Shown: piece by piece, positions 1-64,000 of the stretch | Layout of the letters: each line of letters starts with the position of its first letter | Position numbering within the stretch: the stretch's first letter is position 1 | Assembly: GCA_965205045.1 (NCBI GenBank) | Contig: OZ242032.1 | Span: 17,704 to 81,703, forward strand | Source of the DNA: Candidatus Rariloculaceae bacterium | GTDB lineage: Bacteria; Pseudomonadota; Gammaproteobacteria; Steroidobacterales; Rariloculaceae | Length of the DNA stretch: 64,000 nt | Reading direction: 5' to 3' | Position numbers and translations under genes: made by a program | The notes under the pieces: model-generated | The model's database searches: none | Seen by the model: the letters and a program-made list of their open reading frames with translations, nothing else | Told to the model about the DNA's origin: nothing

Positions 1-1536
1 GTCGTAGGTCTCCCCGCCCGATAACAGCATCAACGCATCCAACGCCGCGTATTCCGCCTGCGGGAACTCGCCGAGGTCGAGGATGTCAACGCGGACCGCC
101 GAAGGCGCGCCGATGACGGCGCTGCCGGCCACCGAGTCGATCTCGAGGACGATGGTCTCGTCGCCTTCCGCCGCCAGGTCGCGAACCGGCGTGACCGTCG
201 TGGTTCCCCGGGTGGCCCCCGCGAGGACGGTGACCGAGGGGCTGCCGAGGTCGAAGTCGCTGCCCAGCCGCGCCGTGCCGGTGGACGCCAGGGAAACGGT
301 CACGTCGCCCGTGACAGGCTCGCTGAGCGTCACCGTCAGCGCGACGGGCGTGCGGTCGGCCCCTTCGTCCACTTGCGCGGCGGCGGCCGAGAGGCTTACC
401 GAGGCGACCGCGCCGGCATCGCCGGCCTGGCTCCAGTTGAGCACGACGGAACCCGTCTCACCGCCGTAGCCGTCCACCGCGACGTGATACACGACACCCC
501 GCTGCGCCGTGAAACGCACTTCGCTCTGAAACCCAATGGCGTCGTCGTTCGAGGCCACCTCCGTCAGAGCACCCACGCCGCTGCCCGTGTACACCGCCAG
601 CAGCGTGTCGAAGTCGCTGCCCGCGGTGTCGATCGTCACCGCGCCACTGGCCGGCGCCGTCCAGCGCCACCACAGCGACGCGCCGCCGCTGTCGCCGGCG
701 TGGTCGGGCTCGCCCGGCTCCTTACTCGCCCCGGCGTTGCTCCCCGTCACCTGGCCCGACGCGCCCCCGATACGCGACGCCGAACCGAAACCGTCGCTGC
801 CGACGCCGACGTCCGTGCACGGCCCGATGGGCAGGTCGCAGTTGCGGGGACCGCAGGTGGTGGGATATTCCAGCCCGTCAACACAGGTGATCGCCGCACC
901 GCAGGCCAGAGACGGATCACAGGCCATGACGGGATCGCCGGCCTGGCGCCAGCTGAGCACGACGGAACCCGTCGCACCGCCGTAGCCGTCCACCGCGACG
1001 TGGTACACGACACCCTGCTGCGCCGTGAAGCGCACCGCGCTCTGAAGCCCAGCCGCGTCGTCGTTCGAGGCCACCGCCGCCAGCGCATCCACGGTGTTGC
1101 CCGTGTACACCGCCAGCAGCGTGTCGAAGTCGCTGCCCGCGGTGTCGATCGTCACCGCGCCACTGGCCGGCGCCGTCCAACTCCACCACAGCGACGCGCC
1201 GCCGCGGTCGCCGGCATGGTCGGGCTCGCCCGGCTCCTTGCCCGCCCCGGCGTTGTGTCCCGTCGCTTGGCCCGACGCACCCCTGATGCCTGACGCCAAA
1301 CCGAAACTGTCGCTACCGGCAGCGGCGCCCATGCACGGCCCGATGGGCAGGTCGCAGTTGCGGGGACCGCAGGTCGTGGGATATTCCAGCCCGTCAACAC
1401 AGGTGATCGCCGCACCGCAGGCCAGAGACGGGTCGCAAGCCATCTGCGGCAAGCCTTCCCGGGCCGCGGCGGCGATCAAGAGCAGTGCGAACAAGGCGGA
1501 CAAAACGGTCGACTGGAGACGGCTTCCGTGTTGCAA
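1..1536 (-). CDS. Secreted repeat protein, 3'-partial (runs off window start): signal peptide, two tandem ~172-aa Cys-rich + beta-sandwich modules, Calx-beta-like C-terminal region
   Basis: Absent from the ORF track because no stop lies in the window. My minus-strand translation is open from TTG 1536 (alt TTG 1560) to base 1: ..LQHGSRLQSTVLSALFALLLIAAAA.., then 2x [CDPSLACGAAITCVDGLEYPTTCGPRNCDLPIGPC .. GEPDHAGD.GGASLWW.WTAPASGAVTIDTAGSDFDTLLAVYTG..NDD..VYHVAVDGYGG], then ..TVTLSEPVTGDVTVSLASTGTARLGSDFD..AAEGDETIVLEI (Calx-beta pattern). Codons are GC3-rich. Confidence 0.7.
   Translation of the reverse strand, partial: MQHGSRLQSTVLSALFALLLIAAAAREGLPQMACDPSLACGAAITCVDGLEYPTTCGPRNCDLPIGPCMGAAAGSDSFGLASGIRGASGQATGHNAGAGKEPGEPDHAGDRGGASLWWSWTAPASGAVTIDTAGSDFDTLLAVYTGNTVDALAAVASNDDAAGLQSAVRFTAQQGVVYHVAVDGYGGATGSVVLSWRQAGDPVMACDPSLACGAAITCVDGLEYPTTCGPRNCDLPIGPCTDVGVGSDGFGSASRIGGASGQVTGSNAGASKEPGEPDHAGDSGGASLWWRWTAPASGAVTIDTAGSDFDTLLAVYTGSGVGALTEVASNDDAIGFQSEVRFTAQRGVVYHVAVDGYGGETGSVVLNWSQAGDAGAVASVSLSAAAAQVDEGADRTPVALTVTLSEPVTGDVTVSLASTGTARLGSDFDLGSPSVTVLAGATRGTTTVTPVRDLAAEGDETIVLEIDSVAGSAVIGAPSAVRVDILDLGEFPQAEYAALDALMLLSGGETYD
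421..1443. repeat. Tandem duplication, period 516 bp (2 copies), inside the secreted-protein gene
   Basis: gccggcctggctccagttgagcacgacggaaccc at 421 recurs as gccggcctggcgccagctgagcacgacggaaccc at 937. Similarity continues for about 500 bp in each copy. Confidence 0.85.
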
Positions 1537-1741
1537 CAGCGAGCGGGGGGCGGATGCCAATGTGTGGGTATCTCGTTGTTGGGTAAAAACAGTGCCAGTG
1601 GCTAAAGGCAAAGGGTGCCGGGGATACGATGACGACCGGCCGGGTCCCTCGTTGCGCAGGTTTGTGGTGTGCACGTGCGCCTCCAGAATCATATCGGCAT
1701 ATAACACGAACGCTCGCACTGTGGCAACTGCGGCCGGCGGC

Positions 1742-1796
1742 GGTGAAATCGACGATCGGGCCGTCGAGGAAGTCGCGGCTCAGGGGGTCGCGCAGG
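1742..1796 (-). pseudogene. Short relic of a Slam (DUF560) paralog
   Basis: ggtgaaatcgacgatcgggccgtcgaggaagtcgcgg.. is about 80% identical to 2921-2975 inside the intact Slam gene. It encodes RDFLDGPIVDFTAA versus RDFLDGPVVDFTAA. No ORF context remains. Confidence 0.35.
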
Positions 1797-2027
1797 CCGC
1801 AGGGGAAGTCCATTTCCCTGCGGCCCCGGTGCGCACCGGCGACGCGCCAACGGCCAGAAAACGCGCCGCTGCCCCGATACGCACGCCACCAGGCGGGGCC
1901 GGGCGGGGTTCCCACATTGTCCGGCCCCTGGCAGGGGCGACCCCTCAGCAGCCCCTACGTTCAGGCGGGGCCGGCAGCGCTCACCAAAACCGGCCCCTAA
2001 CGGCAGCGACGAGCCGCCGCGTTTCGG

Positions 2028-2273
2028 TCACGTCCGGTCGATCCACTCGTCGACGTCCAGATCGGCCAGCCACCCGTCGTGGTGTTCACGCGTCGTCCGG
2101 CGGCGCTGAAACGGCGGCGTACCCCCCTTGCAGCCCCGCGTGGGGTAGTAAACGCGGGCGCGAAGCTCCCGCTCCTTGACGCGCCGCTCCGCCCTGACGG
2201 CCCAGTGCAGCATCAGCGGGGCGAAGGCCAGGAGGCCAAAGCCGATCAGCATGATGACCAGGAAATCAGGCAT
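2028..2273 (-). CDS. Small membrane protein (one N-terminal TM helix, basic tail), function unknown
   Basis: ORF track 81 aa MPDFLVIMLIGFGLLAFAPLMLHW.. Strong GC3 codon bias. Lies directly downstream of the Slam gene on the same strand. Confidence 0.5.
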   Translation of the reverse strand: MPDFLVIMLIGFGLLAFAPLMLHWAVRAERRVKERELRARVYYPTRGCKGGTPPFQRRRTTREHHDGWLADLDVDEWIDRT

Positions 2274-2337
2274 AGCGAAAAACCAGGGGCCAGTGGTCCT
2301 TCGACAAGCTCAGGAGGGGCCAGTGGCCAGGACAGGC

Positions 2338-2381
2338 GGGGGCTGCGGCACGCGGTCCAGCCGTAACGTGCCGCAGCCCCC
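2338..2381. repeat. Perfect 15-bp-stem hairpin (REP-like), between Slam and the downstream small gene
   Basis: gggggctgcggcacg / loop cggtccagccgtaa / cgtgccgcagccccc. No U-run follows on either strand. A related copy with the same loop core lies at 6719-6758. Confidence 0.6.
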
Positions 2382-2527
2382 TGTACGCCGGCAGCACCCA
2401 AACACGCAGGAGGTGCCTGCTCACGCCGGCGGACAAGCTACGGGCAGTGCCGGCAGCAGCCGGGGCCTGGCGACGCCTCCCCCTCAAGGGGGGAGTGACG
2501 TGGGCACTGGTCACCGGCCACTGCCTC

Positions 2528-3937
2528 TCAGAACTGTCGCACGAAGCGCAGCTCGGCGCGGTTGCGGTCGAAGTCCTGCGCCTGGGCGTTGGTCAGCCGC
2601 GTTTCGTGGATGAGCGCCAGCTGCGGGCTGAAGCCGAACACCGTGAAGGCGCGGTTGAGCACCGACAGGGTGAACGAGCGGACGCGGTCGAAGCGCGGCT
2701 TGCCGTCAAGCGTCAGGTGCGGCACGCCGCTGCCGTCGTAATGGACGCGCTGCGCCTGGATGCCGGTGCCGAGCGTGAAGCCGAGCGGCAGGGCCAGGGA
2801 CGTGCCCACCCGCACCCAGCGGCTGAGGCTTCGCCAGTGCGCCAGCGCCGCGTGGTCGCGCGTGTAGCCCACCGTCAGGTGCACGCGCAGCACCGGCGCC
2901 GGGGTCCACGCGAAGGCGGCGGTGAAATCCACCACCGGGCCGTCGAGGAAGTCGCGCGCCAGGTGGTCGCGCTGGCGGTACGCCGCGGTGCCGCGCGCCC
3001 AGATGCCGGGCGTCAACTGGTGGTCCAATTCGAGGCGGCCGCCGAACTCGTCGGCGTACGCCTGGCTGCCGAGCCACTGGCGCTGGGCGGTGCCCAGCAG
3101 GCTGAACTCGGTACGCGGGCCGAGGCGCCAGAGCGGTCCGCCGTAAGCGGCCAGAAAGTACTGGTCGAAGTCGCCGCCGGGATACTCGCGCAGGACCGTG
3201 TCGGCACCGAGGCGCAGCGTCAGGCGTTCGTGTCGCGGCTGCCGCCGCCGGTACTCGCCGCCGCCCCACACCGAGAGGCCAAAGCCGGACTCGGCGCCAA
3301 AATCCCCCTGGCGCGTGAAGGGCAGGCGCCCGAAGGCGGTGTCGATGTAGATGATCTCGCTTTCGGAGGCGGCGTTGAGGTTGGAGTCCGGCGCAATGGC
3401 GGCGCCGAAGTAGCCGGTCCAGCGCTTGCGGGCCTGCATGAGGCTCAGGAAGCTGTAGATGTTGGCGGCCACCGGGGGCGGCACGCCGCCGGCCAGCACG
3501 GCCTCGAAATGGCGCCGCGCCAGGCCGTCGCGGCCCTTGAGGAAGAAGGCGCGGGCGAGCTCCAGGCGCACCCGCACCAGCCCCGGCGCGTTGACCAGCA
3601 TGGCGCGGAAGGCGGCGATGGCCTCGTTCAGCAGGATGTCGCGCTGGTCGGCGGCGCGGCCGGGCCGCTGGGCGGCTTCCAGCGACGCCACGCCGTAGAG
3701 AAAGAGCACGTTGGCGTCGACCGGCTGCTGCGCGAGCAGCGGCCGCAGGGCGACGATCGCTTCCTCGAAGCGGCCGGCATCGACCAGCGCCTGCACGCCG
3801 CCCATGTCGGCGGGGGCCGGCGGCGGGGGACCGGCCGCATGCTCGGCGCCCCAGGCCGGGGCGGGCGCCGTGGAAGCCAGCAGGATACAGAAGGTGGCCA
3901 GGGCAAGACCCCGGCGGGAGGTTCGGAGCGTCGTCAT
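2528..3937 (-). CDS. Slam-family surface lipoprotein assembly modifier (N-terminal TPR-like region + DUF560 beta-barrel)
   Basis: 469 aa with signal peptide ..LLASTAPAPAWGAE. Helical TPR-like N-terminal region, then alternating beta-strand pattern to a C-terminal ..AELRFVRQF (terminal Phe). TbpB-barrel lipoprotein genes are adjacent. Confidence 0.85.
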   Translation of the reverse strand: MTTLRTSRRGLALATFCILLASTAPAPAWGAEHAAGPPPPAPADMGGVQALVDAGRFEEAIVALRPLLAQQPVDANVLFLYGVASLEAAQRPGRAADQRDILLNEAIAAFRAMLVNAPGLVRVRLELARAFFLKGRDGLARRHFEAVLAGGVPPPVAANIYSFLSLMQARKRWTGYFGAAIAPDSNLNAASESEIIYIDTAFGRLPFTRQGDFGAESGFGLSVWGGGEYRRRQPRHERLTLRLGADTVLREYPGGDFDQYFLAAYGGPLWRLGPRTEFSLLGTAQRQWLGSQAYADEFGGRLELDHQLTPGIWARGTAAYRQRDHLARDFLDGPVVDFTAAFAWTPAPVLRVHLTVGYTRDHAALAHWRSLSRWVRVGTSLALPLGFTLGTGIQAQRVHYDGSGVPHLTLDGKPRFDRVRSFTLSVLNRAFTVFGFSPQLALIHETRLTNAQAQDFDRNRAELRFVRQF

Positions 3938-4163
3938 CGTGGGATCTCGTTTCGTTGGGGTCTATGTGCGCCGCTACAGTTACTGCTTGTTCACGCCGAA
4001 GGCGCCCGACCATGCGGCCCGACGTGCTGTACTGCTTCATCGTTGGTCGCTTTGAACCACAACAGGCAGCCGCTCCCAGGCCGGTTCCGCCCCACCGTTT
4101 CGGGGCAAGGTCCACGTGGCGACGGACTGGAGGCAGAAACATGCCGCGGAGCACCTGGACACG

Positions 4164-4493
4164 TCAGTCCTCACACGGCTGGCGCATCCAGGCCGCCATG
4201 TCACGCGCGCCGTGCAGGACGCGCCAGACATCGATTACCGCTTGCTGACCGACATAGAAAACCACATAGGGAAACTTTGCAACGGTCCGGAAACGCAGGC
4301 CGGGAAGGTTCAGTTCGTGCGCGTAGCGAGAGGAGCCTGCCGCCGGATACCCGCCGATTCGACGGAGGCAGGCTTCGAGCGCATCAATGAAGGCCAGCGC
4401 GCCTGCCGATCCGGCCTCGGAGAGGTAATACGTCACCGCCGCATCGACATCGCGCTGAGCCCGCTCGCGAAAGACGACCGGTTTACCGTTCAC
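4164..4493 (-). CDS. parE: ParE/RelE-family type II toxin
   Basis: 109 aa, ..FRERAQRDVDAAVTYY..FPYVVFYVGQQAVIDVWRVLHGARDM.. Has a 4-nt overlap with the upstream antitoxin gene. Confidence 0.85.
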   Translation of the reverse strand: MNGKPVVFRERAQRDVDAAVTYYLSEAGSAGALAFIDALEACLRRIGGYPAAGSSRYAHELNLPGLRFRTVAKFPYVVFYVGQQAVIDVWRVLHGARDMAAWMRQPCED

Positions 4494-4729
4494 TGCCGAC
4501 CGGCTTCACGCACTTGGCGGCGCAGCCGCTCGAAGTACTCCGCATCGGCCGTAACCGCCTGCGCTGAGGCCGCACCTTCGAGAAGCAGGCCGCGCAAGTG
4601 CTGGCGGTCCTGGTCCTTGCGGATCAATTCGCGGACATATTCGCTCGACGTGCTGTAGCCGCGCGCGTTGACCTGGTCATCCACGAAGGACTTCAGGGCC
4701 TCGGGAAGCGATATATTCATCGTGCTCAT
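4490..4729 (-). CDS. parD: ParD-family RHH antitoxin
   Basis: 79 aa MSTMNISLPEALKSFVDDQVNARGYSTSSEYVRELIRKDQDR.. (typical ParD N-terminus). ATGA overlap with parE. Confidence 0.85.
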   Translation of the reverse strand: MSTMNISLPEALKSFVDDQVNARGYSTSSEYVRELIRKDQDRQHLRGLLLEGAASAQAVTADAEYFERLRRQVREAGRQ

Positions 4730-4810
4730 AGTGTAACTCTAACGCAATTGGCAAAGCTTGGCAAGAATCCGTCGTGGTGTCGACGGCGGCGGGGAATCGG
4801 TCGTATGGTC

Positions 4811-4894
4811 GGCACCCCAGGCCGGGGCGGGCGCCGTGGAAGCCAGCAGTACGGCCAGGGCAAGACCCCGGCGGAAGGTTCGGCGCGTCGTCAT
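4811..4894 (-). pseudogene. 5' fragment (signal peptide) of a second Slam paralog, truncated
   Basis: MTTRRTFRRGLALAVLLASTAPAPAWGA.. The DNA 4811-4915 parallels 3846-3960 (start of the intact Slam) with mismatches and a 9-nt indel. Homology ends about 80 bp before parD. Confidence 0.6.
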
Positions 4895-5016
4895 CGTGGG
4901 GTCTCGTTTCGCTGGGTTCCGGGCGGCATCCTCCCCCGCCTGAAGGCGGGGGAGGCCGGCTACTGAGGGCGATGCCCCGCACGCCGAGCAGACCTGGGTT
5001 GAGAATGCCTCGCTGT

Positions 5017-6471
5017 CTATTGCTTGTGCGCTCCGAAAGAACCGGCGATATGGCGGTCGCCGTCCGTAGCGCCGAACGCCCCGGCGAAGGAGGTCGGATG
5101 GGCCGTCGGGTCGGCATTGTCGTTGCCGTAGAACTTGCCGCCCCATCCGCCGTACCAGCCGTAGTCGTCATCGGAGTGGGCACCTCCTCCAATATACCCA
5201 CCGGAGATAGTCCATTCAGTCCCCGGCCATCCCGGCCATATGTTGCCCGTGTCGTCTCCCGTCAGCATCAGCTCGCTCAGGGGCGAGGGATTCCCGCTAC
5301 CCAGCACAAAGTTGGATACCGACCCGCTGATGGACCCGACAGCGCCGGACTCGCTTGTCGTGTCGAAGTCGGCCATGAATTCCGCGTCCGCGCTGAAGGT
5401 GTCGATATTCACTTTCTCCGCAAGCATCCCGGTGGCCTTGCCGACGTACCTGGCGGTGCCGGAAAGACCCGGGAGGTTGGCGCCCACGAAGCCGTCGTCG
5501 CCGCCGGCGAAAATGCCGAAGCGGAAGTCGTCGGGGTCGGCGCCGACCTCCGGAACGTACAGCCAGCTGCCAAGGCTGAGGTAGTTCACCTTCGGGATCT
5601 CGTCGCTGGGAGAAACAATGTGAGCCGGGCGAATGGACCTTTCCGTGCCTTCGCCATCAGGCGTAAAGAGCACGGGGGCCGAGTCCGCCCAGGGAACGTA
5701 TCCCGGGCCTGTCCAGGAGGTGGTGAGAGAACAGTAGTGCTCGGGGCATGTAAACGTTCCCGCGACGCCGTCCAGCGTTCCTTGCAGACCGTCCTCCGGT
5801 ATCGGGAAATACAACCAATCCCGTCCGGTAAGGTAAGGGATGCGGGCGTCGGTCAGGAGGATTTCCTGCCCGGGGGCATCCAACTCCTGGTTGGTATATG
5901 GAGCCGGCGGATCGTCGGCAGCCGCCAGATCGGTGAAGAAGCGGACCGTCAGCGTGCCGCCGCCGTCGTACGTCTTCACGGCCTCGAATCCCTGCCACCC
6001 CGATTCAAGGCCGTGGTCCTCGATCGGGCCGTGCGTCGCGCTGCCGGCCATACGGTCGATGTCTGTCCGAAGGTCTGTCCCGGGCCAGAACTCGAGGCCC
6101 CTCCTTTGCACCGACTCCGGTGTGATGCGGATGGCAAATTCCACCTGCCCGTCATCGCCACGCCATGGGATGGCATGAATGAGGCGTTCCCCATGGTCTC
6201 TGTACCCAACGTCGTGGGTGACAGACACGGAGGAATAATCGGCGCCCGAGTCAGAATTGCATCCGGTGTCGAGGGCGCAGCGGTGGAACTGCCCGATATC
6301 AGCTATCTTCTCGATGGCGTTCGTCACCGCCGCGTTGCGCATCGCTTCCAGTTGCGCCTCCAGCTCGGCCACCCTGTCCTCCGAATCTTCGCTCTCGGTC
6401 ACCTCGTCGTCATGTTCGCTCGACCAGGCAACCAGCGGCACACAGAGTGCGAGGGCCAACGCGAGGACCAA
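5017..6471 (-). CDS. TbpB-barrel-type surface lipoprotein candidate (Slam substrate-like); N-terminus probably encoded upstream of the poly-C tract
   Basis: 484 aa from TTG 6471. C-terminal barrel signature ..GTARYVGKATGML..ADAEFMADFD..SISGSVSNF..FAGAFGATDGDRHIAGSFGAHKQ. The frame stays open upstream through C26. An SD+ATG at 6575-6555 is out of frame by 1 nt. Confidence 0.8.
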   Translation of the reverse strand: MVLALALALCVPLVAWSSEHDDEVTESEDSEDRVAELEAQLEAMRNAAVTNAIEKIADIGQFHRCALDTGCNSDSGADYSSVSVTHDVGYRDHGERLIHAIPWRGDDGQVEFAIRITPESVQRRGLEFWPGTDLRTDIDRMAGSATHGPIEDHGLESGWQGFEAVKTYDGGGTLTVRFFTDLAAADDPPAPYTNQELDAPGQEILLTDARIPYLTGRDWLYFPIPEDGLQGTLDGVAGTFTCPEHYCSLTTSWTGPGYVPWADSAPVLFTPDGEGTERSIRPAHIVSPSDEIPKVNYLSLGSWLYVPEVGADPDDFRFGIFAGGDDGFVGANLPGLSGTARYVGKATGMLAEKVNIDTFSADAEFMADFDTTSESGAVGSISGSVSNFVLGSGNPSPLSELMLTGDDTGNIWPGWPGTEWTISGGYIGGGAHSDDDYGWYGGWGGKFYGNDNADPTAHPTSFAGAFGATDGDRHIAGSFGAHKQ

Positions 6472-6509
6472 ACAGATCAGTGCGATATTGCAACGTGAAG
6501 CACGATTAC

Positions 6510-6535
6510 GGGGGGGGGGGGGGGGGGGGGGGGGG
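6510..6535. repeat. Homopolymer G26 (+) / C26 (coding strand) in the 5' end of the SLP gene
   Basis: Counted directly as 6510-6535. Confirmed by the + strand ORF-track translation R-G8 (cgg + 8 ggg). Confidence 0.95.
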
Positions 6536-6718
6536 TCTGTATGTGCAAGCCGGTCATCATTGGCGGTACTCCTCCATGTCTATTCGTTGAACAGTCGGGT
6601 CCTGACTTGGCTCAGCCGACGTCAGGCTTGTCGAGGCGGTTACGGGAAAGGCTTACCCCAAAGTCCATTCGTGATTCTCCTTAGAGGTGCGCAAGGATTT
6701 TCGGTGAGGATGGCGGAA

Positions 6719-6758
6719 GCGGCGGCACGCGGTCCAGCCATGACACGCCGCCGCCCCC
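6719..6758. repeat. Imperfect copy of the 2338-2381 hairpin element
   Basis: gcggcggcacgcggtccagccatgacacgccgccgccccc. It shares the loop core cggtccagcc and has GC-rich arms. Confidence 0.45.
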
Positions 6759-7047
6759 TTTGCCGCCGGGCGGTGCCACTAACGGTCGTCACGTCATCAC
6801 GACACGAAAAAAAGCGGGCCGCCCGGGAAGGCACGGCCCGCTTCGGGCAACAGGTAGGTGGCGGCCTGCGCCGGCAAGACACAGGCCGTCCGGGGAAGCA
6901 CCCTAGAGGCCGTCGGGCCGCCGAGGTGCTCTGGCATGCCGGATCATTTTAACCCCGTGTGGAGGGTTCCAGGTGCACGGGAATGAACGCGCCCGGCATA
7001 CGTCTGGGTCGTGAAGCCCGCCGCGGGAGGCGGCGGGGGATTGGGAG

Positions 7048-10000
7048 CTACTGCTTGGTCACGCCGAAGGCACCGATCATCTTGCCGGACGTGCCGTACG
7101 TCGAGTAGAACGTGCCAGTCCCGACCTTCGGTACACCGTCGTCGCCGTTGTTCCGGAGACTTCCGGTCCAATTGCCGTCGGCGGCGGCCTTATTTCCGTC
7201 GATGGTCCAGACCGTTCCATCCGTCGAATCACCGATCCCACCGGTGTCAGCAATGGGGGACCCATTCAACTCGACGGACCAAGAAGGCCGAGATTTGCCG
7301 TCCGCGCCCACGAACTGGTCGATGGTGCCGGTGATGGCGGCAGCGTCGGTATTGTTGGTGAAGTCGGCTTCGAGCGTTGCCCTGGCGGTGAAATGACCGG
7401 CGTCGTTCGTGCCGCCCGTATTACTGCTGAGCGCGTACTTGCCGGCAGCGCCGCCCGTGTAGGTCGCCGTTCCATTCAAGGCATTGAGACCAACGGCAGC
7501 GGCAACGGTGCCCACATCGTCCGTGAATACGCTTGCGGTGAACGTCTGGCCGTTTGCAGACTTGCGGATCCACCAGCCGTAGGACTCATAGTCGGCGTCC
7601 GGTGAACTCATCACCCGGGCGTTCGGGTCGGTGGGCTTGAAGGTCCAAATGGTATCACTGGCTGTAAATGTACTGTCAACCGCCGAAGCCACGCTGCCAA
7701 GCAGGAAGCCATCAGCGGCTACCTGGGAGGCGCATATGGTGTCGCCGGTAGGCGTGCAACTGTAGGTGCCGGACACGCCGTGGTACATGCCGGTAATCAT
7801 CACGGCGACGCTGTTCGCCGGCTTCTTGAAGCTCTTAACGCCAGCAGACTGGTCGAACATCGAACTGGCGACTCGCTCCTGGTTATCCGTATCGGTAGCC
7901 GTTGTGATGGTGAGCGCTCCGTCCGTCAACGAATACTCGAACTCGTTGTTTGCGGCCCCAGCGTGCCCGAACTTCTTCCCCGGGGTCGAGGCTTCGATAT
8001 TCGAGTAGACCATCGCCTCATACATCTCGCCGCCAGCGGGGTCAGCGTACCGCTTGCCTCTCCACCCATGGTTGGCGGGGACCATCGTCTTCTTGTCTTC
8101 CGACAGGGTGACGGCGGTAGCGGGCGCGGTCTCGCCAGTAAGGACTGCCGATACCAAGATGGCGGTACCAGCATCGTTGTAAGCGGCAGCTCGATCATCG
8201 GCGGCGGGGCTGGTAACATCACCAGTAGGCTCACTGATCCCCGCATACAGCTTCGCCGCATCCGCGGCGTTGGCCTCATTCATGGTCTTATCGGCAGCGG
8301 CCATCGCCGTCGTACGGCTCGTCTTGCGGGCGGCAAGCTGACCCTCGAGCGCGGTGGCGGTTCCCCTGTGCGCGTTCTTCACGGCATCCGACAAGCGGGT
8401 TGCATCGTCGATGGCGTCCTCGAGGTCCTCAATAGCCTCCTCAGCGGCCGTGACGACACTCTCTTCCGAGTCGTCCTTCACCTTTGCCACGGCGTCTTGC
8501 GCCGCCTTGATGGCGTCCGTGATGGCCATCATCTGCTGGCTGGTCTCAACCTGCTCCAGCGCAGGATCGACATGCTCTGCGGCCATCTCCCGACTCGACT
8601 CGGCAGCATCGATAGCATCCTGCGAGCCGTCGTTGTCCATCAGAACCATTTTCAGATTGGCGTACGCATCCCGGAGCGCCACGTAGGCATCGTGCTTCTC
8701 CTGGGCGGTCGAGGCGTCCGTCAACGCATCCACCATATCCTGCGCGTCGTCCACCATATCCTGCGCGCCGTTGATGGCATTCTCCCGAGCCTCTGCCAGC
8801 GCATTGGCCTTGCGGGTGATCTCCGCATCCAGCGCATCCGCGGCAATCCTCGCCCGCACGCTGGCCTCGATGGCGTAATTGACCTGCTCGGTCGTGCCGC
8901 CGTTCTCTCTCAGCACGTCGCGGTAAGCGTTCGCCGCGTTTTCGATCTGGCGCTGCGCAACCAGCTTGTCCTCGTCGCTGGCGTCCTCATCCAGATCCAT
9001 CAGCGCCATCTTGGCCGCGTCGAGCACAGCTTTGGCGGTGTTGATGTTTTCCATCCGCTGCATTTCCGCCGCCGCGGTCATCGCCATCTGGCGGCTGTTC
9101 TTGGCGGCAGCGAGAACGGTGGCGTGCGCGTTGACCGCCGAGGTATGCGCTGCCTTCTCCGCATCGGAAAGAGCGTCGGCGGCCGCGATGGCCGTCCTGG
9201 CGGCTGCAATCGCCGTATCCGCAGCCATGACCTGCGCATCAGAGGCGTCATTGTCCACCATGCCGACGGCGTCCATGGCGGTCTGAATCGCCGTCGTGAT
9301 GGCGTTACGCTGGTCAACGACCATCTGGCGCTGGTCGGCCTCTTCCTGCGCGGCGGTGATCGCCGCGTGCAGCTCGTCCGCCGCCATCTTGGCGTCCTCC
9401 TGCATGGCGGTGACATCCGCGATCTGCTCGGCCGTGCCGCCGTGCTCCGTCAGCACCTGGACCAAGTTGGCCGCTGCCATTTCAACGGCGCGCAGGGCGT
9501 CGCGCTTCGCTTCGTCGGTGGCGTCGTCACCCAACGCCGTCAACGCGTCTTCGGCCCCGGAGAGCGCCGTTTCCGCATCGTTGATGGCCATCATCCGGCG
9601 CTCTTCGGCGGCATTGGCCGCGGCGGTGATCTTCACGGTCAGATTGTCTGCCGCGATCTTCGCCGTCTGGGCCTTCAGGGTCGCCGCATCAATGTCGGCG
9701 CTGGAACCGCCGTACATCCGCAGGGCGTCGCGCAAGGCGGTCGCCGCCGCTTCGACCATGCGGTAGGCGTCGCGCATCGCTTCGTCGGTGGCGTCATCAC
9801 CCAGCGCCATCAACGCCGTCTCTTGCTTGGTGAGCGCTTGCCGCGCGGCGTCGATATGCGCCATGCGCTCCGCCTCGACGGCCGCGTCCATCGCCGCCAT
9901 GCGGCTGGCCTTGGCGGTGGCAAGCCGGGACATCAGCACGGTTACCGTTCCGGTGTTGGCGGCCGTCTCGGTTGCCGGCAGGTCGGTGGCAGCGGCGATG

Positions 10001-11925
10001 GCGGCCGTGGCGGCAGCAATCGCAGCGTCAGCGGCGCTGACAACCTCGTCACTGGAATCGTCCATCACCGCGGCAATCGCGGTACTCGCGGCGGCAATCG
10101 CGTCCGCGACGGCCTGACGCTGGTCGGCAAGCATCTGGGCCGCAGCAGCGGCATCGGCCGCTTCGGTGATCATCGCTTGCAGATTGTCCGCCATTGTCAT
10201 GGCGGAATCCCGCTTCGCGGTGGCGGCCGCGATCTGCTCGGCCGTGCCCTCGTTGTTCATCAGCGCCGTGATCAAAGCGGCGGCTGCCTGCTGGATAGCC
10301 CGGTGGGCGTCGCGTTTCGCTTCGTCGGTGGCGTCGTCAGCCAGCGCCATCAACGCCGCTTCGGCCTCGGTGAGGGCCGTCTGCGCCGTGTTGATGGCCG
10401 CCATGCGAGCCGCTTCGGCGGCCGCGGCGCGCGCGGCGATCGTCGCGCGCAGCGTCGCCGCCGCGTTCCTCGCTTCCAGGGCGATCTCGAACGCTGCGTC
10501 CCGCTGCGCATCCGTGCCGCCGTTCATCGCCAGCACGTTGCGCAACTCGGTCGCCGCGTCTGCGATCGCGGCCTGGGCCGCGAGCTTCTGCTCGTCGGTG
10601 GCGTCGTCACCCAACGCCATCAACGCCGCCTGCGCGGTCTCGAGGACCATCTCAGCGGCCTCGATATTCGCCATCCGCTGCGCCTGGGCGGCCGCCTCCA
10701 TCGCCGCCATGCGGCTGGCCTTGGCACTCTCGAGCTGGGCCGTCAGGGCGCTTACCGTTGCGCTGTTGGCGGTCTTCTCCGACGCCGGAACGTCGCTTGC
10801 GGCGGCGATCGCGGTCGTCACTTTCGCAATCTCGACACCGGCGGCAGCAATCTCCTCATCGGTGGAAGCGTTGCTCACGGCGCTGACCGCCATCTGAGCG
10901 GCGGCAATCGCATCCGCGATGGCCTGGCGCTGGTCGGCGAGCATCTGGGCCGCGGCTGCGGCCTCGGCCGCCTCAGTGATCATCGTGTCCAGACCGTCCG
11001 CCGTCGTCTTGGCGGAATCCCGCTGCGCCTCGGCGGCGGCGATCTGCTCGGCCGTGCCCTCGTTCTCCGTCAGCGCCGTAACCAGAGCGTCGGCGGCATG
11101 CTGAACGGCGCGCTGGGCGTCGCGCATCGCTTCGTCGGAGGCGTCTTCGGCCAACTCCGCCAACGCCGCAGCAGCGTCGTCAAGGCCCGTCTGCGCGGTG
11201 TTGATGGCCTCCGTCTGCGCCTCGGTCATGGCGGTGGCCGCATCGTTGATCATCTGCTGCAGCGCCGTCGCCTGGCGCCCCGCCTCCAGGGCGGTCGCGA
11301 ACGCTTCATCCTGCTGCGCATCCGTGCCGCCGTTCATCGCCAGCACGTTGCGCAAGGCGGTCGCCGCCGCTTCGATCCCGCGGTGGGCGTCGCGCTTCGC
11401 TTCGTAGGTGGCGTCGTCAGCCAGGCCCATCAACACCCCTTGGGCGGTGGCAAGGGCCATCTCAGCCTCGTTGATCGCTGCCGTTCGCGCCGCGGCTGCG
11501 GCCTCTTCGGCAGCCTTCTCACGGGCCGCTTCCTCAGCCGCCAGGCGAGCCGCTTCCGCTTCCTGCCGTTGCCGCTCGGCTTCTGCCGCGGCAGCCGCCT
11601 CACGGGCCGCTTCCTCAGCCGCCAGACGGGCCGCTTCCTCAGCCGCCAGGCGGGCAGCCTCTTCAGCCGCTGCCTCTTCGGCCGCTATGCGGGCCGCTTC
11701 TTCAGCCGCCAGGCGGGCAGCCTCTTCAGCCGCAGCCTCTTCGGCCGCCAGTCGGGCCGCTTCCTCAGCCGCCAGACGGGCCGCTTCTTCAGCCGCCGCC
11801 CTGTCCAGGGCCTCCTGGTGCGTCGACGGGCTCACGCCGTCGTCGCCGCCGCAACCGGCCAACACCATCGTGAGAACAAGCGCACCAACCAAAAGCGCCC
11901 ATCTGGATAATGTTTGTCGTGTCAT
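7048..11925 (-). CDS. Giant surface lipoprotein: lipobox, AAEEAARL stalk, four ~275-aa alanine-rich helical super-repeats, C-terminal TbpB-like handle + 8-strand barrel
   Basis: 1625 aa with lipobox VLTMVLAGCGGDDG. Eight DDATDEAKRDA-type modules and four ADQRQ..AKASRMAAM modules. C-terminus ..GTATYTGGAAGKYA..FTARATLEADF..ITGTIDQF..GTFYSTYGTSGKMIGAFGVTKQ. RBS aggaaggag lies 9 nt before the ATG. Confidence 0.85.
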   Translation of the reverse strand: MTRQTLSRWALLVGALVLTMVLAGCGGDDGVSPSTHQEALDRAAAEEAARLAAEEAARLAAEEAAAEEAARLAAEEAARIAAEEAAAEEAARLAAEEAARLAAEEAAREAAAAAEAERQRQEAEAARLAAEEAAREKAAEEAAAAARTAAINEAEMALATAQGVLMGLADDATYEAKRDAHRGIEAAATALRNVLAMNGGTDAQQDEAFATALEAGRQATALQQMINDAATAMTEAQTEAINTAQTGLDDAAAALAELAEDASDEAMRDAQRAVQHAADALVTALTENEGTAEQIAAAEAQRDSAKTTADGLDTMITEAAEAAAAAQMLADQRQAIADAIAAAQMAVSAVSNASTDEEIAAAGVEIAKVTTAIAAASDVPASEKTANSATVSALTAQLESAKASRMAAMEAAAQAQRMANIEAAEMVLETAQAALMALGDDATDEQKLAAQAAIADAATELRNVLAMNGGTDAQRDAAFEIALEARNAAATLRATIAARAAAAEAARMAAINTAQTALTEAEAALMALADDATDEAKRDAHRAIQQAAAALITALMNNEGTAEQIAAATAKRDSAMTMADNLQAMITEAADAAAAAQMLADQRQAVADAIAAASTAIAAVMDDSSDEVVSAADAAIAAATAAIAAATDLPATETAANTGTVTVLMSRLATAKASRMAAMDAAVEAERMAHIDAARQALTKQETALMALGDDATDEAMRDAYRMVEAAATALRDALRMYGGSSADIDAATLKAQTAKIAADNLTVKITAAANAAEERRMMAINDAETALSGAEDALTALGDDATDEAKRDALRAVEMAAANLVQVLTEHGGTAEQIADVTAMQEDAKMAADELHAAITAAQEEADQRQMVVDQRNAITTAIQTAMDAVGMVDNDASDAQVMAADTAIAAARTAIAAADALSDAEKAAHTSAVNAHATVLAAAKNSRQMAMTAAAEMQRMENINTAKAVLDAAKMALMDLDEDASDEDKLVAQRQIENAANAYRDVLRENGGTTEQVNYAIEASVRARIAADALDAEITRKANALAEARENAINGAQDMVDDAQDMVDALTDASTAQEKHDAYVALRDAYANLKMVLMDNDGSQDAIDAAESSREMAAEHVDPALEQVETSQQMMAITDAIKAAQDAVAKVKDDSEESVVTAAEEAIEDLEDAIDDATRLSDAVKNAHRGTATALEGQLAARKTSRTTAMAAADKTMNEANAADAAKLYAGISEPTGDVTSPAADDRAAAYNDAGTAILVSAVLTGETAPATAVTLSEDKKTMVPANHGWRGKRYADPAGGEMYEAMVYSNIEASTPGKKFGHAGAANNEFEYSLTDGALTITTATDTDNQERVASSMFDQSAGVKSFKKPANSVAVMITGMYHGVSGTYSCTPTGDTICASQVAADGFLLGSVASAVDSTFTASDTIWTFKPTDPNARVMSSPDADYESYGWWIRKSANGQTFTASVFTDDVGTVAAAVGLNALNGTATYTGGAAGKYALSSNTGGTNDAGHFTARATLEADFTNNTDAAAITGTIDQFVGADGKSRPSWSVELNGSPIADTGGIGDSTDGTVWTIDGNKAAADGNWTGSLRNNGDDGVPKVGTGTFYSTYGTSGKMIGAFGVTKQ

Positions 11926-12217
11926 TCAGAGCACTCCTTCCTGATTCCAAGTTAGGTAGGCAACCCATGCAACGACCACTCTGCGGTTCCATAGCCCCCC
12001 GTTCCAACCATTGAGGGGGTAGGCGCCGTTCCAGCAAGCACCGACCGCCACCGTCCTTTACGTCCTTCGTCCTTCGTCCTTCGACAAGCTCAGGATGAGG
12101 ACTCAGGAAGCTCAGGACTGCGGCGACCGGCTGGTTGGAACCTCGCTGGCCCGGCACCCGGACCTAGCTTGGAACCACCAGAGCGCTCATCGCGATCGTG
12201 ACCAGCAAAGGTCACTG

Positions 12218-12254
12218 TTGACAACGCTACAACAAGGCACTAGATTTTGTCAAC
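12218..12254 (+). promoter_or_regulatory. Putative promoter/operator of the RHH gene (TTGACAAC .. TTGTCAAC)
   Basis: TTGACA 12218-12223, 17-nt spacer, TAGATT 12241-12246. The second box TTGTCAAC is at 12247-12254. The same architecture occurs upstream of the paralog at 16813-16848. Confidence 0.4.
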
Positions 12255-12317
12255 ACACACACGCACAATTTTTGCTTCTACCCATCACACGCATCATGCG
12301 TCGGCAGGAGGCCACAA

Positions 12318-12548
12318 ATGGAACGCCGCACCAGGGGTATGGCCAACCGCACCGGGCGAGTCATGAACTCGGCCATGAACATTTCACTGCCCATCGAGCT
12401 GCACGAGGAGCTGCGGGAAATCGCGTGGGCGAACCGCATGCCGCTGTCGCACCTGTGCCGTGACCTGCTGCAGGAGGGCCTGGAGCGGCGACGGGAGCAG
12501 GAGGACGTCGAGGTGGAAACGTCGGCGTCGCCGACGATGCGGTACTAG
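12318..12548 (+). CDS. Ribbon-helix-helix (CopG/Arc-like) DNA-binding protein
   Basis: 76 aa with core MNISLPIELHEELREIAWANRMPLSHLCRDLLQEGL (strand-helix-helix pattern). GGAGG lies 7 nt before the ATG. Paralog at 16952-17197. Confidence 0.7.
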   Translation: MERRTRGMANRTGRVMNSAMNISLPIELHEELREIAWANRMPLSHLCRDLLQEGLERRREQEDVEVETSASPTMRY

Positions 12549-13010
12549 CGCTTGTGGGCATTTGAACCGTCGTCGTCTTGAAAAAACGTCTTTCCCGCCC
12601 TTCTTCTCGCAAACAGAATTTTTCGGATTTGCCGGCAGCGTATTGCGCCGCAACCGCCCACCGACGTGCAACCCGCATCATTCCTCCCCCGCTTTCGACA
12701 ACCCGCTACGCAACAGGCCAGTGCCGCGCCGCTCACGGCGTTGCCGCCTTGCGCCGGTCGTGACGAGTCCGGCGTCGCCGGGTCGCCACCGCGCCAAGTC
12801 CCTCAAGCAGAGCCTCCAAAGGATGGATGACTTATCACGAAGATCGAAGCTGCTTTTGTTGGCCGTGAGCGAAGCGGCGCCAGGGGCGCCGCGCAAGCGA
12901 AGCGAACGGCCAACAGCGAACAGGAACAGCACGCTGTCGCACCTGTTCCTCCTGTTCGCCCCTGTTCCAGAAAATTTCGTCTAGTATCTACGCAGGTTTC
13001 CGGGCGCAAA

Positions 13011-13098
13011 GTTGCCAGGGTAGACCGGTAAAGTTGTCAGGGTAGACCGGTGAGGTTGTCAGGGTAGACCGATAAAGTTGTCAGGGTAGATCGATCGG
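13011..13098. repeat. Four contiguous 22-bp iterons (putative replication origin)
   Basis: gttgccagggtagaccggtaaa / gttgtcagggtagaccggtgag / gttgtcagggtagaccgataaa / gttgtcagggtagatcgatcgg. They lie immediately 3' of the Rep-like gene. Confidence 0.8.
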
Positions 13099-13106
13099 CG
13101 CAGCAG

Positions 13107-13115
13107 TTTTCCACA
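13107..13115 (+). promoter_or_regulatory. DnaA-box-like site TTTTCCACA
   Basis: Matches the relaxed DnaA box TTWTNCACA and sits 9 bp from the last iteron. The identical 9-mer flanks the other iteron array at 23261 and 23485. Confidence 0.45.
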
Positions 13116-13131
13116 AGGCGGTTCAACCAGC

Positions 13132-14916
13132 TTACGGGACAGGCGGCCCGGCTCTGGGATTCGGTTCCAGGATGCGCCACAGCTTGTCGTCGCGTTCGAT
13201 GACGACGCGGCCGGCGGCTTCCAGGCGCTGAAGCAGCTCGTTGGCCTTGTTGCGTTCGCGGGCGTGGTTTGCCTTGTCGGGCTGCTCCTTGAGGCCGTAA
13301 GCCAGCTGCCGGCGCGCCTCGGGAGGCAGGGCCGGGACCTTGTCGGCTTGCGGGTGGCGCTCCTCCCCTTCCAGTACCGCTTGCGGGTGACGCCAGTCGC
13401 GTTGCGGCGCGTTGCCGGGCTTCCATGACAGCTTGCCGGCCTTCATGAACGGGTTGTCCGGATGGCCGAAGATCAGGTTGCCTTTGGCATCGACCAGGTA
13501 GCCTTGCGCGTCGCGCCGGGCTTTCGGGCGGGTGGCGTAGACGCGGAAGCCGCCGTTGCGCGCCTTGGCGGCGTCCCAGAGGTAGGCCAGCGACAGCCAC
13601 AAGTCGAAGGCCGGGTCGCTAATCCTGCCGTCGGCCACCAGGCCGGGAAAGTCCAGGGACGGCCCGCGGTCGGACAGGTCGGGCACCTCCAACTGGATCA
13701 CCGCGCGGCTGTCCAGGTCATAGGGATTCGGCATGCCGCGAGCAACGACGGGCCGCCAGGTTCGCCCGTCGGGAAGGCGGATTTTCGCCAGGGTGACGGC
13801 ATCGAAGGCGGCCTCCAGCGCCCTCGCATGCTTGTTGGGCCGCCAGGCGTCTTTGGTCCATAGCAGCTCGATCAGATCGCGCAGTGTCGGACGCCACTCG
13901 TAGCGGCCGCCGGGTCGTCTCTGCTCAAGCGGCATGGAGAGCAGCGAATAAATCAGGATTCGCTTGTCGAGCCGTGCCCCGCGTCCGAGCGTCAGGGCAC
14001 CGAAGCCGGCCGCGCCCGCCAGGACAAGGGGCGTCACCGGGGGCAGGTCACTTGTCGCGTCTGTCGTCGGAAGCAGGGCCAACTGCGACGATTCCGGTTT
14101 CTCGACGTACCCCGTCATCGGTAGAAACGACGGGTCATGCAACGGTTCATCGACGTAGATGGCGGAAGGCGCCGCATCGAGAAGGCCCTTGGGCATAATG
14201 CGGGCTTGTTTCGTCTCGGGTCTGAGGGCCTCGGGTCTCTGCTGCCACATGATGACCAGCGGGGTCAACGGATGGATCGGTTGGTCTTCACCGCCGCGCA
14301 GCCAGACAGAATGCACGGTTTCCAGGTTGACCATTGCCACGTTGTCGGGCGCGCCGTCGCCTGTAACCATCTTGTCCACATAGGCCATCAACCGGCGGGG
14401 CGGCGAATCGGGCTCTCCGTTGCCGCTGACGAGCCATGCGGCGCGGCGTCCCCACGTCGCCATGAGAAGCGTGTCGGCTGCCGCGCGCGCGTCACTCGGG
14501 CAGTCGTTGGTGACCCAGGTCGCCAAGGTCTCCATGTCCGGGATCATCTCGGGCGAACAGGTGGGCTGGATAAATCGCGCAACGGCCTCCAGGATTTCCG
14601 GCGCGGTGCAGGCGGTTTCAAGGCTGACGGTCGGGTGCGTGGCCGGGTCCTGCCCGGTCTCCATCGGCACCAGGTGCGCTTTTATCAGCCCTTCAGGCAA
14701 CCCGCCCATCCAGTCGCCTTGTGCCTGCCGGTCGCGGTGCTCATGGTAGTCGGGCGTGCCGCCGGGATAGGTAATGCGACGTATCTCCCAGTGTTTGTAC
14801 CCTGCCTTGTCTGCCTTGTAGGCGGTCACGGTGGGCTGCTCGCCTGCCGGATACGCCGTCTCGGCGGCGTCAACCGCCGAGTCTGCGGCCTCGCTAGAAT
14901 CGGTTGGCTTCATCAT
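13132..14916 (-). CDS. Putative replication initiator (large Rep-like protein); function inferred from adjacent iterons
   Basis: 594 aa from ATGATG 14916 (MMKPTDSSEAAD..). The longer track ORF start at 15054 runs through a repeat. The C-terminal half ..RYEWRPTLRDLIELLW..ALEAAFDAVTLAKIRLPDGRTWRPV.. looks winged-helix Rep-like to me. This was not verified by search. Confidence 0.55.
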   Translation of the reverse strand: MMKPTDSSEAADSAVDAAETAYPAGEQPTVTAYKADKAGYKHWEIRRITYPGGTPDYHEHRDRQAQGDWMGGLPEGLIKAHLVPMETGQDPATHPTVSLETACTAPEILEAVARFIQPTCSPEMIPDMETLATWVTNDCPSDARAAADTLLMATWGRRAAWLVSGNGEPDSPPRRLMAYVDKMVTGDGAPDNVAMVNLETVHSVWLRGGEDQPIHPLTPLVIMWQQRPEALRPETKQARIMPKGLLDAAPSAIYVDEPLHDPSFLPMTGYVEKPESSQLALLPTTDATSDLPPVTPLVLAGAAGFGALTLGRGARLDKRILIYSLLSMPLEQRRPGGRYEWRPTLRDLIELLWTKDAWRPNKHARALEAAFDAVTLAKIRLPDGRTWRPVVARGMPNPYDLDSRAVIQLEVPDLSDRGPSLDFPGLVADGRISDPAFDLWLSLAYLWDAAKARNGGFRVYATRPKARRDAQGYLVDAKGNLIFGHPDNPFMKAGKLSWKPGNAPQRDWRHPQAVLEGEERHPQADKVPALPPEARRQLAYGLKEQPDKANHARERNKANELLQRLEAAGRVVIERDDKLWRILEPNPRAGPPVP

Positions 14917-14983
14917 TTCACGTGTCCTGTCCAACGTTCGGGTACACGACGTCCGCTCGCAAAGCGCTGGCTGCGAAGCGCAA

Positions 14984-15027
14984 GGCGAGCAACGGGGCGC
15001 CGGTGGAAGTGACCATGAACCAGGGGC
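14984..15027. repeat. 44-bp direct repeat, copy 1
   Basis: ggcgagcaacggggcgccggtggaagtgaccatgaaccaggggc is identical to 15856-15899. Confidence 0.85.
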
Positions 15028-15066
15028 ACTGACATCCCGGCGCTGCCAAAACATATCGGCAGCGTA

Positions 15067-15240
15067 CTACGCCATGTCGCGGCAGCGGTGCAGGAACGCC
15101 CTGAGCACGGCGGCCTTGCCCGCATTGAGGTCGTCCAGGTAGACGCGGCAGGCGCGGCGCATCCTTCGACTGTGCTCGGCGGACTTCTTGCGGCGCTTGC
15201 CGTACAGCCTGGCGGCAAAGGAGGTGATAACGACTCGGAA
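15067..15240 (-). pseudogene. Relic of an IS607-family element (3' end of serine recombinase tnpA fused in frame to the first ~30 codons of a tnpB)
   Basis: My translation reads VVITSFAARLYGKRRKKSAEHSRR-MRRACRVYLDDLNAGKAAVLRAFLHRCRDMA*. Compare EIITVFSARLYGARSHKR (38889-39488) and EVMTSLCARLYGRRSARR (19881-20474). Confidence 0.6.
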
Positions 15241-15245
15241 GCTGG

Positions 15246-15437
15246 CTAGAGCGCCAGAATCAGCGGCGAGTAACCGTCAACACACTGGCCAAGGCCCCGA
15301 TGGCAAATGAGGCGGTAGAAAAGTCGATCTCCGTGATGGGCGGGATATTGTGGTTCTATAAGTTCGTCCGGGTCCGGTGATCCAAGGTCGCCCGATTCCC
15401 AACCGTCTGCGCCAGGGGATCCTGCGTTGGTCACCAT
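15246..15437 (-). CDS. Hypothetical 63-aa protein, translationally coupled to the upstream RHH-like gene
   Basis: TAATG stop/start overlap with 15437-15661. No recognisable motif. Confidence 0.3.
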   Translation of the reverse strand: MVTNAGSPGADGWESGDLGSPDPDELIEPQYPAHHGDRLFYRLICHRGLGQCVDGYSPLILAL

Positions 15438-15661
15438 TACTTACCGACGCCCCCTAGACCTGCGATAATGACCGACTCCACCGATCCGTTTTTGTTTCTA
15501 ATGAGCAATTCAGCTCCACCTTCAATCTTTCTGGTAATGCTCTCGGTGATCGCCAATGCGTTGCTCACGGTTGAGGCCTTGTTCCTCAGGTTCAGTCGAG
15601 TGGTGAGAATGTCGGTGTTACGGATGTCCCTATCCGTAAAGTTCATGGTCACCTTCTTCAT
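15437..15661 (-). CDS. Small RHH-like protein (possible antitoxin/repressor) in a low-GC cassette
   Basis: 74 aa MKKVTMNFTDRDIRNTDILTTRLNLRNKASTVSNALAITESI.. (strand-helix-helix pattern). RBS acggagag. Upstream direct repeats CTGTATA x2 and CTGGTAT x2. Visibly lower GC than the flanks. Confidence 0.55.
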   Translation of the reverse strand: MKKVTMNFTDRDIRNTDILTTRLNLRNKASTVSNALAITESITRKIEGGAELLIRNKNGSVESVIIAGLGGVGK

Positions 15662-15855
15662 GGCGAGTCTCTCCGTATCTAATGGCTTATACAGCTCGTA
15701 TACAGTTGAAATCAGTACATTACGACCCTATACCAGATACCAGAAATTTTCACCACTGCGGCACCCCCTCGTTCTTCGACAACCTCAGGAACGATCAGGA
15801 TCAGGCTTCGACAGGCTCAGCCGCCAGAGCCTGGCGGCGGCATGGCGCGGTGCAT

Positions 15856-15899
15856 GGCGAGCAACGGGGCGCCGGTGGAAGTGACCATGAACCAGGGGC
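15856..15899. repeat. 44-bp direct repeat, copy 2
   Basis: Identical to 14984-15027. Confidence 0.85.
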
Positions 15900-16015
15900 G
15901 CTGGAGAAGCCCTCGCATAGTGGTGCGGTACACCCAGGACAACGCGCCGAGCGTTGCACTTTCTTATCTGTGCTGAGTGGCACTCGTACGGTCGAGGCGG
16001 ACGGACAGGTTGCGC

Positions 16016-16687
16016 TTATCCGTGCGGTTTCCGTGTCGCAGCGCCGGTTCCAGGACGGAACGTCTTTCCGCTGATCACATCCAGGTAAATCCGGTTGTCC
16101 TCATGCAGACCCCCGCAATATGTAACGTAGACCGCCCTGCCACGTGCGGTTGAACGCGCCCATCCGCCCAGGCGCTCGAAGTCCGCGATGGTGCACCGTT
16201 GCCGCGAAATAAGCGTCCACGCCGCTACCAGAAACCTTGATCTGTACTTGTGGGCGTCGTCCGATTTGTCTATCGCCCTGACCAGGGCCGGGCTGTAAGA
16301 GCTGACACGCACGGGCGTGCCTGCGGGTCTCGTATCAGACAGATAGGCAGACGCCACCCAGCGGGCCACCCGGCGTGACGTTCCTTCAACCAACCCGCCG
16401 TAGTATCGAGAAATACGAGACCATCCGCCGTGCACCCCCAGAACGTCCACTCTTTGCCCGCGGTCCAATACGCTAACGACCTTTGCGGAGAGACTGGGCG
16501 CAAGCCGGACGTTCAACCGATCGGCTGTAACATAGGCCGTAAGAGCGGGAACCGCCTCATCTCCTACGGTCCCGTCAACACCCCGTTGCCGCTGCAAGCC
16601 GGGCGCGTTGTCACGACCACGGCCTGAGCAACCCGCCACCGCCACGCAAACGATAACGATCAGAAACAGGCAGGTCCGGTTCCGCAT
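16016..16687 (-). CDS. Lipoprotein with SH3b-like domain
   Basis: MRNRTCLFLIVIVCVAVAGCSG (lipobox VAGC). SH3b-like stretch YVTADRLNVRLAPSLSAKVVSVLDRGQRVDVLGVHGGWSRI. Confidence 0.7.
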   Translation of the reverse strand: MRNRTCLFLIVIVCVAVAGCSGRGRDNAPGLQRQRGVDGTVGDEAVPALTAYVTADRLNVRLAPSLSAKVVSVLDRGQRVDVLGVHGGWSRISRYYGGLVEGTSRRVARWVASAYLSDTRPAGTPVRVSSYSPALVRAIDKSDDAHKYRSRFLVAAWTLISRQRCTIADFERLGGWARSTARGRAVYVTYCGGLHEDNRIYLDVISGKTFRPGTGAATRKPHG

Positions 16688-16812
16688 GATCAAATGATCC
16701 TTCTCTTGAGGAACCTGCTACTGCGGACACGCCGCATCGTCAAAGTTGACATCCTCCGCCTTGCCGCCGTCGACTTCTCTGGCCACCCAGGTTTCCTGGA
16801 GATCGAACTTGT

Positions 16813-16848
16813 TTGACAACATAACTTGACATACTTATATTCGTCAAC
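16813..16848 (+). promoter_or_regulatory. Putative promoter/operator of the second RHH gene
   Basis: TTGACA 16813-16818, 17-nt spacer, TATATT 16836-16841, and box TCGTCAAC at 16841-16848. Parallels 12218-12254. Confidence 0.45.
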
Positions 16849-16951
16849 AATGGTCATCTATTTTTTTCAGCCTTCAGGCAGTGGATTTTTGATTGCGGAT
16901 TTTTGATTGTGGATTGAAAAATCAGAAATCCCCACAACAGGAGCGACCCCG

Positions 16952-17197
16952 ATGGACGACATGGACTTTACCGACCTGCACCGGCGCAACAGCCGCATGC
17001 TGGGGCGGCGCGCCAACTCCCAAATGAACATCTCGCTGCCGATCGAGCTGCACGAGCAACTGCGGGACATCGCATGGAACAGGCGCATCTCGCTGTCGCA
17101 CCTGTGCCGCGTGCTGCTGGTGAAGGGCCTGGAGATCTGGGAGACGGAGCAAGGAGCGAAATGGGAGAAGGCGCGGGCGGATGCGGAGGGCGAATAG
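16952..17197 (+). CDS. Ribbon-helix-helix DNA-binding protein, paralog of 12318-12548
   Basis: MDDMDFTDLHRRNSRMLGRRANSQMNISLPIELHEQLRDIAWNRRISLSHLCRVLLVKGLE.. AGGAG lies before ATG 16952. Confidence 0.7.
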   Translation: MDDMDFTDLHRRNSRMLGRRANSQMNISLPIELHEQLRDIAWNRRISLSHLCRVLLVKGLEIWETEQGAKWEKARADAEGE

Positions 17198-17216
17198 GGT
17201 CTTCACGAGGTAGAAG

Positions 17217-17255
17217 CCCTGCACCGGGTTCGTCGCCCTTGTGCGGGGTTTTTTT
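17217..17255 (+). terminator. Rho-independent terminator candidate
   Basis: ccctgcac (17217-24) pairs with gtgcgggg (17241-48, one G-U) and is followed by T7 (17249-55). It lies 20 nt after the RHH gene stop. Confidence 0.5.
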
Positions 17256-17522
17256 GCGCCCGTTCGCCGGTGGCGCGCGAGCCGCGCGCAAACGCCCCTG
17301 ATCCGGCAGGCGCCATGAGGCACCGCCTCACCACCCGCCTGGACCGCCCCATAAGTCCCTCCGGGGGACTGCCGCCTTCAGGCGTCCTTCGACAATCCTG
17401 AGCCGAGTCGAAGGATCAGGAGGGGGATAGGAGGTTGTCGGAAGCGACTCGATGCCGCTTTTGGCAACATGCCTTGAGTTATTTTCTTGCCAATTAAATA
17501 CCATGTCGGCTATACTGGCTGC

Positions 17523-17933
17523 ATGGTTGATCAACGCTTCCGCAAAAACGCCGGTGCCGTCTTCGCGCTCAAGTATCACGTCGTCTGGTGCCCCAAATAC
17601 CGACTGCCCGTATTGGTCGGGGCTGTTGCCGAAAGGCTCAAGGCACTGCTCAGCGAAAAGGCCGACGAGATGGAAGGCATCATCCGGGCGATGGAGGTCA
17701 TGCCGGACCACGTGCACCTGTTCGTGGACATGCCGCCCACGTTGGCGCCTGCGCATATCGTCAACCAGTTCAAGGGATGGACGTCCCGCATGTTGCGCCA
17801 GGAGTTCCCCCACCTTGTCAGCCGCATGCCGACCCTTTGGAGCCGTTCCTACTACATGGGCAGCGTCGGGCACGTCTCCGACGCCACGGTGCGTCGCTAC
17901 ATCGAGGGCCAGAAGAAAGGCCGAGGCAAGTAG
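17523..17933 (+). CDS. tnpA: IS200/IS605 Y1 (HUH) transposase
   Basis: ..FALKYHVVWCPKYR..MPDHVHLFVDMPP..LWSRSYYMGSVG.. carries the HUH and catalytic Tyr motifs. 136 aa from ATG 17523. Confidence 0.85.
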   Translation: MVDQRFRKNAGAVFALKYHVVWCPKYRLPVLVGAVAERLKALLSEKADEMEGIIRAMEVMPDHVHLFVDMPPTLAPAHIVNQFKGWTSRMLRQEFPHLVSRMPTLWSRSYYMGSVGHVSDATVRRYIEGQKKGRGK

Positions 17934-19050
17934 ATGCGCAAAGCGTTCAAGTTCCGGCTCTACCCCACTCGCAAGCAGACCGAGGCCCTGGACCGCGAGC
18001 TTACGGCGGCACAAAGGCTTTACAACGCCGCCCTGCAGCAACGCCGGTTCGCCTGGCAGCGCCGCCACGTCTCGCTCAACTACAACGCCCAGGCTGGCGA
18101 CCTCAAGGACCTGCGCGCCAGCGGCGCCCCGACACCCGCCAACTTCAGCGCCTGCCAGGACGTTCTGCGGCGCCTCGACAAGGCGTTCCAGGCATTCTTC
18201 CGACGGGTGAAGTCCGGCGGCAAGCCCGGCTTTCCGCGCTTCAAGTCGCGGGACCGCTACGACTCCCTCACGTTTCCGTCCTATGGCGACGGCTGCCGCA
18301 TCCGCGACAATGGCAAGCTCTACCTGCAAGGTGTCGGCGAAGTCCGCGTCAAGTGGCACCGCCAGATCGCTGGCAAGATCAAGACCGCGACCGTGCGTCG
18401 CCGCGGCGGGCGCTGGCACGTCTGCTTCAGCGTCGAATACGACCCCGAGCCGCTGCCAACTATGGAAGGGGAGGTCGGAATCGACGTTGGCCTGGATCAC
18501 TTCGCTGCGCTCAGCACGGGCGACCTGACACCCAACCCCCGCTGGTACAGGAACGCTCAGAAGCGCTTGCGACGGGCGCAGCGCAAGGTGGCACGCCGCG
18601 TCAAGGGGTCGAACGGCCGCCGCAAGGCCGTATGGGAGCTGCAGCGCGTTCACGAGCATATCGCCAATCAACGGGCTGATTTCGTGCATAAGTTGTCTCG
18701 ACAGATCGTTGACGGCTACCAACTTATTGCCGTTGAAAAGCTCAACATCGGCGGCATGGCCAAAGGCATGCTTGCCAAGTCGATACACGATGCGGCGTGG
18801 CGTTCCTTTCTGGAAAAACTCATCGTCAAAGCGGCAGAGGCTGGGCGACGAGTGGTGGAAGTGAACCCGGCCGGGACGAGCCAGCATTGCCTGTGCGGCT
18901 GCGAAGTCCGCAGCCCTTCGACTCCGCTCAGGACTGGCCGTCCGGGTGCATCGCTGTCCTGAGTGCGGCCTTGTTGCCCCGCGCGATGTGGTGTCCGCAC
19001 AGTTGATCCTACGGCTCGAACGGAGCCTTGCGAGCGCTAACGTAGCCTGA
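17934..19050 (+). pseudogene. tnpB: TnpB (IS605 OrfB, RuvC-like) with +1 frameshift in the zinc-finger region
   Basis: MRKAFKFRLYPTRKQ..IDVGLDHFAA..IAVEKLNIGGM..NPAGTSQHCLCGCEVR, then an aberrant tail and stop at 18962. The expected continuation VHRCPECGLVAPRDVVSAQLIL is in frame +1 from 18946 to TGA 19050. A REP-like motif cccttcgactccgctcaggactgg lies at the break. Confidence 0.7.
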
Positions 19051-19281
19051 TGTAAGGGCATGCGTTGCTCCAGAAGCCGCCGCTTTCAAGCGGCGGAGTC
19101 GTCACCACCCCTGATCGTCCCGGCTTTCGAGCGCCAAAACCGCGGCTGAAAGCCGGGGCCGCCAGCGCCGACGCTGCTGCCAAAAAAAGGCGTGACGCCG
19201 GCCTTGCCACGGGGTAAATTTCCGGTAACGGAAGGGTTCAAGTCATCAACGTTCGTCACGTGCAAATGGAAGGAGGCAGCC

Positions 19282-19431
19282 ATGATCGAGGTTGCAGCAT
19301 TTGCGTTGGCCGTGTCTGTGGCGTTCGTCCTGATCGGCAAGACAATGCCGCATCATCATCACCCCAGGTCGTGGAAGCGCATTGACGATGCCAGCCGCGT
19401 CCACTACATGCCGAGGAGCAATCGCGGATGA
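19282..19431 (+). CDS. Small membrane protein (49 aa), hypothetical
   Basis: GGAGG lies 6 nt before ATG 19282. Sequence MIEVAAFALAVSVAFVLIGKTMPHHHHPRSWKR.. Confidence 0.4.
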   Translation: MIEVAAFALAVSVAFVLIGKTMPHHHHPRSWKRIDDASRVHYMPRSNRG

Positions 19432-19532
19432 GTCGTTCAAGAGGATGTTGGGGATGTGATGCCGTGCGCTTGGGTCCGTCCTGACCGACCTGCCCGGGTG
19501 GATGCCCGCGTCCCATCACCCGTTGCCTAACC

Positions 19533-19574
19533 AAGCCCTGCCCAAGGTTCACGATCCTGGTGCAGGGCTTTTCC
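19533..19574 (+). terminator. Hairpin + T-run, terminator candidate
   Basis: aagccctgc (19533-41) pairs with gcagggctt (19562-70) and is followed by ttcc. The 20-nt loop is long. Confidence 0.35.
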
Positions 19575-19842
19575 GTGTGCGGTCATTCCCGGACGCGGCT
19601 TGCGTGCGACGCTCCCTGGCGCCGTGCGCACACCGCAGCGTTGTCTAACAGATAAGGGGGCCATCATGAAAGGACTGCTTGTGGCGGAGAAGGCGGCGGC
19701 AATGATGTTGCGATGCCGGAGGATGAGGTCATGCAGTTGGCGTCAGACCCGAGCGTGATGCGGCTCAGGGGAATTGTGGAACGCGCCGAGGTCCTGCTCA
19801 TGCCCAGCGTCCACGTGAGTTATTCCGTCCTGGATGTAGGGG

Positions 19843-19872
19843 TTGGTAACTGCTGCCAGTTAAGTCTATAAT
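19843..19872 (+). promoter_or_regulatory. Sigma70-like promoter for the IS607 tnpA
   Basis: TTGGTA 19843-48, 18-nt spacer, TATAAT 19867-72. The ATG is at 19881. Confidence 0.4.
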
Positions 19873-19880
19873 AGTCAATT

Positions 19881-20474
19881 ATGGATGTTACCAGCAAACG
19901 CATAGGCTTGACGGCATGGGGCCGTCTGTACGGGTTTGACAAGGCGACGACGTCGAGGCTGCACCATACAGGTAAGCTGCCGGCCGGACTTCAGATCGAG
20001 CAACTGCCCAACGGGCGCTACTACGTCATTGTGCCGCCGGAGCAGTTAGGTCGGTGCGTGGTCTACGCGCGGGTTTCGTCCGCAGACCAGAAAGAGGACC
20101 TGGACCGCCAGGTAGGGCGCATCACCGAATGGGCGACGAAGGAAGGGTATCTGCCGAGTGAAGTCGTCAAGGAGGTCGGGTCTGGTCTGAACGGTAACCG
20201 CCGGGGTCTCCGAAAGCTGCTGGGCGACCATGCGGTGAGCACGATCATCGTGGAACACCGTGAGCGCCTGTGTCGCTTCGGCTTCGAGTACGTGGAAGCC
20301 GCTCTGACCGGCCGGGGCGCGCGCGTGGTCGTCATGGAAGACGAGGAAGTTGAAGACGACCTGGTGCGGGACGTGACCGAGGTGATGACGTCGCTTTGTG
20401 CGAGGCTCTACGGCAGGCGTTCGGCGCGGCGTCGTGCCGAGCGTGCGGTTGCGGCGGCGAGGGAGGCGGGATGA
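19881..20474 (+). CDS. tnpA: IS607-family serine recombinase (MerR-like HTH + resolvase catalytic domain)
   Basis: ..CVVYARVSSADQKEDLDRQ..VEHRERLCRFGFEY..LCARLYGRRS.. Confidence 0.85.
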   Translation: MDVTSKRIGLTAWGRLYGFDKATTSRLHHTGKLPAGLQIEQLPNGRYYVIVPPEQLGRCVVYARVSSADQKEDLDRQVGRITEWATKEGYLPSEVVKEVGSGLNGNRRGLRKLLGDHAVSTIIVEHRERLCRFGFEYVEAALTGRGARVVVMEDEEVEDDLVRDVTEVMTSLCARLYGRRSARRRAERAVAAAREAG

Positions 20475-22153
20475 TCGCCACCTACCAGACTCGGATTGCG
20501 GCGTACGCTGACCTCGGTCGTGCCGCCGGGGATGCAGTGCTTGATGCGTACGGAGAGCTATACGGGCGTGTGCAGCGCAAGTTGTTTGCAGATATGGCAG
20601 GGGGTCATTCTGCGCCCTCGCTGAAGAGCGAGTACCTGGAGCGCTACGGCATCCCGGCACGCATGTTTAATGCGGTTCGGGTGTCGCTGGAAGGCAAGGT
20701 TGCCTCTGTCCGGGAGAGTCAGAAGCTGCGCCTTGACGACCTCCTTCGGCGTATTGCCCGTGCAAAAAAGCAGATTGCGAAGGCGAAGAAGCGTGGGCGT
20801 CTGGACCAGGCACACCACAAGCGCCGCAGGCTGGCGGGCCTGGAACACCAGCGGATGGAACTGGAAGCTGAGTCGAAGGCGGGCCTGGTTCGTCTTTGCT
20901 TCGGGTCGAAGGCGCTTTGGCACAAGCAGCATCATCTTGGGGAAAACGGTTACGCCAGCCATGACGAGTGGCTGGAGGACTGGCGTAGCTCTCGCACGGG
21001 TGAGTTCTTCGTGCTGGGGAGCCGGGACGAGACAGCCGGCTGCCAGTTGTGCGTGGCTGCCGTCGCGGACGATGGGTCACTGACGCTTCGTCTTCGCATG
21101 CCGGACAGCCTAGCCGGTGAGCACGGCAAGTATGTCACCATCGAAGGCGTACGGTTTGCCTATGGACACGAGCAGGTGCTGGCGGCTCTTGAGAGCAATG
21201 CTGAGTACGCCGCTTACCGTCGTGAACGTGGCGAGAAGGCGGCACGAGTGACCGATCTGGGTCAGGCCATCAGCTACCGGTTCAAACGCGACGCCAAAGG
21301 CTGGCGGGTATTCGTTACGACGGAGACCGTGGATGTCCCGGTGGCGACAGATCGTAAACGTGGCGCCATTGGCGTTGATCTGAACGCCGATCACCTGGCG
21401 GTTGCCGAGACCGATGCGTCGGGAAACTATGTTCATGCGTTCAGTGTGCCGCTGGTCACTTGTGGCAAGTCCAGGCATCAGGCCGAGGCTCTCATCGGTG
21501 ATGCCGTTGCCCGTATCGTTGATTACGCCAAAGGGGTTGGCAAGCCCATCGTGATGGAGCGGTTGGACTTCCGCAACAAGAAGTCAAGGCTCGAAGGCGA
21601 GTCGCGCAAGTATGCCCGGATGCTGTCGAGTTTCGGTTATGGCAAGACACAGGCTTGCTTGCTTTCTCGGTGTCACCGTGAGGGTGTTGGTATTCACCGG
21701 GTCAACCCGGCTTTCAGTTCAGTCGTTGGTCGGGTGAAATTCATGGAGAGATATGGGCTCAGCGTTCACCAGGCATCGGCCCTGGTGCTGGCCCGCAGGT
21801 TGCTTGGCTGTTCCGAGCGCATTCCGCGCCGGTGGGTAGCCCCTGTCGGCAATGGCGGCCGTGTCGCCTTCCGCGTACCCGTGAGGAAGCGCGTGAAGCA
21901 CGTATGGACGTACTGGGGTGCGATCTCGGGGCAGCTGAGACCGGCGCTTGCAGCGCATCACCGGCTGGGGAAGTCGAGAGACGGCCCCAATCCGATTCAG
22001 GCGTTCGTTCGGGCTGTGGCTCGCGGGGATAGCCTGGGTGGGGACCCGTTCGGTGTTTCCGGGCGCGATTCCCGGACGGAGTCGCCTTGCACAGTTGGGG
22101 CGGCGGCGCGGCTACACCCGCGTCTTTGGAAATGGTTTGGCAGCAGTCTGTGA
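20471..22153 (+). CDS. tnpB: TnpB-related IS607 accessory protein (RuvC-like; long N-terminal coiled region, no obvious zinc finger)
   Basis: 560 aa from ATG 20471. ..GAIGVDLNADHLAVAE..PIVMERLDFRNKK..VNPAFSSVVGRVKFMERYGLSVHQASALVLARR.. Confidence 0.75.
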   Translation: MIATYQTRIAAYADLGRAAGDAVLDAYGELYGRVQRKLFADMAGGHSAPSLKSEYLERYGIPARMFNAVRVSLEGKVASVRESQKLRLDDLLRRIARAKKQIAKAKKRGRLDQAHHKRRRLAGLEHQRMELEAESKAGLVRLCFGSKALWHKQHHLGENGYASHDEWLEDWRSSRTGEFFVLGSRDETAGCQLCVAAVADDGSLTLRLRMPDSLAGEHGKYVTIEGVRFAYGHEQVLAALESNAEYAAYRRERGEKAARVTDLGQAISYRFKRDAKGWRVFVTTETVDVPVATDRKRGAIGVDLNADHLAVAETDASGNYVHAFSVPLVTCGKSRHQAEALIGDAVARIVDYAKGVGKPIVMERLDFRNKKSRLEGESRKYARMLSSFGYGKTQACLLSRCHREGVGIHRVNPAFSSVVGRVKFMERYGLSVHQASALVLARRLLGCSERIPRRWVAPVGNGGRVAFRVPVRKRVKHVWTYWGAISGQLRPALAAHHRLGKSRDGPNPIQAFVRAVARGDSLGGDPFGVSGRDSRTESPCTVGAAARLHPRLWKWFGSSL

Positions 22154-22918
22154 CTAAAGTCAACCATTTTTACAACGGTCACGGAGAGCTTTCCGGTCGC
22201 CTGCAGCGGGGTGACGTGCGTCGGCGCCGGCGTAACCCTTGACCTGGAAGCCGTCAACCTGACGGACCTCATTGATCCCAACATCGACCTCCCTGTAAGC
22301 GAAGCCAATCTCCAGTCACGGGAGGATGGATTCGACACCGTGTTTGTCAAGGGAAAGCTGGATGCCTCGGGCATTGACGCCGCAGACATTCAGGTGCTGC
22401 TTCCTGACATCACGGTCACCGACATTCCGGAGGCCTTGGGCTACGGGTTTTGGGGAGAGCACGGCGCGGCGGGCCTGGCCCTTGCGGACGGTCCCTTCTC
22501 CGGCCGAGCCAGCGACCTCATCCCGTTCAGCGGTGACATGAAGGTGGTCATCCCCTTCGCGCTCGGCGACGTTTCCGGCACGAATCCCCGCGGTCCCGGA
22601 AGCGCAACCTGGGCCGGCATTGCCGAAGTTGTCGCCGTCCGCACCTTCAGGCGTCAAGAGGGACTTGCAATCCTGACGATTCCGGACTTGTCACAGCCCA
22701 CCGTCAACGTCGGGATCGAGGTTGCCGGAAATCCGATCGGCAAACCCGGCTGGACGGACATGTCTCTGGTCGACGGCCGTTTCGTGTCCGGGGCCGCTGG
22801 CCATGACTACCTGGAGGGGAATTTCTACGGCGTGGATAACAGCGAGGCTTACGGCGTCTTTGATACCGATAATTTCACCGGCGCTTTCGGGGCGAAACGA
22901 AAAGCAGAGGGCGAGTAG
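22154..22918 (+). pseudogene. 5'-truncated TbpB-barrel surface lipoprotein gene (C-terminal barrel only, no signal peptide)
   Basis: The frame opens at 22154, directly after the tnpB stop. Track ORF from GTG 22211. ..GSATWAGIAEVVAVRT..GLAILTIPDL..VNVGIEV..YLEGNFYGVDNSEAYGVFDTDNFTGAFGAKRK.. Confidence 0.65.
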
Positions 22919-23260
22919 GTGCAGCCACGTCGTTACGCAGCATGCGGATGTCCTGCACTGCGCACGCCTGCCCGCTGCATGCCAACGGTGGAGGGAAAAG
23001 GTGCTTCCACTCGCTTCGCGCCCGTTTATGACGCGAGAGGCGAATGCGTTCCTTCACTCTTTGGGATTGATCCCTGGTTTTCGCATTTCCGTCTACAGCC
23101 GCCGCTGAACGGAACGGAGCCGACACGTGGTTTTTGTGTCGGCGACGTGAAGTGAAGTGTGCGGAACCAGGGAGCGAAGCGACCGGCTCATACGTCTTCG
23201 ATGTCGAATGCCGATGGATCGACGGTTTTTTGAGATGCCGGATCAGGAACTGGTTTTGAG

Positions 23261-23493
23261 TTTTCCACAGGTTTGCCTGCTCCTATTACTAGCAAATATT
23301 ACTTTACAGGATAATTACAGGATTTAGGGGGGGGTGATTTAACGAGAAAAAGGGGGGCGATTTAACGAGAAAAGGGGGGGTGATTTAACGAGAAAAGGGG
23401 GGCGATTTAACGAGAAAAGGGGGGGTGATTTAACGAGAAAAGGGGGGGGCGATTTAACGTGGAAAACTTCCCGGCATCACAGAGTTTTCCACA
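23261..23493. other. oriV-like region: DnaA box, AT-rich stretch, six iterons, DnaA box
   Basis: TTTTCCACA at 23261-69 and 23485-93. AT-rich tcctattactagcaaatattactttacaggataattacaggattta at 23281-23326. Iterons at 23327-23466. It lies next to the 3' end of repA. Confidence 0.75.
23327..23466. repeat. Six contiguous 22-25-bp iterons G6-8(T/C)GATTTAACGAGAAAA
   Basis: Read directly. The T and C variants alternate, and the last unit is degenerate (..aacgtggaaaa). Confidence 0.9.
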
Positions 23494-23547
23494 GGCCCCC
23501 CCGGACGATTTCCGCCCTGTTTTTCCCAGGGATGTTGTGAGAGGAAG

Positions 23548-24492
23548 TTAATGCGAAATCGGTGGCGGGGAACCCAGAAGCAGCAAACCGCCGCGAACGG
23601 ATTTGACCTTCGCTTGTGGATAGACCGCCAGGACCTTGCGGAGTTGTGGCAGGAACGACCGCTTGAAGTTTCTGTCCGCGTCCTTGCCGGTGTATTCCTG
23701 GGCGAACTGCTCCCGTAACGACGACCAGTGAACCGTCGCCCCTTTGCCCTCGATGCGGTATAGCCGGTAGGCAAGCCAGGCGTACACGTCCAGGGCCAGG
23801 GACGATCCTTTGAGCACCTGCAAGGCCCGCAAGTCGAGTGGCACGGCCCCTTTCAGGAGCGAACTGTAGAAGTGTTCGGTCAAGACGATCAGCCCGGGCC
23901 ATAGGGACCGTTGTCTGGTGTTTCTGTTCGTCATCCAGGCGTCAAATTGTTCGACCGCCTGGCCGTTGAAGGTGCGGCCCCTGTAACCGAGCTGCAGGCG
24001 ACAGGCAGCCAAGGCGTGCATCTGTCGCCGCAGGGTTGCGTACCGTGCCCCTTGCGTGTCCATGCCCATCAACTCGAGAAACTGCGCGGCACTGTCGCCG
24101 ATGGGGATGTCCCGTGTCTTGTGTCGCACCGCGTGCGTGGACAGGTGGGCCAAGGCAAGCCGCGGCAACGGGCCGTATGGGATGGGTTGCTGGACCGGCC
24201 CGTTGCCCTCGTCCAGGTAGCCGGCCTGTACATTCACCCAGGCCGGTCCGGACTGGCGCATGAACTCGCGTCCCTCGACCCTGGAACGGGGCAAGCCCAC
24301 CTGGCAGAACACGGCGTGCGTAAAGGCCATGTCGTCGCCGCTTGGCGGGCTGCCGTAAATCTCGGTCGCCGCCTCCAGCAGCTTGCCGTCCCGGGGAGCC
24401 GGAGTGAGGGCTCTGGAAACCCTGCCGGTTATGGTCTTGGGTTGTCTGGACTGATTTCCGGCCAGCCCACCGCGACCAGCAATCTCCGTCAC
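23548..24492 (-). CDS. repA: Plasmid replication initiator (RepA, RPA-type as I recall the family)
   Basis: 314 aa, ..MAFTHAVFCQVGLPRSRVEGREF..LALDVYAWLAYRLYRIEG.. Sits between the iterons and the parAG genes. Confidence 0.7.
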   Translation of the reverse strand: MTEIAGRGGLAGNQSRQPKTITGRVSRALTPAPRDGKLLEAATEIYGSPPSGDDMAFTHAVFCQVGLPRSRVEGREFMRQSGPAWVNVQAGYLDEGNGPVQQPIPYGPLPRLALAHLSTHAVRHKTRDIPIGDSAAQFLELMGMDTQGARYATLRRQMHALAACRLQLGYRGRTFNGQAVEQFDAWMTNRNTRQRSLWPGLIVLTEHFYSSLLKGAVPLDLRALQVLKGSSLALDVYAWLAYRLYRIEGKGATVHWSSLREQFAQEYTGKDADRNFKRSFLPQLRKVLAVYPQAKVKSVRGGLLLLGSPPPISH

Positions 24493-24541
24493 TGCGCCGA
24501 CCTTTCCTTCTGCCGGTAGAACGCAAAGAGTTTTTACTCAT

Positions 24542-24754
24542 TTACTCAGGCAATCGCTCAACGTATTCCGTCAAGAGATCGGTGATCGTCTTACCCTGCC
24601 GGACCGCATAGATTTTCAACTTCGTGTGCAGCTCGGCGGAGAGCTGGAAATTGACTCGTTTCGTGCCAGCCTCGTCAGCCAGGCTGGCGAGCGTAGCGGC
24701 CTTTTTCTTCTCGGCGCTGGGACGACCGGCGCTCAGCATCGCATGTTTACTCAT
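24542..24754 (-). CDS. Small RHH partition protein (ParG-like centromere binder)
   Basis: 70 aa with a basic N-tail, then KRVNFQLSAELHTKLKIYAVRQGKTITDLLTEYV (RHH). Lies directly downstream of parA. Confidence 0.6.
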   Translation of the reverse strand: MSKHAMLSAGRPSAEKKKAATLASLADEAGTKRVNFQLSAELHTKLKIYAVRQGKTITDLLTEYVERLPE

Positions 24755-24774
24755 ATATGTAAATCCTCATCTGA

Positions 24775-25404
24775 TTAAATGAGTTTCCGCTTTAATTCGG
24801 CAGACAGGGCACGAACCTCGGTGGCGGCGTCACCGGCCGGGTCGGCGTCAAGAACCGTTGTGCCTGCTGACGCGGTGCCCGGGTAGCTCACGCGCTGGGT
24901 GATACGCGATGCCAGCACGGGCAGGTCGTAGCCGGCCAGGGCTTCGGCCACCTCTCCCCCGATCCTCGTCCCCTTGATGGCGCGCGATACCACAAAGGCG
25001 GCTTGCAGCCGACCGTCTGTCAGCGCGATGCGCTGCTTTACCAAGTCCACCAATTCGGCGGTCGCCCAAATGTCGTACGGGCTTGGCTGCACCGGGATCA
25101 GCACGAAATCGGCCGCCTTCAACGCGGACACGGCCAGGTCGGCTGCCTGAGGGGCGCCGTCGATCACCACGAAATCCTTGCGGGCGATGTGCTTCAGGTC
25201 CCGCTCGATGGTCGGCCGGTCGATGCCGACCACGGTCACCGGCTGCTCTTCACGCACGGCCGCCCAATCGCGGGCGCTGCCCTGGGGGTCGGAATCAACC
25301 AGCAAAACGCTGTCCCCGTCCAGTTGCAGGGAGCGGGCCAGGTGCGTGGCGATGGTCGTCTTGCCTGACCCGCCTTTCTGATTCAACACGGCGATGACGC
25401 GCAT
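24775..25404 (-). CDS. parA: ParA-family partition ATPase
   Basis: MRVIAVLNQKGGSGKTT (deviant Walker A). aaaggag lies 5 nt before ATG 25404. Confidence 0.9.
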   Translation of the reverse strand: MRVIAVLNQKGGSGKTTIATHLARSLQLDGDSVLLVDSDPQGSARDWAAVREEQPVTVVGIDRPTIERDLKHIARKDFVVIDGAPQAADLAVSALKAADFVLIPVQPSPYDIWATAELVDLVKQRIALTDGRLQAAFVVSRAIKGTRIGGEVAEALAGYDLPVLASRITQRVSYPGTASAGTTVLDADPAGDAATEVRALSAELKRKLI

Positions 25405-25599
25405 AAACACTCCTTTTGTGGTAATGATGCCTTACTCATAACATCATACCATCGCCTTCACGCACTCGGGAACGCAAACTCGCACGGTTCCCGAAAATAA
25501 CGTCGCGCTCTTCATCATAGGATATCACCGTGATTCGTGTGTAAAATGCTCGCCGAGTGGCCATCATGGTGAACGCCAACTAAGGAAAGGCCGGATCAC

Positions 25600-26385
25600 A
25601 TGGCACGCGTGACTGTCGTTCCCGAACCCATTGACTACCCGGACTCGGACGGACTGCCCATGGCTGAAAACGAATCGCAGTTCTGGCCGATCCTCTACGT
25701 CGGCTCCGCCCTGGACCGCTATTACCGGGATCGTGACGACGTGTACGTCGTCGGGAATCTGTTGCTGTACTACCGGGAGGGCAATCCGCGGGAAGACGAC
25801 TTCGGCGCCTCGATCCCGGCGGACCTGATGGTCGTCATCGGCGCCTCGAAGCATGTTCGTTCGTCGTACAAGCTCTGGGAAGAACCCAAGGCGCCGGACT
25901 TCGTGCTGGAGATTGCCTCGGCAGGCACGTACCGGGCAGATTCAGGCAAGAAACGCGACACCTATGCGGAGATCGGCGTTGCGGAATACTGGCAGGTGGA
26001 CCCCACGGGGTCCTACCTCCGGCCGCCCCTGCAAGGCTTTCGGCTTGTCGAGGGCGAATACCAGCCGATAGCCGGTGCGCAACGGGCAGACGGCACTTTG
26101 GTGGCCTGCAGTGATGTGCTGGGCCTGGAGTTGCACCTCAATCCAGAGGCACCGCCACGGGAAGTCTTCCGGTTTTATGATCCGGTGCGCGGGGAACCCC
26201 TGCGAAGTCTGCGGGAAGCCGAGCAGGGACGTGAAGAGGCCGAGCGAAGGCGCGATGCGGAAGCCCAGGCCCGCCGTGCAGTCGAAACACGCCTGGGACA
26301 AACTGAAGACCGCCTGCGAAAAGAACAGGCAGCGCGCCAAGCACTGGAGGTCGAGCTTCGGGAACTGCGTCGGCGCGGCCGCTGA
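25600..26385 (+). CDS. Uma2-family (DUF820) endonuclease with C-terminal coiled coil
   Basis: ..DYPDSDGLPMAENESQ..PDFVLEIASAGTYRADSGKKRDTYAEIGVAEYWQVDP.. Confidence 0.8.
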   Translation: MARVTVVPEPIDYPDSDGLPMAENESQFWPILYVGSALDRYYRDRDDVYVVGNLLLYYREGNPREDDFGASIPADLMVVIGASKHVRSSYKLWEEPKAPDFVLEIASAGTYRADSGKKRDTYAEIGVAEYWQVDPTGSYLRPPLQGFRLVEGEYQPIAGAQRADGTLVACSDVLGLELHLNPEAPPREVFRFYDPVRGEPLRSLREAEQGREEAERRRDAEAQARRAVETRLGQTEDRLRKEQAARQALEVELRELRRRGR

Positions 26386-26431
26386 GCGGTACCTGCGGCT
26401 CTGTTCTCCTCAATGCAGAAGGGGTAGCAAC

Positions 26432-27649
26432 ATGACACGACTCAGACTGGCAATCTTGATGGCGTTCATGCTGGCCGTGGCCGGATGCGGCGGCGGCTCA
26501 GGCGTGTTGAGGTCCGAGACTTCAGCCCGACAGGTCGAGACGGTAGCCGAGGCTGGCATCGCCCAGACAGGGTTGACCGAATCGACGATCTCACAAGGCG
26601 ATTCGTCAGCCGAAGAAGACGCGCTTGTGGAAGAACGCCGACAGGCCGAACAAGCCATCACCGGCGCAGAGGCCGAGGACGCACGCCAGCAGGCCGCCGC
26701 CGACATGGCAGCCCAGGAAGAAGCCAAGCTTGCGACGGCGCCCGAAGACGCGGCCGCAAGAATCTCCTACGTCCCTTACCTGTCGACTGGCGCACACACA
26801 GAGTTCGACGGTCGGGACGTCAGGGTGCACCTCCCCGACTATTTCCTGGGGTATCCCGTCGTGCTCAGCTCGGTGCGGGATGAAGTGGACGGCACGGCCG
26901 TCCCGTCGCGCGTGGAGGGTTATTCCCAACGTACCTGGACACTGTTTGATGATGGTTCCCTCGCCGTCGTCTCCGTGCGCTGGCACGATGGCGACGACAG
27001 CGACTACCTGGCGGCGGGCTGGTGGGTTCGCGAAACGCCTTACAGCAGCGAGGCGGAAGCCGACGTGTTCGTCGACGGACCGGAGCTGCGCGGGCCGCTT
27101 CCGGACAGCATGACCCTGCCGCTCAGAGGCCAGGCCGTCTATTACGGCGAAGCTGCCGGGGTTTACCAGACCGAAGGCGGCGTTGTCTGCGCCGCCTTTC
27201 CCTGCGAGATTCCGACCTCGAACGGCGCCGGGGAGTTCGCCGCCGACGCCAAGCTGGTAGCGGATTTTGCCCGCGGCGACATCGAGGGCTGTGTCGGCTG
27301 CCGGCAGGGCATCCAGTTTACGCCCGCGGTTTACGACCTGGACGGCGGCGCCATCGAACGCGGCGACACCGTCACCAGGGACTATCTGTTCTGGCTGCAT
27401 CGCGCGGGGTTTCTCGAATCGCCGTACACCCTGGGCGCCTTTGCGGGCGAGTTGACGGTCGCTCCCCTGGGGGGCCGTGCTGCCGGATACGGATTCTGGC
27501 AAGGGCGGTTTTCCAACCTTTCGGATAGCACGGGCAGTCCGCGCCTGCTCGGCGCCACGCTGCACGGGGGGTTCGAAGACGAATCGACGACAACCCGGTT
27601 CAGCGGTGTCCTGAGTGCCGAAAGCACGACGTTTGGCGGAAGCCGCTGA
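26432..27649 (+). CDS. Surface-lipoprotein candidate with TbpB-like C-terminal barrel
   Basis: MTRLRLAILMAFMLAVAGCGGGSG (lipobox VAGC). ..LRGQAVYYGEAAGVYQ..GEFAADAKLVADFARGDIEGCVG.. The last strands are less canonical than in the other SLPs. Confidence 0.7.
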   Translation: MTRLRLAILMAFMLAVAGCGGGSGVLRSETSARQVETVAEAGIAQTGLTESTISQGDSSAEEDALVEERRQAEQAITGAEAEDARQQAAADMAAQEEAKLATAPEDAAARISYVPYLSTGAHTEFDGRDVRVHLPDYFLGYPVVLSSVRDEVDGTAVPSRVEGYSQRTWTLFDDGSLAVVSVRWHDGDDSDYLAAGWWVRETPYSSEAEADVFVDGPELRGPLPDSMTLPLRGQAVYYGEAAGVYQTEGGVVCAAFPCEIPTSNGAGEFAADAKLVADFARGDIEGCVGCRQGIQFTPAVYDLDGGAIERGDTVTRDYLFWLHRAGFLESPYTLGAFAGELTVAPLGGRAAGYGFWQGRFSNLSDSTGSPRLLGATLHGGFEDESTTTRFSGVLSAESTTFGGSR

Positions 27650-28011
27650 AGAACACGGTCGCCAGAGCGGCTTTGCGGCGCTGCACCCAGGTGAGGATAT
27701 TCCTTCGGCGGTGACCGCCGGAGGGCTGGCTTGAGAGAGACGTGGCGGCTCGCTGCTGCCGCCAGGGGTCGGTTTTGGCGAGCGCCTTGCCGGCCCCGTC
27801 TGGACGTGTGCCCCGGGCGAGCAACGCACTTCAGCCTACGGGTGCTGCCCAGTGGGCACCGGGGCCGCAGGGAAAGGCACTCGCCCTGCGGCCCGCCTCT
27901 GGCAGCCGGTACTTCCTCCTGCTGCCCCTCCCTCGCGTACTGCCCCGACTGCCGCCGGCCCGCGGTCTGCTTGAGCTTGACGTGGTGATGCTGTGATGCG
28001 ATCATGCCGCC

Positions 28012-28242
28012 ATGCGAACCACAGTAACAATCGACGATGATGTATTGGCGGTTGCGCGCGCGCTGGCCGAACAGAGCGGCAGCAGTCTCGGGCACGCCTT
28101 GTCGGAGCTTGCGCGTCGCGGGTTCAAAGGGACAGGCGTAGCCGGAGACGGTGGCGATGGCGTGCCGGTGTTTCAGGTGCCCGCAGACGTGGGTCCGATT
28201 ACCAGCGAAGATGTCTACAGAGTGCTCAGCGAGTGGCCGTGA
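28012..28242 (+). CDS. vapB: VapB-type antitoxin
   Basis: MRTTVTIDDDVLAVARALAEQSGSSLGHALSELARRG.. Overlaps the start of vapC. Confidence 0.75.
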   Translation: MRTTVTIDDDVLAVARALAEQSGSSLGHALSELARRGFKGTGVAGDGGDGVPVFQVPADVGPITSEDVYRVLSEWP

Positions 28243-28673
28243 CGGCGTTGCTCGACGTCAATGTGCTCATCGCTCTGGCTTGGCCCAACCACGTACATCA
28301 TCAAGCAGCACGCCGTTGGTTCACGATGCACCGCGCAGACGGATGGGCCACCTGCCCCTTGACCGAGGCGGGATTCGTTCGGGTTTCCTGCAATCCCGCC
28401 GCGGTCCGGCATACGGTGACCCCCACTGAAGCCATTGCTTTGCTGCAGAGGCTGAGGCAGCTGGAGTCGCACGTGTTCTGGCCCCTCGATCGCTCCATCG
28501 CCGACCTGCCCCAACGGATCGTCAGCCGCCTTCAGGGATATCGACAGATCACGGACGCCGTGTTGCTGGCCGCCACGATTCAACGCGGCGGCACGCTGGC
28601 TACGCTCGACAGCGGGCTGGCACGACTTGTCGATGAGCGTGAACGCCACTCGCTTCGAGTGATACCGGTGTGA
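28233..28673 (+). CDS. vapC: VapC PIN-domain toxin
   Basis: ..ALLDVNVLIALAWPNHVHHQAARRWF..TCPLTEAGFVRV..ITDAVLLAATIQRGGTLATLD.. Confidence 0.85.
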   Translation: MAVTALLDVNVLIALAWPNHVHHQAARRWFTMHRADGWATCPLTEAGFVRVSCNPAAVRHTVTPTEAIALLQRLRQLESHVFWPLDRSIADLPQRIVSRLQGYRQITDAVLLAATIQRGGTLATLDSGLARLVDERERHSLRVIPV

Positions 28674-28833
28674 ATGTTGTTGGCGGACTTTGGTCCAGCC
28701 GACGACCCCTTGACTTCACTGCCTACCCAGATACGCAACCGCCCCCGAGTTTTTGGCACTTCCCTTGTGATGGGAACTCACAGCCAAACAGGGCTTGCAG
28801 CCCGGGCCGCGGCGGGCCTGGCGAGGACACGCG

Positions 28834-30546
28834 ATGACGGTGGAGGACAGCTTTCCGCAACGGCTGACGGCCATCGACGACCTGACGCGCGGCGGCCACT
28901 GGTACCTGCGGCGGACGGACGTGTGCCGCTACCTGGGCGCGTACACGGCGGGGAAGGGTGCTGCCTACAGCGCCACGAACAGCCTGATCCTTGACTTCAA
29001 GACGCCGGCGTCGCGCACGCGCCCTTCGGCACGCGGCTCTGCCGCTGCTCAGGGTCGCAACCCGCCGCAAAAGGAGACGGCGATCGCCACGGCGGCGGCG
29101 GCCCTGCGGCGGGCGCTGCAGGCGAGCCTGCTGGACCGGGCGGTGTTCGTGCCGGTGCCGCCGTCGAAGTCGAAGGACGACGACGGCTACGACGACCGCC
29201 TGGTGCGAATGCTGCGGGCGGTGCGGCCCGAGCGGCCGCTGGACGTGCGCGAGTTGATCGTGCAGTCGCGCAGCGTCGAGCCGACGCACCGGCGGTCGGC
29301 GCGGCTGCGGGCGTCGGACATCGAGGCGATGTACGGCATCGACGAGGCGCTGGAAGCGCCGGGTGCGGGGCTGGTGGTCGTGGTGGACGACCTGCTGACC
29401 TCGGGGGCGCACTTCCGGGCGGCGCAGCGGGTGCTGTCGCGGCGCTTTCCGGACATCGACGTGGTGGGGCTGTTCCTGGCGCGGCGGGTGCCGGAACCCG
29501 TAGAGGTTCGTGCCGCGCCGGCAAAGGCGGGCCGGCGCGCCGTCGGCACCGGCGAGGCCACCGTATCCCGGCAACCGGCAGACCGTGCGGCAGGCAATCG
29601 GGGGGATGCAGGGGTGAAGATCGTTTCGATCATCAATTACAAGGGCGGTGTCGGCAAGACGACCTTGACCGCCAATCTGGCGGCCGAGCTGGCGCAGCGC
29701 GGTAAACGCATCCTCGCCCTCGACATGGACGCCCAGTGCAGCCTGACCTTTTCCTTCGTGACCCCGGACTACTGGGAATCCGAGCTGGGCGGCGAGGAAG
29801 GACAGGGGAACGACCGCACCATCAAGAAGTGGTTCGACGGCATCGTCGAGGACGAAGGCGACGTCATACCCCTCGACCACCTCGTGCTGCGGGACCTCAA
29901 GGCCGAAGGCCGCCTGGGTGACAAGGGCGGCTGCCTGCACCTGATTCCGTCGCATCTCGGGCTCATCAACATCGACCTGGACCTGGCCTACATGCTGAGC
30001 GGCGCGGCGCCGAACCGCCTGCACCAGCGGCGGGCGCGGGTCTTCGGCCAGTTGCGCAGCCACCTCAACGCCTACGCCACCGAAGCCGGCTACGATTACG
30101 TGCTGATCGACTGCCCGCCCAATTTCAATATCGTGACCAAGAATGCCATCGTGGCGAGCCACCAGATCCTGATCCCCGCCAAGCCGGACTACCTGTCGAC
30201 GCTGGGCATCGACTACCTGCTGCGCAGCCTGGGGACGCTGGTCAAGGAGTTCAACGAGGACTCGAAGTCGGCGGTGATCGAACCCCGGATTCTCGGCGTC
30301 ATCTTTACGATGATCCAGATATTCAGGGGCCGGCCGATCGGCGTGCAGCGACAGTACATGCGGTCGGATGCGATTGCCGTGCCGATATTCAGGTCGACGG
30401 TCCGCGAGAACAAGACGATCTTCGGCGATGCGCCGGAGGACGGCATTCCGGTGGTGCTGGAGAAACCGGTGCGCGAGCCCTATGCCACCATCGTGCGCGA
30501 GATGGAATCCCTGGCAGCGGAATTCCTCAGGCGGTCGGGAGCGTGA
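28834..30546 (+). CDS. Fusion (or stop-less tandem) of a type-I phosphoribosyltransferase-like domain and a ParA/MinD-type ATPase
   Basis: N-terminal part ..LVVVVDDLLTSGAHFRAA.. (PRPP-binding loop). A ~40-aa linker follows, then VKIVSIINYKGGVGKTTLTANLA..LIDCPPNFN.. There is no stop between the parts. An internal GTG at 29615 is a possible second start. GAGGA lies 6 nt before ATG 28834. Confidence 0.7.
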   Translation: MTVEDSFPQRLTAIDDLTRGGHWYLRRTDVCRYLGAYTAGKGAAYSATNSLILDFKTPASRTRPSARGSAAAQGRNPPQKETAIATAAAALRRALQASLLDRAVFVPVPPSKSKDDDGYDDRLVRMLRAVRPERPLDVRELIVQSRSVEPTHRRSARLRASDIEAMYGIDEALEAPGAGLVVVVDDLLTSGAHFRAAQRVLSRRFPDIDVVGLFLARRVPEPVEVRAAPAKAGRRAVGTGEATVSRQPADRAAGNRGDAGVKIVSIINYKGGVGKTTLTANLAAELAQRGKRILALDMDAQCSLTFSFVTPDYWESELGGEEGQGNDRTIKKWFDGIVEDEGDVIPLDHLVLRDLKAEGRLGDKGGCLHLIPSHLGLINIDLDLAYMLSGAAPNRLHQRRARVFGQLRSHLNAYATEAGYDYVLIDCPPNFNIVTKNAIVASHQILIPAKPDYLSTLGIDYLLRSLGTLVKEFNEDSKSAVIEPRILGVIFTMIQIFRGRPIGVQRQYMRSDAIAVPIFRSTVRENKTIFGDAPEDGIPVVLEKPVREPYATIVREMESLAAEFLRRSGA

Positions 30547-30547
30547 C

Positions 30548-30982
30548 ATGGATGCTCGGCGTGCGTTCGTGACCCAGGTGCTCGACCAACTGATCAAGGC
30601 GTTGCGGGACCTGTCGGACGAGGACTTCGACAGGTTGATGACGGGCGACCTGGAGGCGTCGGTTTCGTTTGTCAGGCCGTCGCCGCGAAACCGCAACCGG
30701 CGGCCGGCGGCTGCCCCGGCCGACGATGCCGCGCTGGCAGCCGTGCACGCCAGATTGACCGCCGCGGGCAGCCGCGAAGAGGGACAGCGGATCGTCGAGG
30801 AAGCGTTCGTGGACAAGGAACAGTTGTTTGCGTTCGCCAAGTGGCTGGACGTGCCGGTACAGCGCAATGACGCGGCGCAGCGCATTCGGGACAAGGTGGT
30901 GACGCAGACGGTGGGACGGCGCCTCAGCGGCAGAGCGGTGCGCGGCGGCGCCGGCGGGATTGCCTGCGGGGAAGGGGCCTGA
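30548..30982 (+). CDS. Hypothetical 144-aa protein (helical ends, basic/Pro-rich middle)
   Basis: The ATG is 1 nt after the upstream stop. MDARRAFVTQVLDQLIKALRDLSDEDFDRLMTG.. No motif recognised. Confidence 0.5.
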   Translation: MDARRAFVTQVLDQLIKALRDLSDEDFDRLMTGDLEASVSFVRPSPRNRNRRPAAAPADDAALAAVHARLTAAGSREEGQRIVEEAFVDKEQLFAFAKWLDVPVQRNDAAQRIRDKVVTQTVGRRLSGRAVRGGAGGIACGEGA

Positions 30983-30998
30983 TGCAGGTGGACGATTC

Positions 30999-32531
30999 AT
31001 GGTGCTGGCCAAGGTGCTGAGCAGCACCCTGCTCGGCGTTGACGCCCATCCGGTCGAGGTGGAAGTCGACCTGGCCATGGGCCTGCCGGTGTTTACCACG
31101 GTCGGGCTGCCGGATGCCGCGGTGCGCGAGAGCCGCGACCGCGTCAAGGCGGCCATGGCCAACTGCGGCTTTCCCTTCCCGTCGCGGCGCATCACCGTCA
31201 ACCTGGCCCCGGCGCACCTGCGCAAGGCGGGTACGGCGTTCGACCTGCCGATCGCCTTGGGCCTGCTGCAGGCGACCGGGCACATCCAGTCCCGGATGCT
31301 CGCTCGCTATCAGGTGGTGGGCGAGCTGTCTCTGGATGGCCGCGTCAAGGCCGTCGCCGGCGCCCTGCCGATGGCGGTCGGGGCGCGGGCCGCGGGGGCG
31401 GACGGCATGGTGGTGCCGCTGGAGAATGCTGCCGAGGCCGCGGTGGTGGACGGCGTGCCGGTGTTCGGGGTCGACACCCTGGTGCAGGCGGTCGGCTTCT
31501 TCAACGGCACCGACGACCTGCCGCGCACCGTCTGCGACGTGAACGCCCTGTTCGAGAACAAGGCGGTTTATGCCGAGGACCTGGCCGACGTCAAAGGCCA
31601 GCAGCACGTCAAGCGCGCCCTGGAGGTTGCCGCCGCCGGCGCCCACAACGTGCTGCTGATCGGTCCGCCGGGCTCCGGCAAGTCGCTGATGGCGCGCCGC
31701 CTGCCCTCCATCCTGCCCGACATGGAACTGGCCGAGGCCATCGAGACCTCGAAAATCCACAGCATCGCCGGTCTGCTGCACCGCGATCAGGCCCTCGTGG
31801 CCACCCGTCCGTACAGATCCCCGCATCATTCGACCTCCGACGCCGGGCTGATCGGCGGCGGTACGATTCCGGGGCCGGGCGAGGTGAGCCTGGCCCATAA
31901 CGGGGTATTGTTCCTCGATGAGCTGCCGGAGTTTCGACGCAGCGTGCTGGAGGTGCTGCGGCAGCCGCTGGAAGACGGGCAGGTGACCATTGCCCGCGCC
32001 GCCATGGCCCTGACGTTCCCGGCGCGCTTCATGCTGGCGGCGGCGATGAACCCCTGCCCGTGCGGCTACAGCACCGATCCGCAGCGTGACTGCCTGTGCA
32101 CGGCGCAGCAGCTGCAACGCTACGGCGCGCGGGTCTCCGGCCCCTTGCTGGACCGCATCGACCTGCACATCGAGGTGCCGCCCGTCCACTACGCCGACCT
32201 GGCGTCCCGCGCTGCCGCCGAGCCCTCGGCCGCGGTGCGGGCGCGGGTGAACGCCGCCCGGCGGCGCCAGCGGGCGCGATTCGCCGGCGCCGGCATTCCG
32301 CACAACGCGGCGATGGGCGTTCGCGCCATCCGGCAATACGGCAAGCTCGACGCCGCCGGCGAGCGCCTGCTCGAACAGGCCATGCAGCGCTTCGGCCTCA
32401 GCGCCCGCGCCCATGACCGCATCCGCAAGGTGGCCCGCACCATCGCCGACCTTGCCGGTGCCGACGACATCGGCATCGAGCACCTCTCGGAGGCCGTCCA
32501 GTACCGCACCCTCGACCGCCAGGCGGCGTGA
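30999..32531 (+). CDS. comM: YifB/ComM-family Mg-chelatase-like AAA+ ATPase
   Basis: MVLAKVLSSTLLGVDAHPVEVEVD..GLPDAAVRESRDRV..DLADVKGQQHVKRALEVAAAGAHNVLLIGPPGSGKS.. Confidence 0.9.
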   Translation: MVLAKVLSSTLLGVDAHPVEVEVDLAMGLPVFTTVGLPDAAVRESRDRVKAAMANCGFPFPSRRITVNLAPAHLRKAGTAFDLPIALGLLQATGHIQSRMLARYQVVGELSLDGRVKAVAGALPMAVGARAAGADGMVVPLENAAEAAVVDGVPVFGVDTLVQAVGFFNGTDDLPRTVCDVNALFENKAVYAEDLADVKGQQHVKRALEVAAAGAHNVLLIGPPGSGKSLMARRLPSILPDMELAEAIETSKIHSIAGLLHRDQALVATRPYRSPHHSTSDAGLIGGGTIPGPGEVSLAHNGVLFLDELPEFRRSVLEVLRQPLEDGQVTIARAAMALTFPARFMLAAAMNPCPCGYSTDPQRDCLCTAQQLQRYGARVSGPLLDRIDLHIEVPPVHYADLASRAAAEPSAAVRARVNAARRRQRARFAGAGIPHNAAMGVRAIRQYGKLDAAGERLLEQAMQRFGLSARAHDRIRKVARTIADLAGADDIGIEHLSEAVQYRTLDRQAA

Positions 32532-32590
32532 CCGAAAGCACGATGCGATGGGCGTAGATTCTTCCAGACAGGCCATCCGACATTGTCGTC

Positions 32591-33694
32591 TCAGCCCTTG
32601 ATGCTGACCGTGCCGTCGAAGTAGCCAGGCGGCGCCTGGACGTTCCAAAGGGCGTTGTGAACGATCGGCAGACCGTGCACGCGGATCGGTAGGCGCCAGG
32701 CCGGCGACTTGAGCTTCGCCGGGACGGTATGCCGCTTCGCTCCCGGCGGGGTGTCCACCAGACAGCCCGCATCCCCCAGCGCCCGGTAAACCTCCGGGCG
32801 GCTGAAACTGTGGCCGCGGCGGCGAAGCACCTGGATGAGCACGTCCACCGCCACCGGTGCCACCAGGAACGACACCTCCGGCGTCACGAACAGGTCGCCC
32901 GGATTCGTGTTGAGCCGCAGGCGCCTCGACCCTGCAAGCTGCCGCAGCACCTCCAGGCACAAGCCCGCCACATCCACCCGCTTCGTCTCGATCTGTCCGT
33001 CATTGAGGAGCATCCACCTGAACACGCCGCCGCTGCTGCGGGGCATGGCGCAGTCCACCACGTCCACCGCCTGCTCAAGCGTCAGGAGCGACCTTTCGTA
33101 TACCTGCAGGAAGGATGACGCCAGGACGCAGGCTTGGGCGTCGGTCGGCTGCACGTCCAGCCAGGTGATGCCGAGCCTGCCTTCGAGCGCCGCTTGCAAC
33201 TCCCGGAACGACACGCCGCTACCCCGGACCGGCTGCCAGAAGACCTCGCCTGCCCGCAGATGCCCTTGCAGGGGATGCCAGTCGCCCCCCTCGGCCTTGA
33301 CGCGCAGGCGGCACAGGCCGTGCACCAGGTAGCGCAGGCTGGCGGCAAAGAACAGGCCGAGGCGAACGCGGGCCGCCAGGCCGGAGCTTTCAGCGTGGTA
33401 AATCTCCTGCTCCGACAGGTCCCTCTTCCACAGGGGGCTGCTTTGCGCGACGGGCACCGCCTTGCAACCGGCGGCGAGGCAGGCGCGCACGAACGACTCG
33501 CCACCGTCCGGCGCCGGCAGGCCGTCGAGGCGCTGGGTGATACGGTCCACGTACGGCCGCCAGAAGAAATTTTCTTCCTTGCCGCGCTCGGGGAGGAGTC
33601 GGGCCAGCTCATCGAGTTCGGGTATGGGAGGCGGCGGCGGCGGAGAAGCCTGGGGGCCTGCCGGCTTGCCCACGTTGCGGTTCCAGAAGGCCAT
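32591..33694 (-). CDS. Hypothetical protein; C-terminal part resembles the DNA-binding C-terminal domain of ICE TraI_2-type relaxases (tentative)
   Basis: 367 aa, ..GDLFVTPEVSFLVAPVAVDVLIQVLRRRGHSFSRPEVYRALGDAGCLV.. The resemblance is from memory only. Confidence 0.5.
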   Translation of the reverse strand: MAFWNRNVGKPAGPQASPPPPPPIPELDELARLLPERGKEENFFWRPYVDRITQRLDGLPAPDGGESFVRACLAAGCKAVPVAQSSPLWKRDLSEQEIYHAESSGLAARVRLGLFFAASLRYLVHGLCRLRVKAEGGDWHPLQGHLRAGEVFWQPVRGSGVSFRELQAALEGRLGITWLDVQPTDAQACVLASSFLQVYERSLLTLEQAVDVVDCAMPRSSGGVFRWMLLNDGQIETKRVDVAGLCLEVLRQLAGSRRLRLNTNPGDLFVTPEVSFLVAPVAVDVLIQVLRRRGHSFSRPEVYRALGDAGCLVDTPPGAKRHTVPAKLKSPAWRLPIRVHGLPIVHNALWNVQAPPGYFDGTVSIKG

Positions 33695-33792
33695 GGCTTG
33701 GACCTCTCCTCTGTTGGTGAAGGGCGACGGGATGCGGAGAGTTTAGGGAGTGTCCTGGCTCTGTCAATCGGCATGCAGTGCCCGGGTTTGTC

Positions 33793-33821
33793 TTGGCCGC
33801 CAGCGGCGGCTGGGGTATACT
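33793..33821 (+). promoter_or_regulatory. Sigma70-like promoter candidate
   Basis: TTGGCC, 17-nt spacer, TATACT (33816-21). It faces a ~290-nt structured leader and the ORF at 34118. Confidence 0.35.
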
Positions 33822-34117
33822 GGCTTCATTGCCTAAAAACCCCGGTTACTTCTTTCTTCGGTACGTGAGTTTTCCCGGGGTTCTCGGTACCTGAAAAGAC
33901 GGTCTTGCTTCCTACTTTGGCGATGGGTTTCCGTCTCATCCTGTCGTCATGGATGACGATGCCGCCGGATACCTGCCGGTGTCGTCTTCGGACCTGGAAA
34001 GAAGTTCAAGCACGTCCAGGGTCAGTCCGCAACCTTTTGGCTGCATGACCGCGCCAGCCTGATGGCGTTGAAGGCAACCTTTCAGCGCAATTCGCCAACC
34101 TTGAAGGAGGCAATGCC

Positions 34118-34489
34118 TTGTTCATGGTGCAACCTGCAACCTGTTGGCTGTGCGACGATGCCACTGTGCTGGTGCCGGCCATGGCCTTTGAGCGTGATTC
34201 CCGAACCGTGAAGCAGGTGAGGATCCCCGTGCACGGTGCAACAGTGAATCTCATGACTCCAATAACCCAACCGACTCGCGCAGTCGGTACCACCCATAAC
34301 GGTGCCCCGAGGCGCCACCTGCACTCCGCGCCCAAGCGCGCGATGGTCGGCGTCCAGCCGACACCCGGACTTGGGGCGTTGCGTGCAGCAACGCAGGGCA
34401 TGCGCAAGCGGCGTTCAGACGCAGAAGCGCAGGCCCCAACGACGCCATCCCGCCATGGTGGGCGGGAGATGCGTCACTGCGGCCCCTAG
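34118..34489 (+). CDS. Hypothetical 123-aa protein
   Basis: GGAGG lies 7 nt before TTG 34118 (ATG at 34124). The stop codon lies in the loop of a strong hairpin terminator. Composition is unremarkable. Confidence 0.35.
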   Translation: MFMVQPATCWLCDDATVLVPAMAFERDSRTVKQVRIPVHGATVNLMTPITQPTRAVGTTHNGAPRRHLHSAPKRAMVGVQPTPGLGALRAATQGMRKRRSDAEAQAPTTPSRHGGREMRHCGP

Positions 34490-34506
34490 CGCAGTGACGC
34501 ATTTTA
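34471..34506 (+). terminator. Rho-independent terminator candidate
   Basis: gcgtcactgcg / loop gcccctag / cgcagtgacgc, followed by atttta. Confidence 0.5.
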
Positions 34507-34801
34507 GCGGCATGTTGTAAGTGATTGTCCTTCAAGGACATCCCAGGGCTTTCGGGCGTAATGCCTCCCCGTGCCCTACCCGTGACGGACCCGGCCGTGT
34601 CCGCGCTCAATGGAGCGTCAACCGTGACGGCTTGCCGTAATCGCACAACCGTCCGCGAGGCGGTTGTCGTCCAAACAAAGGCGGTGTCTCAGCACTGCCG
34701 AGGACAAGGCGCAACCCCGCGCCCCCTGGCCCTTCTTGCCATTCCCACCAGCGGTGAGGATGCGGGCCATTTACTCTCACCACACGGAAGATCTTCGGGG
34801 T

Positions 34802-35689
34802 ATGTTGCAACTGGAGTTCGAGCTCAAGAAGCTGTGCCGTGAGCACCGCGTCGACGGGCGCACCACGCAGGGCGATCGGCTGGAACTGGCGGCTACCGTG
34901 GCGCGCGATCTCGACGCCTCCGGCCATCACAAGTTCTCCCGCCTCAAGGGCGCCTCAAGAAAGTTCAAGGACAAGCACGTCCGTTCCCTCGTGGAGCACT
35001 GGGTCGGCAAGGACCTGAGCCCGGGGACGATCAACAACCGGCTGGCCCTCCTGCGTCGCATCTGTGACTGGACGGGCCGCAGGGGCGTGATGTCGAGGAA
35101 GAACGCCGACTACCACGACGGCAGGCGTGTGCGCGCCGCCACGGTGAGCAAGGCGGTGTACGTCCAGCCGGACGTCCTGAGCCGGGTGCAGAACCGCTAT
35201 GCGCGGGCGTCGCTGGGGTTGCAGGTGGCCTTCGGCCTGCGCCGCAAGGAGGCGCTGATGATCCAGCCCGCCCTGGCCGACCGGGGCAACCGTCTGGTGC
35301 TCCAGGGTACCTGGACGAAGGGCGGGCGGCAGCGGGAGATTCCGCTGACCACGGCGGCGCAGCGTGAAGCCCTGGACCATGCCAAGGCGGTGGCAGGCAA
35401 GGGTTCGCTGATTCCGCCGTCCTTGTCGTACAAGGGCTACCGCGACGGGCTGTGGCAGGCGGCCTGCAAGCGCATCGGCCTGACAGGCACGCACGGCTTC
35501 CGTCACGCCTATGCGCAGGCCCGCTACGAGGTGCTGGCGGGGTTCGCCTGTCCGGTGCGCGGCGGGCCGAAACGGGATGAGATGACGGCCGCGCAGCTGC
35601 AGGCCGACGAGTGGGCCAGGGACCGGGTGTCGTCGGAGCTCGGGCACGGTCGCCAGAGGGTGACGAACTGGTATCTTGGAAAGAGGTAA
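34802..35689 (+). CDS. Tyrosine recombinase (phage-integrase family, plasmid-type); start uncertain (34760 or 34802)
   Basis: ..LGLQVAFGLRRKEALMI..TWTKGGRQREIPL..THGFRHAYAQARYE..ELGHGRQRVTNWYLGK. Paralog at 54598-55473. Confidence 0.8.
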   Translation: MLQLEFELKKLCREHRVDGRTTQGDRLELAATVARDLDASGHHKFSRLKGASRKFKDKHVRSLVEHWVGKDLSPGTINNRLALLRRICDWTGRRGVMSRKNADYHDGRRVRAATVSKAVYVQPDVLSRVQNRYARASLGLQVAFGLRRKEALMIQPALADRGNRLVLQGTWTKGGRQREIPLTTAAQREALDHAKAVAGKGSLIPPSLSYKGYRDGLWQAACKRIGLTGTHGFRHAYAQARYEVLAGFACPVRGGPKRDEMTAAQLQADEWARDRVSSELGHGRQRVTNWYLGKR

Positions 35690-35700
35690 GAGGTAAACGG

Positions 35701-35973
35701 ATGGCCAAATCCACCAAAATCAGCATTACGTTGCCGCCGGCGTCGTACGCCATTTTGCAGCAGGCGGCGCAGGACAACGGCATCAACGGCGCTGCCGCCG
35801 CCTCACTCATCCTGCAGGCGGCCTTGGCGCGGCGGGTCAGCAGCCTGGTGCCGAAGCGCCCGCAGCCGGCGAAGAGCGGATCGAGCGGCAAGGCGACGGC
35901 TGAGACGCCGGTCGCAGAACCTGGGCGCCCCGCGGCTGCGGCGGACGCAGCGCCGCCGCCCAGGTTGCCCTGA
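35701..35973 (+). CDS. Small RHH-like protein with Ala/Pro-rich tail
   Basis: MAKSTKISITLPPASYAILQQAAQDNGINGAAAASLILQAAL.. It starts 12 nt after the integrase stop. Confidence 0.5.
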   Translation: MAKSTKISITLPPASYAILQQAAQDNGINGAAAASLILQAALARRVSSLVPKRPQPAKSGSSGKATAETPVAEPGRPAAAADAAPPPRLP

Positions 35974-36046
35974 GCCTCGGACGTGGGACGACCGTCGGCA
36001 TGGAGCATAACCTAGACCCCTTGTAAGTATTCGGAAGGGGTCAGAC

Positions 36047-37261
36047 GTGTCGAGATTGAGGATGAAGGTACGCAGAGCCCACAGGATCGCGCTTGAGCCG
36101 ACAGGTCAGCAGCGCCAGCAGTTCGTGCGGGCGGCTGGCTGTGCCCGTTTCGCGTGGAACTGGGCGCTGGCCGAGTGGAACCGCCAGTACAAGGCCGGCG
36201 GCAAGCCTACGGCCAACGCGCTGAAAAAGCAGTTCAACGCTGTCAAGCGCGACCTGTTCCCCTGGCTCTACGAATCCCCCAAGGACGCGAACCTCCAGCC
36301 GTTCACCAATCTGCACGAGGCGTTTCAGCGCTTCTTCAAGAAGCTTGCGAAGTACCCGGCCTTCAAGAAGAAAGGCAGGTGCAGGGACAGCTTCTACGTC
36401 TCCAACGACAAGTTTCGGCTCGACGCTAAGCGCGTTCGGCTGCCCAGGATCGGCTGGGTGGCCATGCGGGAAGCGCTGCGCTTTGACGGCAAGGTTCTCG
36501 GCGCCACCGTTACCCGTACGGCTGACCGTTGGTTCCTGTCCGTCCAGGTCGAGACCGAGGTCTTCCCCCTTCAACAAGTTCAGGGCAGGCTATCACGAAG
36601 CGAAACCCAAGCAAACGTGGTGGGGGTGGACCTCGGCATCAAGCATCTGGCGGTCCTGAGCGATGGGCGGACGTTCGACAACCCGAAGCCGCTGCGTCGC
36701 GCCTTGCGAAAGCTGCGGCGGCTGAACCGCAGGCTGCACCGGAAGTCCCGTGGTTCGGCCAATCGCCACAGGGCAGCCATGCGTGTGGCGCGGTTGCACG
36801 CCCGGATCGCCAGCGTGCGGCAAGATGTTCTGCACAAGCTGACGACGGCGCTGGCCCGCGACTACGACCACGTCGTCATCGAGGACCTGAACGTCAAGGG
36901 CATGTTGTGCAATCGGAAACTGGCACGGGCGATTGCCGACGTGGGACTGCACGAGTTGCGCCGCCAATTGGCGTACAAGGCAGAAGTGGAAAAGACCGCG
37001 GTGACGGTTGCCGATCGCTGGTATGCGTCGTCGAAGACGTGTTCGGGCTGCGGAGCCATCAAGACGACTCTGTCGTTGTCGGAACGCGAGTATGTGTGTA
37101 TAGCATGCGGCCTGGTCAAGGACCGGGACTGGAACGCCGCATGCAATCTGGAACGATACCCCGGGCTTCGGGGGAATCCGACGCCTGTGGACACGGGGGC
37201 GCTGGCCGAGCCGTCATGGGTCGGTGAAACTCCGGTGGACGAAGCAGGAATTCATGCGTAG
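36047..37261 (+). CDS. tnpB: Stand-alone TnpB (IS605 OrfB-type RuvC nuclease with zinc finger)
   Basis: ..VGVDLGIKHLAVLSDG..HVVIEDLNVKGM..WYASSKTCSGCGAIKTTLSLSEREYVCIACGLVKDRDWNAACNL.. Confidence 0.85.
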   Translation: MSRLRMKVRRAHRIALEPTGQQRQQFVRAAGCARFAWNWALAEWNRQYKAGGKPTANALKKQFNAVKRDLFPWLYESPKDANLQPFTNLHEAFQRFFKKLAKYPAFKKKGRCRDSFYVSNDKFRLDAKRVRLPRIGWVAMREALRFDGKVLGATVTRTADRWFLSVQVETEVFPLQQVQGRLSRSETQANVVGVDLGIKHLAVLSDGRTFDNPKPLRRALRKLRRLNRRLHRKSRGSANRHRAAMRVARLHARIASVRQDVLHKLTTALARDYDHVVIEDLNVKGMLCNRKLARAIADVGLHELRRQLAYKAEVEKTAVTVADRWYASSKTCSGCGAIKTTLSLSEREYVCIACGLVKDRDWNAACNLERYPGLRGNPTPVDTGALAEPSWVGETPVDEAGIHA

Positions 37262-37424
37262 CAACTTGCATGCTTGTGCATACAAGTGAATACGCTGGAA
37301 AGAGCAGAAGGGCCTGGCACTCTGGAATGATGAGATCAGGAAGCGGCTGCAGAGAATCGAGGACGACGTCGCCACCATCAAGAAGTCGCTGCCGGGTGAG
37401 CAGCCTCCTATCGATCCGCGGCAC

Positions 37425-37679
37425 GTGGCCGAGCGCCTGGGCCTGAGGCCGGCCGAGGGCCGGGTAGCGGCCGCGTTGGCCGAGGGCAACACGACGCGCG
37501 ACATCGCCGAGGCAACGGGGTGCACCGTGGGCACGGTTCGGTATCAGTTCAAGCAAATATACCGTAAGCTGAATATCTCAACCCAGGCGCAACTGGTGCG
37601 TGTTGTCCTGTTGTTGCCGCACAGCAGGGCCACGAGCTGCAAGGCTGACGCAGAATCCGCTCTCAGAAGTCTGATCTAA
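37425..37679 (+). CDS. LuxR/GerE-type HTH fragment (probably the 3' remnant of a regulator truncated by the TnpB insertion)
   Basis: ..LGLRPAEGRVAAALAEGNTTRDIAEATGCTVGTVRYQFKQIYRKLNISTQAQLVRVVL. The frame is open back to ~37293 without an ATG. Paralogous to the C-terminus of 58521-59510. Confidence 0.5.
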   Translation: MAERLGLRPAEGRVAAALAEGNTTRDIAEATGCTVGTVRYQFKQIYRKLNISTQAQLVRVVLLLPHSRATSCKADAESALRSLI

Positions 37680-38892
37680 TCTCAACAATCTGTGCTAATC
37701 TGTTGATCCCAGTGCTTCCGTTGACGCTTCGCAGGTCGCTGCCGCCCGAAGACGGTCTTACATGGCCTCCACGTCCGTTTGGCGCCTCCGACGAGCTGCC
37801 GGCGGCATATCGCTCCAGGTTCCTTGCCGCGTTCAGGTCCCGGTCCAGCGACACACCGCAGTCGCACGAATACGTGCGAACGTTTAACGGCATCGCCTGA
37901 ACCTGACCACAGTTGCTACACAGCTTCGTGGACGCAAACCAGCGGTCGGCCTGAACCAAGCGTACGCCGTGCGCTGCGCACTTGTACTTGAGCTTGCTGA
38001 CGAAGCCGCTCATGCCGGCATCCGACACGGCCCGCGCCAGCCGACGGTTCTTCACCATGCCGCTCACGTTCAGGTCTTCAACGACAATACAGGCGGCGCG
38101 CCGCACGATCTCCGTGCCGGCCTTGTGCTGGGCGTCACTGCGCAGGCAGGCCGCCTTGTAATGGGCCGCCGCCAACTTGTGCCGCGTGCGCTGGCGGCGC
38201 TTCGACGCCTTGTGGCGACCGTGAAGGCGCAGCGACCGCGAAAGCGCCTTGTTGTACCGGCGTATCTTTCGCCGCTGGGCAGCCTCCGCGCGAGGGTTGG
38301 CATACACCATGCCGTCCGAACAGGTAGCCAAGGTCTTCACACCCATGTCCACGCCCACCACCCGGCCATCCTTCGCCTCCGGTGCTTCCCTGCCGTCCTC
38401 TACACAGACGCAGGCGAACCAGCGACCGGCATCGCGCTTGACCGTACATTCCAGCACGCTGCCATCAAAGCGCAGCGCCTCATGCATGCGAAGGCTGCCT
38501 ATCCTTGGCAAGTGGATGCGCCGGCCACGAGAGTGCACCGTTCCGGGGCCGTTGTCGGCGCGAAAGGCCGCCTTGTCCCGCCGTGACTTGAAGCGCGGAA
38601 AGCGGTTTTTCTGCTTGTCGCTGCGCCACGCCTTGACCGCGTCGCCGAGTTGGATGATGGCGTACTTGGCGGCGTTCTGCGACAGCTCCCTGCACCACGG
38701 ATAGCGCCCTGCCTTGACCCGGTTCCAGCGCGGACGCAACTCGTAGTGCGACCGCCATTCGCCCTGGTCGAGGCCATCCTTGAAGTCGGCCAAGGCGTGG
38801 TTGTACGCCACGCGGGCGTAGCCGGCGTGCTGCGCCAAGCGCCGAGCCTGCCTGGGCGTTGGATCAAGGGCGATCTTGTGGGTACGGATCAC
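37663..38892 (-). CDS. tnpB: TnpB (RuvC + zinc finger)
   Basis: MIRTHKIALDPTPRQ..VGVDMGVKTLATCSDG..IVVEDLNVSGM..WFASTKLCSNCGQVQAMPLNVRTYSCDCGVSLDRDLNAARNL.. Confidence 0.85.
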   Translation of the reverse strand: MIRTHKIALDPTPRQARRLAQHAGYARVAYNHALADFKDGLDQGEWRSHYELRPRWNRVKAGRYPWCRELSQNAAKYAIIQLGDAVKAWRSDKQKNRFPRFKSRRDKAAFRADNGPGTVHSRGRRIHLPRIGSLRMHEALRFDGSVLECTVKRDAGRWFACVCVEDGREAPEAKDGRVVGVDMGVKTLATCSDGMVYANPRAEAAQRRKIRRYNKALSRSLRLHGRHKASKRRQRTRHKLAAAHYKAACLRSDAQHKAGTEIVRRAACIVVEDLNVSGMVKNRRLARAVSDAGMSGFVSKLKYKCAAHGVRLVQADRWFASTKLCSNCGQVQAMPLNVRTYSCDCGVSLDRDLNAARNLERYAAGSSSEAPNGRGGHVRPSSGGSDLRSVNGSTGINRLAQIVEIRSDF

Positions 38893-39488
38893 GCGATACT
38901 GTCTCTCAGCGTCTCCATGACGCGCTTGTGCGACCGGGCACCGTAGAGCCGGGCACTGAACACCGTGATGATCTCCAGCACGTCCTGGGCGAGTTCTTCC
39001 TCAAAGCTCGGCTGCTCGCCCTGGTGGATCATCACGATCTCGATGCCCTGGCGTTCGCACAAGGCAAACACCAACTCGGCGCCAAAGCGCAGCAGGCGGT
39101 CCTTGTGGGTCAGGACGAGGCGCTTCATCTGCCGCCGCAGGATCAGGTCCAAGAGGCGTTGCAGGCCCTTGTTGCGGTAGTTCATGCCGGAGCCCAGGTC
39201 GCGGATGACTTCCGATCGCCAGCCCTTGGCCGCACAGTAGGCTTCCAGCACGGCGTGCTGGCGGTCCAGGTCGGCCTTTTGATCGTGGGACGACACGCGG
39301 GCGTAACAGATGGTCGGCGCGGATTCGTTTGCCACGCCCAACAGGTCGGAGACAGCGTAATAGCGGGTGCCGCCCTTCGTCTTGCGGGTCGGCAGCAATT
39401 CCCCGGACTGTTCCCATTTACGCAGTTGCCCCGGCGTTGTGCCCAATACCGCGGCGGCGGCACCTATTTTCAGTAATCGCCTTTCCAT
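38889..39488 (-). CDS. tnpA: IS607-family serine recombinase
   Basis: ..LLKIGAAAAVLGTTPGQLRKWE..ICYARVSSHDQKADLDRQ..THKDRLLRFG.. Confidence 0.85.
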   Translation of the reverse strand: MERRLLKIGAAAAVLGTTPGQLRKWEQSGELLPTRKTKGGTRYYAVSDLLGVANESAPTICYARVSSHDQKADLDRQHAVLEAYCAAKGWRSEVIRDLGSGMNYRNKGLQRLLDLILRRQMKRLVLTHKDRLLRFGAELVFALCERQGIEIVMIHQGEQPSFEEELAQDVLEIITVFSARLYGARSHKRVMETLRDSIA

Positions 39489-39774
39489 AAGATGATATTA
39501 GAATAAATTAGAAAATATATTAACAAGCAGTCGCTACCCCCCGGGCACTGCGACCGGTAAGGCTGCAAGAGAACAATATCTTGTTGCGAGTCAGACTCTC
39601 GGACCGTCGTTGCCGCCGATGGCCAGGATATCGCGGCGCCGGTTAGCCCACTATTACCGCCACAACTCGCGCTTGAGCGGGGACGACCCTGAGGGAGGAT
39701 CGGACTTGCGTGGCGTTATTGCCGACAACAAGGCGAAACGGGCGGCACACCGCCGTCGCCATGAAGGCTTTCAC

Positions 39775-40650
39775 ATGCCGATGTCCACCGTGCGCGCCGT
39801 GCGCCGCAGCCTCGGCTTCTGTCTGCTGTTGCTCGCCCTGGTGCCTTGGGTCGCGTCGGCCTATACGTCGGTCGACACCGAGGCGCTGTTTCCTGAACAA
39901 CGAAGCTGGCATACCGCAGGCCAAGGCTGGCACGGCGGGTTGGCAACCCATCTCACCCTGCTCGATGAGGCGACGGCCTGGCTGCCTGCCGGCGAGGTCT
40001 CCCTCGACATCGACCCTGGCGCCCTGATGGTTGCGAGGGTCGGATACGACGTGGGCCCTCTGCGTTTCGGTCAAGAGGTTGCCTGGCACCGGGCGCCGCT
40101 GAGCGCCTTCTCCGCGGAGGGACTGGAGATCGGCGTCACCGGCGAGATTTCACAGTTGAAGCTGCTGTCCAGGAACCGGCTCGCCCTGCGGTTCGCTCCC
40201 GGGTCGCCTCACACGGCTTACGTCAGCCTGGGCCTGGGCGCCTCGCAGGCGGAAATCGAGTTTGAAGACCAAGCCACCGGTCTGGCCTACAACGACACGC
40301 ACTGGGCGATGGTCTATGAGGTGCTGGCGGGAGTGGTCAGCCGGTTCGCGAATGACGACAGACTGCGAATCGGCATCAGGGCGACAAACGCCGAACCGGT
40401 CAACAGGGTGCTGGCCGACGGCTGGTTCAACTTCAGGCTCATTCGCAGTTCGCCTCACCGCGCCTACTTCGGCGGCAGCATCGGCGCCGTCGACTCAAGC
40501 GCCAAAGACTGGTCGGCGGGCTATCAACTGGGCGCCGGCATGGGCTTTCAGATAGCGGACCGGACCGTCCTCGGAGTCGACTACCGGTACGTCGCAATGC
40601 CGAGCTTCACCGCGCACACGCCCGGCATCAGTATCCGTTATAACTTTTGA
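39775..40650 (+). CDS. Outer-membrane beta-barrel protein
   Basis: Signal peptide MPMSTVRAVRRSLGFCLLLLALVPWVASAY. Alternating strand pattern. C-terminal ..GISIRYNF (terminal aromatic). Confidence 0.7.
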   Translation: MPMSTVRAVRRSLGFCLLLLALVPWVASAYTSVDTEALFPEQRSWHTAGQGWHGGLATHLTLLDEATAWLPAGEVSLDIDPGALMVARVGYDVGPLRFGQEVAWHRAPLSAFSAEGLEIGVTGEISQLKLLSRNRLALRFAPGSPHTAYVSLGLGASQAEIEFEDQATGLAYNDTHWAMVYEVLAGVVSRFANDDRLRIGIRATNAEPVNRVLADGWFNFRLIRSSPHRAYFGGSIGAVDSSAKDWSAGYQLGAGMGFQIADRTVLGVDYRYVAMPSFTAHTPGISIRYNF

Positions 40651-40712
40651 AGTTGAAGAAGGGTCTGTCGGGCTCAAACTTGGCGGTCTCGCAAGAGCAC
40701 GCCGACTGCCGA

Positions 40713-40795
40713 CAACGGTGAACCGGTCATAGGACGTGGCAAAGATGGCTTATTCTGGTGGATTGTCAGCGGCAGCGATGCAGCTTCCTTACCCG
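40713..40795 (+). other. ~83-bp relic of the same group II intron family seen at 60.1-60.7 kb (internal piece fused to the domain VI end)
   Basis: caacggtgaaccggtcataggacgtggcaaagatggcttattctggtggat .. cagcggcagcgatgcagcttccttaccc matches the minus strand of 60293-60345 and 60133-60160. Confidence 0.45.
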
Positions 40796-40969
40796 GCGGC
40801 AGTTGCGGATTCGTGCAAGTGATGGCATCTGCATCCGCGTCGCAGCCTGGATTGTATGGTATCCTGCGGGCAAGCCTGCTTTGGGAGTATATTCACCTGT
40901 ACGTGCTCTGAATGCCCCACAGTTCTTGGTACTTCCTATTCCGCGGCCGACTCTGAAGGGGTTCCCTCC

Positions 40970-41998
40970 ATGAAAGCAGAGGCGAAACGGCTTGCCCCGG
41001 TGCTGGTTCTGTCGACCGGGCGCTGCGGCTCCACGATGGTGTCGGAAGTCCTGAACACGCATCCGCAGGTCCTCAGCCTGTCGGAGTTCTTCATTTCCCT
41101 GGGCATGAAGTCCCTGATCAGAAAGCGCCTGAGCGGCAAGGCCCTGTGGGGAATATGCTGCCGGCACAGCCCGGGGCTGCGGGCCATGCTGGCCGGCGAC
41201 CGCGACCGCATTCTCTACCCGTTCGACACGCCGCAGGCGCGCTACGCCACGCACGACGTACCGTCGATCCTGTGCGTGGCCCTGCCGCACCTGACGCCCG
41301 ACTACGAACGACTCTTCGAAGAACTGCAACCCGTCGTGCGGGGGCGGCCCAAGGCGACGCTGCCCGACCAGTACCTGTTCATGTTCGACTGGCTGTGCAA
41401 GCGGCTGGGCCGCCGCGTCTGGGTCGAGCGGTCGGGCGGCTCGCTGCTGTTCGGCCGGCGACTCATGGGGCTTTTTCCGCAGGCGCGGGTGGTCCATATC
41501 CACCGCGACGGCAGGGACACGGCCCTGTCGATGAGCAAGCATCCGGCGTTCAAGGCAGGACCGGCGCTGATGCAGCGGTTGCAGCGCATGGGCGTGGACC
41601 CGTACGGCGGCGACCCGGTTCCCAGCCTCAACCCGTTCACCCTGTTCAGGTTCCGCTTTGTCAACATGCAGAAGATGATGCGCCAGGGGGCCGCCATCGA
41701 GGCCTACGGCGAGTTGTGGAGCCGCATGATCCTGTCGAGCCGGGAATACCTGTCGCCGCTGCCGCCCGAGCACTTCCTGTCGCTGCGCTACGAAGACGTG
41801 CTGCAGCAGCCGCGCGAAAAGCTGCGCGAACTGATCGCCTTTATCGACCCGAGCCTGGTGGACGACGCCTGGCTGGATGCGGTAGCGCACATCCCGCGCC
41901 CCAATCCCTCCAAGTTTTCGCTGCTGGACGCGGCGGCGCAGCGGCGGCTCACCGACGTCTGCGCTCCGGGGCTGGAGGCATTGGGGTACAAAGCATAG
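40970..41998 (+). CDS. Sulfotransferase-family protein
   Basis: MKAEAKRLAPVLVLSTGRCGSTMVSEVLN.. carries a PAPS 5'-phosphosulfate-binding loop-like motif. ..VVHIHRDGRDTALSM.. Confidence 0.75.
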   Translation: MKAEAKRLAPVLVLSTGRCGSTMVSEVLNTHPQVLSLSEFFISLGMKSLIRKRLSGKALWGICCRHSPGLRAMLAGDRDRILYPFDTPQARYATHDVPSILCVALPHLTPDYERLFEELQPVVRGRPKATLPDQYLFMFDWLCKRLGRRVWVERSGGSLLFGRRLMGLFPQARVVHIHRDGRDTALSMSKHPAFKAGPALMQRLQRMGVDPYGGDPVPSLNPFTLFRFRFVNMQKMMRQGAAIEAYGELWSRMILSSREYLSPLPPEHFLSLRYEDVLQQPREKLRELIAFIDPSLVDDAWLDAVAHIPRPNPSKFSLLDAAAQRRLTDVCAPGLEALGYKA

Positions 41999-42020
41999 GA
42001 CGACCGCGAGAGGAGGGAAC

Positions 42021-43049
42021 GTGGAGCCAATTGCCCCGGTACTGGTTCTGTCTACCGGGCGTTGCGGTTCGACCATGGTGTCGGACGTATTGAACCTGCA
42101 CCCCGAGGTGCTCAGCCTGTCGGAAGTCTTCTCGCTTCTCGGGCCGCTGGCGCTGTTCAGGAAACGGCTCAGCGGCAAGGCCATGTGGGCGCTGTGCAGC
42201 CGCCAGAACCCGGCGCTGCGGGTGCTGCTGTCCGCCGACCCCATGCCGAGCGAGATCCTCTATCCCTTCGACGACCCGCACGCCCGCTACGCCACCCGCA
42301 ACGTGCCGCCCATCCTGTGCACCATGCTGCCGCACCTGACGCCGGACTACGAAAACCTGTACGACGATCTCGAACCCGTTGTGCGGGCGCGCCCGAAAGC
42401 GAACCTGGCGGACCAGTACCGGTACCTGTTCGACTGGCTGCGCCAGCACTTCGGGCGCCGCGTCTGGGTGGAGCGGTCGGGCGGCTCCCTGCTGTCCGTG
42501 CCCAGGCTGCGGCGGCTCTTTCCGGAGGCGCGCGTCGTCCACGTCTACCGCGACGGGCGGGACACGGCGCTGTCGATGAGCCGGCATCCCGCCTTCCAGA
42601 TCATGCTGGGCACCCTGGACAAATTGCAGCGCCTGGGGCTGAAGCCGCTCGACAACACGGCCGAGGCCGGACCCGTCGGTTCGCTGCTGGCGCTGGTCTT
42701 TCTGCGGCTCGTCAATCCCGCCAGGATGATCCGCCGGGAGTTCGACCTGGCGGCCTACGGCGGCCTGTGGAGCCAGATGATCCTGCGCGGCCAGAAGCTG
42801 CTGGCCGCCCTGCCGCCGGAGCAGGTGTTGGCGCTGCGCTACGAAGACGTGCTGCAGAACCCGCGCGACAAGCTGCGGGAGCTGATCGCGTTCATCGACC
42901 CGAGCCTGGCGACCGATGCCTGGCTGCATGAAGCCGCCCGCGTGCCGCGTGCGAATCCGCCCAGATACCTGTCGCTGGAGTCGGAGACGCAACGGCGGCT
43001 CACTGAGGCCTGTGCGCCGGGCCTGGAAGCGTTGGGGTACGCGACGTAA
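42021..43049 (+). CDS. Sulfotransferase-family protein (paralog)
   Basis: GTG start with GGAGGG 4 nt upstream. MEPIAPVLVLSTGRCGSTMVSDVLN..VVHVYRDGRDTALSM.. Confidence 0.75.
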   Translation: MEPIAPVLVLSTGRCGSTMVSDVLNLHPEVLSLSEVFSLLGPLALFRKRLSGKAMWALCSRQNPALRVLLSADPMPSEILYPFDDPHARYATRNVPPILCTMLPHLTPDYENLYDDLEPVVRARPKANLADQYRYLFDWLRQHFGRRVWVERSGGSLLSVPRLRRLFPEARVVHVYRDGRDTALSMSRHPAFQIMLGTLDKLQRLGLKPLDNTAEAGPVGSLLALVFLRLVNPARMIRREFDLAAYGGLWSQMILRGQKLLAALPPEQVLALRYEDVLQNPRDKLRELIAFIDPSLATDAWLHEAARVPRANPPRYLSLESETQRRLTEACAPGLEALGYAT

Positions 43050-43069
43050 CACCGTGAAGGCATGGAACG

Positions 43070-45133
43070 ATGCTGCGATTTGCCGACGAACTGCTGTTGC
43101 TCCTGATCGACGACAATCGGGGCGATCTCATTCCCATTCCGGCGTGGTCCCTGGCGTGCGCGCTGGCCGGCGCCCTGCTGATGGACCTGGCCCTGGAAGG
43201 CCGTATCGACACGGACCCCGACTCCCTGTCGTTGCTGGACGCGACGCCGCTGGACGATGACCTGCTGGACCCCGTGCTGGCCGAAATCGCCCAGGCCGAG
43301 GCGGCGCGTCCGGCCCGCTTCTGGGTGGCGCACGTCGCCGAACGGGGCGACGAGATTCGTGACAAGACGCTGGCCCGCCTCACGGCGCAGGGCATCCTCG
43401 AAGTCGAGGAAGGGGGCTTTTTCGCCTTCCTGCCCAGCGTGTCGCGCACCCGCCGTTACCCGGCGGACCAGGCGATGCGCGAGGACGTGCGGCTGCGCAT
43501 CATGCGGGCGCTGTTCAGCAACGACATTCCCGACCCCAACGACGTCGTGATCATCGGCTTGGCGGATGCCTGCGGCGTATTCGAGCGCCTGCTGCCCCCG
43601 GCCGAGCACAAGGTGGCGCAAGAGCGCATCGCCCTGCTCGGCCGCATGGACCTGATCGGCCGCGCCGTCGCCGAGGCCATCCGCTACGACACGCCCGCTG
43701 CCACCTCCCCCCGGGCCCGGGACATCCCCATGGCGCGGCCGCCGCTGGTCAGCGTGCTGCTGGGCACCGCCTTCATCCGCGAGCAGTACCGCAAGCTGGG
43801 GCCGATCTTTCAGGTCGAGAAGAACGCCGTGACGCGGCTGCTCGAGGCGCTCTTCATCACCCGGCCGCTGGCGCGGCGGGGCAAGAAGGACGACGGCAGG
43901 CTCCTCGTCATGGCCGGCCCGGAGGCCAACCGTTTCTTCTCGAAAAACGACAAGGCCTACTTCCGCAGCCGCGAGTTCTGGATGCGTTTCGAAGAGCAGT
44001 TCGACGCCCGGGCGACGCGCGCCAGCCTGAGCACCAGCGGCGAGGACCACTTCCGCTTGCGGCGCGCCAAGCGGCCCGGCTACTCGCACGCCGTGGGCGA
44101 GACCCAGGTGGCCGGCATCGTGGACGTGACGCGGCGGGAAATCGCCTCGTGGCCGGCCGGCAAACCCGTAGGCGGCACGGCCATGAGCCAGCGGCTCGTC
44201 TACAGCCTGATGTGCCGGATCATGGTCGGGATTTCCGCGCCGGAGTACTACGACGACTTCATGGCCCTGTTCGAGGCGTCGTTCAAGGCGATCCTCGGCC
44301 TGTATCCCGGCCGTCTGCGCTGGCGCCGCCTGCGGCGGGCGCGGGCGCGGCTGGACGAGCTGACCGCCAGGATCATCGCCCTGCACGAGCCGGAAAACCG
44401 CGGCGACCGTCCGCCGGACGTCGTCGACCACCTGCTTGCCCTGCACCGCGCCGACCCGGCGTTCCTGCCCGAGACGGACGTGGGCATCCTCGTCCTGGAG
44501 CCCATTTACGCGCCCATGGACACCCTGGCCCACAGCCTGTCGTTCATGCTCTACGAGCTGCTCAAGGACCCCGAACTGCTGCACCGCGCGCGGCTGGAAG
44601 CGGACGCCCTTTTCGCTGAGGGGACACCGACGCCGCAAGGCGTGCGCCGGCTCGACGTGATCAGGCGCGCCTATATGGAGACGCTGCGCCGCTATCCGAT
44701 TGTCCCGCGCACCGTGCGCACGGTGAGCAACGCGTTCGAGTTTGCCGGCTGCACGGTTGCCGCCGGCCGGCAGGTCATTCTGGACTTCACGCTGACGCAC
44801 CATCTGCCGGAGTATTTTCCGGATCCGCAGCGCTTCGACATCGAGCGCTTCGCGCCGCCGCGCAACGAGCACCGGCAGTCGGGGGTGTACGTGCCTTACG
44901 GCTTGGGGACGCACCGCTGCCTCGGGGAGCACCTGGCCGAATTCCTGGCGCCGGCCACCATGGCGACGATCCTGCACGACGTGGAGCTGGCGCTGGAGCC
45001 GCCCGGCTACACCCTGACGGGCCGGCGAATAAGCGGACTCCCGACCCCGCATCCGGGCAAGTCGTTCAGGTTTCGCCTGGTGGGCCGGCGCTCGGCTGCC
45101 ACCGCATCGGCAAGCGCCGCGACGGGCGACTGA
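43070..45133 (+). CDS. GPP34/GOLPH3-like domain fused to a cytochrome P450
   Basis: N-terminus MLRFADELLLLLIDDNRGDLIPIPAWSLACALAGALLMDLALEGRIDTD (GPP34 pattern). C-terminus has EXXR (METLRR), DIERF, and the heme loop YGLGTHRCLGEHLA. Confidence 0.75.
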   Translation: MLRFADELLLLLIDDNRGDLIPIPAWSLACALAGALLMDLALEGRIDTDPDSLSLLDATPLDDDLLDPVLAEIAQAEAARPARFWVAHVAERGDEIRDKTLARLTAQGILEVEEGGFFAFLPSVSRTRRYPADQAMREDVRLRIMRALFSNDIPDPNDVVIIGLADACGVFERLLPPAEHKVAQERIALLGRMDLIGRAVAEAIRYDTPAATSPRARDIPMARPPLVSVLLGTAFIREQYRKLGPIFQVEKNAVTRLLEALFITRPLARRGKKDDGRLLVMAGPEANRFFSKNDKAYFRSREFWMRFEEQFDARATRASLSTSGEDHFRLRRAKRPGYSHAVGETQVAGIVDVTRREIASWPAGKPVGGTAMSQRLVYSLMCRIMVGISAPEYYDDFMALFEASFKAILGLYPGRLRWRRLRRARARLDELTARIIALHEPENRGDRPPDVVDHLLALHRADPAFLPETDVGILVLEPIYAPMDTLAHSLSFMLYELLKDPELLHRARLEADALFAEGTPTPQGVRRLDVIRRAYMETLRRYPIVPRTVRTVSNAFEFAGCTVAAGRQVILDFTLTHHLPEYFPDPQRFDIERFAPPRNEHRQSGVYVPYGLGTHRCLGEHLAEFLAPATMATILHDVELALEPPGYTLTGRRISGLPTPHPGKSFRFRLVGRRSAATASASAATGD

Positions 45134-45147
45134 GGAGCCGGCGAAGA

Positions 45148-45759
45148 TTGGACCGGCTCGCCGCCCAGTCGCTCCCCCCACGGCGGCTCGCCCTGGCGAC
45201 GACCGGCGTGATGCTGGCGATGTTCCTGTCCGTCTTCAGCCAGACCATCGTCGCCACCGCGATGCCCCGCATCATCGCCGACCTGGGCGGCTTCGACCGC
45301 TACACCTGGCCGGCGACGGCCTATCTGGTGGCGACGGCCGTCGCCGTGCCGATCGTGGGGCGGCTGTCCGACATCTATGGACGCCGGATGTTCCTCATCC
45401 TCGGCCTGCTCATGTTCACGCTGTGCTCGGTGCCGGCGGGTTTCAGCCAGTCCATGACGCAACTGGTCGCTTTCCGCCTCCTGCAGGGCATCGGCGGCGG
45501 CCTCATCGCGGCCAGCAGTTTCGCCGCCGCCGCCGATCTTTTTCCGCCCCAGGGCCGCGGCCGGTTTGAAGCCTACGCCGGCCTCACGTCCGGCATCGCC
45601 GCGGTCGCCGGGCCGCTCCTGGGCGGTTTCATCACCGACCACTTCGCCTGGAACTGGATCTTCCTGCTGAACGTTCCGGTCGGCCTCCTGGTTCTGGCGA
45701 TCGTGCTGGCCTTTCCGAAAATCCGTTCCGAGGTCGAAGACCGCCGCCTGGACTACCCC
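45148..45759 (+). pseudogene. MFS (DHA2/EmrB-like) transporter, 3'-truncated by the Tn3-family insertion
   Basis: ..FSQTIVATAMPRIIADLGG..VPIVGRLSDIYGRR..LLQGIGGG.. Only about 6 TM segments remain. The reading frame runs into the transposon IR and stops at 45795. Confidence 0.7.
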
Positions 45760-45796
45760 GGGTCGGTTGCGGAAAAGGGCGAAAAACCACGCTAAG
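45760..45796 (+). repeat. Left terminal inverted repeat
   Basis: gggtcggttgcggaaaagggcgaaaaaccacgctaag. The inner end ..CACGCTAAG is as in Tn21-type IRs (from memory). Confidence 0.8.
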
Positions 45797-45990
45797 CGCC
45801 CAAGCCTTCTTTCAGCCCCTTCAAAACCCTGCCTTCGGGTCCACGAATAACACTTCTTTGTCGCGAGTCGTGGCGGTATGCCCTCACGAGTCGCTTTTTG
45901 CCGTAAAATAATCACGACAAGCCCGAAGTTATCTTTTTACGATAAGATACGCAGTCCATATCATTTTCGAGACTGTGAGGAGGACACCCC

Positions 45991-46593
45991 ATGGGACTCA
46001 TTGGCTACGCCCGCGTATCCACCGCCGAAGGCCGCCAGGTACTCGATCGCCAGCTTGACGCCCTGAACGATGCCGGGTGCGAGCGCGTGTTCGAGGATCA
46101 TGCTTCCGGCGCCGCCTCCAACCGACCGAACCTGGCCGCCTGTCTCGATTACCTGCGGCAGGGCGACATCCTTGTCGTCCTCGACCTCGACCGCCTGGGC
46201 CGCCGGGCGGGTGAACTCATCGCCCTGATCGACGAACTTGACCACCGCGGCGTCGGGTTCCGCGCCCTCAATTCACCGATGGACACGACCGCACCCGCGG
46301 GCCGTGCCTTCCTGCAGATCCAGGCAGCCTTTGCGGAAATGGAGCGTAACGTCATCCGCCAACGCATCCGTGAGGGTGTCAAGGCGGCGCGGGCCCGCGG
46401 GCGCAAAGGCGGCCGCCCCCGCGTCATGACCCCCGAGAAGCTGCGATATGCTCAGAACCTCATGGCCGACCAGACACGCTCGATACCCGATATCTGTCGC
46501 GAACTCGGCCGCATCCCCGCCAGCACGCTCTACCACTACCTGCACGCCGACGGAACCCTCAAGGAGCCCGGGCGACGGCTCCTCGACGCCTGA
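45991..46593 (+). CDS. tnpR: Serine resolvase
   Basis: MGLIGYARVSTAEGRQVLDRQ..LVVLDLDRLGRR..C-terminal HTH. GAGGAGG RBS. Confidence 0.9.
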   Translation: MGLIGYARVSTAEGRQVLDRQLDALNDAGCERVFEDHASGAASNRPNLAACLDYLRQGDILVVLDLDRLGRRAGELIALIDELDHRGVGFRALNSPMDTTAPAGRAFLQIQAAFAEMERNVIRQRIREGVKAARARGRKGGRPRVMTPEKLRYAQNLMADQTRSIPDICRELGRIPASTLYHYLHADGTLKEPGRRLLDA

Positions 46594-46635
46594 TCCCGCT
46601 TCACGCACCCAACCTTTTGCGGAACGGAACCGACC

Positions 46636-49524
46636 ATGCCCCGTAGAGCCATTCTCACGGACCGGCAGCGGTCCGCCTTGCTCGATCTGCCGACCGACGA
46701 GCCTTCGCTAAGGAGGCACTACACCCTGGCTGACGATGATCTGGAACACATCACCCGGCGCCGGCGCGCCGAAAACCGCCTTGGTTTCGCCCTTCAGCTT
46801 TGTGTCCTGCGCTACCCCGGTCGCGTGCTGCATCCCGGCGAACTGATCCCATCTGAGGTCGTGGCGTTCATTGCCGTCCAGCTGGGCATCGTGGTGGAGT
46901 CCCTGTTGCCCTATGCAGCGCGGAGCCAGACGCGACAGGAACACATGACGGCGCTGCGCTCGATCTACGGATACCGCACGTTCGCCGGACGCGCAGCCAG
47001 GGACCTGAAGACCTGGCTGGACGAGCAGGCCGAGGAGGCGCGCTCCAACGAGGAACTGGCAAGACGCCTCGTCGAGGAATGCCGCCGCAGGCAAGTCATC
47101 CTGCCCGCGGTCTCAACGCTCGAACGGCTGTGCGCCGACGCCGCAGTGGCAGCCGACCGCCGGGTTGAGGAGAGAATTGCCGGCCGTCTCGACACCGCCA
47201 CGCGAATGGCTCTCGACAGCCTACTTTCGGAAACGCTGGAAGGCCGCGTGACACGCTTCGTCTGGCTGCGGCAGTTCGAGCCGGGCAACAATGCCGCCAT
47301 CGCCGGACGCTTGCTGGAGCGCCTGGAGTTCCTGCAGCATCTCGGTCTCTGCGAGCAGATCATCGAAGGCGTGCCTGCCCACCGCGTTGCCCGTCTGAGA
47401 AGACAAGGCGAACGGCACTTCGCCGACGGCCTGCGTGAGATGCTCGACAACCGGCGCCTAGCCATCCTGGCAATATGCGCCGTGGAATGGCAGGCGGCTC
47501 TGGCGGACGTTCTCGTCGAGACCCATGACCGCATCGTCGGCAGGACCTGGCGGGAGGCGGAAAGACTCTGCGATGCCCGCATCGACGACGCCAGGGCAAC
47601 GGTCCGCCGCACCCTCAGGTCCTTCGCCGACCTCGGGCAGGCGCTGCTCGAAGCCCGGCATCAGCCCGCCATGCTCGAACAGGCCGTGTCAGGCAAGCTG
47701 GGCTGGGACAGGCTGAGCGACCTGGTGACCGTGGCCGAACGCCTGACCGATACGATGTCGAACGATCCGCTCGCCCACGTGGCGCAGGGGCACGGCCGCC
47801 TCAGGCGCTACGCCCTGCGCATGCTGCGGGCCCTCGATATCCAGGCCGCCCCGGTTGCAAAGCCTCTGCTGGACGCTGCCAGTCTGATCCGCGACGGCCG
47901 CAGCCACAGCAGCCCGAGAGCCTTTCTGCGTCCGGCCTCCAAGTGGCACCGGTATCTCGATGCGCAGCCCAAGGGCGACAAGCGGCTCTGGGAGGTGGCC
48001 GTCCTGTCCCATCTGCGCGACGGCTTCCGCTCCGGCGACCTCTGGCTGCCGCGCTCCCGACGTCACGGCGACCCGACTCAGGCACTGGTCCCGCTGCCGG
48101 CCACAACGAGCAACGCCGCACTGGCCGTGCCGCTCGACGTCGGCGAATGGCTCGCCGACCGGCAGGCATGGATGACACACGGACTGGAGAGGCTCGCCAA
48201 GGCAGCTCGGACCGGGGCCATCCCGGGTGGCGTCATCCGTGACGGCGGCCTGAACATCGACCGGCTCACCGCCGAGACCCCGGAAGGCGCAGACGAGCTC
48301 ATTCTCGATCTCTACAAGCGCCTGCCGGAGACGCGCATCACTGACATCCTGGTGGAGGTCGACACCGAGGTCGGCTTCACGGACGCCTTCGTCCATATGC
48401 GCACCGGAGCACCCTGCAAGGACAGGATCGGCCTGCTCAACGTGCTACTGGCCGAAGGCATCAACCTTAGCCTCGGCAAGATGGCCGATTCCACCAACAC
48501 CCACGACTACTGGGAACTCATGCGGCTATCGCGCTGGCACGTGGAAGGCGAAGCTTTTGCCCGTGCGTTGGCGATGGTGATCGAGGCACAGGCCAAGCTG
48601 CCTATGGCGGCATTCTGGGGGCCGGGGACTACCGCATCGAGCGACGGCCAGTTTTTTCCGACCACAAGGCAGGGAGAGGCCATGAACCTGGTCAATGCCA
48701 GGTACGGAAACGAGCCCGGACTCAAGGCCTACACTCACGTGTCGGACCGTTTCGGGCCCTTCGCCACCCAGATCATCCCGGCGACGGCGGGCGAGGCGCC
48801 TTACATCTTGGACGGCCTGCTGATGAACGAGACCGGCCGTCGTGTCCGTGAACAGTACGCCGACACCGGCGGCTTCACCGATCACGTCTTCGCCGTCACC
48901 TCTATCCTGGGCTACCGCTTCGTGCCGCGCATCCGCGACCTGCCCTCCAAGCGTATCTATGTCTTCGAGCCGGCCGCCTGCCCGAAAGAACTGCGCGGCC
49001 TCATCGGCGGCAAACTCCGCCAGTCGCTGATCACGTCGAACTGGCCCGACATCCTTCGGCTGGGCGCGACCCTGGCCGCGGGAACGGTTGCTCCCAGCCT
49101 GATCCTGCGTAAGCTGGCCGCCTACCCGCGCCGTAATGACCTCGCCGCGGCGCTACGCGAAGTCGGCCGCATTGAGCGCACTCTCTTCATGATCGACTGG
49201 GCACTGGATCCGGCCATGCAGCGGCGAGCCCAGATCGGCCTCAACAAGGGTGAGTCCCACCACGCCCTGAAGAACGCTTTGCGCATCGGCCGCCAGGGAG
49301 AAATCCGGGATCGCAGTACAGAGGGCCAGCATTACCGCATGGCAGGCCTCAATCTGCTCGCCGCCATCGTCATCTACTGGAACACCGTCCGGCTGGGTGA
49401 AGCAGTTGCCAAGCGAAGGCGCGCCGGCCTGCCCGTCGCCCCCGAGCTTCTGCCGCACACCTCACCCCTCGGATGGGGCCACCTCCTGATTAACGGCGAA
49501 TACAAGTGGCCAAGGAGACGTTGA
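46636..49524 (+). CDS. tnpA: Tn3-family DDE transposase
   Basis: 962 aa, MPRRAILTDRQRSALLDLPTDE..YTLADDDLEHI..SSDGQFFPT..DTGGFTDHVFAV.. Confidence 0.9.
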   Translation: MPRRAILTDRQRSALLDLPTDEPSLRRHYTLADDDLEHITRRRRAENRLGFALQLCVLRYPGRVLHPGELIPSEVVAFIAVQLGIVVESLLPYAARSQTRQEHMTALRSIYGYRTFAGRAARDLKTWLDEQAEEARSNEELARRLVEECRRRQVILPAVSTLERLCADAAVAADRRVEERIAGRLDTATRMALDSLLSETLEGRVTRFVWLRQFEPGNNAAIAGRLLERLEFLQHLGLCEQIIEGVPAHRVARLRRQGERHFADGLREMLDNRRLAILAICAVEWQAALADVLVETHDRIVGRTWREAERLCDARIDDARATVRRTLRSFADLGQALLEARHQPAMLEQAVSGKLGWDRLSDLVTVAERLTDTMSNDPLAHVAQGHGRLRRYALRMLRALDIQAAPVAKPLLDAASLIRDGRSHSSPRAFLRPASKWHRYLDAQPKGDKRLWEVAVLSHLRDGFRSGDLWLPRSRRHGDPTQALVPLPATTSNAALAVPLDVGEWLADRQAWMTHGLERLAKAARTGAIPGGVIRDGGLNIDRLTAETPEGADELILDLYKRLPETRITDILVEVDTEVGFTDAFVHMRTGAPCKDRIGLLNVLLAEGINLSLGKMADSTNTHDYWELMRLSRWHVEGEAFARALAMVIEAQAKLPMAAFWGPGTTASSDGQFFPTTRQGEAMNLVNARYGNEPGLKAYTHVSDRFGPFATQIIPATAGEAPYILDGLLMNETGRRVREQYADTGGFTDHVFAVTSILGYRFVPRIRDLPSKRIYVFEPAACPKELRGLIGGKLRQSLITSNWPDILRLGATLAAGTVAPSLILRKLAAYPRRNDLAAALREVGRIERTLFMIDWALDPAMQRRAQIGLNKGESHHALKNALRIGRQGEIRDRSTEGQHYRMAGLNLLAAIVIYWNTVRLGEAVAKRRRAGLPVAPELLPHTSPLGWGHLLINGEYKWPRRR

Positions 49525-49530
49525 TTCGGC

Positions 49531-49567
49531 CTTAGAGTGTTTTTTCGCCCTTTTCCGCAACCGACCC
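49531..49567 (-). repeat. Right terminal inverted repeat
   Basis: The reverse complement is gggtcggttgcggaaaagggcgaaaaaacactctaag. Confidence 0.8.
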
Positions 49568-49831
49568 GAACTCCCCTTCTATCAATTGTTTTCCTTGAAT
49601 AATCAAGGTATGCGCGTGTCCGGCTCTGCGGGCACAAAAAAGCCCCCCGGGAAATGCACCGGAGGGATGGCTTCCAGGTTCCGACAGCCCTGTGTTTTCC
49701 TTTGTCTCCAGGCCCTAGCCCCGAAGGCTTTCTGCTCCAATATCCGTTACGGTCATTTTCGGCGAACCGCTGTTTAGTTCTACCACGTCGCCGACCTTGA
49801 ATTGAGTCTCCATTGTTCGTTCCTTCAGAAA

Positions 49832-50086
49832 TTAACCTTCTGTTGTCGGTGAAGGCAGAGTGCCGAGCAAAATTTCAGAAACCATGCGTGACAGCCTTCC
49901 GCCAATTTTCCTACATTCTACTGCTGCATCGTGGAATTCGCGGAAAGTGGTCGCGCAGGGCTGCAATTCAGCCGATAGCCGTTCGAATTTGATATCCAGA
50001 TTGATTTGCTCGGCTTCCATCTCCGCGCGAAACCTTGCCAGATGCTTCAAGAATATCTCGATAGAAACCTCTGTGTCTCTTTTCAT
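49832..50086 (-). CDS. Hypothetical 84-aa protein, last gene of the methyltransferase operon
   Basis: Track ORF. Lower GC. It starts 12 nt after the MTase-HNH stop. Confidence 0.4.
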   Translation of the reverse strand: MKRDTEVSIEIFLKHLARFRAEMEAEQINLDIKFERLSAELQPCATTFREFHDAAVECRKIGGRLSRMVSEILLGTLPSPTTEG

Positions 50087-50097
50087 GGCGCCGCTCC

Positions 50098-51594
50098 TTA
50101 CGCCACCCGTATCCCCTCAGCTCTCAGCCTCGCAATCAATTCCTCTTGCGTCCCCGTCCCCTTGAGCGAGTTGCACGCCCCACACAGCAGTTGCAAGTTG
50201 TCCGGATGATCCGTGCCGCCCTTCGCCTGCGGCACCACGTGGTCAATAGTGAGGTTACGGAACGGGAAGTGTGTACGGCATCCCGTGCAATTACCTTCCT
50301 GCTTGCCGTACAGCGTGTGTTTGTGCGTGCGGTAGTTCGGCAGGCTTGCAACGTCAGTGCGCTGTGGTATGTCCACGCGGCGAACAGCCTTGAACAGCAG
50401 GGCACCTTCGCGGCGCATCCGGGTTTCGACGAGTTGCGCGGCAAGCGGCGACAGGTCGATCCCGACCCATTGCCGTTCCAGCCGGTCGGCAGCAACACAC
50501 GCCGTGGCGCAGCCGCAGAATGGGTCGAGGATCATGTCGCCAGGGTTAGATGAGGCGCGGATGATGCGGTCGAGCAGGGCGAGGGGCTTCTGGGTAGGAT
50601 AACCGATGCGTTCTTTGGCTTGCGGATTGACCGGCGGAATGTCGGCCCATACGTCCGGCGGTACCTGCCCAGGATTCGCGGAAAGATAGCGCTTGAGTTC
50701 TGGCGTCCCTTTCGATGTAAAGACAATCAATCCGGCTTCGTGTAGCATGTCGAGCCGTTTCAACACGCTGAGTTCCGACCGGTATCCAGGGATGCAATTC
50801 TCTTCTATCCACTCCGCATAGGCTCCCGTGCGAGGCACGCTCCAGTGTCTGCCAATATTGGTGGGGTCCCAACCCTTCCAAGCGGCACCGGCTTCGCCCG
50901 TGCTGACGCCCGCGCCGGTCAGATCGCCCCTGCGATACTTTCCTGTGTCGTCCCTGTAACGATACTTGGATGCTACGTTCGGTTCAGCTAGAGGGACACG
51001 CGCAGCGGCGCGGTCGATTTCCGAGCCATAGAACAGCAGCCGATCCGCTGTCCGTCCAAACCGCCCGGCATCGTTATGGTTGGATACCCGTTTCCAGATT
51101 ATCTCGTTTTGAAACATGCCCTTCCCGAATACCGCATCCATGAGCATCTTCAAATAATGGCTGGCTGCATCATCACAGTGCAGATACAGCGACCCCGTAT
51201 CCTTGAGCAGCCGCCGCATTTCGAGTAGCCGTACGCCCATCATCATGAGGTATGACTTCATGCTCTTGCCGTGCGCCTGGCCCGCCGCATCGATAACGGC
51301 ATACAGCGGCGGCTCGCGCTCGGCAATCTCACCGTGCCACGCGAGGTCCACGTCGTCCAACGTCCACGCATCCTTGAACGCCGCGCCCGCCGCCTCGCTG
51401 CCTATCGGTGCCGAGTAGGTACGATTGGAGTTGAACGGCGGGTCCAAGTAGATCAGGTCAACCGAGGCCGAGTTCATGCCGCGCATGATGTCCAGGTTGT
51501 CGCCGGTCCACATGGTGCGGTTTTGCCAGTTGGGTTGCATGGTTATCGAAGGTCTCCCGCCAACGCCTGCGCGCTGTGGTTTCGGCGTGATCAA
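50098..51594 (-). CDS. DNA methyltransferase (N4/N6, beta-class motif order) fused to a C-terminal HNH nuclease
   Basis: ..[15 protein letters not shown].. (motif IV) precedes ..[15 protein letters not shown].. (motif I). C-terminus ..[44 protein letters not shown] (HNH). Confidence 0.85.
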
Positions 51595-51929
51595 ATATCC
51601 CGCGTCAGGGTTTCCACTCGGTCTCGGATAGCCTTCACCACCACTTCTGTCCTTTTGGCAGGCTGTTGGGCAACCTGATATAAACCAAACACCATACGCT
51701 GCAAAGCTAAGTCTGATCCCATGGTCTTATATATGGGCCAAAAAGCAGTAAGCGCACTCTGCCTCACCCTCTCTGCGCTTGAGGTGGTCTCAGGAGTATC
51801 AAAACCTATACGGCTCATTTGCTCGGCACCGAGAAAGGCCGCTAGTTCTTCCTTGGTCATCGCAGCGAGAAAGGCCTCCACCGCTCGCTCACGGGCCTTA
51901 CGTTTTTCGGCATCGTTAGATTCAGTCAT
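51591..51929 (-). CDS. Hypothetical 112-aa protein, 4-nt overlap with the MTase start
   Basis: Track ORF, translationally coupled to the downstream gene. Confidence 0.5.
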
Positions 51930-51951
51930 TTACATCTCCTTTTTCATCGCT

Positions 51952-52173
51952 TCACGGGGCGGCGGCACGAAGGAATGCATGGGCAATCGCCGGCGTCTCC
52001 CCCCACTCAGGAAAAATTTCGAGCCGTTGAAGTATTGCCGCCATCTCCTTCGCCACCGCATCCACGGATAGTGTTTCCATACGCTGCCCAGCTTCCGATA
52101 AGCGGTCATATGTCACCTTGCAGGCAAAAAGCCCCTCCAGGAGAGCCTCCGGAGGGGCATCTGAAAGGTTCAA
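51952..52173 (-). CDS. Hypothetical 73-aa protein
   Basis: Track ORF only. Confidence 0.35.
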   Translation of the reverse strand: MNLSDAPPEALLEGLFACKVTYDRLSEAGQRMETLSVDAVAKEMAAILQRLEIFPEWGETPAIAHAFLRAAAP

Positions 52174-52265
52174 CGCGGATCAATTCTGGAAAGGCAGTAC
52201 GTAGACTTGCACAGTACCCCCTCTGCCAGAGCACTTTCCATCAAGCCCGCTTCTCCTTTCACATC

Positions 52266-52922
52266 TCATCGGGCCGAAGCACCTCGTTGGTGAGAAACAC
52301 ATTGCAGATACGCGCGATGAAGACGCCGCTGAACGGCCTCGGTCTTCACACTCTTTGCCCTGGCAGCGATCGTCTGCCTGCGACAGTTAAGCGCTTCAGC
52401 GGCCTCGATCTGCGTCATGCCATGAACGTGTAGGAGTGTCATCACCTCTATCTGCTTTGGCGATAATATGTACCTCATCTGCTCGGACAGGCAGCGTTTG
52501 CTTCCACGACTTAGCCTTGAGGTTTCCCTTGCATCCGACCATACATGATCGACTAGCCATTGCACGTCATCGAGGTTTTGTTCTTTCCGTTGGGTGGCTT
52601 CGATAGAAAAGGACGACAGTATCGAAGGAATGTCTTTTCGATTCCGACCGAGTCGGATTGACTCTAGCAACCTGTCTTTATAAGCCTCCAGACGTTCACG
52701 CTCGCGAAAATCCTCAAGGGGATGATGGTTAAGCGGCCAGTGCCGCCATTCATCTTGCAATCTGGACAGTCGTCGACTCGGGGATACAGAATCAACGACG
52801 CCCCGAACAATAGAATCGATGCCCCGAACAACAACCCTGGCTCCCCCGGCTTCCACTTCTGGAGCCGTCGTCGTTGCTAATAGGGCCAGGGTGGCAATGA
52901 CACTGATGAGGAATCTTTTCAT
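52266..52922 (-). CDS. Signal-peptide/TM-anchored protein with C-terminal sigma70-region-4/LuxR-like HTH
   Basis: MKRFLISVIATLALLATTTAPEVEAG.. then ..LSPKQIEVMTLLHVHGMTQIEAAEALNCRRQTIAARAKSV.. Confidence 0.5.
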   Translation of the reverse strand: MKRFLISVIATLALLATTTAPEVEAGGARVVVRGIDSIVRGVVDSVSPSRRLSRLQDEWRHWPLNHHPLEDFRERERLEAYKDRLLESIRLGRNRKDIPSILSSFSIEATQRKEQNLDDVQWLVDHVWSDARETSRLSRGSKRCLSEQMRYILSPKQIEVMTLLHVHGMTQIEAAEALNCRRQTIAARAKSVKTEAVQRRLHRAYLQCVSHQRGASAR

Positions 52923-53214
52923 GTCAGGTCTCCTGGAGATGACAGAGGACGGATGCCGCAATATGCGGCGATGTACGTACCACTATATAGGGCATGAAAT
53001 GTTCGGTTTTAACTTCCGATAATCACCCATTATGTTAACTTTGGGGTGGCGCCGTTGCTGGCGCAAACGGCATCCGCGGCAAGTTCCCCACCGGCCAATT
53101 ACCATCCCTAATAACGACGTGGAGCACGACCCGGAACGGTGGGGCGGAGGGGATTAATACGGCCCGTTCCCGGCAATGCAGTGGGACGTGGGTGGGAAAA
53201 GTTACGGTGTGGCA

Positions 53215-54015
53215 TCACTCCTTGCGCGGCGGCTGTTCCGGACACTCGAGGCCGGCCTCGACGATGCGCTCCAGGTCAACCACGCGATCCGGCAGCAGGT
53301 CCATCACCTGGCCCCGCCAGCGCCTGACCGTATCGACCAGCGCCACCTCGGCGTTGCGGCGCTGTGGCCCCTTGCCGTTCGCCATCGTGTACGCACAGCC
53401 GGAGACGAACATGCGCCAGCCGTTCTTGTCCAGCTCGCGATCCAGCTTCTTGGCCAGGTCCTTCGTGCGCTTCTCGCGGGTCGGCAGCAGGTCCTCGTCG
53501 ACCCCGTTCTCGACCTGGCGCCAGATGCGAGCTGCAGGCGTTTCATCCTCGGACTTGGCGTTTTCCGCCGCCTCCCCTCCGGTTGCCTTGTAACCGTTTT
53601 CGATTCGCACCTCCGGCGGCCGCTCCTCGATGGGCAAGACGTACTGGATCGACTCCGAGGCGGCCAGGCTCCAGATGCGCCGCACCTGGTTCGGCTGCCA
53701 CGTCCCGCCGCGCGGCGGCCGCACGTCGCCGAGGTTCAGCCGGTCGGCGATGCGGCGGTAGCCCAGGCCCTCGGCCCGGCACTGCGTGATCTGCTCGATG
53801 ACCAGGGCGGCGTGCTCACGCCGGCGGGACCGCCGGACTTCGAGCGACTTCCGTTGAATCGCTTTCCGCGTAGACAGCTTCACCGAATACCCCTTCGTGT
53901 ACACGTCTGAAATCCTATCCGCACGTTTGAGAACCTTCTCAAGCGTACACGATGGGATGCCATCAAACACCCTCAAACGTATCCGTCCCCGGTCCGCATC
54001 CAAAATCTGCGTCAC
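53215..54015 (-). CDS. Protein with a serine-recombinase 'Recombinase'-type DNA-binding domain but no catalytic domain
   Basis: ..CRAEGLGYRRIADRLNLGDVRPPRGGTWQPNQVRRIW.. Its C-terminal 60 aa are paralogous to the 59948-60129 fragment. Confidence 0.6.
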   Translation of the reverse strand: MTQILDADRGRIRLRVFDGIPSCTLEKVLKRADRISDVYTKGYSVKLSTRKAIQRKSLEVRRSRRREHAALVIEQITQCRAEGLGYRRIADRLNLGDVRPPRGGTWQPNQVRRIWSLAASESIQYVLPIEERPPEVRIENGYKATGGEAAENAKSEDETPAARIWRQVENGVDEDLLPTREKRTKDLAKKLDRELDKNGWRMFVSGCAYTMANGKGPQRRNAEVALVDTVRRWRGQVMDLLPDRVVDLERIVEAGLECPEQPPRKE

Positions 54016-54112
54016 TACACGCCGAGTGATACTTCGTTCGGTCCAGTATCCACGCGGTCAATCGCCAGTTTTTCCCCTCACTGAAATGTCACGTGGCGTG
54101 TAGTGACGCAGA

Positions 54113-54595
54113 TCAGGCCGGCAGGTTGTCTTGCTCCGCCGCTGATTTTCTGGCCTTCGCTTCCCGTACGTCGCGGCTCCACTGCGCCAGGCGTCCCTTC
54201 GGCTCCGTATCCCTGGGGAGCCTGCGGGGCGCCGGCAGCCCGTGGTACTCGCGCAGCGACCGCGGACGCGGCAGGCACGAACACCAGGGCGTGTCACGGA
54301 GCGACTGGGTGCACCTGGCGCACCAGGTATCGAACGCCGGCTGGCCGGGCACGAAGCGCCCGGTCGCGATGCGGATGCCGTGGCGCTGGGCGATGCGGTA
54401 AAGCTGCCGCCGCGTCCAGGCACCGCCGCGCGGCGCCCTGGTCATGGTGTAGTCCTGCACACAGCGCAGGGCGCGAGACAGCCCGCCGCCCAGCATGGCG
54501 ACGCGCTTCAGCATGGGGAGGACCGACCGGTCGTGCATGGCCTGGCGCTCGCGACGGCGCGCCAGGGCCAGGGCGCGGTGCTCGTCCGTCAGCAT
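54113..54595 (-). CDS. Hypothetical 160-aa protein with a related RGG-W HTH-like motif and Cys-rich tail
   Basis: MLTDEHRALALARRRE..TRAPRGGAWTRRQLYRIAQRHG.. ATG 54595 lies 2 nt after the integrase stop. Confidence 0.5.
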   Translation of the reverse strand: MLTDEHRALALARRRERQAMHDRSVLPMLKRVAMLGGGLSRALRCVQDYTMTRAPRGGAWTRRQLYRIAQRHGIRIATGRFVPGQPAFDTWCARCTQSLRDTPWCSCLPRPRSLREYHGLPAPRRLPRDTEPKGRLAQWSRDVREAKARKSAAEQDNLPA

Positions 54596-54597
54596 GA

Positions 54598-55473
54598 TCA
54601 GCGGCCAAGATAGAGGGCCGTGATTTGTTCGCGGCCATGACCGAGCTCCTCGCTGATGATCTTGCGGGCCTCGCGGTCGAGAGCCCTCTCGTCGCGCCGC
54701 AGCTGCCTCGTCTTTCCCCCCGGCGCAGCCGGCGCCAGGCGCCCGGTCAGCTCGAAGTAGCGGTTCTGCGCGTAGGCATGCCTGAGGCCGTGCATCTTGT
54801 GCAGGCCGGCCGCTGCCGTCTGGCGCTCGTAGCGGCGCACCTGGTCCTTGTACTGCCCCGTCGGGATGAGCGATCCCCTGGGGGTTTTGGCGGCCAGGGC
54901 CTTGGCGCGATCCAGGACCTCGCGCTGCGCCTCGGTGCGGATCGGGATCTCGCGCGGCCTCCCTCCCTTCGTCCACGACGCCTTGAGCACCAGCCGACTT
55001 CCCCGGTCGGCCCATTCGACAACGATCTTGATCGCCTCTTCGCGCCGCAGGCCGAACACGCGCTGCAGCTCCAGGCTCATGCGCACGTAGGGGCACTTCA
55101 CCCGGGCCAGGTTGCCGTGCGACAGGGAAACCGCCTTGCTCACGTTGGTGACGTACTGGCGCCTGCCGATGCCGTAGGCGCTGTTTTCCCGCGCCACCAT
55201 CCAGGACTTGTTCACCTTGCCGCACACCCACCTGAGCGCGCTCATGCGGTTCTTGAGAGTCCCGATGCTGATGCCGGCGTTCTTCCAGCGCTCGACCAGG
55301 GCGTCGATATGCTTCGGCTTCAGGTTCCTGGCCTTGAGCTGCCTGGAGCCGGCTTCGGCCAGATGCCGGGCGATCATCTTGACGTGATAGCGGCGACCGC
55401 GCTGCGTGGCGAAGCTGCCCTCCGCCTTGCCCTTGTGGCGCCAGGTCATCTTCACGATGTCATCGTTTGGCAT
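54598..55473 (-). CDS. Tyrosine recombinase (paralog of 34802-35689)
   Basis: ..LELQRVFGLRREEAIKI..SWTKGGRPREIPI..MHGLRHAYAQNRY..ELGHGREQITALYLGR. Confidence 0.8.
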   Translation of the reverse strand: MPNDDIVKMTWRHKGKAEGSFATQRGRRYHVKMIARHLAEAGSRQLKARNLKPKHIDALVERWKNAGISIGTLKNRMSALRWVCGKVNKSWMVARENSAYGIGRRQYVTNVSKAVSLSHGNLARVKCPYVRMSLELQRVFGLRREEAIKIVVEWADRGSRLVLKASWTKGGRPREIPIRTEAQREVLDRAKALAAKTPRGSLIPTGQYKDQVRRYERQTAAAGLHKMHGLRHAYAQNRYFELTGRLAPAAPGGKTRQLRRDERALDREARKIISEELGHGREQITALYLGR

Positions 55474-55500
55474 CCTTGATCCCCTTCCCTCGGAGCGCCT

Positions 55501-55800
55501 TTACTCAGCGACCTCGCCCCCCTGCGCATCGAGACGCCCTTCGAGGTGGGAAATCCGTCTCTCGAAAGCGCGAAGCACCTCGAACATCTCATCGAAGCGG
55601 CGGTTGAGATCGTTGTGCTGACGGCTGTTTTCAACCTGTGCGGCATCAAAGCGGGCGTTTGTATCCGCCTGCAAACGATCAATACGACCATTCATCTGGT
55701 CGATACGGCCGTTCATCTGGTTGAACATCACCATCATAGCCACCAACAGACCCATCACAGCCGACCAGAACTCAATTCGTGTCATCCCTTCCCCTTTCAA
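55501..55800 (-). CDS. Small TM + coiled-coil protein (family of three in this window)
   Basis: ..FWSAVMGLLVAMMVMF..MNGRIDQMNGRIDRLQADTNARFD..RISHLEGRLD.. Confidence 0.5.
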   Translation of the reverse strand: MKGEGMTRIEFWSAVMGLLVAMMVMFNQMNGRIDQMNGRIDRLQADTNARFDAAQVENSRQHNDLNRRFDEMFEVLRAFERRISHLEGRLDAQGGEVAE

Positions 55801-56084
55801 TCGCGCCCGAAGCCACGTGGCGGCTCCAGGGTCTCCAGGTCGCCGAAGTCGTACTCACAGATCGCCCCCAGGCGTTCAGCAACCGGCGACTCCTGGAGGC
55901 TGTCGGGCAGGCTGTCAAGCCAATCCTGATACTCGGCCTGCAAGTCCACGAGGGTCTGGACGGCATCGCGCCAGCGTTGCGGACGACTGCGGCGGTCCTG
56001 CGGCCGGCGGTAGTGAATACGCGGCTGCTGTTCCTTGCGGCGGTCGCGGTAGCGTTGTTGTCTCTCGGCGTTGCTGAGTCCCAT
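55797..56084 (-). CDS. Hypothetical basic protein ending ..EPPRGFGRD
   Basis: MGLSNAERQQRYRDRRKEQQ..LQAEYQDWLDSLPDSLQESPVAERL..LEPPRGFGRD. I recall this end motif from phage/plasmid modules, but this is unverified. Confidence 0.45.
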   Translation of the reverse strand: MGLSNAERQQRYRDRRKEQQPRIHYRRPQDRRSRPQRWRDAVQTLVDLQAEYQDWLDSLPDSLQESPVAERLGAICEYDFGDLETLEPPRGFGRD

Positions 56085-56116
56085 ACCCTCATCGTGTCCC
56101 GTTACGTAACAGGCTT

Positions 56117-56371
56117 TCAAGGAGTCTCTTTGTCTCGCTCAAGCAAGATCGTCTCAAGCCGCGTCAGCCGTTCACGGAGTTCGGGCAGTATTTCAAGCTG
56201 ATTCTCTATCCGGTCGAGGCGCACGACAAGCGGTGCCACCGCAGACGATACGGCCCACTGGATACCCGCTCCCAAAGCACCTACGACAACGGCAACGGCC
56301 GCCACAATTGCCAACCAATCCCTGGTCCTCGCCAGATTCAGACCGCGTTGCGTCTCAGCTTGTGTCGCCAT
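56117..56371 (-). CDS. Small TM + coiled-coil protein
   Basis: ..WLAIVAAVAVVVGALGAGI..VVRLDRIENQLEILPELRERLTRLETILL.. Confidence 0.5.
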   Translation of the reverse strand: MATQAETQRGLNLARTRDWLAIVAAVAVVVGALGAGIQWAVSSAVAPLVVRLDRIENQLEILPELRERLTRLETILLERDKETP

Positions 56372-56374
56372 GTT

Positions 56375-58291
56375 TCAGCCTCCCATCATGTCACGTGCGG
56401 TTTCGGCCACTGTCTGGATGACCTTGCCATGCCGGGCTTTGTTCATCCTTGCGAGTGTCGCCATGCTATCCACGTTGGCCGGCGTTTCGTTGTTCAGGTC
56501 CAGTGCCTCACCACCTTGGTAGTGCATCGAATCCGGCGGTTCGATGCGCACGGCTCGCGCGTGGTGACAAGGCGAATTTTCCGCGGATTTTTGCTCTTTT
56601 TCCCTTCCGGGGGGTATTTCAACCGCAACACCGCAACAACCCGCATGGTTACTAGCCGAAACGGAATTATCAACCGCAACATGACTTTTTGGTTGTTGCG
56701 GTTGTGATTCGCGTTTCGCCGCGTCGTTATTGACTTGTTGCGGTGTTGCGGTTGTAGGGGGGGTATTAAGGGAATTTTGTGGAGCGTAGCGGGTACACAC
56801 CTGCCGTAAGGCGTCGGTTTCGTAACCGCGTGGCGTGGTGTTGCCAACTCTGACGACTTTCGCCTTTGGCGCTCCTAATTCCTTGAGCATGCGTCCCAGG
56901 CTGTTCTGTGTTAGCCCAGCCTTACCGTACTCACTCCAGGGTGCGCCTTCCAGGTTGAGCAAGGCGTCTACCAGAGCTCGGCTTGAGATGTTTGGCCCGA
57001 AGTCGCCGTCGTCGACCACGGTCAACACGTCTTGCGCCAGTGCCTCAACGTAGCCGGTCTCATCCAGGTCCTCAGCCGCCGCCTGGATGGATTGGCAAGC
57101 CTGCAAGATACGACCCGGCCAATCGCTGCCGGCCACGTGCGCGATGGCAAACAGTATCTCCCATGCGTCGCACGCCCGGTCATGCAGCCAGGCCGGAAGC
57201 GTCACCTCATCACGGGCGAGCATGACGGCTTCGGTGTTGTCAGTCGCCCAGCGCACAACCCGCTGTTTCAGACGTCCCAGATACCCGCGGTTGCGGGTAC
57301 GCCACTTTGGAAGGGGATCGCCGGAGCGTCGTTGCATGCGAAGGGTGATGCAGCGGTCCGCCGTGGTGCCAGACAAACGCCCGATGCCCGACAGCACCTT
57401 CGGACACCACGACGAAAAGGCACGCGCTTCCAGGTTGCGCCCTTCGCCCACCATGCGCACGACGCGCGCCTCGTTGCGCTTCTGTGAGCCGTTCAGCAGT
57501 GCCAGCAGTTCGGGGTTGTCTTTCAGGTAGGTATCAATCTCGTCGAATAGCAAGGTGGGTTCGTGCTGTTCGACGGTGCGAAATACCGCGGCAGGTGTAA
57601 TGCCGGACACCGGCAACGGGCGCCAGGAGAGCTCCGATATCACCTCCAGCAGGGTACTTTTGCCGCATCGTTTCGTTGGCGAGGTGACGCGCAGGAAGGT
57701 GCTTATTTCCAGGTCCGAGTGGCTGTGCAGGTAGGTAGAGACGCACCACGTGGCCACCACGTCGGCGGCGCCGGGTGGCAGAGATACGTGACGGGAAATG
57801 AGCGCCGCCATGTCATCGAGGAGACGGCCGCTTTCAACGGGAAACAACAGGGGTTCGACTTCCGGCCAGGTCAGTTCATGTCCCGGCTTGCGCTTTTCCT
57901 TCCCGGCTTTCTTGACCTTACCGATCGTCGCCAGCGCGTAGCCGTCGCCGTCCGCTTCCGGCAGGTAGGTATAGATCCGACGTATCGTTTCGTAACGATC
58001 AATAAGCAGGCGCTCAAAGGCGACGCGCTGCTCTCGCGGTGTGTATTCCGACTTCAGGTCCAGGATAGCTACGCGACATGCGGGTTGTGTCCAGGCGAGC
58101 GCAAGCACGGTCACGGCGTCGCCGTCTGGCTCTCTGTCGCCGTTCTGGTAGGCAAGCATCGCTGTCTTTGCGATGCCGACCTTCCAGTCGTCGGGGTAAG
58201 ACTGCCAACGCGTCGGGGAGACGGCGGCACTTTGGAGAAGATCGCCGTAGTCGAGAGAAGGGGTATTGCCTGCCAGGGGGTCTTGTGCCAT
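56375..58291 (-). CDS. DUF3631-type P-loop protein (phage/plasmid replication-associated ATPase)
   Basis: ..VTSPTKRCGKSTLLEV (Walker A)..LLFDEID..DAWEILFAIAHVAGSDWP.. The last ~180 codons are low-complexity and overlap a DNA repeat cluster. Confidence 0.7.
   Translation of the reverse strand: MAQDPLAGNTPSLDYGDLLQSAAVSPTRWQSYPDDWKVGIAKTAMLAYQNGDREPDGDAVTVLALAWTQPACRVAILDLKSEYTPREQRVAFERLLIDRYETIRRIYTYLPEADGDGYALATIGKVKKAGKEKRKPGHELTWPEVEPLLFPVESGRLLDDMAALISRHVSLPPGAADVVATWCVSTYLHSHSDLEISTFLRVTSPTKRCGKSTLLEVISELSWRPLPVSGITPAAVFRTVEQHEPTLLFDEIDTYLKDNPELLALLNGSQKRNEARVVRMVGEGRNLEARAFSSWCPKVLSGIGRLSGTTADRCITLRMQRRSGDPLPKWRTRNRGYLGRLKQRVVRWATDNTEAVMLARDEVTLPAWLHDRACDAWEILFAIAHVAGSDWPGRILQACQSIQAAAEDLDETGYVEALAQDVLTVVDDGDFGPNISSRALVDALLNLEGAPWSEYGKAGLTQNSLGRMLKELGAPKAKVVRVGNTTPRGYETDALRQVCTRYAPQNSLNTPPTTATPQQVNNDAAKRESQPQQPKSHVAVDNSVSASNHAGCCGVAVEIPPGREKEQKSAENSPCHHARAVRIEPPDSMHYQGGEALDLNNETPANVDSMATLARMNKARHGKVIQTVAETARDMMGG
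56620..56756. repeat. Nested inverted-repeat cluster built from CCGCAAC/GTTGCGG (6 cores)
   Basis: Left arm caaccgcaacaccgcaac at 56620-37. Central hairpin caaccgcaac..gttgcggttg at 56671-56704. Right arm gttgcggtgttgcggttg at 56737-54, the exact reverse complement of the left arm. Confidence 0.8.
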
Positions 58292-58520
58292 GATTTGGCT
58301 TCCTTTCTAGCGGATTCCTGGGCAGGTCGCCGCTGAAAGAGTTGTTGTTGCTGGCCTGGTTCCCGAAAGGGGATCAGGCCAGTGGTCTTTGCGCACCTTA
58401 GCACCGCCCCCGCTACGTGTCTAATTCCGAGCTTGTTGCAACCCGAGGCTGGTCGACGAGGCCTGCGGCGCCACCGGCAGCTCCGTCGTCGTCGGCGACG
58501 GGGTCGGCCACGACGCCAGG

Positions 58521-59510
58521 GTGTCCTTCGCCGCCTTTTTCCGCCGCGGCGAGCGCCGACTGGACCTGGAGCGCGATTACTACGACAACTACTTCCACCA
58601 GGACGAACGCGTCCCGCGTCTCATGCACCTGCGCGAAGGCAAGCTGGTCCGCGTCGCCGACCTCTTCACCGCCGGGGAACGCAAGACCTCTGCGACTTGG
58701 AACGAGGCCCTGCCGCGCGCCGGCACCCAGAACGGCCTCAACGTGCGCCTGCGCGGCCTGCACGGCTTGCGCGTTACCTGGGTCATTGCCGACCCCGTGG
58801 CCGGCGACTGGGAAACCGGCCGCATCCGCGTGATCCGGCGCCTGTTGCCGCATCTCCGCAACTTCGTCCACGTTCGCCAGGCCCTGGCCGGTGCCGAAGC
58901 CCTGGGGTCGCCCTTCACCCGTCTGCTCGACAACGCCCGCCTCGGCGTCATCCACCTGGACCGGCGCGGGCGCATCATGGAGGTCAACGACCGCGCCCGC
59001 CACCTCCTCAGACGAGGTAACGGCTTGTGGGAACAGAGAGGCTTCCTGCGCGCCTGGTCGCCGGACGACGACGCCCGCCTCGAGCGGCTGGTGGCGGCGG
59101 TCCTGCCGTCGCTCGGCGGCCAGGCAGCCGGTGGCTCGATGCTGGTCCGGCGCCCCTCCCTTGTGCCGATGCTGACGCTGCACGTCCATCCCGCCACCGT
59201 GCGCCAGATGGACTTCGGCGCCCCGGAGGCGGGGGCGCTGGTGCTGGTCGACGGCCTGGACGGGCTCCAGCTCGATGCGGGCCAGGTGGGGTCGGTGCTC
59301 GGCCTGACGCCGGCCGAGAGCCGCGTGGCGGTCGAACTGGCCGAGGGCAGGACGGTGCCGGACATCGCCGCTGCATCCGGACGGTCAGAGGGTACGGTTC
59401 GCATCCACCTCAAGCGCATCCACCGCAAGCTGGGGGTCTCGCGCCGGGCGGACTTGGTTCGCCTGGTGCTGTCAGTGCCCGAGCGCGCCGGACGCCGGCG
59501 CTATCCCTGA
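58521..59510 (+). CDS. LuxR-family transcriptional regulator (N-terminal sensor-like region + GerE HTH); start uncertain
   Basis: ..LGLTPAESRVAVELAEGRTVPDIAAASGRSEGTVRIHLKRIHRKLGVSRRADLVRLVL.. GTG 58521 is the first canonical start in an ORF open from 58425. Confidence 0.7.
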   Translation: MSFAAFFRRGERRLDLERDYYDNYFHQDERVPRLMHLREGKLVRVADLFTAGERKTSATWNEALPRAGTQNGLNVRLRGLHGLRVTWVIADPVAGDWETGRIRVIRRLLPHLRNFVHVRQALAGAEALGSPFTRLLDNARLGVIHLDRRGRIMEVNDRARHLLRRGNGLWEQRGFLRAWSPDDDARLERLVAAVLPSLGGQAAGGSMLVRRPSLVPMLTLHVHPATVRQMDFGAPEAGALVLVDGLDGLQLDAGQVGSVLGLTPAESRVAVELAEGRTVPDIAAASGRSEGTVRIHLKRIHRKLGVSRRADLVRLVLSVPERAGRRRYP

Positions 59511-59710
59511 GGTTCCTGCGGCAAGTCAAAACGCTTTCCTCGATCATCCGACACGCCCCTGACGCCTGCCCCAATCCACTTGGTCAACGTGCTTTTGTCC
59601 CCCGTTTGGGGACGGTTACACCGTGTCGCTTCTGTGCTATCTGTCTGCAGTGAGTCTGCTCGCCATGACCCGGACCGGCCAGCGACAGAGTCGGTCCTGC
59701 TGCCGGCCGC

Positions 59711-59944
59711 ATGGCTTGGCGGCGGGCCGGCAAAACGGAGATACAGGCGATGAACGGGCGCCTCGACCGCATGGAAGCTGAGATCAGAGCCGGCCGGGAA
59801 GAGACAACGGCGTTACGGGGCGACGTGCAAAACGAGTCCAAGGCCATTCGGGCGGATATTGCAGCCCTCAGCGAGCGCCTGACGCGGGTAGAAATCCTGC
59901 TTGCGCAGCGAGACGGGGCAGGCCCCCAGGAACCGGCCAGATGA
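59711..59944 (+). CDS. Small coiled-coil protein (third family member)
   Basis: ..MNGRLDRMEAEIRAGREETTALRGDV..LSERLTRVEILLAQRD.. Confidence 0.45.
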   Translation: MAWRRAGKTEIQAMNGRLDRMEAEIRAGREETTALRGDVQNESKAIRADIAALSERLTRVEILLAQRDGAGPQEPAR

Positions 59945-59947
59945 TCC

Positions 59948-60129
59948 TCAGTCATCCTTGCGTGGCGGCGGCTCCGGGCTATCGCGTCCAGCCTCGACGA
60001 TCCGCCGAAGGTCAGTCGCCCGCTCCGGCAACAAATCGACGACCTGATCCCGCCACTGTCTGACCGTCTCGACAAGCATGACCTCGGCGTTGCGGCGCTG
60101 CGGTCCCTTGCCGTTCGCAATCGTGTATG
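59948..60129 (-). pseudogene. 3' exon-like remnant of a paralog of 53215-54015, interrupted by the intron
   Basis: (P)YTIANGKGPQRRNAEVMLVETVRQWRDQVVDLLPERATDLRRIVEAG..PPRKDD* versus AYTMANGKGPQRRNAEVALVDTVRRWRGQVMDLLPDRVVDLERIVEAG..PPRKE*. DNA similarity stops at 60127-60130. Confidence 0.6.
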
Positions 60130-60679
60130 GTCGGGTAAGGAGGCTGCATCGCTGCCGCCCCCTCCCTAAGAACCGTACGTGCGGGTTTGCCCGCATACGG
60201 CTCAAGCAAACCAGCCGTAGAATCGTCGCCTCAGATGGCGCGCCCACTTATCGCCGGCGTCCTGGCTCTGTTTGCAGCCTTACAGGCTGCATCTAACATC
60301 CACCAGGATGAGCCATCTTTGCCACGTCCTATGACCGGTCCACCAGTTGCACGTCAGCACCCTTTCGGGTTGGGCATAGGCCCTATCCAGCAGCTTAGAG
60401 CGGTTTCCATATGACCATACGGGATGCCTGCAATAGGCAAATCAGCCCGGATTATCCGATGCCGTAGTAGGCCAGACACACGAACGAAAACCGCTATATG
60501 GTTTCGCTTTGCCTTTCGGCATCTGGCCTTCGCTTCTTGCAACCTCCTGTTCCCGCTGAGGACATAGCCCTTCCTCGCGGTTGGGTTTCTGACCCGAAGG
60601 TCAGACCTCATCGGGGTTACCCTGTTCCGCATCCTTGAGATACGATCGGGTTAGGTGCCTTCTCTACGCCGGAGCCTAT
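60130..60679 (-). ncRNA. Group II intron ribozyme remnant, ORF-less; domains V and VI clear, 5' end probably truncated
   Basis: Minus strand 60203-60170 is GAGCCGTATGCGGGCAAACCCGCACGTACGGTTC, a textbook domain V with the AGC triad, AC bulge and tetraloop. A domain VI-like stem AGGGAGG..CCTCCTT + A follows, and the 3' end is ..GAC at 60130. No GUGYG at the 5' side. No reverse-transcriptase ORF. Confidence 0.65.
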
Positions 60680-60742
60680 GGGCCTCATCGCAAGGTTTGT
60701 ATTCAGATTTACTCTAAGGCCACATAAGCCGGCCACATGACC

Positions 60743-61363
60743 TCAACGCACCGTCCTGGTGATCCTGTAGGCCGTTGCCCTGCCGATGTCCAGTTGTTTC
60801 GCGGCCTGTCCCGCCGTGAGTCCAGCCTCGACGAGGGCTTGTGCAGCCGAAACAGTCTCTTGATCCAGTGCCGGACGACCGGGCCTTCTGCCGCGTTTTC
60901 TGGCCGCCGCAATTCCGTCCCGCGTACGTTCGGAGATGAGCCGCCGCTCGAAGTGGGCAATCGCCCCGAAGACATGGAACACCAACTCGCCGGCGGCCGA
61001 CGTGGTGTCGATGCGTTCCTCGAGACTGACCAGGTTGATGTCGTGCGCCTTGAGATTCTCGACCGTTTCGAGCAGTTCCTTGAGGGAGCGCCCGAGGCGG
61101 TCGAGCCGCGTGACACACAGGCTGTCGCCGGCGCGGGCATGGTCAATGAGTTCGTTCAGCCCCGGACGCTCGAACTGTTTCCCGGAGATCACGTCGACAA
61201 ACACACGGATGGCGCCGGCCTGGCGCAGCCGGTCTTCCTGGGCAGCGACGTCCTGGTCCGCGGTCGACACGCGGGCATAGCCGAGGATGTCTCCTTTACG
61301 GGCCGTCTTTTTAACGCTCGGTTCGGGGACACTCTTGAGAGTCTTCATAATTCTCCCGTTCAA
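60743..61363 (-). CDS. tnpR: Serine resolvase
   Basis: ..ILGYARVSTADQDVAAQ..CVTRLDRLGRS..C-terminal HTH ..LDIGRATAYRI.. Confidence 0.85.
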   Translation of the reverse strand: MNGRIMKTLKSVPEPSVKKTARKGDILGYARVSTADQDVAAQEDRLRQAGAIRVFVDVISGKQFERPGLNELIDHARAGDSLCVTRLDRLGRSLKELLETVENLKAHDINLVSLEERIDTTSAAGELVFHVFGAIAHFERRLISERTRDGIAAARKRGRRPGRPALDQETVSAAQALVEAGLTAGQAAKQLDIGRATAYRITRTVR

Positions 61364-61441
61364 GGCGTCAAATCTGTCTCTTTATTCGTCTCTATACTCT
61401 AGGCGGTCTCGAAATGCAAAACATCCTTTTGGAGACATGCC

Positions 61442-64000
61442 ATGGCACCCAGACGCCTTGTCCCGCCACCCGTCCGCGACACCTTGCTGGGCATTCCCTC
61501 TGACACGACCTCACTGGAGCGCAATTACGTCCTGGCCGATGAAGACCTGGAACTCATCGGCACGCGCCGACGCGCCGCCAACCGGCTCGGCCTGGCTGTC
61601 CATATCACTCTTCTGCGCCATCCTGGTCAAGACTGGCTTGGTGATACGCACGTGCCCAGCCCTGTCCTGCTCTGGCTTGCCGAGCAGGTCGCCGTACCGG
61701 TATCGGCTCTGACCGGCTACGGCATCAGGGACGCGACGCGTTCCAGCCACAGGCAATTGGCAATGCGCCACCTTGGACTCCAGCCGTTCGTGCCGCGCGA
61801 CGACATGGCCGCTGCCATCCGACTCGCCGCCCGGGCGGCATTCGATACCGATGACGGACGCCTCATCCTGGAGCGGTTGGTCAGCGACCTGAAAGCCTTG
61901 CGCTACGTGCTGCCGAGCGCCGTCAGGTTGGAACGCATCGGCCTCGCCGGACGCGCCCGTGCCAGGCGTCTTTCGGCACAAGCCCTCAACGACGCCCTGG
62001 ATGAAAGCCACAAGAGCGCCCTGAGCGATCTGCTCAGGCATGACCCCGCTCTCGGCCAGTCGCGGCTGACCTGGCTGCGCGGACTGCCGCATTCCACCAG
62101 CTCGGCGAGCCTCCGCGGACTCCTGGACAGGCTGAAGTTCGTGCGAGACCTCGGGCTGCCGGCAGAGCTGGGCGACAATATTCACCCGGCTCGGCTGGCC
62201 AGGTTCGCCAGGGAAGGCGCCGTTGCCCCGATCAACCTGCTCAGTGATTTCGGCGAGCGCCGCCGTGTCGCCACTCTGGCTGCCCAAGTGTCGGAACTGG
62301 ACACGGTGTTGACCGATGCCGCGATCGCCATGTTCGAGCGTCTGACAGGCCTTTTGTTCACTCGCTCCAAGAACCGGCAGGAACGCTCCTGGTCGGCCAG
62401 CAAGCCGCAGGTCGGCCGGTTGATCCGGCTCTTCGGCGGCACCCTTGACGCCATGGTGCGCGCCCGCCAGCACAAGCAGGACCCGTTCGCCGTCCTCGAT
62501 GCAGAGATCGGCTGGGACCGCTTGCTCAGGTCTCGTGAAGAGATTGCTTCCTTTGGGGACCTGGCGACGGAAGACGCCTTGCCCTTGGCGGCAGGACGCT
62601 ACACCCAGCTGCGGCGCTTTGCGCCGGCGTTCCTGGAAGCTTTTGACTTCAAGGTGACGGAGGCCGGGCAGGACCTGCAGGCAGCGCTGGAACTCCTGAA
62701 GGAACACAACCGCGCCGGCAAGCGCAACCTGCCCGACGTCGTGCCGATGCCCTTTGCCAGCCAGAACTGGAAGTCCATGGTCCTGGAAAACGGGCGGCCT
62801 AAGCGGCGCGTCTACGAGACGGCAGTCGTCGCCACCCTGCGCGACCGGCTTCGCGCCGGCGACGTGTGGGTGGAAGGCAGCCGCGATTACCGCCGCTTCG
62901 ACGCCTACCTGCCACCCTTGGACGAGGCGAGGCAGGTGCTTGCCGACAGCGGACTCGCGACCGATGGACCAACGTGGCTGGCAAGCCGCCGCGAGACGCT
63001 GCGCCAGCGCCTGCACGAGGTGAGGAAAAAGCTCGTCCACGGCCATCTCGAAGGCGTTCGCCTCGAACGCGGCCGCCTCAAGATCACACCGTACGATGCG
63101 GTCACGCCCCACGCCGCCAGACGCCTCGATTACGCCATCGACACCCTGATGCCGCGTATCCGCATCACCGACCTGCTGTGGGACGTGAGTGTGCAGACGG
63201 GCTTCCTTGACGCCTTCACCGATCTGCGCTCCGGACGCCCGCATAGAAGTCCCGTTCGCTCCTCGCCACCATCCTCGCCGGGGCGACCAACCTCGGCCTG
63301 GAGCGCATGGCGCACGCCTCCGGAAGCATCAGCCACGCACAGCTCTCCTGGGCCAGCACTTGGTATCTGCGCCCCGAAACCTATGCCGATGCCCTGGCGC
63401 GTATCATCGATGCCCATCACGCCCTGCCGTTTGCCAAGGTCTGGGGCGAAGCCGACAGGACCTCGTCGGACGGCCAGTTCTTTGCCTCGGGGCGAAAGTC
63501 AGGCGAGATCAACGCCAAGTACGGTCCGGACCCGGGCCTCAAGATCTATTCGTTCCTGTCCGGGCAGTACGGCTCGTTCCATGCCAACGTCATCGGCGCC
63601 ACCGCCGGCGAGGCCCCTTTCGTCCTGGACGGGCTCGTGGGAAACGCCGCCCAGTTCAATCCGCTGGTGCACTACGTCGATACCGGCGGGGTCTCGGATC
63701 ACATCTTCGCCCTGTTCCACCTCCTGGGCCTCGTGTTCGCCCCGCGCTTACGAGACTTCCCGGATCGTCGCCTGGCCTGCTTCGGCAAGCCCGGCCAGTT
63801 CAAGGGCCTCGCTCCCATCATGGGAAGACCGATCCATGAGGCGGTCATCCTCGATCACTGGGGCGACGTGATGAGACTGACGGCCGGGATCAAGACCAAG
63901 GCCGTCCAGCCTTCGGCCATGCTCAGGAAGCTGGGCGCCTACCGGCAGCAGAACCGCCTGTACCTCGCCCTCGGCGAGATCGGCCGCATCGAGCGCACCC
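61442..64000 (+). pseudogene. tnpA: Tn3-family transposase with a -1 frameshift near 63240-63250; 3'-partial
   Basis: The N-terminal 600 aa are normal (MAPRRLVPPPVRDTLLGIPSD..). After ..FTDLRSGRPHR the track frame turns into Pro/Ser/Arg-rich noise. The next frame reads SRSLLATILAGATNLGLERMA..TSSDGQFFASG..DTGGVSDHIFALF.. to the window end. Confidence 0.8.

Follow-up and report, generated by a model that had tools for sequence, protein, structure and literature searches.

Does a large protein gene of no recognised family, abutted by four 22-bp repeats, form a plasmid replicon of its own in a DNA that already carries another, classical one? The window, that is, the whole 64-kb stretch that was analysed, has a plasmid-like gene content, with transposases, integrases and cargo genes and no housekeeping genes. 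The name of a 94.9-kb sibling contig has the suffix '_c', which probably denotes circularity. The preliminary description had proposed two separate iteron-type replication modules, and both were recovered, at 12.86-14.92 kb and at 23.3-25.4 kb. The latter is an ordinary RepA_C replicon on the minus strand (23261-25410), composed of parA (24775-25410), a parG-like RHH gene (24542-24754), repA of the RepA_C type (23548-24492), six iterons of ~23 bp (23329-23466) and DnaA boxes at 23261-23269 and 23485-23493. Its RepA matched 1102 PLSDB records and shares 70-77% identity with RepA proteins from proteobacterial plasmids already known. The cumulative GC skew reaches its minimum between the two origins and singles out neither. 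The former module, at 12857-14916, is very likely an iteron-type (theta) plasmid replicon as well, built around an initiator of a large undescribed family.

The candidate initiator gene, called here rep, occupies positions 13132 to 14916 of the minus strand and encodes 594 aa. Its start codon was taken from the homolog alignment: the N-termini of the homologs align at the same start (MEPxDF versus MMKPTD), so that an upstream start giving a protein of 640 aa is unlikely. The ORF is full length and its product is 90% identical to P0001. The preliminary description had located this ORF, had been unable to name the family of its product and had proposed HMM and structure searches. These searches were run, and no named family was recovered. 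Rep gave zero matches in Pfam, NCBIfam and PHROGs and, in both single-protein and profile searches, zero matches among the PDB sequences. No match was obtained by tblastn against the PLSDB plasmids, nor by tblastn against phages and a scan of IMG/VR. Alignment to RepA_C with hhalign resulted in a probability of 0.2-0.3%, and no significant HMM or profile match linked Rep to the winged-helix initiator superfamily (Rep_3/RepE, pi, TrfA, RepA_C, RPA). When 34 homologs were scanned one by one, neither a Pfam nor an NCBIfam family was matched, and the Pfam scans, these members included, returned no transposase, integrase or nuclease family. A WDGH match in five of the 34 (E≥0.12) was treated as noise. 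An Rfam scan of 11.9-17.4 kb found nothing. Close homologs of Rep number 57, and the family as a whole amounts to 1264 clusters at 50% identity (E≤1e-3); the sole name attached at source to the homologs found is 'hypothetical protein'. Judged from these comparisons, Rep represents a candidate initiator family not previously described and unnamed in databases.

The C-terminal half of Rep (aa 289-594; 13135-14052, minus strand), which we propose as the iteron-binding region, contains 36 invariant columns in alignment A2. Its AF2 model has a mean pLDDT of 82.2 and is made of helix-strand-helix-helix-hairpin modules, with an order of elements like that of winged helices. Foldseek of this model against the PDB gave weak local winged-helix matches to MukE, ESCRT-II, ArsR/MarR and RepE54, the last at rank 33 with E=2. 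For the full-length and C-terminal models nothing was found in the PDB at E≤1e-3, and the full-length model had no match in BFVD. The tentative assignment of Rep to winged helices is based on the order of secondary-structure elements and on Foldseek matches at E ~1. A conserved motif is located upstream of this domain, in a linker of low confidence (pLDDT <50 in the AF2 model). QLALL, at aa 278-282 (14071-14085, minus strand), is the window's form of a family motif QLxL[FL], which lies 30-34 aa before GxGARxDKR in 37 of 89 members and 54 aa before it in one more; relaxed variants occur in another 25 of the 89, and conservation reaches at least 90% at both L279 and L281. The QLxLF motif matches the beta-clamp-binding consensus and precedes the conserved C-terminal domain, and, for comparison, QLSLF of TrfA (residues 134-138) binds the beta clamp (PMC8034659).

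Four iterons (13011-13098), of plus-strand consensus AAAGTTGTCAGGGTAGACCGGT, follow one another with an exact period of 22 bp, 33 nt from the rep stop codon. TRF called the array at 13008-13090 with period 22, 3.8 copies and 90% matches. The 17-nt core GTTGTCAGGGTAGACCG is present in four copies with at most one mismatch and was found nowhere else in the 64 kb at up to three mismatches; 0.14 would be expected by chance, and none of 100 shuffles gave four. Weak iteron-like 12-mers elsewhere, with two mismatches each (for example at 15133-15144), numbered eight against ~3 expected per window and were discarded as unconvincing. Between the stop codon and the iterons lies a DnaA-box-like 9-mer, TTTTCCACA, on the plus strand at 13107-13115. 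Exactly three copies exist in the window against 0.26 expected (0 of 100 shuffles gave three), and all three adjoin iteron arrays, the other two being the boxes of the RepA_C replicon at 23261-23269 and 23485-23493. Every one of the seven members of the Rep clade to which the window belongs has a similar box 16-19 nt past the stop codon; the other Rep clades lack it.

On the rep strand, the elements succeed one another in the order rep, DnaA box, four iterons, A/T-rich tract, GAACAG repeats with hairpin HP1, and hairpin HP2. The spacer at 12969-13010, a candidate part of the unwinding region, contains the A/T-rich tract GAAATTTTC, and a comparable A-rich tract, ACCAGAGAGAAAA or GAAATTTTC, is positioned alike in most rep loci. 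The GC content of the spacer is ~0.55 against a background of 0.64; the minimum over 40 nt near the iterons is 0.40, and the A-rich tracts are short, that of the window being no more than moderately rich in A/T. The neighbouring cluster at 12916-12968 consists of three GAACAG direct repeats spaced by 9-10 bp, then inverted CTGTTC copies. Repeats and inverted copies together form HP1 (12916-12959), and HP2, a GC-rich palindrome (12857-12915), directly abuts it. The phased GAACAG repeats may take the role of an unwinding element. Origin hairpins were assessed by folds of each sequence with shuffle z-scores. The 121-nt element gave z values of -3.9 and -4.4 for its two strands, and at the position of HP2 other loci have a hairpin of unrelated sequence, with z≤-2.8 in 12 of 15. 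RNAalifold on a MAFFT alignment of the origin core returned no pairs, the stems being out of register in that alignment. The iterons, the DnaA-box-like 9-mer repeated beside the other array, and the GAACAG/CTGTTC cluster had all been listed in the preliminary description and are present as listed.

Arrays with a 22-bp period follow rep homologs at 23 loci, the window and 22 others, and begin 0-120 nt past the rep stop codon at 18 of these 23. At L002 and L010 the array is shifted ~1.4-1.6 kb from rep; at L004 arrays lie at +364 and +666; at L013 the best-scoring array is at +197, with repeats already beginning ~12 nt past the stop codon; and at L020, where the gene appears frameshifted, the array follows ~50 nt after the protein match ends. 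The iterons fall into three classes, CTACCCTG..AAC, GATGGTGCAA and CGAACCCTG, which coincide with Rep clades. Repeat sequence and Rep clade are correlated (Mantel r 0.75, p 2e-4), a correlation part of which could come from shared descent of adjacent DNA. The GAACAG cluster is kept across all three classes, and repeats and twin hairpins together hold their place across clades while the iteron sequence changes.

The unit of gene and origin is conserved on plasmid-sized contigs of uncultured bacteria binned to several phyla, these phylum assignments being products of MAG binning that may be wrong for plasmids. At L001, L027 and L028 the gene order is parA, a gene for 84-85 aa, rep and iterons; plasmids with this order are of ~55 kb and have circular-style contig names (that of L027 ends in 'c', that of L028 in '_c'). 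The window, L025 and L015 have iteron arrays without parA nearby. In OY760735.1, a perfect concatemer, the repeating unit measures 9,605 bp, and its Pfam-recognisable genes encode a tyrosine recombinase, a Toprim-like protein and a Dam methylase. In the Pfam scan of this unit the Rep homolog and several small genes were without match, and neither another initiator candidate nor ParA was found. The Toprim-like gene precedes rep only in this plasmid, and its match is weak, below the Pfam cut-off.

These contexts bear on two other functions that could be given to the protein and its repeats. It is very improbable that the repeats constitute a partition centromere or regulatory array and that the large protein serves in centromere binding or regulation. 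Its winged-helix-like modules would suit such a role, as would the position of its gene after parA and the small gene in one apparent operon at L001, L027 and L028. However, those operons already have the 84-85-aa protein where a centromere-binding protein is usually encoded, arrays are still found without parA nearby (in the window, at L025 and, by Pfam scan, on the 9.6-kb plasmid), and the 9.6-kb plasmid would be left without any initiator. The DnaA box and the clamp-type motif also suit replication better than partition. Another candidate function is suggested by the ends of Tn7 and Mu, which typically carry multiple 22-bp sites: the repeats would then be end-binding sites, and the protein would act in transposition or integration. 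The window is full of mobile elements, and clamp-binding motifs are known in transposases too (PMC4549789). We nevertheless regard this as extremely improbable, with a single head-to-tail array, no inverted second end in the 64 kb, no match of the protein to a transposase, integrase or nuclease family, and a gene-array unit that occupies the parA-rep position on plasmid-sized contigs. That the region is a replicon is argued by the 22-bp arrays that track the rep clade, the conserved origin core and the 9.6-kb plasmid without other initiator candidate; further arguments come from the order parA, small gene, rep and iterons on plasmids, from the QLxLF motif and from the intact state of the module in the window.

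The complete classical RepA_C replicon with parA and parG, 10 kb away, raises a different alternative: replication of the plasmid would start at the RepA_C origin (23.4 kb), with a silent or redundant rep-iteron unit that is carried along, for example after co-integration, and does not fire in this host. In line with this, rep of the window has lost the parA-parG pair that precedes rep at L001, L027 and L028, and no sigma-70-like promoter was found directly upstream of it. Furthermore, at this position a sibling plasmid, L030, retains the hairpins but no longer has rep and the iterons, which indicates that the rep module is dispensable when another replicon is present. The module in the window is, however, intact. 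It has a full-length rep ORF and near-perfect iterons (at most one mismatch in the 17-nt core); the block of rep and origin, with its DnaA box and origin core, shares 91% DNA identity with L025, and no decay is seen in rep, iterons or origin. We therefore consider a silent module rather unlikely.

Two ribbon-helix-helix-like paralogs lie on either side of the proposed replicon, both on the plus strand: RHH1 (12318-12548, 76 aa), convergent with rep, and RHH2 (16952-17197, 81 aa), on the opposite strand to rep and 2 kb upstream of it. Their identity is 80% over 120 nt of DNA and 73% over 44 aa. Their matches to RHH_5 (E 0.002-0.008) and ORF56 (E 1e-4 to 9e-4) are all below the curated cut-offs. 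Upstream of RHH1, a promoter and putative operator (12218-12255) comprise the box TTGACAAC (12218-12225), 22 nt and the box TTGTCAAC (12248-12255), with TTGACA-17-TAGATT on the plus strand. The RHH2 promoter region (16813-16848) contains TTGACAAC at 16813-16820 and TCGTCAAC at 16841-16848, and has two overlapping divergent sigma-70-like promoters, TTGACA-17-TATATT on the plus strand and TTGACG-18-TATGTT on the minus strand. The minus-strand promoter faces an SH3 gene (16016-16693), a 74-aa gene (15437-15661) and rep. Beside RHH2, at 17235-17249, there is a terminator-like hairpin with a T-run after it. The pair of paralogs with a common core and the arrangement of box, spacer, box and plausible -10 element before each, as reported in the preliminary description, were thus verified, and among the sigma-70-like sites of 11.9-17.4 kb the two plus-strand promoters, TTGACA-17-TAGATT and TTGACA-17-TATATT, rank highest. 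The count of TTGACAAC alone is at chance level (2 found, 1.1 expected); its non-random feature is its placement upstream of both paralogs. TTGACAAC shares TGACAAC with the reverse complement of the iteron and was considered as a Rep half-site; this was rejected, as L025 keeps the box and its iterons differ there.

The preliminary description had gone further and taken the RHH genes as the edges and regulators of the replicon, a reading that was not supported. The block common to the window and its closest relative, L025, comprises rep, the origin, RHH1 and the start of a surface-lipoprotein gene and ends at window position 14893, which leaves RHH2 outside. Besides the window, an RHH homolog stands beside rep and origin only at L025/L026, and none was found with the rep family in L001-L024. 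The RHH1-type promoter layout also occurs upstream of the RHH homologs of L025 and L032-L034; those of L032-L034 are divergent from, and adjoin, surface-lipoprotein homologs, and no rep was found within the ~5 kb examined on each side. CopG- or ORF56-like controllers of copy number or transcription, marking the replicon borders, would be consistent with the weak RHH_5 and ORF56 matches (ORF56, a plasmid copy-control family, lying far below its cut-off), with RHH1 adjoining the origin in the window and in L025, and with the overlap between the RHH2 boxes and the only minus-strand promoter-like site upstream of rep. The convergence of RHH1 with rep, the absence of an RHH homolog from all 24 other rep loci, the lipoprotein neighbours of the L032-L034 homologs and the position of RHH2 nonetheless make such a control function improbable. 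Since the homologs accompany divergent surface-lipoprotein genes and are also present where rep is absent, the RHH genes are probably cargo regulators and not replicon parts. They would act as autoregulated repressors on overlapping divergent promoters. By synteny, the partner of RHH1 would be the divergent surface lipoprotein and that of RHH2 the SH3 lipoprotein, and RHH2 would reach rep only through read-through from the distal minus-strand promoter.

How might the proposed replicon function? The C-terminal half of Rep (aa 289-594), through its winged-helix-like modules, would bind the iterons, which are phased two helical turns apart, and this binding would open the adjacent A-rich tract and the GAACAG region. 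DnaA may assist in the window's clade, the sole clade with a DnaA box. The QLxLF-type motif of the linker would recruit the beta clamp, as QLSLF does in TrfA, and HP1 and HP2 could be structure-specific signals for priming or helicase loading. A bolder proposal, which we put forward as speculative and on balance doubtful, is that Rep represents a new multi-domain initiator class and that the GAACAG/twin-hairpin core is a built-in opening and priming signal recognised by the initiator which, with clamp recruitment by QLxLF, enables the replicon to fire without DnaA in most clades and to work in hosts from Chloroflexota to Proteobacteria. If this were true, uncultured and largely sponge-associated bacteria would have in this unit a replicon that naturally crosses phyla. 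Many environmental plasmids are untypable for want of a known initiator; the rep unit offers a testable and nameable replicon family, none of it in PLSDB, and its recognisable origin signature could help to detect and type plasmids from metagenomes. It might also furnish a replicon on which to base genetic tools for lineages that lack them, among them Caldilineaceae, Dehalococcoidia, Vicinamibacterales and Gemmatimonadota, provided that the binning is correct. The GAACAG/twin-hairpin core and the clamp-type motif would provide handles on DNA opening and replisome recruitment by a non-canonical initiator.

Comparison with known systems places the unit near several of them. RepA_C (PF04796) replicons share the succession of parA, a small RHH or partner gene, rep and downstream iterons, as well as the TTTTCCACA DnaA box adjoining the iterons; in contrast, Rep is about twice as long as RepA_C, the profile-profile probability is only 0.2-0.3%, and PLSDB holds no match to Rep against 1102 records for RepA_C. 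The oriV of IncQ plasmids (RSF1010) resembles the present origin in its short array of ~20-22-bp iterons, spacer and two hairpin-forming elements. The hairpin elements of RSF1010 are the priming signals ssiA and ssiB. IncQ replication, however, requires RepC, the RepA helicase and the RepB' primase, whereas neither rep nor its neighbours in the window showed a helicase or primase domain, and HP1 and HP2 are adjacent and not arms of one large inverted repeat. CopG and ORF56 resemble RHH1 and RHH2 in being small and RHH-like and in having a putative operator that overlaps the promoter of their own gene; unlike them, the RHH genes described here are neither co-transcribed with rep nor conserved with its family, and their homologs are tied to divergent surface-lipoprotein genes. 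RctB of Vibrio chromosome 2 differs in repeat types and regulation, and no RctB structure was among the 50 best Foldseek matches listed for the Rep models, none of which was significant. It is nevertheless a large (~600-660 aa), multi-domain initiator with repeated sites, like Rep, and its winged-helix domains are similar to those of plasmid initiators (PMC5397143). With TrfA of RK2/IncP no similarity of sequence or fold to Rep was detected, the Rep origin lies directly 3' of rep, unlike oriV, and the A/T-rich 13-mers of oriV are replaced here by the phased GAACAG repeats and two hairpins. The likeness is one of organisation: both initiators have more than two domains and iterons phased at ~22 bp (their binding by Rep being proposed), DnaA boxes stand beside the iterons, and a QLxLF-type motif is situated N-terminal to the DNA-binding domains of TrfA and to the proposed DNA-binding region of Rep.

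The 594-aa ORF at the centre of the second iteron replicon proposed in the preliminary description, here called rep, lies at 13132-14916 (-), and in the alignment its homologs begin at the equivalent methionine. The four iterons with an exact 22-bp period described past its 3′ end were recovered at 13011-13098 (TRF: period 22, 3.8 copies, 90% matches). The 64 kb contain four copies of their 17-nt core, for 0.14 expected; none of the four deviates by more than one mismatch, and all are in the array. The DnaA-box-like site TTTTCCACA was likewise found at 13107-13115, and its two other copies in the window, at 23261-23269 and 23485-23493, lie beside the other iteron array, as had been claimed. 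All three copies, versus 0.26 expected, thus adjoin the two arrays. The two separate replication modules of the earlier reading are both present, the second (23.3-25.4 kb) being of the common proteobacterial RepA_C type, with a RepA that is 70-77% identical to the RepA of known plasmids and matches 1102 PLSDB records. As judged from its sequence, the module formed by rep, iterons and origin core is a real iteron-type unit of rep and origin that is intact, with a predicted replication function.

Loci related to the module were collected by scanning one genome per species, which gave 24 Rep loci, and more were added by exact look-ups. Most of them lie on contigs of 10-170 kb, in bins assigned to Dehalococcoidia, Caldilineaceae, Thalassobaculaceae and other Alphaproteobacteria, Binatia, Gemmatimonadota and Vicinamibacterales; bin names such as SB0662_bin and RHO1_bin presumably denote sponge metagenomes. 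A tandem array with an exact period of 22 bp follows rep in 23 distinct loci, the window included, and starts 0-120 nt past the rep stop codon in 18 of them. In L002 and L010 the array is 1.4-1.6 kb away from the stop (5517-7157 and 1030-2557, respectively). L002 and L001 agree in sequence as far as the DnaA-box-like site and diverge directly after it, which suggests an insertion into the origin of L002. Arrays of L004 are found at +364 and +666, and the best-scoring array of L013 is at +197, yet its repeats start about 12 nt past the rep stop. In L020, where the rep gene looks frameshifted, the array follows the end of the protein match by about 50 nt. Arrays were absent only from L018, L021, L022, L023 and L024; in four of these five the protein match is partial or very distant, and megabase contigs carry three of the five.

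The DnaA-box-like site is specific to a single Rep clade: it occurs 16-19 nt past the rep stop in all seven loci of the clade that includes the window, and the other clades lack it. Three classes of iteron core were distinguished, CTACCCTG..AAC, GATGGTGCAA and CGAACCCTG, and their distribution matches the clades defined by the C-terminal domain of Rep (Mantel r 0.75, permutation p 2e-4), a correlation to which shared descent of adjacent DNA contributes. Period and position of the array are constant, and the copies uniform within each array, across about 50% Rep divergence; this is the behaviour that would be expected for iterons with a cognate initiator. The repeats might instead represent the ends of a transposon, and the absence of a second, inverted array from the 64-kb window argues against this reading.

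The origin holds more conserved parts than had been described. Downstream of the iterons, the same order of elements was observed at every locus examined and in all three iteron classes: an A-rich tract (ACCAGAGAGAAAA; the window's clade has GAAATTTTC), two or three GAACAG repeats spaced by 9-10 bp, and two hairpins, HP1 and HP2. The GAACAG/CTGTTC cluster reported at 12916-12968 was present as described. HP1 (12916-12959), in which one or two inverted copies (CTGTTC) pair with the last GAACAG repeat(s), is directly abutted by the GC-rich HP2 (12857-12915). The 121-nt element comprising both hairpins in the window has a fold z of −3.9 and −4.4 on its two strands, and values of −2.8 or lower were obtained for 12 of 15 other loci. 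The three weaker folds are those of L001, L028 and L029, members of the window's clade, in which HP2 is longer; in L001 and L028 the folded 112-nt segment cuts it. Both arms of HP1 have changed together in L009, L011, L013 and L017, and HP2, although unrelated in sequence between clades, always forms a long stem. On the rep strand the hairpins are followed by A-runs and not by T-runs, which rules them out as canonical terminators of either convergent gene.

The contexts in which rep homologs occur were then considered. Contig OY760735.1 (L014/L015; 23,101 bp), which was submitted under the name 'chromosome 2' for a Vicinamibacterales MAG, consists of 2.4 perfectly concatenated copies of a 9,605-bp unit. 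This unit is therefore probably a small plasmid, circular in the cell and multimeric in the assembly. Besides small ORFs, it has genes for a tyrosine recombinase, the Rep homolog and a Dam methylase, together with those for a DUF3102-like protein (a weak match below the cut-off) and a Zn-finger/Toprim-like protein (also a weak match); no initiator candidate besides the Rep homolog was found in it. L001, L027 (54 kb) and L028 (55 kb) share the order parA, an 84-85-aa gene, rep, iterons, which is also that of the window's second replicon (parA, parG, repA, iterons). The contig names of L027 and L028 end in 'c' (hifiasm) and '_c', suffixes that we take, from assembler naming, to mean circular assembly. 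The 22-bp repeats could also be read as a partition centromere. Arrays are, however, also found in loci that have no parA nearby, and this, together with the 9,605-bp plasmid and the parA-small gene-rep-iterons order, argues against such a function. We infer instead that the module would work as an iteron plasmid origin.

The two paralogs encoding small ribbon-helix-helix-like proteins, RHH1 (12318-12548 (+)) and RHH2 (16952-17197 (+)), are present as reported, and both carry the shared promoter boxes, an inverted pair TTGACAAC...T(T/C)GTCAAC. Their sigma-70-like promoters are the best in the region. The RHH2 promoter overlaps another on the opposite strand, and the 'inverted boxes' are therefore the two −35 hexamers. 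A 14-bp tandem repeat, GGATTTTTGATTGC (2.4 copies, 16883-16915), separates the RHH2 promoter from its start codon, and a single ATTTTTGCTT is found at the matching place in RHH1 and in L025. The proposal that RHH repressors bracket the replicon was not upheld. Two stretches of DNA are shared with L025, the closest relative: at 14893-12858 rep and the origin are 91% identical, and at 12573-11606 RHH1 with its promoter and the beginning of the surface-lipoprotein gene are 80% identical. Neither stretch contains RHH2 or any of the sequence upstream of rep. A search of the other rep loci with an HMM of the two paralogs detected no counterpart, and RHH1 is next to the origin only in the window, L025/L026 and L030, a sibling plasmid contig. 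Homologs of RHH1 were found independently in L032-L034, around 5001-5228, divergent beside genes for 750-830-aa proteins whose C-terminal part is homologous to the window's 1625-aa lipoprotein. These loci keep the inverted pair TTGAC(A/G)A...T(T/C)GTCAA and have no rep gene in the approximately 5 kb examined on each side, and the conserved unit is therefore 'RHH plus divergent surface-protein gene'. The recurrent cassette (L032-L034; window 12218-12548) pairs a 71-76-aa RHH gene with a divergent 750-830-aa surface-protein gene through two overlapping divergent sigma-70-like promoters, whose −35 boxes form an inverted repeat. Since RHH homologs pair with surface-protein genes and RHH2 falls outside the block shared with L025, the bracketing is most likely coincidental.

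RHH2 faces an SH3-domain lipoprotein gene (16016-16693 (-)). The minus strand carries this gene, a 74-aa gene and rep alike, and upstream of rep no further promoter-like site was detected. Control of rep by RHH2 through transcriptional read-through is therefore conceivable, if speculative. The 74-aa gene (15437-15661 (-); weak match to phrog_8557) lies inside a low-GC segment (0.48-0.55 vs 0.64) between two copies of a 59-nt direct repeat (14973-15031 and 15845-15903; 92% identical, 44-nt exact core). The SH3 gene and rep flank this segment, which has the appearance of a small insertion.

No housekeeping genes were found in the window, which contains Tn3-family and IS605/IS607-family elements, integrases, a methylase-HNH gene, sulfotransferases, a P450 and a cargo of Slam and surface lipoproteins. 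The contig L030 (ena:ERZ25068633:ctg158717_9x_c, 94.9 kb, name ending '_c'), compared at 3500-5438 with window 12877-15400, keeps RHH1 (100% aa identity), the spacer, HP2 and the GAACAG/HP1 cluster. There, an IS605/IS607-type TnpB gene replaces window 12961-15400, that is the iterons, DnaA box and rep, and homology is back at 15401. This replacement is consistent with a multi-replicon plasmid that can dispense with the module, which may or may not fire in this host.

The mobile-element load is dense (17487-18962, 19881-22153, 36047-37261, 37663-38892, 46636-49524 and 61442-63871) and includes IS200/IS605 TnpA with TnpB, an IS607-like serine recombinase with TnpB, two further TnpB genes and one complete transposase of the Tn3 family. 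A second ORF has just the N-terminal domain of such a transposase (DUF4158). Two Integrase_1 genes are at 34664-35689 and 54598-55473. A Slam (SlipAM) translocon gene (2528-3937 (-)) and the gene for the giant 1625-aa protein (7048-11925 (-)), which is alanine-rich and highly repetitive with a lipoprotein-type signal sequence (LAGC), adjoin the replicon as cargo; L025 has at the matching position (4448-11446) a TbpB-like 884-aa lipoprotein gene and two Slam genes. A small TbpB-like ORF lies at 22211-22918 (+), and 26 consecutive G residues occupy 6510-6535. The ORF at 43070-45133 (+) joins a GPP34 (Golgi phosphoprotein 3-like) domain to a cytochrome P450 domain and adjoins two sulfotransferase genes (40856-43049). 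A ParA/AAA_31-type ATPase (28795-30546 (+)), extended at its N-terminus by about 270 aa without family match, is a second ParA-like gene, distinct from the parA of the RepA_C replicon.

The preliminary description could not name the family of the large Rep-like protein, and this was borne out by HMM and structure searches. No match was obtained in Pfam, NCBIfam or PHROGs, in PDB sequences with single-protein and profile queries, in PLSDB plasmids and phage genomes (tblastn), or in IMG/VR. The protein is without a family name, yet it is no orphan: 57 close relatives were found in a metagenome protein collection, and 1.84 billion cluster representatives, searched with a profile, yielded 1264 clusters at E≤1e-3 and 831 at E≤1e-10. 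The source annotation of the homologs gives nothing but 'hypothetical protein'. In the alignment the N-terminal part is variable and the C-terminal half strongly conserved, with motifs including GRGARLDKR, SDPAFDLxLxLAYLWD and NGGxRIYATRP. The AF2 models (mean pLDDT 72.7 for the full-length protein, 82.2 for aa 289-594) suggest that this half is built from helix-strand-helix-helix-hairpin modules resembling winged helices. Foldseek searches of the models against PDB and BFVD gave nothing at E≤1e-3; the weak local matches were mostly to winged-helix proteins (MukE, ESCRT-II, ArsR/MarR, the ScpA winged-helix domain), with RepE54 at rank 33 (E=2). The modeled fold is suggestive and would place the protein in no known family. 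Profile-profile comparison with RepA_C, using a profile built from the window's own second initiator, gave a probability of 0.2-0.3%. Given this value and the lack of Foldseek matches at E≤1e-3, membership in one of the known Rep families is not demonstrable for this protein. Its own family would consist of undescribed but widespread candidate initiators, whose origin has extra conserved elements, and is of interest to plasmid biology as well as to genetic work on uncultured symbionts.

A QLxL[FL] pentapeptide is kept at a fixed distance, in the low-confidence linker just before the conserved C-terminal half of Rep. It lies 30-34 residues ahead of GxGARxDKR in 37 of 89 members and 54 residues ahead in one more, and relaxed variants were found in 25 further members; in the window it reads QLALL (aa 278-282), L279 and L281 being at least 90% conserved. 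By its resemblance to the bacterial beta-clamp-binding consensus, this pentapeptide is a candidate clamp motif. Clamp-binding motifs can also occur in transposases (PMC4549789). In the RK2 initiator TrfA, QLSLF (residues 134-138) binds the clamp and is located N-terminal to the DNA-binding domains (PMC8034659). Like TrfA, Rep would carry its clamp-type motif N-terminal to the predicted DNA-binding part.

Follow-up and report, generated by a model that had tools for sequence, protein, structure and literature searches.

Most copies of group II introns in bacteria are truncated and lie amid other mobile DNA (PMC4424553). Bacterial introns that contain no ORF are rare; related introns are usually present, and their proteins perhaps act in trans (PMC4424553). 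In Thermosynechococcus elongatus, 17 ORF-less TeI3 introns share one common deletion of ~1.5 kb with ORF remnants on both sides, and are mobilized by related intron-encoded proteins (IEPs) (PMC2882425). The locus described here lies in a 64-kb stretch of DNA (the whole stretch analyzed, hereafter the window) and is very probably a dead copy of a non-autonomous, ORF-less group II intron, with the history proposed below (see section Proposed History and Significance).

Domains and Structure of the Intron Remnant

The remnant and its best-delimited domains are as follows.

60130..60680, minus strand: group II intron remnant, 551 nt, defined by RF00029, by alignments to sibling copies and to the ORF-containing relative L050, and by folding
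60170..60203, minus strand: domain V, a 34-nt hairpin with an AGC triad and a two-base bulge, from Rfam and compensatory changes among siblings
60130..60166, minus strand: domain VI with a bulged branch-point A at 60136, from the Rfam alignment and the consensus fold of four siblings

The Rfam model for group II intron domains V and VI (RF00029) matches 60205..60130 of the minus strand over its full length with 57.6 bits (E = 1e-8; gathering score, 40), and is the sole Rfam family to reach threshold across the window. This search, which had been proposed as a check in a first-pass annotation of the sequence, confirms the domain V recognized there by its AGC triad, bulge, and 34-nt hairpin (minus strand 60203..60170, GAGCCGTATGCGGGCAAACCCGCACGTACGGTTC); among the siblings, compensatory changes occur at four domain V pairs. 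The domain VI with an unpaired A and a terminal GAC at 60130, claimed in the same annotation, is borne out by the Rfam alignment and the sibling consensus fold, in which the branch-point A at 60136 is unpaired and lies 7 nt from the intron 3′ end (...CCCGAC).

Upstream of domain V, about 480 nt had been described as structured and RNA-like. The remnant does fold far better than shuffled sequence (z-score −6.9), but 101 of these nucleotides belong to a separate inserted repeat (see section MITE-Like Insertion in Domain II). Forty-eight of 50 consensus pairs predicted from the relatives alone are kept in the remnant, which is as well as they are kept in intact relatives, and this preservation of the helices indicates that the damage arose by insertions rather than by long mutational decay.

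In blastn against PLSDB, 60675..60497 and 60397..60336 are 68–74% identical to sequence located just upstream of ltrA in Streptomyces and Sinorhizobium plasmids. The 5′ end of these plasmid introns (GTGCGAC...) lies ~300–350 nt before the start of the similarity to the window, and their reverse transcriptase (RT) gene begins 60–100 nt past the motif CCCGAAAGGGTGCTGACGTG; in the window this motif is at 60370..60351, and domain V follows 146 nt on. Layout and spacing together indicate that the remnant comprises the 3′ (distal) part of domain I, domain II (with the inserted repeat), domain III, a short ORF-less domain IV, and domains V and VI. The Rfam D1–D4 models, a further check that had been suggested, gave no match on 59500-61500 at E up to 10. 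In the complete relatives the only one of these models to match is RF02012, which covers intron nt ~40–175, and the absence of this part from the window copy explains the negative result.

Megablast of 56000-64000 against PLSDB gave no match, and two viral-contig scans were empty. Protein look-ups by exact match were likewise negative for the TnpR ORF and for a 638-aa ORF. A scan of GTDB genomes with a domain V pattern returned 26 loci that are alike only in domains V and VI. Two loci from a metagenome pattern scan (L034, L038) were set aside as relatives, as they have no similarity to the window intron.

Domain IV and the Lost ORF

60212..60345, minus strand: ORF-less domain IV; the alignment to L050 places the remnant start codon (ATG) at 60316..60314, the premature TAG at 60295..60293, and the deletion junction near 60254/60253

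A related full-length intron, for which a search of the genome had been recommended at the outset, exists on a metagenome contig (L050). It is 85–87% identical to the window intron and about 2.36 kb long, and its intact 569-aa IEP (L050 792-2501) has RVT_N, RVT_1, GIIM, and HNH domains. The intron in L050 begins with GTTGCGAC at 233-240, not with GTGCGAC, a difference that would be inactivating unless it is an error of the assembly (2x coverage).

By alignment to L050, ~1.6 kb of the RT/maturase/HNH ORF is gone from the window, and similarity picks up again ~30 nt ahead of domain V. Of the lost ORF, ~21 codons survive at the start, with the premature TAG in place of the TGG of L050, and the long domain IV stem is conserved, with two compensatory pairs. 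The first-pass annotation had described a domain IV of only ~100 nt without an RT ORF: the RT is indeed missing, but the stretch from the domain III motif to domain V measures 146 nt and retains the ORF codons just mentioned. The idea that the compact stem is a naturally short domain IV was dropped, as L050 and the siblings identify it as a deletion scar. Pfam returned nothing for the intronic ORF, blastx of the remnant against IEPs gave noise only, and tblastn with two intron-encoded proteins found no RT anywhere in the 64-kb window (best E = 2).

Sibling Copies and Spread of the Mini-Intron

Spurious ORFs within the intron, used as protein probes, led to close relatives in metagenome assemblies. 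The ORF-less siblings L052, L053, and L054/L055, all on metagenome contigs, are 86–98% identical to the window intron (L052, 97.8%/92.4%; L054, 88.3%/91.4%; L053, 85.7%/91.4%); in L052, 97.8% identity extends without interruption from 60397 to 60130, through domains III–VI. Two of the siblings, L053 (748 nt) and L054 (749 nt), are complete introns that start with GTGCGACCTGAAAGTCGC, a 5′ end of the GUGYG form (GTGCGACC). In both, the EBS1 loop GCCCAG pairs with the end of the 5′ exon (...CTGGGC), and EBS1 is found at the same place in five further relatives. The consensus fold of domains IV–VI in the four copies has 82 pairs, of which 7 show compensatory changes, including two in the domain IV stem.

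The remnant ATG, the TAG, and the deletion junction (GACGCCGG|C(G/C)ATAAG) are common to the window copy, L052, L053, and L054, and the 3′ flanks of all four differ. The sites of the siblings are here called different by these 3′ flanks only, the last 30 nt of the 5′ exon being common to L053 and L054. The same junction and stop codon next to different 3′ flanks imply that the deletion occurred once and that the mini-intron, already ORF-less, then spread. Judged by sequence comparison, the window intron is a member of a deletion-derived, ORF-less family of ~749 nt that spread to at least four places, as counted by 3′ flank.

An autonomous intron could instead have been inserted at this locus and have lost its ORF in place by decay, which would make the ORF-less state a local matter and not a family trait. 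The stop codon in the ORF remnant, the position of the copy in a junkyard of mobile DNA, and the window's want of an RT would all fit. However, three siblings from different samples and with different 3′ flanks have the same junction and the same TAG, so the deletion predates the insertion in the window, and in-place loss is very unlikely. The first-pass annotation had offered a mini-intron mobilized in trans or a decayed copy as alternatives, and each catches part of the picture: the family spread as a deletion-derived mini-intron, presumably in trans, and the window copy is dead.

Somewhat short of an even chance, in our estimate, is the further proposal that the ~749-nt intron is an actively spreading non-autonomous retroelement of uncultured, partly marine bacteria, driven in trans by an L050-type protein. 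If so, it would be a second natural system, besides Thermosynechococcus, with a proliferating deletion-derived mini group II intron.

Soil metagenomes contain further ORF-less introns of this class (L035/L036/L037/L045 and L039/L043), which are 731–752 nt long where complete. Domain IV is shared within these groups (82–91% and 97% identical), and the flanks of L035 and L045 are clearly different, so that ORF loss followed by spread seems recurrent in this intron class; these families hint that mini-intron spread may happen repeatedly. Group II introns also occur in head-to-tail tandem, where one intron ends and the GTGCG of the next follows directly, both as an ORF-containing pair in a Streptomyces plasmid (L001 2510-2600) and as an ORF-less pair in a metagenome contig (L042).

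MITE-Like Insertion in Domain II

60396..60498, minus strand: MITE-like element inserted into domain II (99 nt and the duplicated TA), with copies elsewhere and empty sites in the siblings and L050

Domain II of the window copy is 101 nt longer than that of every relative. A long domain II as a lineage trait was considered and abandoned, as L050 and the siblings identify the extra sequence as a MITE-like element. It is short and non-coding, has terminal inverted repeats of 14 bp (TATAGCGGTTTTCG / CGAAAACCGCT(A/C)TA) and a target duplication, and occurs in five distinct contexts. Copies that are 93–95% identical and have unrelated flanks are present in L046/L047, L048, and L049, and one of about 84% identity in L051; the copy in L046/L047 splits a short-chain dehydrogenase (SDR) gene, and that in L051 lies within a Zip transporter gene. 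No further copies were found in PLSDB or elsewhere in the window, and no parent transposase was identified for the element. The empty site in the siblings and L050 reads CCA-TA-A(G/C)CTGCTGG (in the siblings also read as CCA-TA-AGCTGCTGG), and this single TA indicates that TA was duplicated upon insertion. The 8 nt after the element are common to the window and the L046 copies (AGCTGCTG), which hints at a target preference or at chance.

Truncation of the Intron by a Tn3-Family Transposon

60681..60719, plus strand: Tn3-family terminal inverted repeat, tnpR side, aligned to the Yoonia and Sulfitobacter repeats
60743..61363, minus strand: tnpR resolvase, a 206-aa ORF with Pfam Resolvase (152.9 bits) and HTH_7, laid out as in L030 and L031
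61442..64000, plus strand: tnpA transposase, running off the window end, with DUF4158 and a frame change near 63235-63250

Measured against the complete siblings, the window copy is missing 300 nt at its 5′ end, and with them the 5′ splice site, the greater part of domain I, and the EBS1 hairpin. This hairpin ends 17 nt before the break in the siblings, and neither EBS1 nor EBS2 is present in the window copy. Homology to the complete introns begins abruptly at 60680, directly adjoining the Tn3 repeat (siblings, ...CACACCACAGGCTCCGG; window, (GGCC)CATAGGCTCCGG). Since the edge of the intron homology is also the edge of the repeat, the intron is broken exactly at the transposon end.

The repeat itself (60681-60719, GGCCTCATCGCAAGGTTTGTATTCAGATTTACTCTAAGG), previously put forward as a Tn3-type candidate, aligns with both terminal repeats of related elements on Yoonia (L030) and Sulfitobacter (L031) plasmids. 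The repeats in L030 and L031 read GGCCCCATCGGAAGGTTT...CTAAGG, and their flanks diverge exactly at GGCC. The 60681 repeat occurs once in the window; its partner is expected ~450 nt past the window end, as the reverse complement of GGCCTCATCGC.... Both a Tn3-family DDE transposase and a serine resolvase are present in the element, the transposase being frameshifted and cut by the window end. The closest transposases, TnpA of Rhodobacterales plasmids (Yoonia, Sulfitobacter), are 58% identical in amino acids. DDE_Tnp_Tn3 (272 bits) is found only in the shifted frame from 63247, with a TAG just upstream in that frame, and the frame change at 63235-63250 is due to a sequencing error, or else tnpA is a pseudogene. 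The three-layer nesting (gene, intron, transposon) deduced in the first-pass annotation is upheld by the homology edge at 60680 beside the repeat, and the MITE-like element adds a further layer.

Neither the 5′ piece of the intron nor the upstream part of the interrupted gene was found elsewhere in the 64-kb window, the latter by tblastn, in agreement with the earlier statement that the intron 5′ end and the 5′ exon are absent. The sequence GTGCG at 60751..60747 does invite the reading that the intron is complete and short and starts at 60751 within the end of tnpR, the supposed repeat being a part of domain I, and GTGCGTTGAGGTC at 60751 is loosely like the GTGCGACCTGAAAGTC of the family. However, transposons without any intron have terminal repeats to which, at both ends, 60681-60719 is homologous; ahead of the homology point the siblings have 300 nt rather than 71, with an RF02012-type structure and EBS1 among them; and tnpR spliced to the 3′ exon would not be in frame. 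The reading can practically be dismissed: GTGCG is a part of tnpR and not an intron end.

The Tn3 family by default makes a simple insertion with a 5-bp duplication, for which CTATG would be expected at the intron site. Alternatively, intramolecular transposition or recombination involving the transposon, for example, may have deleted the 5′ 300 nt together with the 5′ exon, in which case the junction at 60680 would be a deletion end-point. Consistent with such a loss, neither 5′ intron nor 5′ exon sequence occurs in the 64 kb, a second element of the Tn3 family is located 11 kb away, and tnpA is frameshifted, which would make the element old. The family default argues the other way, and nothing contradicts a deletion directly; we consider it rather unlikely.

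The second Tn3-family transposon (45759-49568) is apparently intact. Its 38-bp repeats (...AACCACGCTAAG) are 95% complementary to each other and unrelated to the 60681 repeat, and it encodes a resolvase (45991-46593) and a 962-aa transposase (46636-49524).

The Interrupted Gene and Its In-Window Paralog

59948..60129, minus strand: 3′ exon remnant, comprising the final 58-59 codons and the stop codon of a gene whose C-terminal module is conserved (YTIANGKGPQRRNAEV...PPPRKDD*)
53215..54015, minus strand: in-window paralog, uninterrupted, a 266-aa ORF with the same C-terminal module and a weak Pfam Recombinase match (27 bits)

The 182 nt downstream of the intron had been called colinear with the 3′ end of 53215-54015. 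This is correct: 60127..59955 and 53391..53219 are 78.6% identical over 173 nt, and the similarity has its edge at 60127. The junction reads GAC|CATACACG in the window and ...GGCTGTG|CGTACACG in the paralog, where the equivalent of the intron site falls inside the codon GCG.

The description of the host as a paralog of a recombinase-domain gene is uncertain. At the DNA level, the exon and a ProQ/FinO-type gene in L032 are 87.0% identical up to the stop codon, where the homology ceases. At the protein level, the 58-aa tail matches the ProQ/FinO-type proteins P0018, P0027, and P0017 at 52 positions, the recombinase-like P0006 at 50, and the type of the in-window paralog at 43. By these counts the interrupted gene would be of the ProQ/FinO or the recombinase-like type, its tail being closest to ProQ/FinO-type proteins. 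In homologues of the paralog (P0001-P0038, all from metagenomes), the partner of the C-terminal module of ~120 aa is either a recombinase-like HTH region or a ProQ/FinO domain. The module is not covered by any Pfam model; its consensus is ...RIWRQVE.G.D..LLPT.EKR.KDLAKK.DR.LD.NGW...PPRKE.

When the remnant was searched by brute force for EBS/IBS complementarity to the 14 nt upstream of the site in the paralog, only noise emerged, as EBS1 lies in the missing part. If the window copy once had the EBS1 of its siblings (GCCCAG), this would mismatch the ...GCTGTG of the paralog, and the insertion may therefore have been ectopic or retargeted.

The paralog lies in a stretch (53007-58443) that also encodes an integrase (PF12835) and a DUF3631 protein and that is 92–96% identical to a 7.5-kb metagenome contig (L033). 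L033 is circularly permuted relative to the window, and its two ends seem, as deduced from window coordinates, to overlap by ~55 nt, which suggests that the L033-like stretch may be a small circular or integrative element. The window further contains a 687-aa ORF with GPP34 and cytochrome P450 domains (43070-45133) and a DNA methylase of 498 aa whose C-terminal domain is an HNH nuclease (50098-51594).

Proposed History and Significance

The features above can be accommodated in the following history. A full-length intron like L050 would have lost about 1.6 kb of its ORF, keeping the start-codon region and the base of domain IV. The resulting ~749-nt mini-intron would then have spread to new sites, presumably by reverse splicing and reverse transcription with the protein of a related intron supplied in trans. 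One copy would have entered, in sense orientation, the last third of a gene that has the conserved C-terminal module (ProQ/FinO or recombinase-like type). That copy would have been hit twice more, in either order: by the 101-nt MITE-like element at a TA in domain II, and by the tnpR–tnpA transposon of the Tn3 family, which inserted, or caused a deletion, 300 nt from the intron 5′ end. The 5′ part may survive beyond the transposon.

In its present state the window copy cannot splice or move, because the 5′ splice site, the exon-binding sites, and the RT are all missing, and the host gene is destroyed. Split group II introns of organelles splice in trans (PMC4424553), and the halves of an intron split by a transposon might likewise assemble and splice the host gene, a prospect to which the RNA pairs kept as well as in intact relatives lend some color. 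Against it stand the 101-nt insertion in domain II, the absence of an IEP nearby, and a 5′ half that is not seen in the window and for which no promoter arrangement is known; we regard trans-splicing as highly improbable and the copy as dead.

The locus is a known kind of mobile-DNA wreckage and not a new mechanism; the ORF-less intron family is itself the new addition, and the modest interest of the locus lies in this family and, to a lesser degree, in the MITE. A family with one deletion, a plausible protein donor, and several environments would be a further natural case of introns that depend on proteins supplied in trans, and scenarios for the origin of spliceosomal introns often include a step of this sort. 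By itself, the window copy is of value only as a clean case of nested mobile DNA and as a demonstration of the probe approach, in which protein databases can be searched for sibling copies with the antisense or spurious ORFs of a non-coding element.

Comparison with Known Systems

Correia elements of Neisseria, which are MITEs that duplicate TA, resemble the domain II insertion in description: they have about 100 nt, repeats starting with TATAG, and a habit of inserting into genes and other elements. The Tn3 elements of Yoonia vestfoldensis pSMR4r-1 and Sulfitobacter sp. SK025 are like the truncating transposon in their divergent tnpR and tnpA and in their ~40-bp repeat GGCC(C/T)CATCG(G/C)AAGGTT...CTAAGG, but TnpA is only 58% identical, and tnpA of the window is frameshifted.

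Fragmented introns in bacterial mobile DNA (Dai and Zimmerly, 2002; PMC4424553) are similar in that truncated copies lie among transposons and integrases. The window copy differs in that the truncating element, the exact break-point, and the intact form of the family can all be named for it.

The TeI3 introns of T. elongatus (Mohr et al., 2010; PMC2882425) are alike in a single deletion of ~1.5–1.6 kb in domain IV with identical break-points in all copies, in ORF remnants on both sides with a disrupted frame, in copies at different sites, and in an ORF-containing relative as a possible protein donor. They differ in that the window family starts with GUGCGACC, has a domain I with a 5′ part of RF02012 type, and has a relative whose IEP contains RVT_N and HNH domains. 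Whereas TeI3 copies share one genome, the window family is known from scattered metagenome contigs, we infer rather than observe its mobilization in trans, and the copy in the window is broken.
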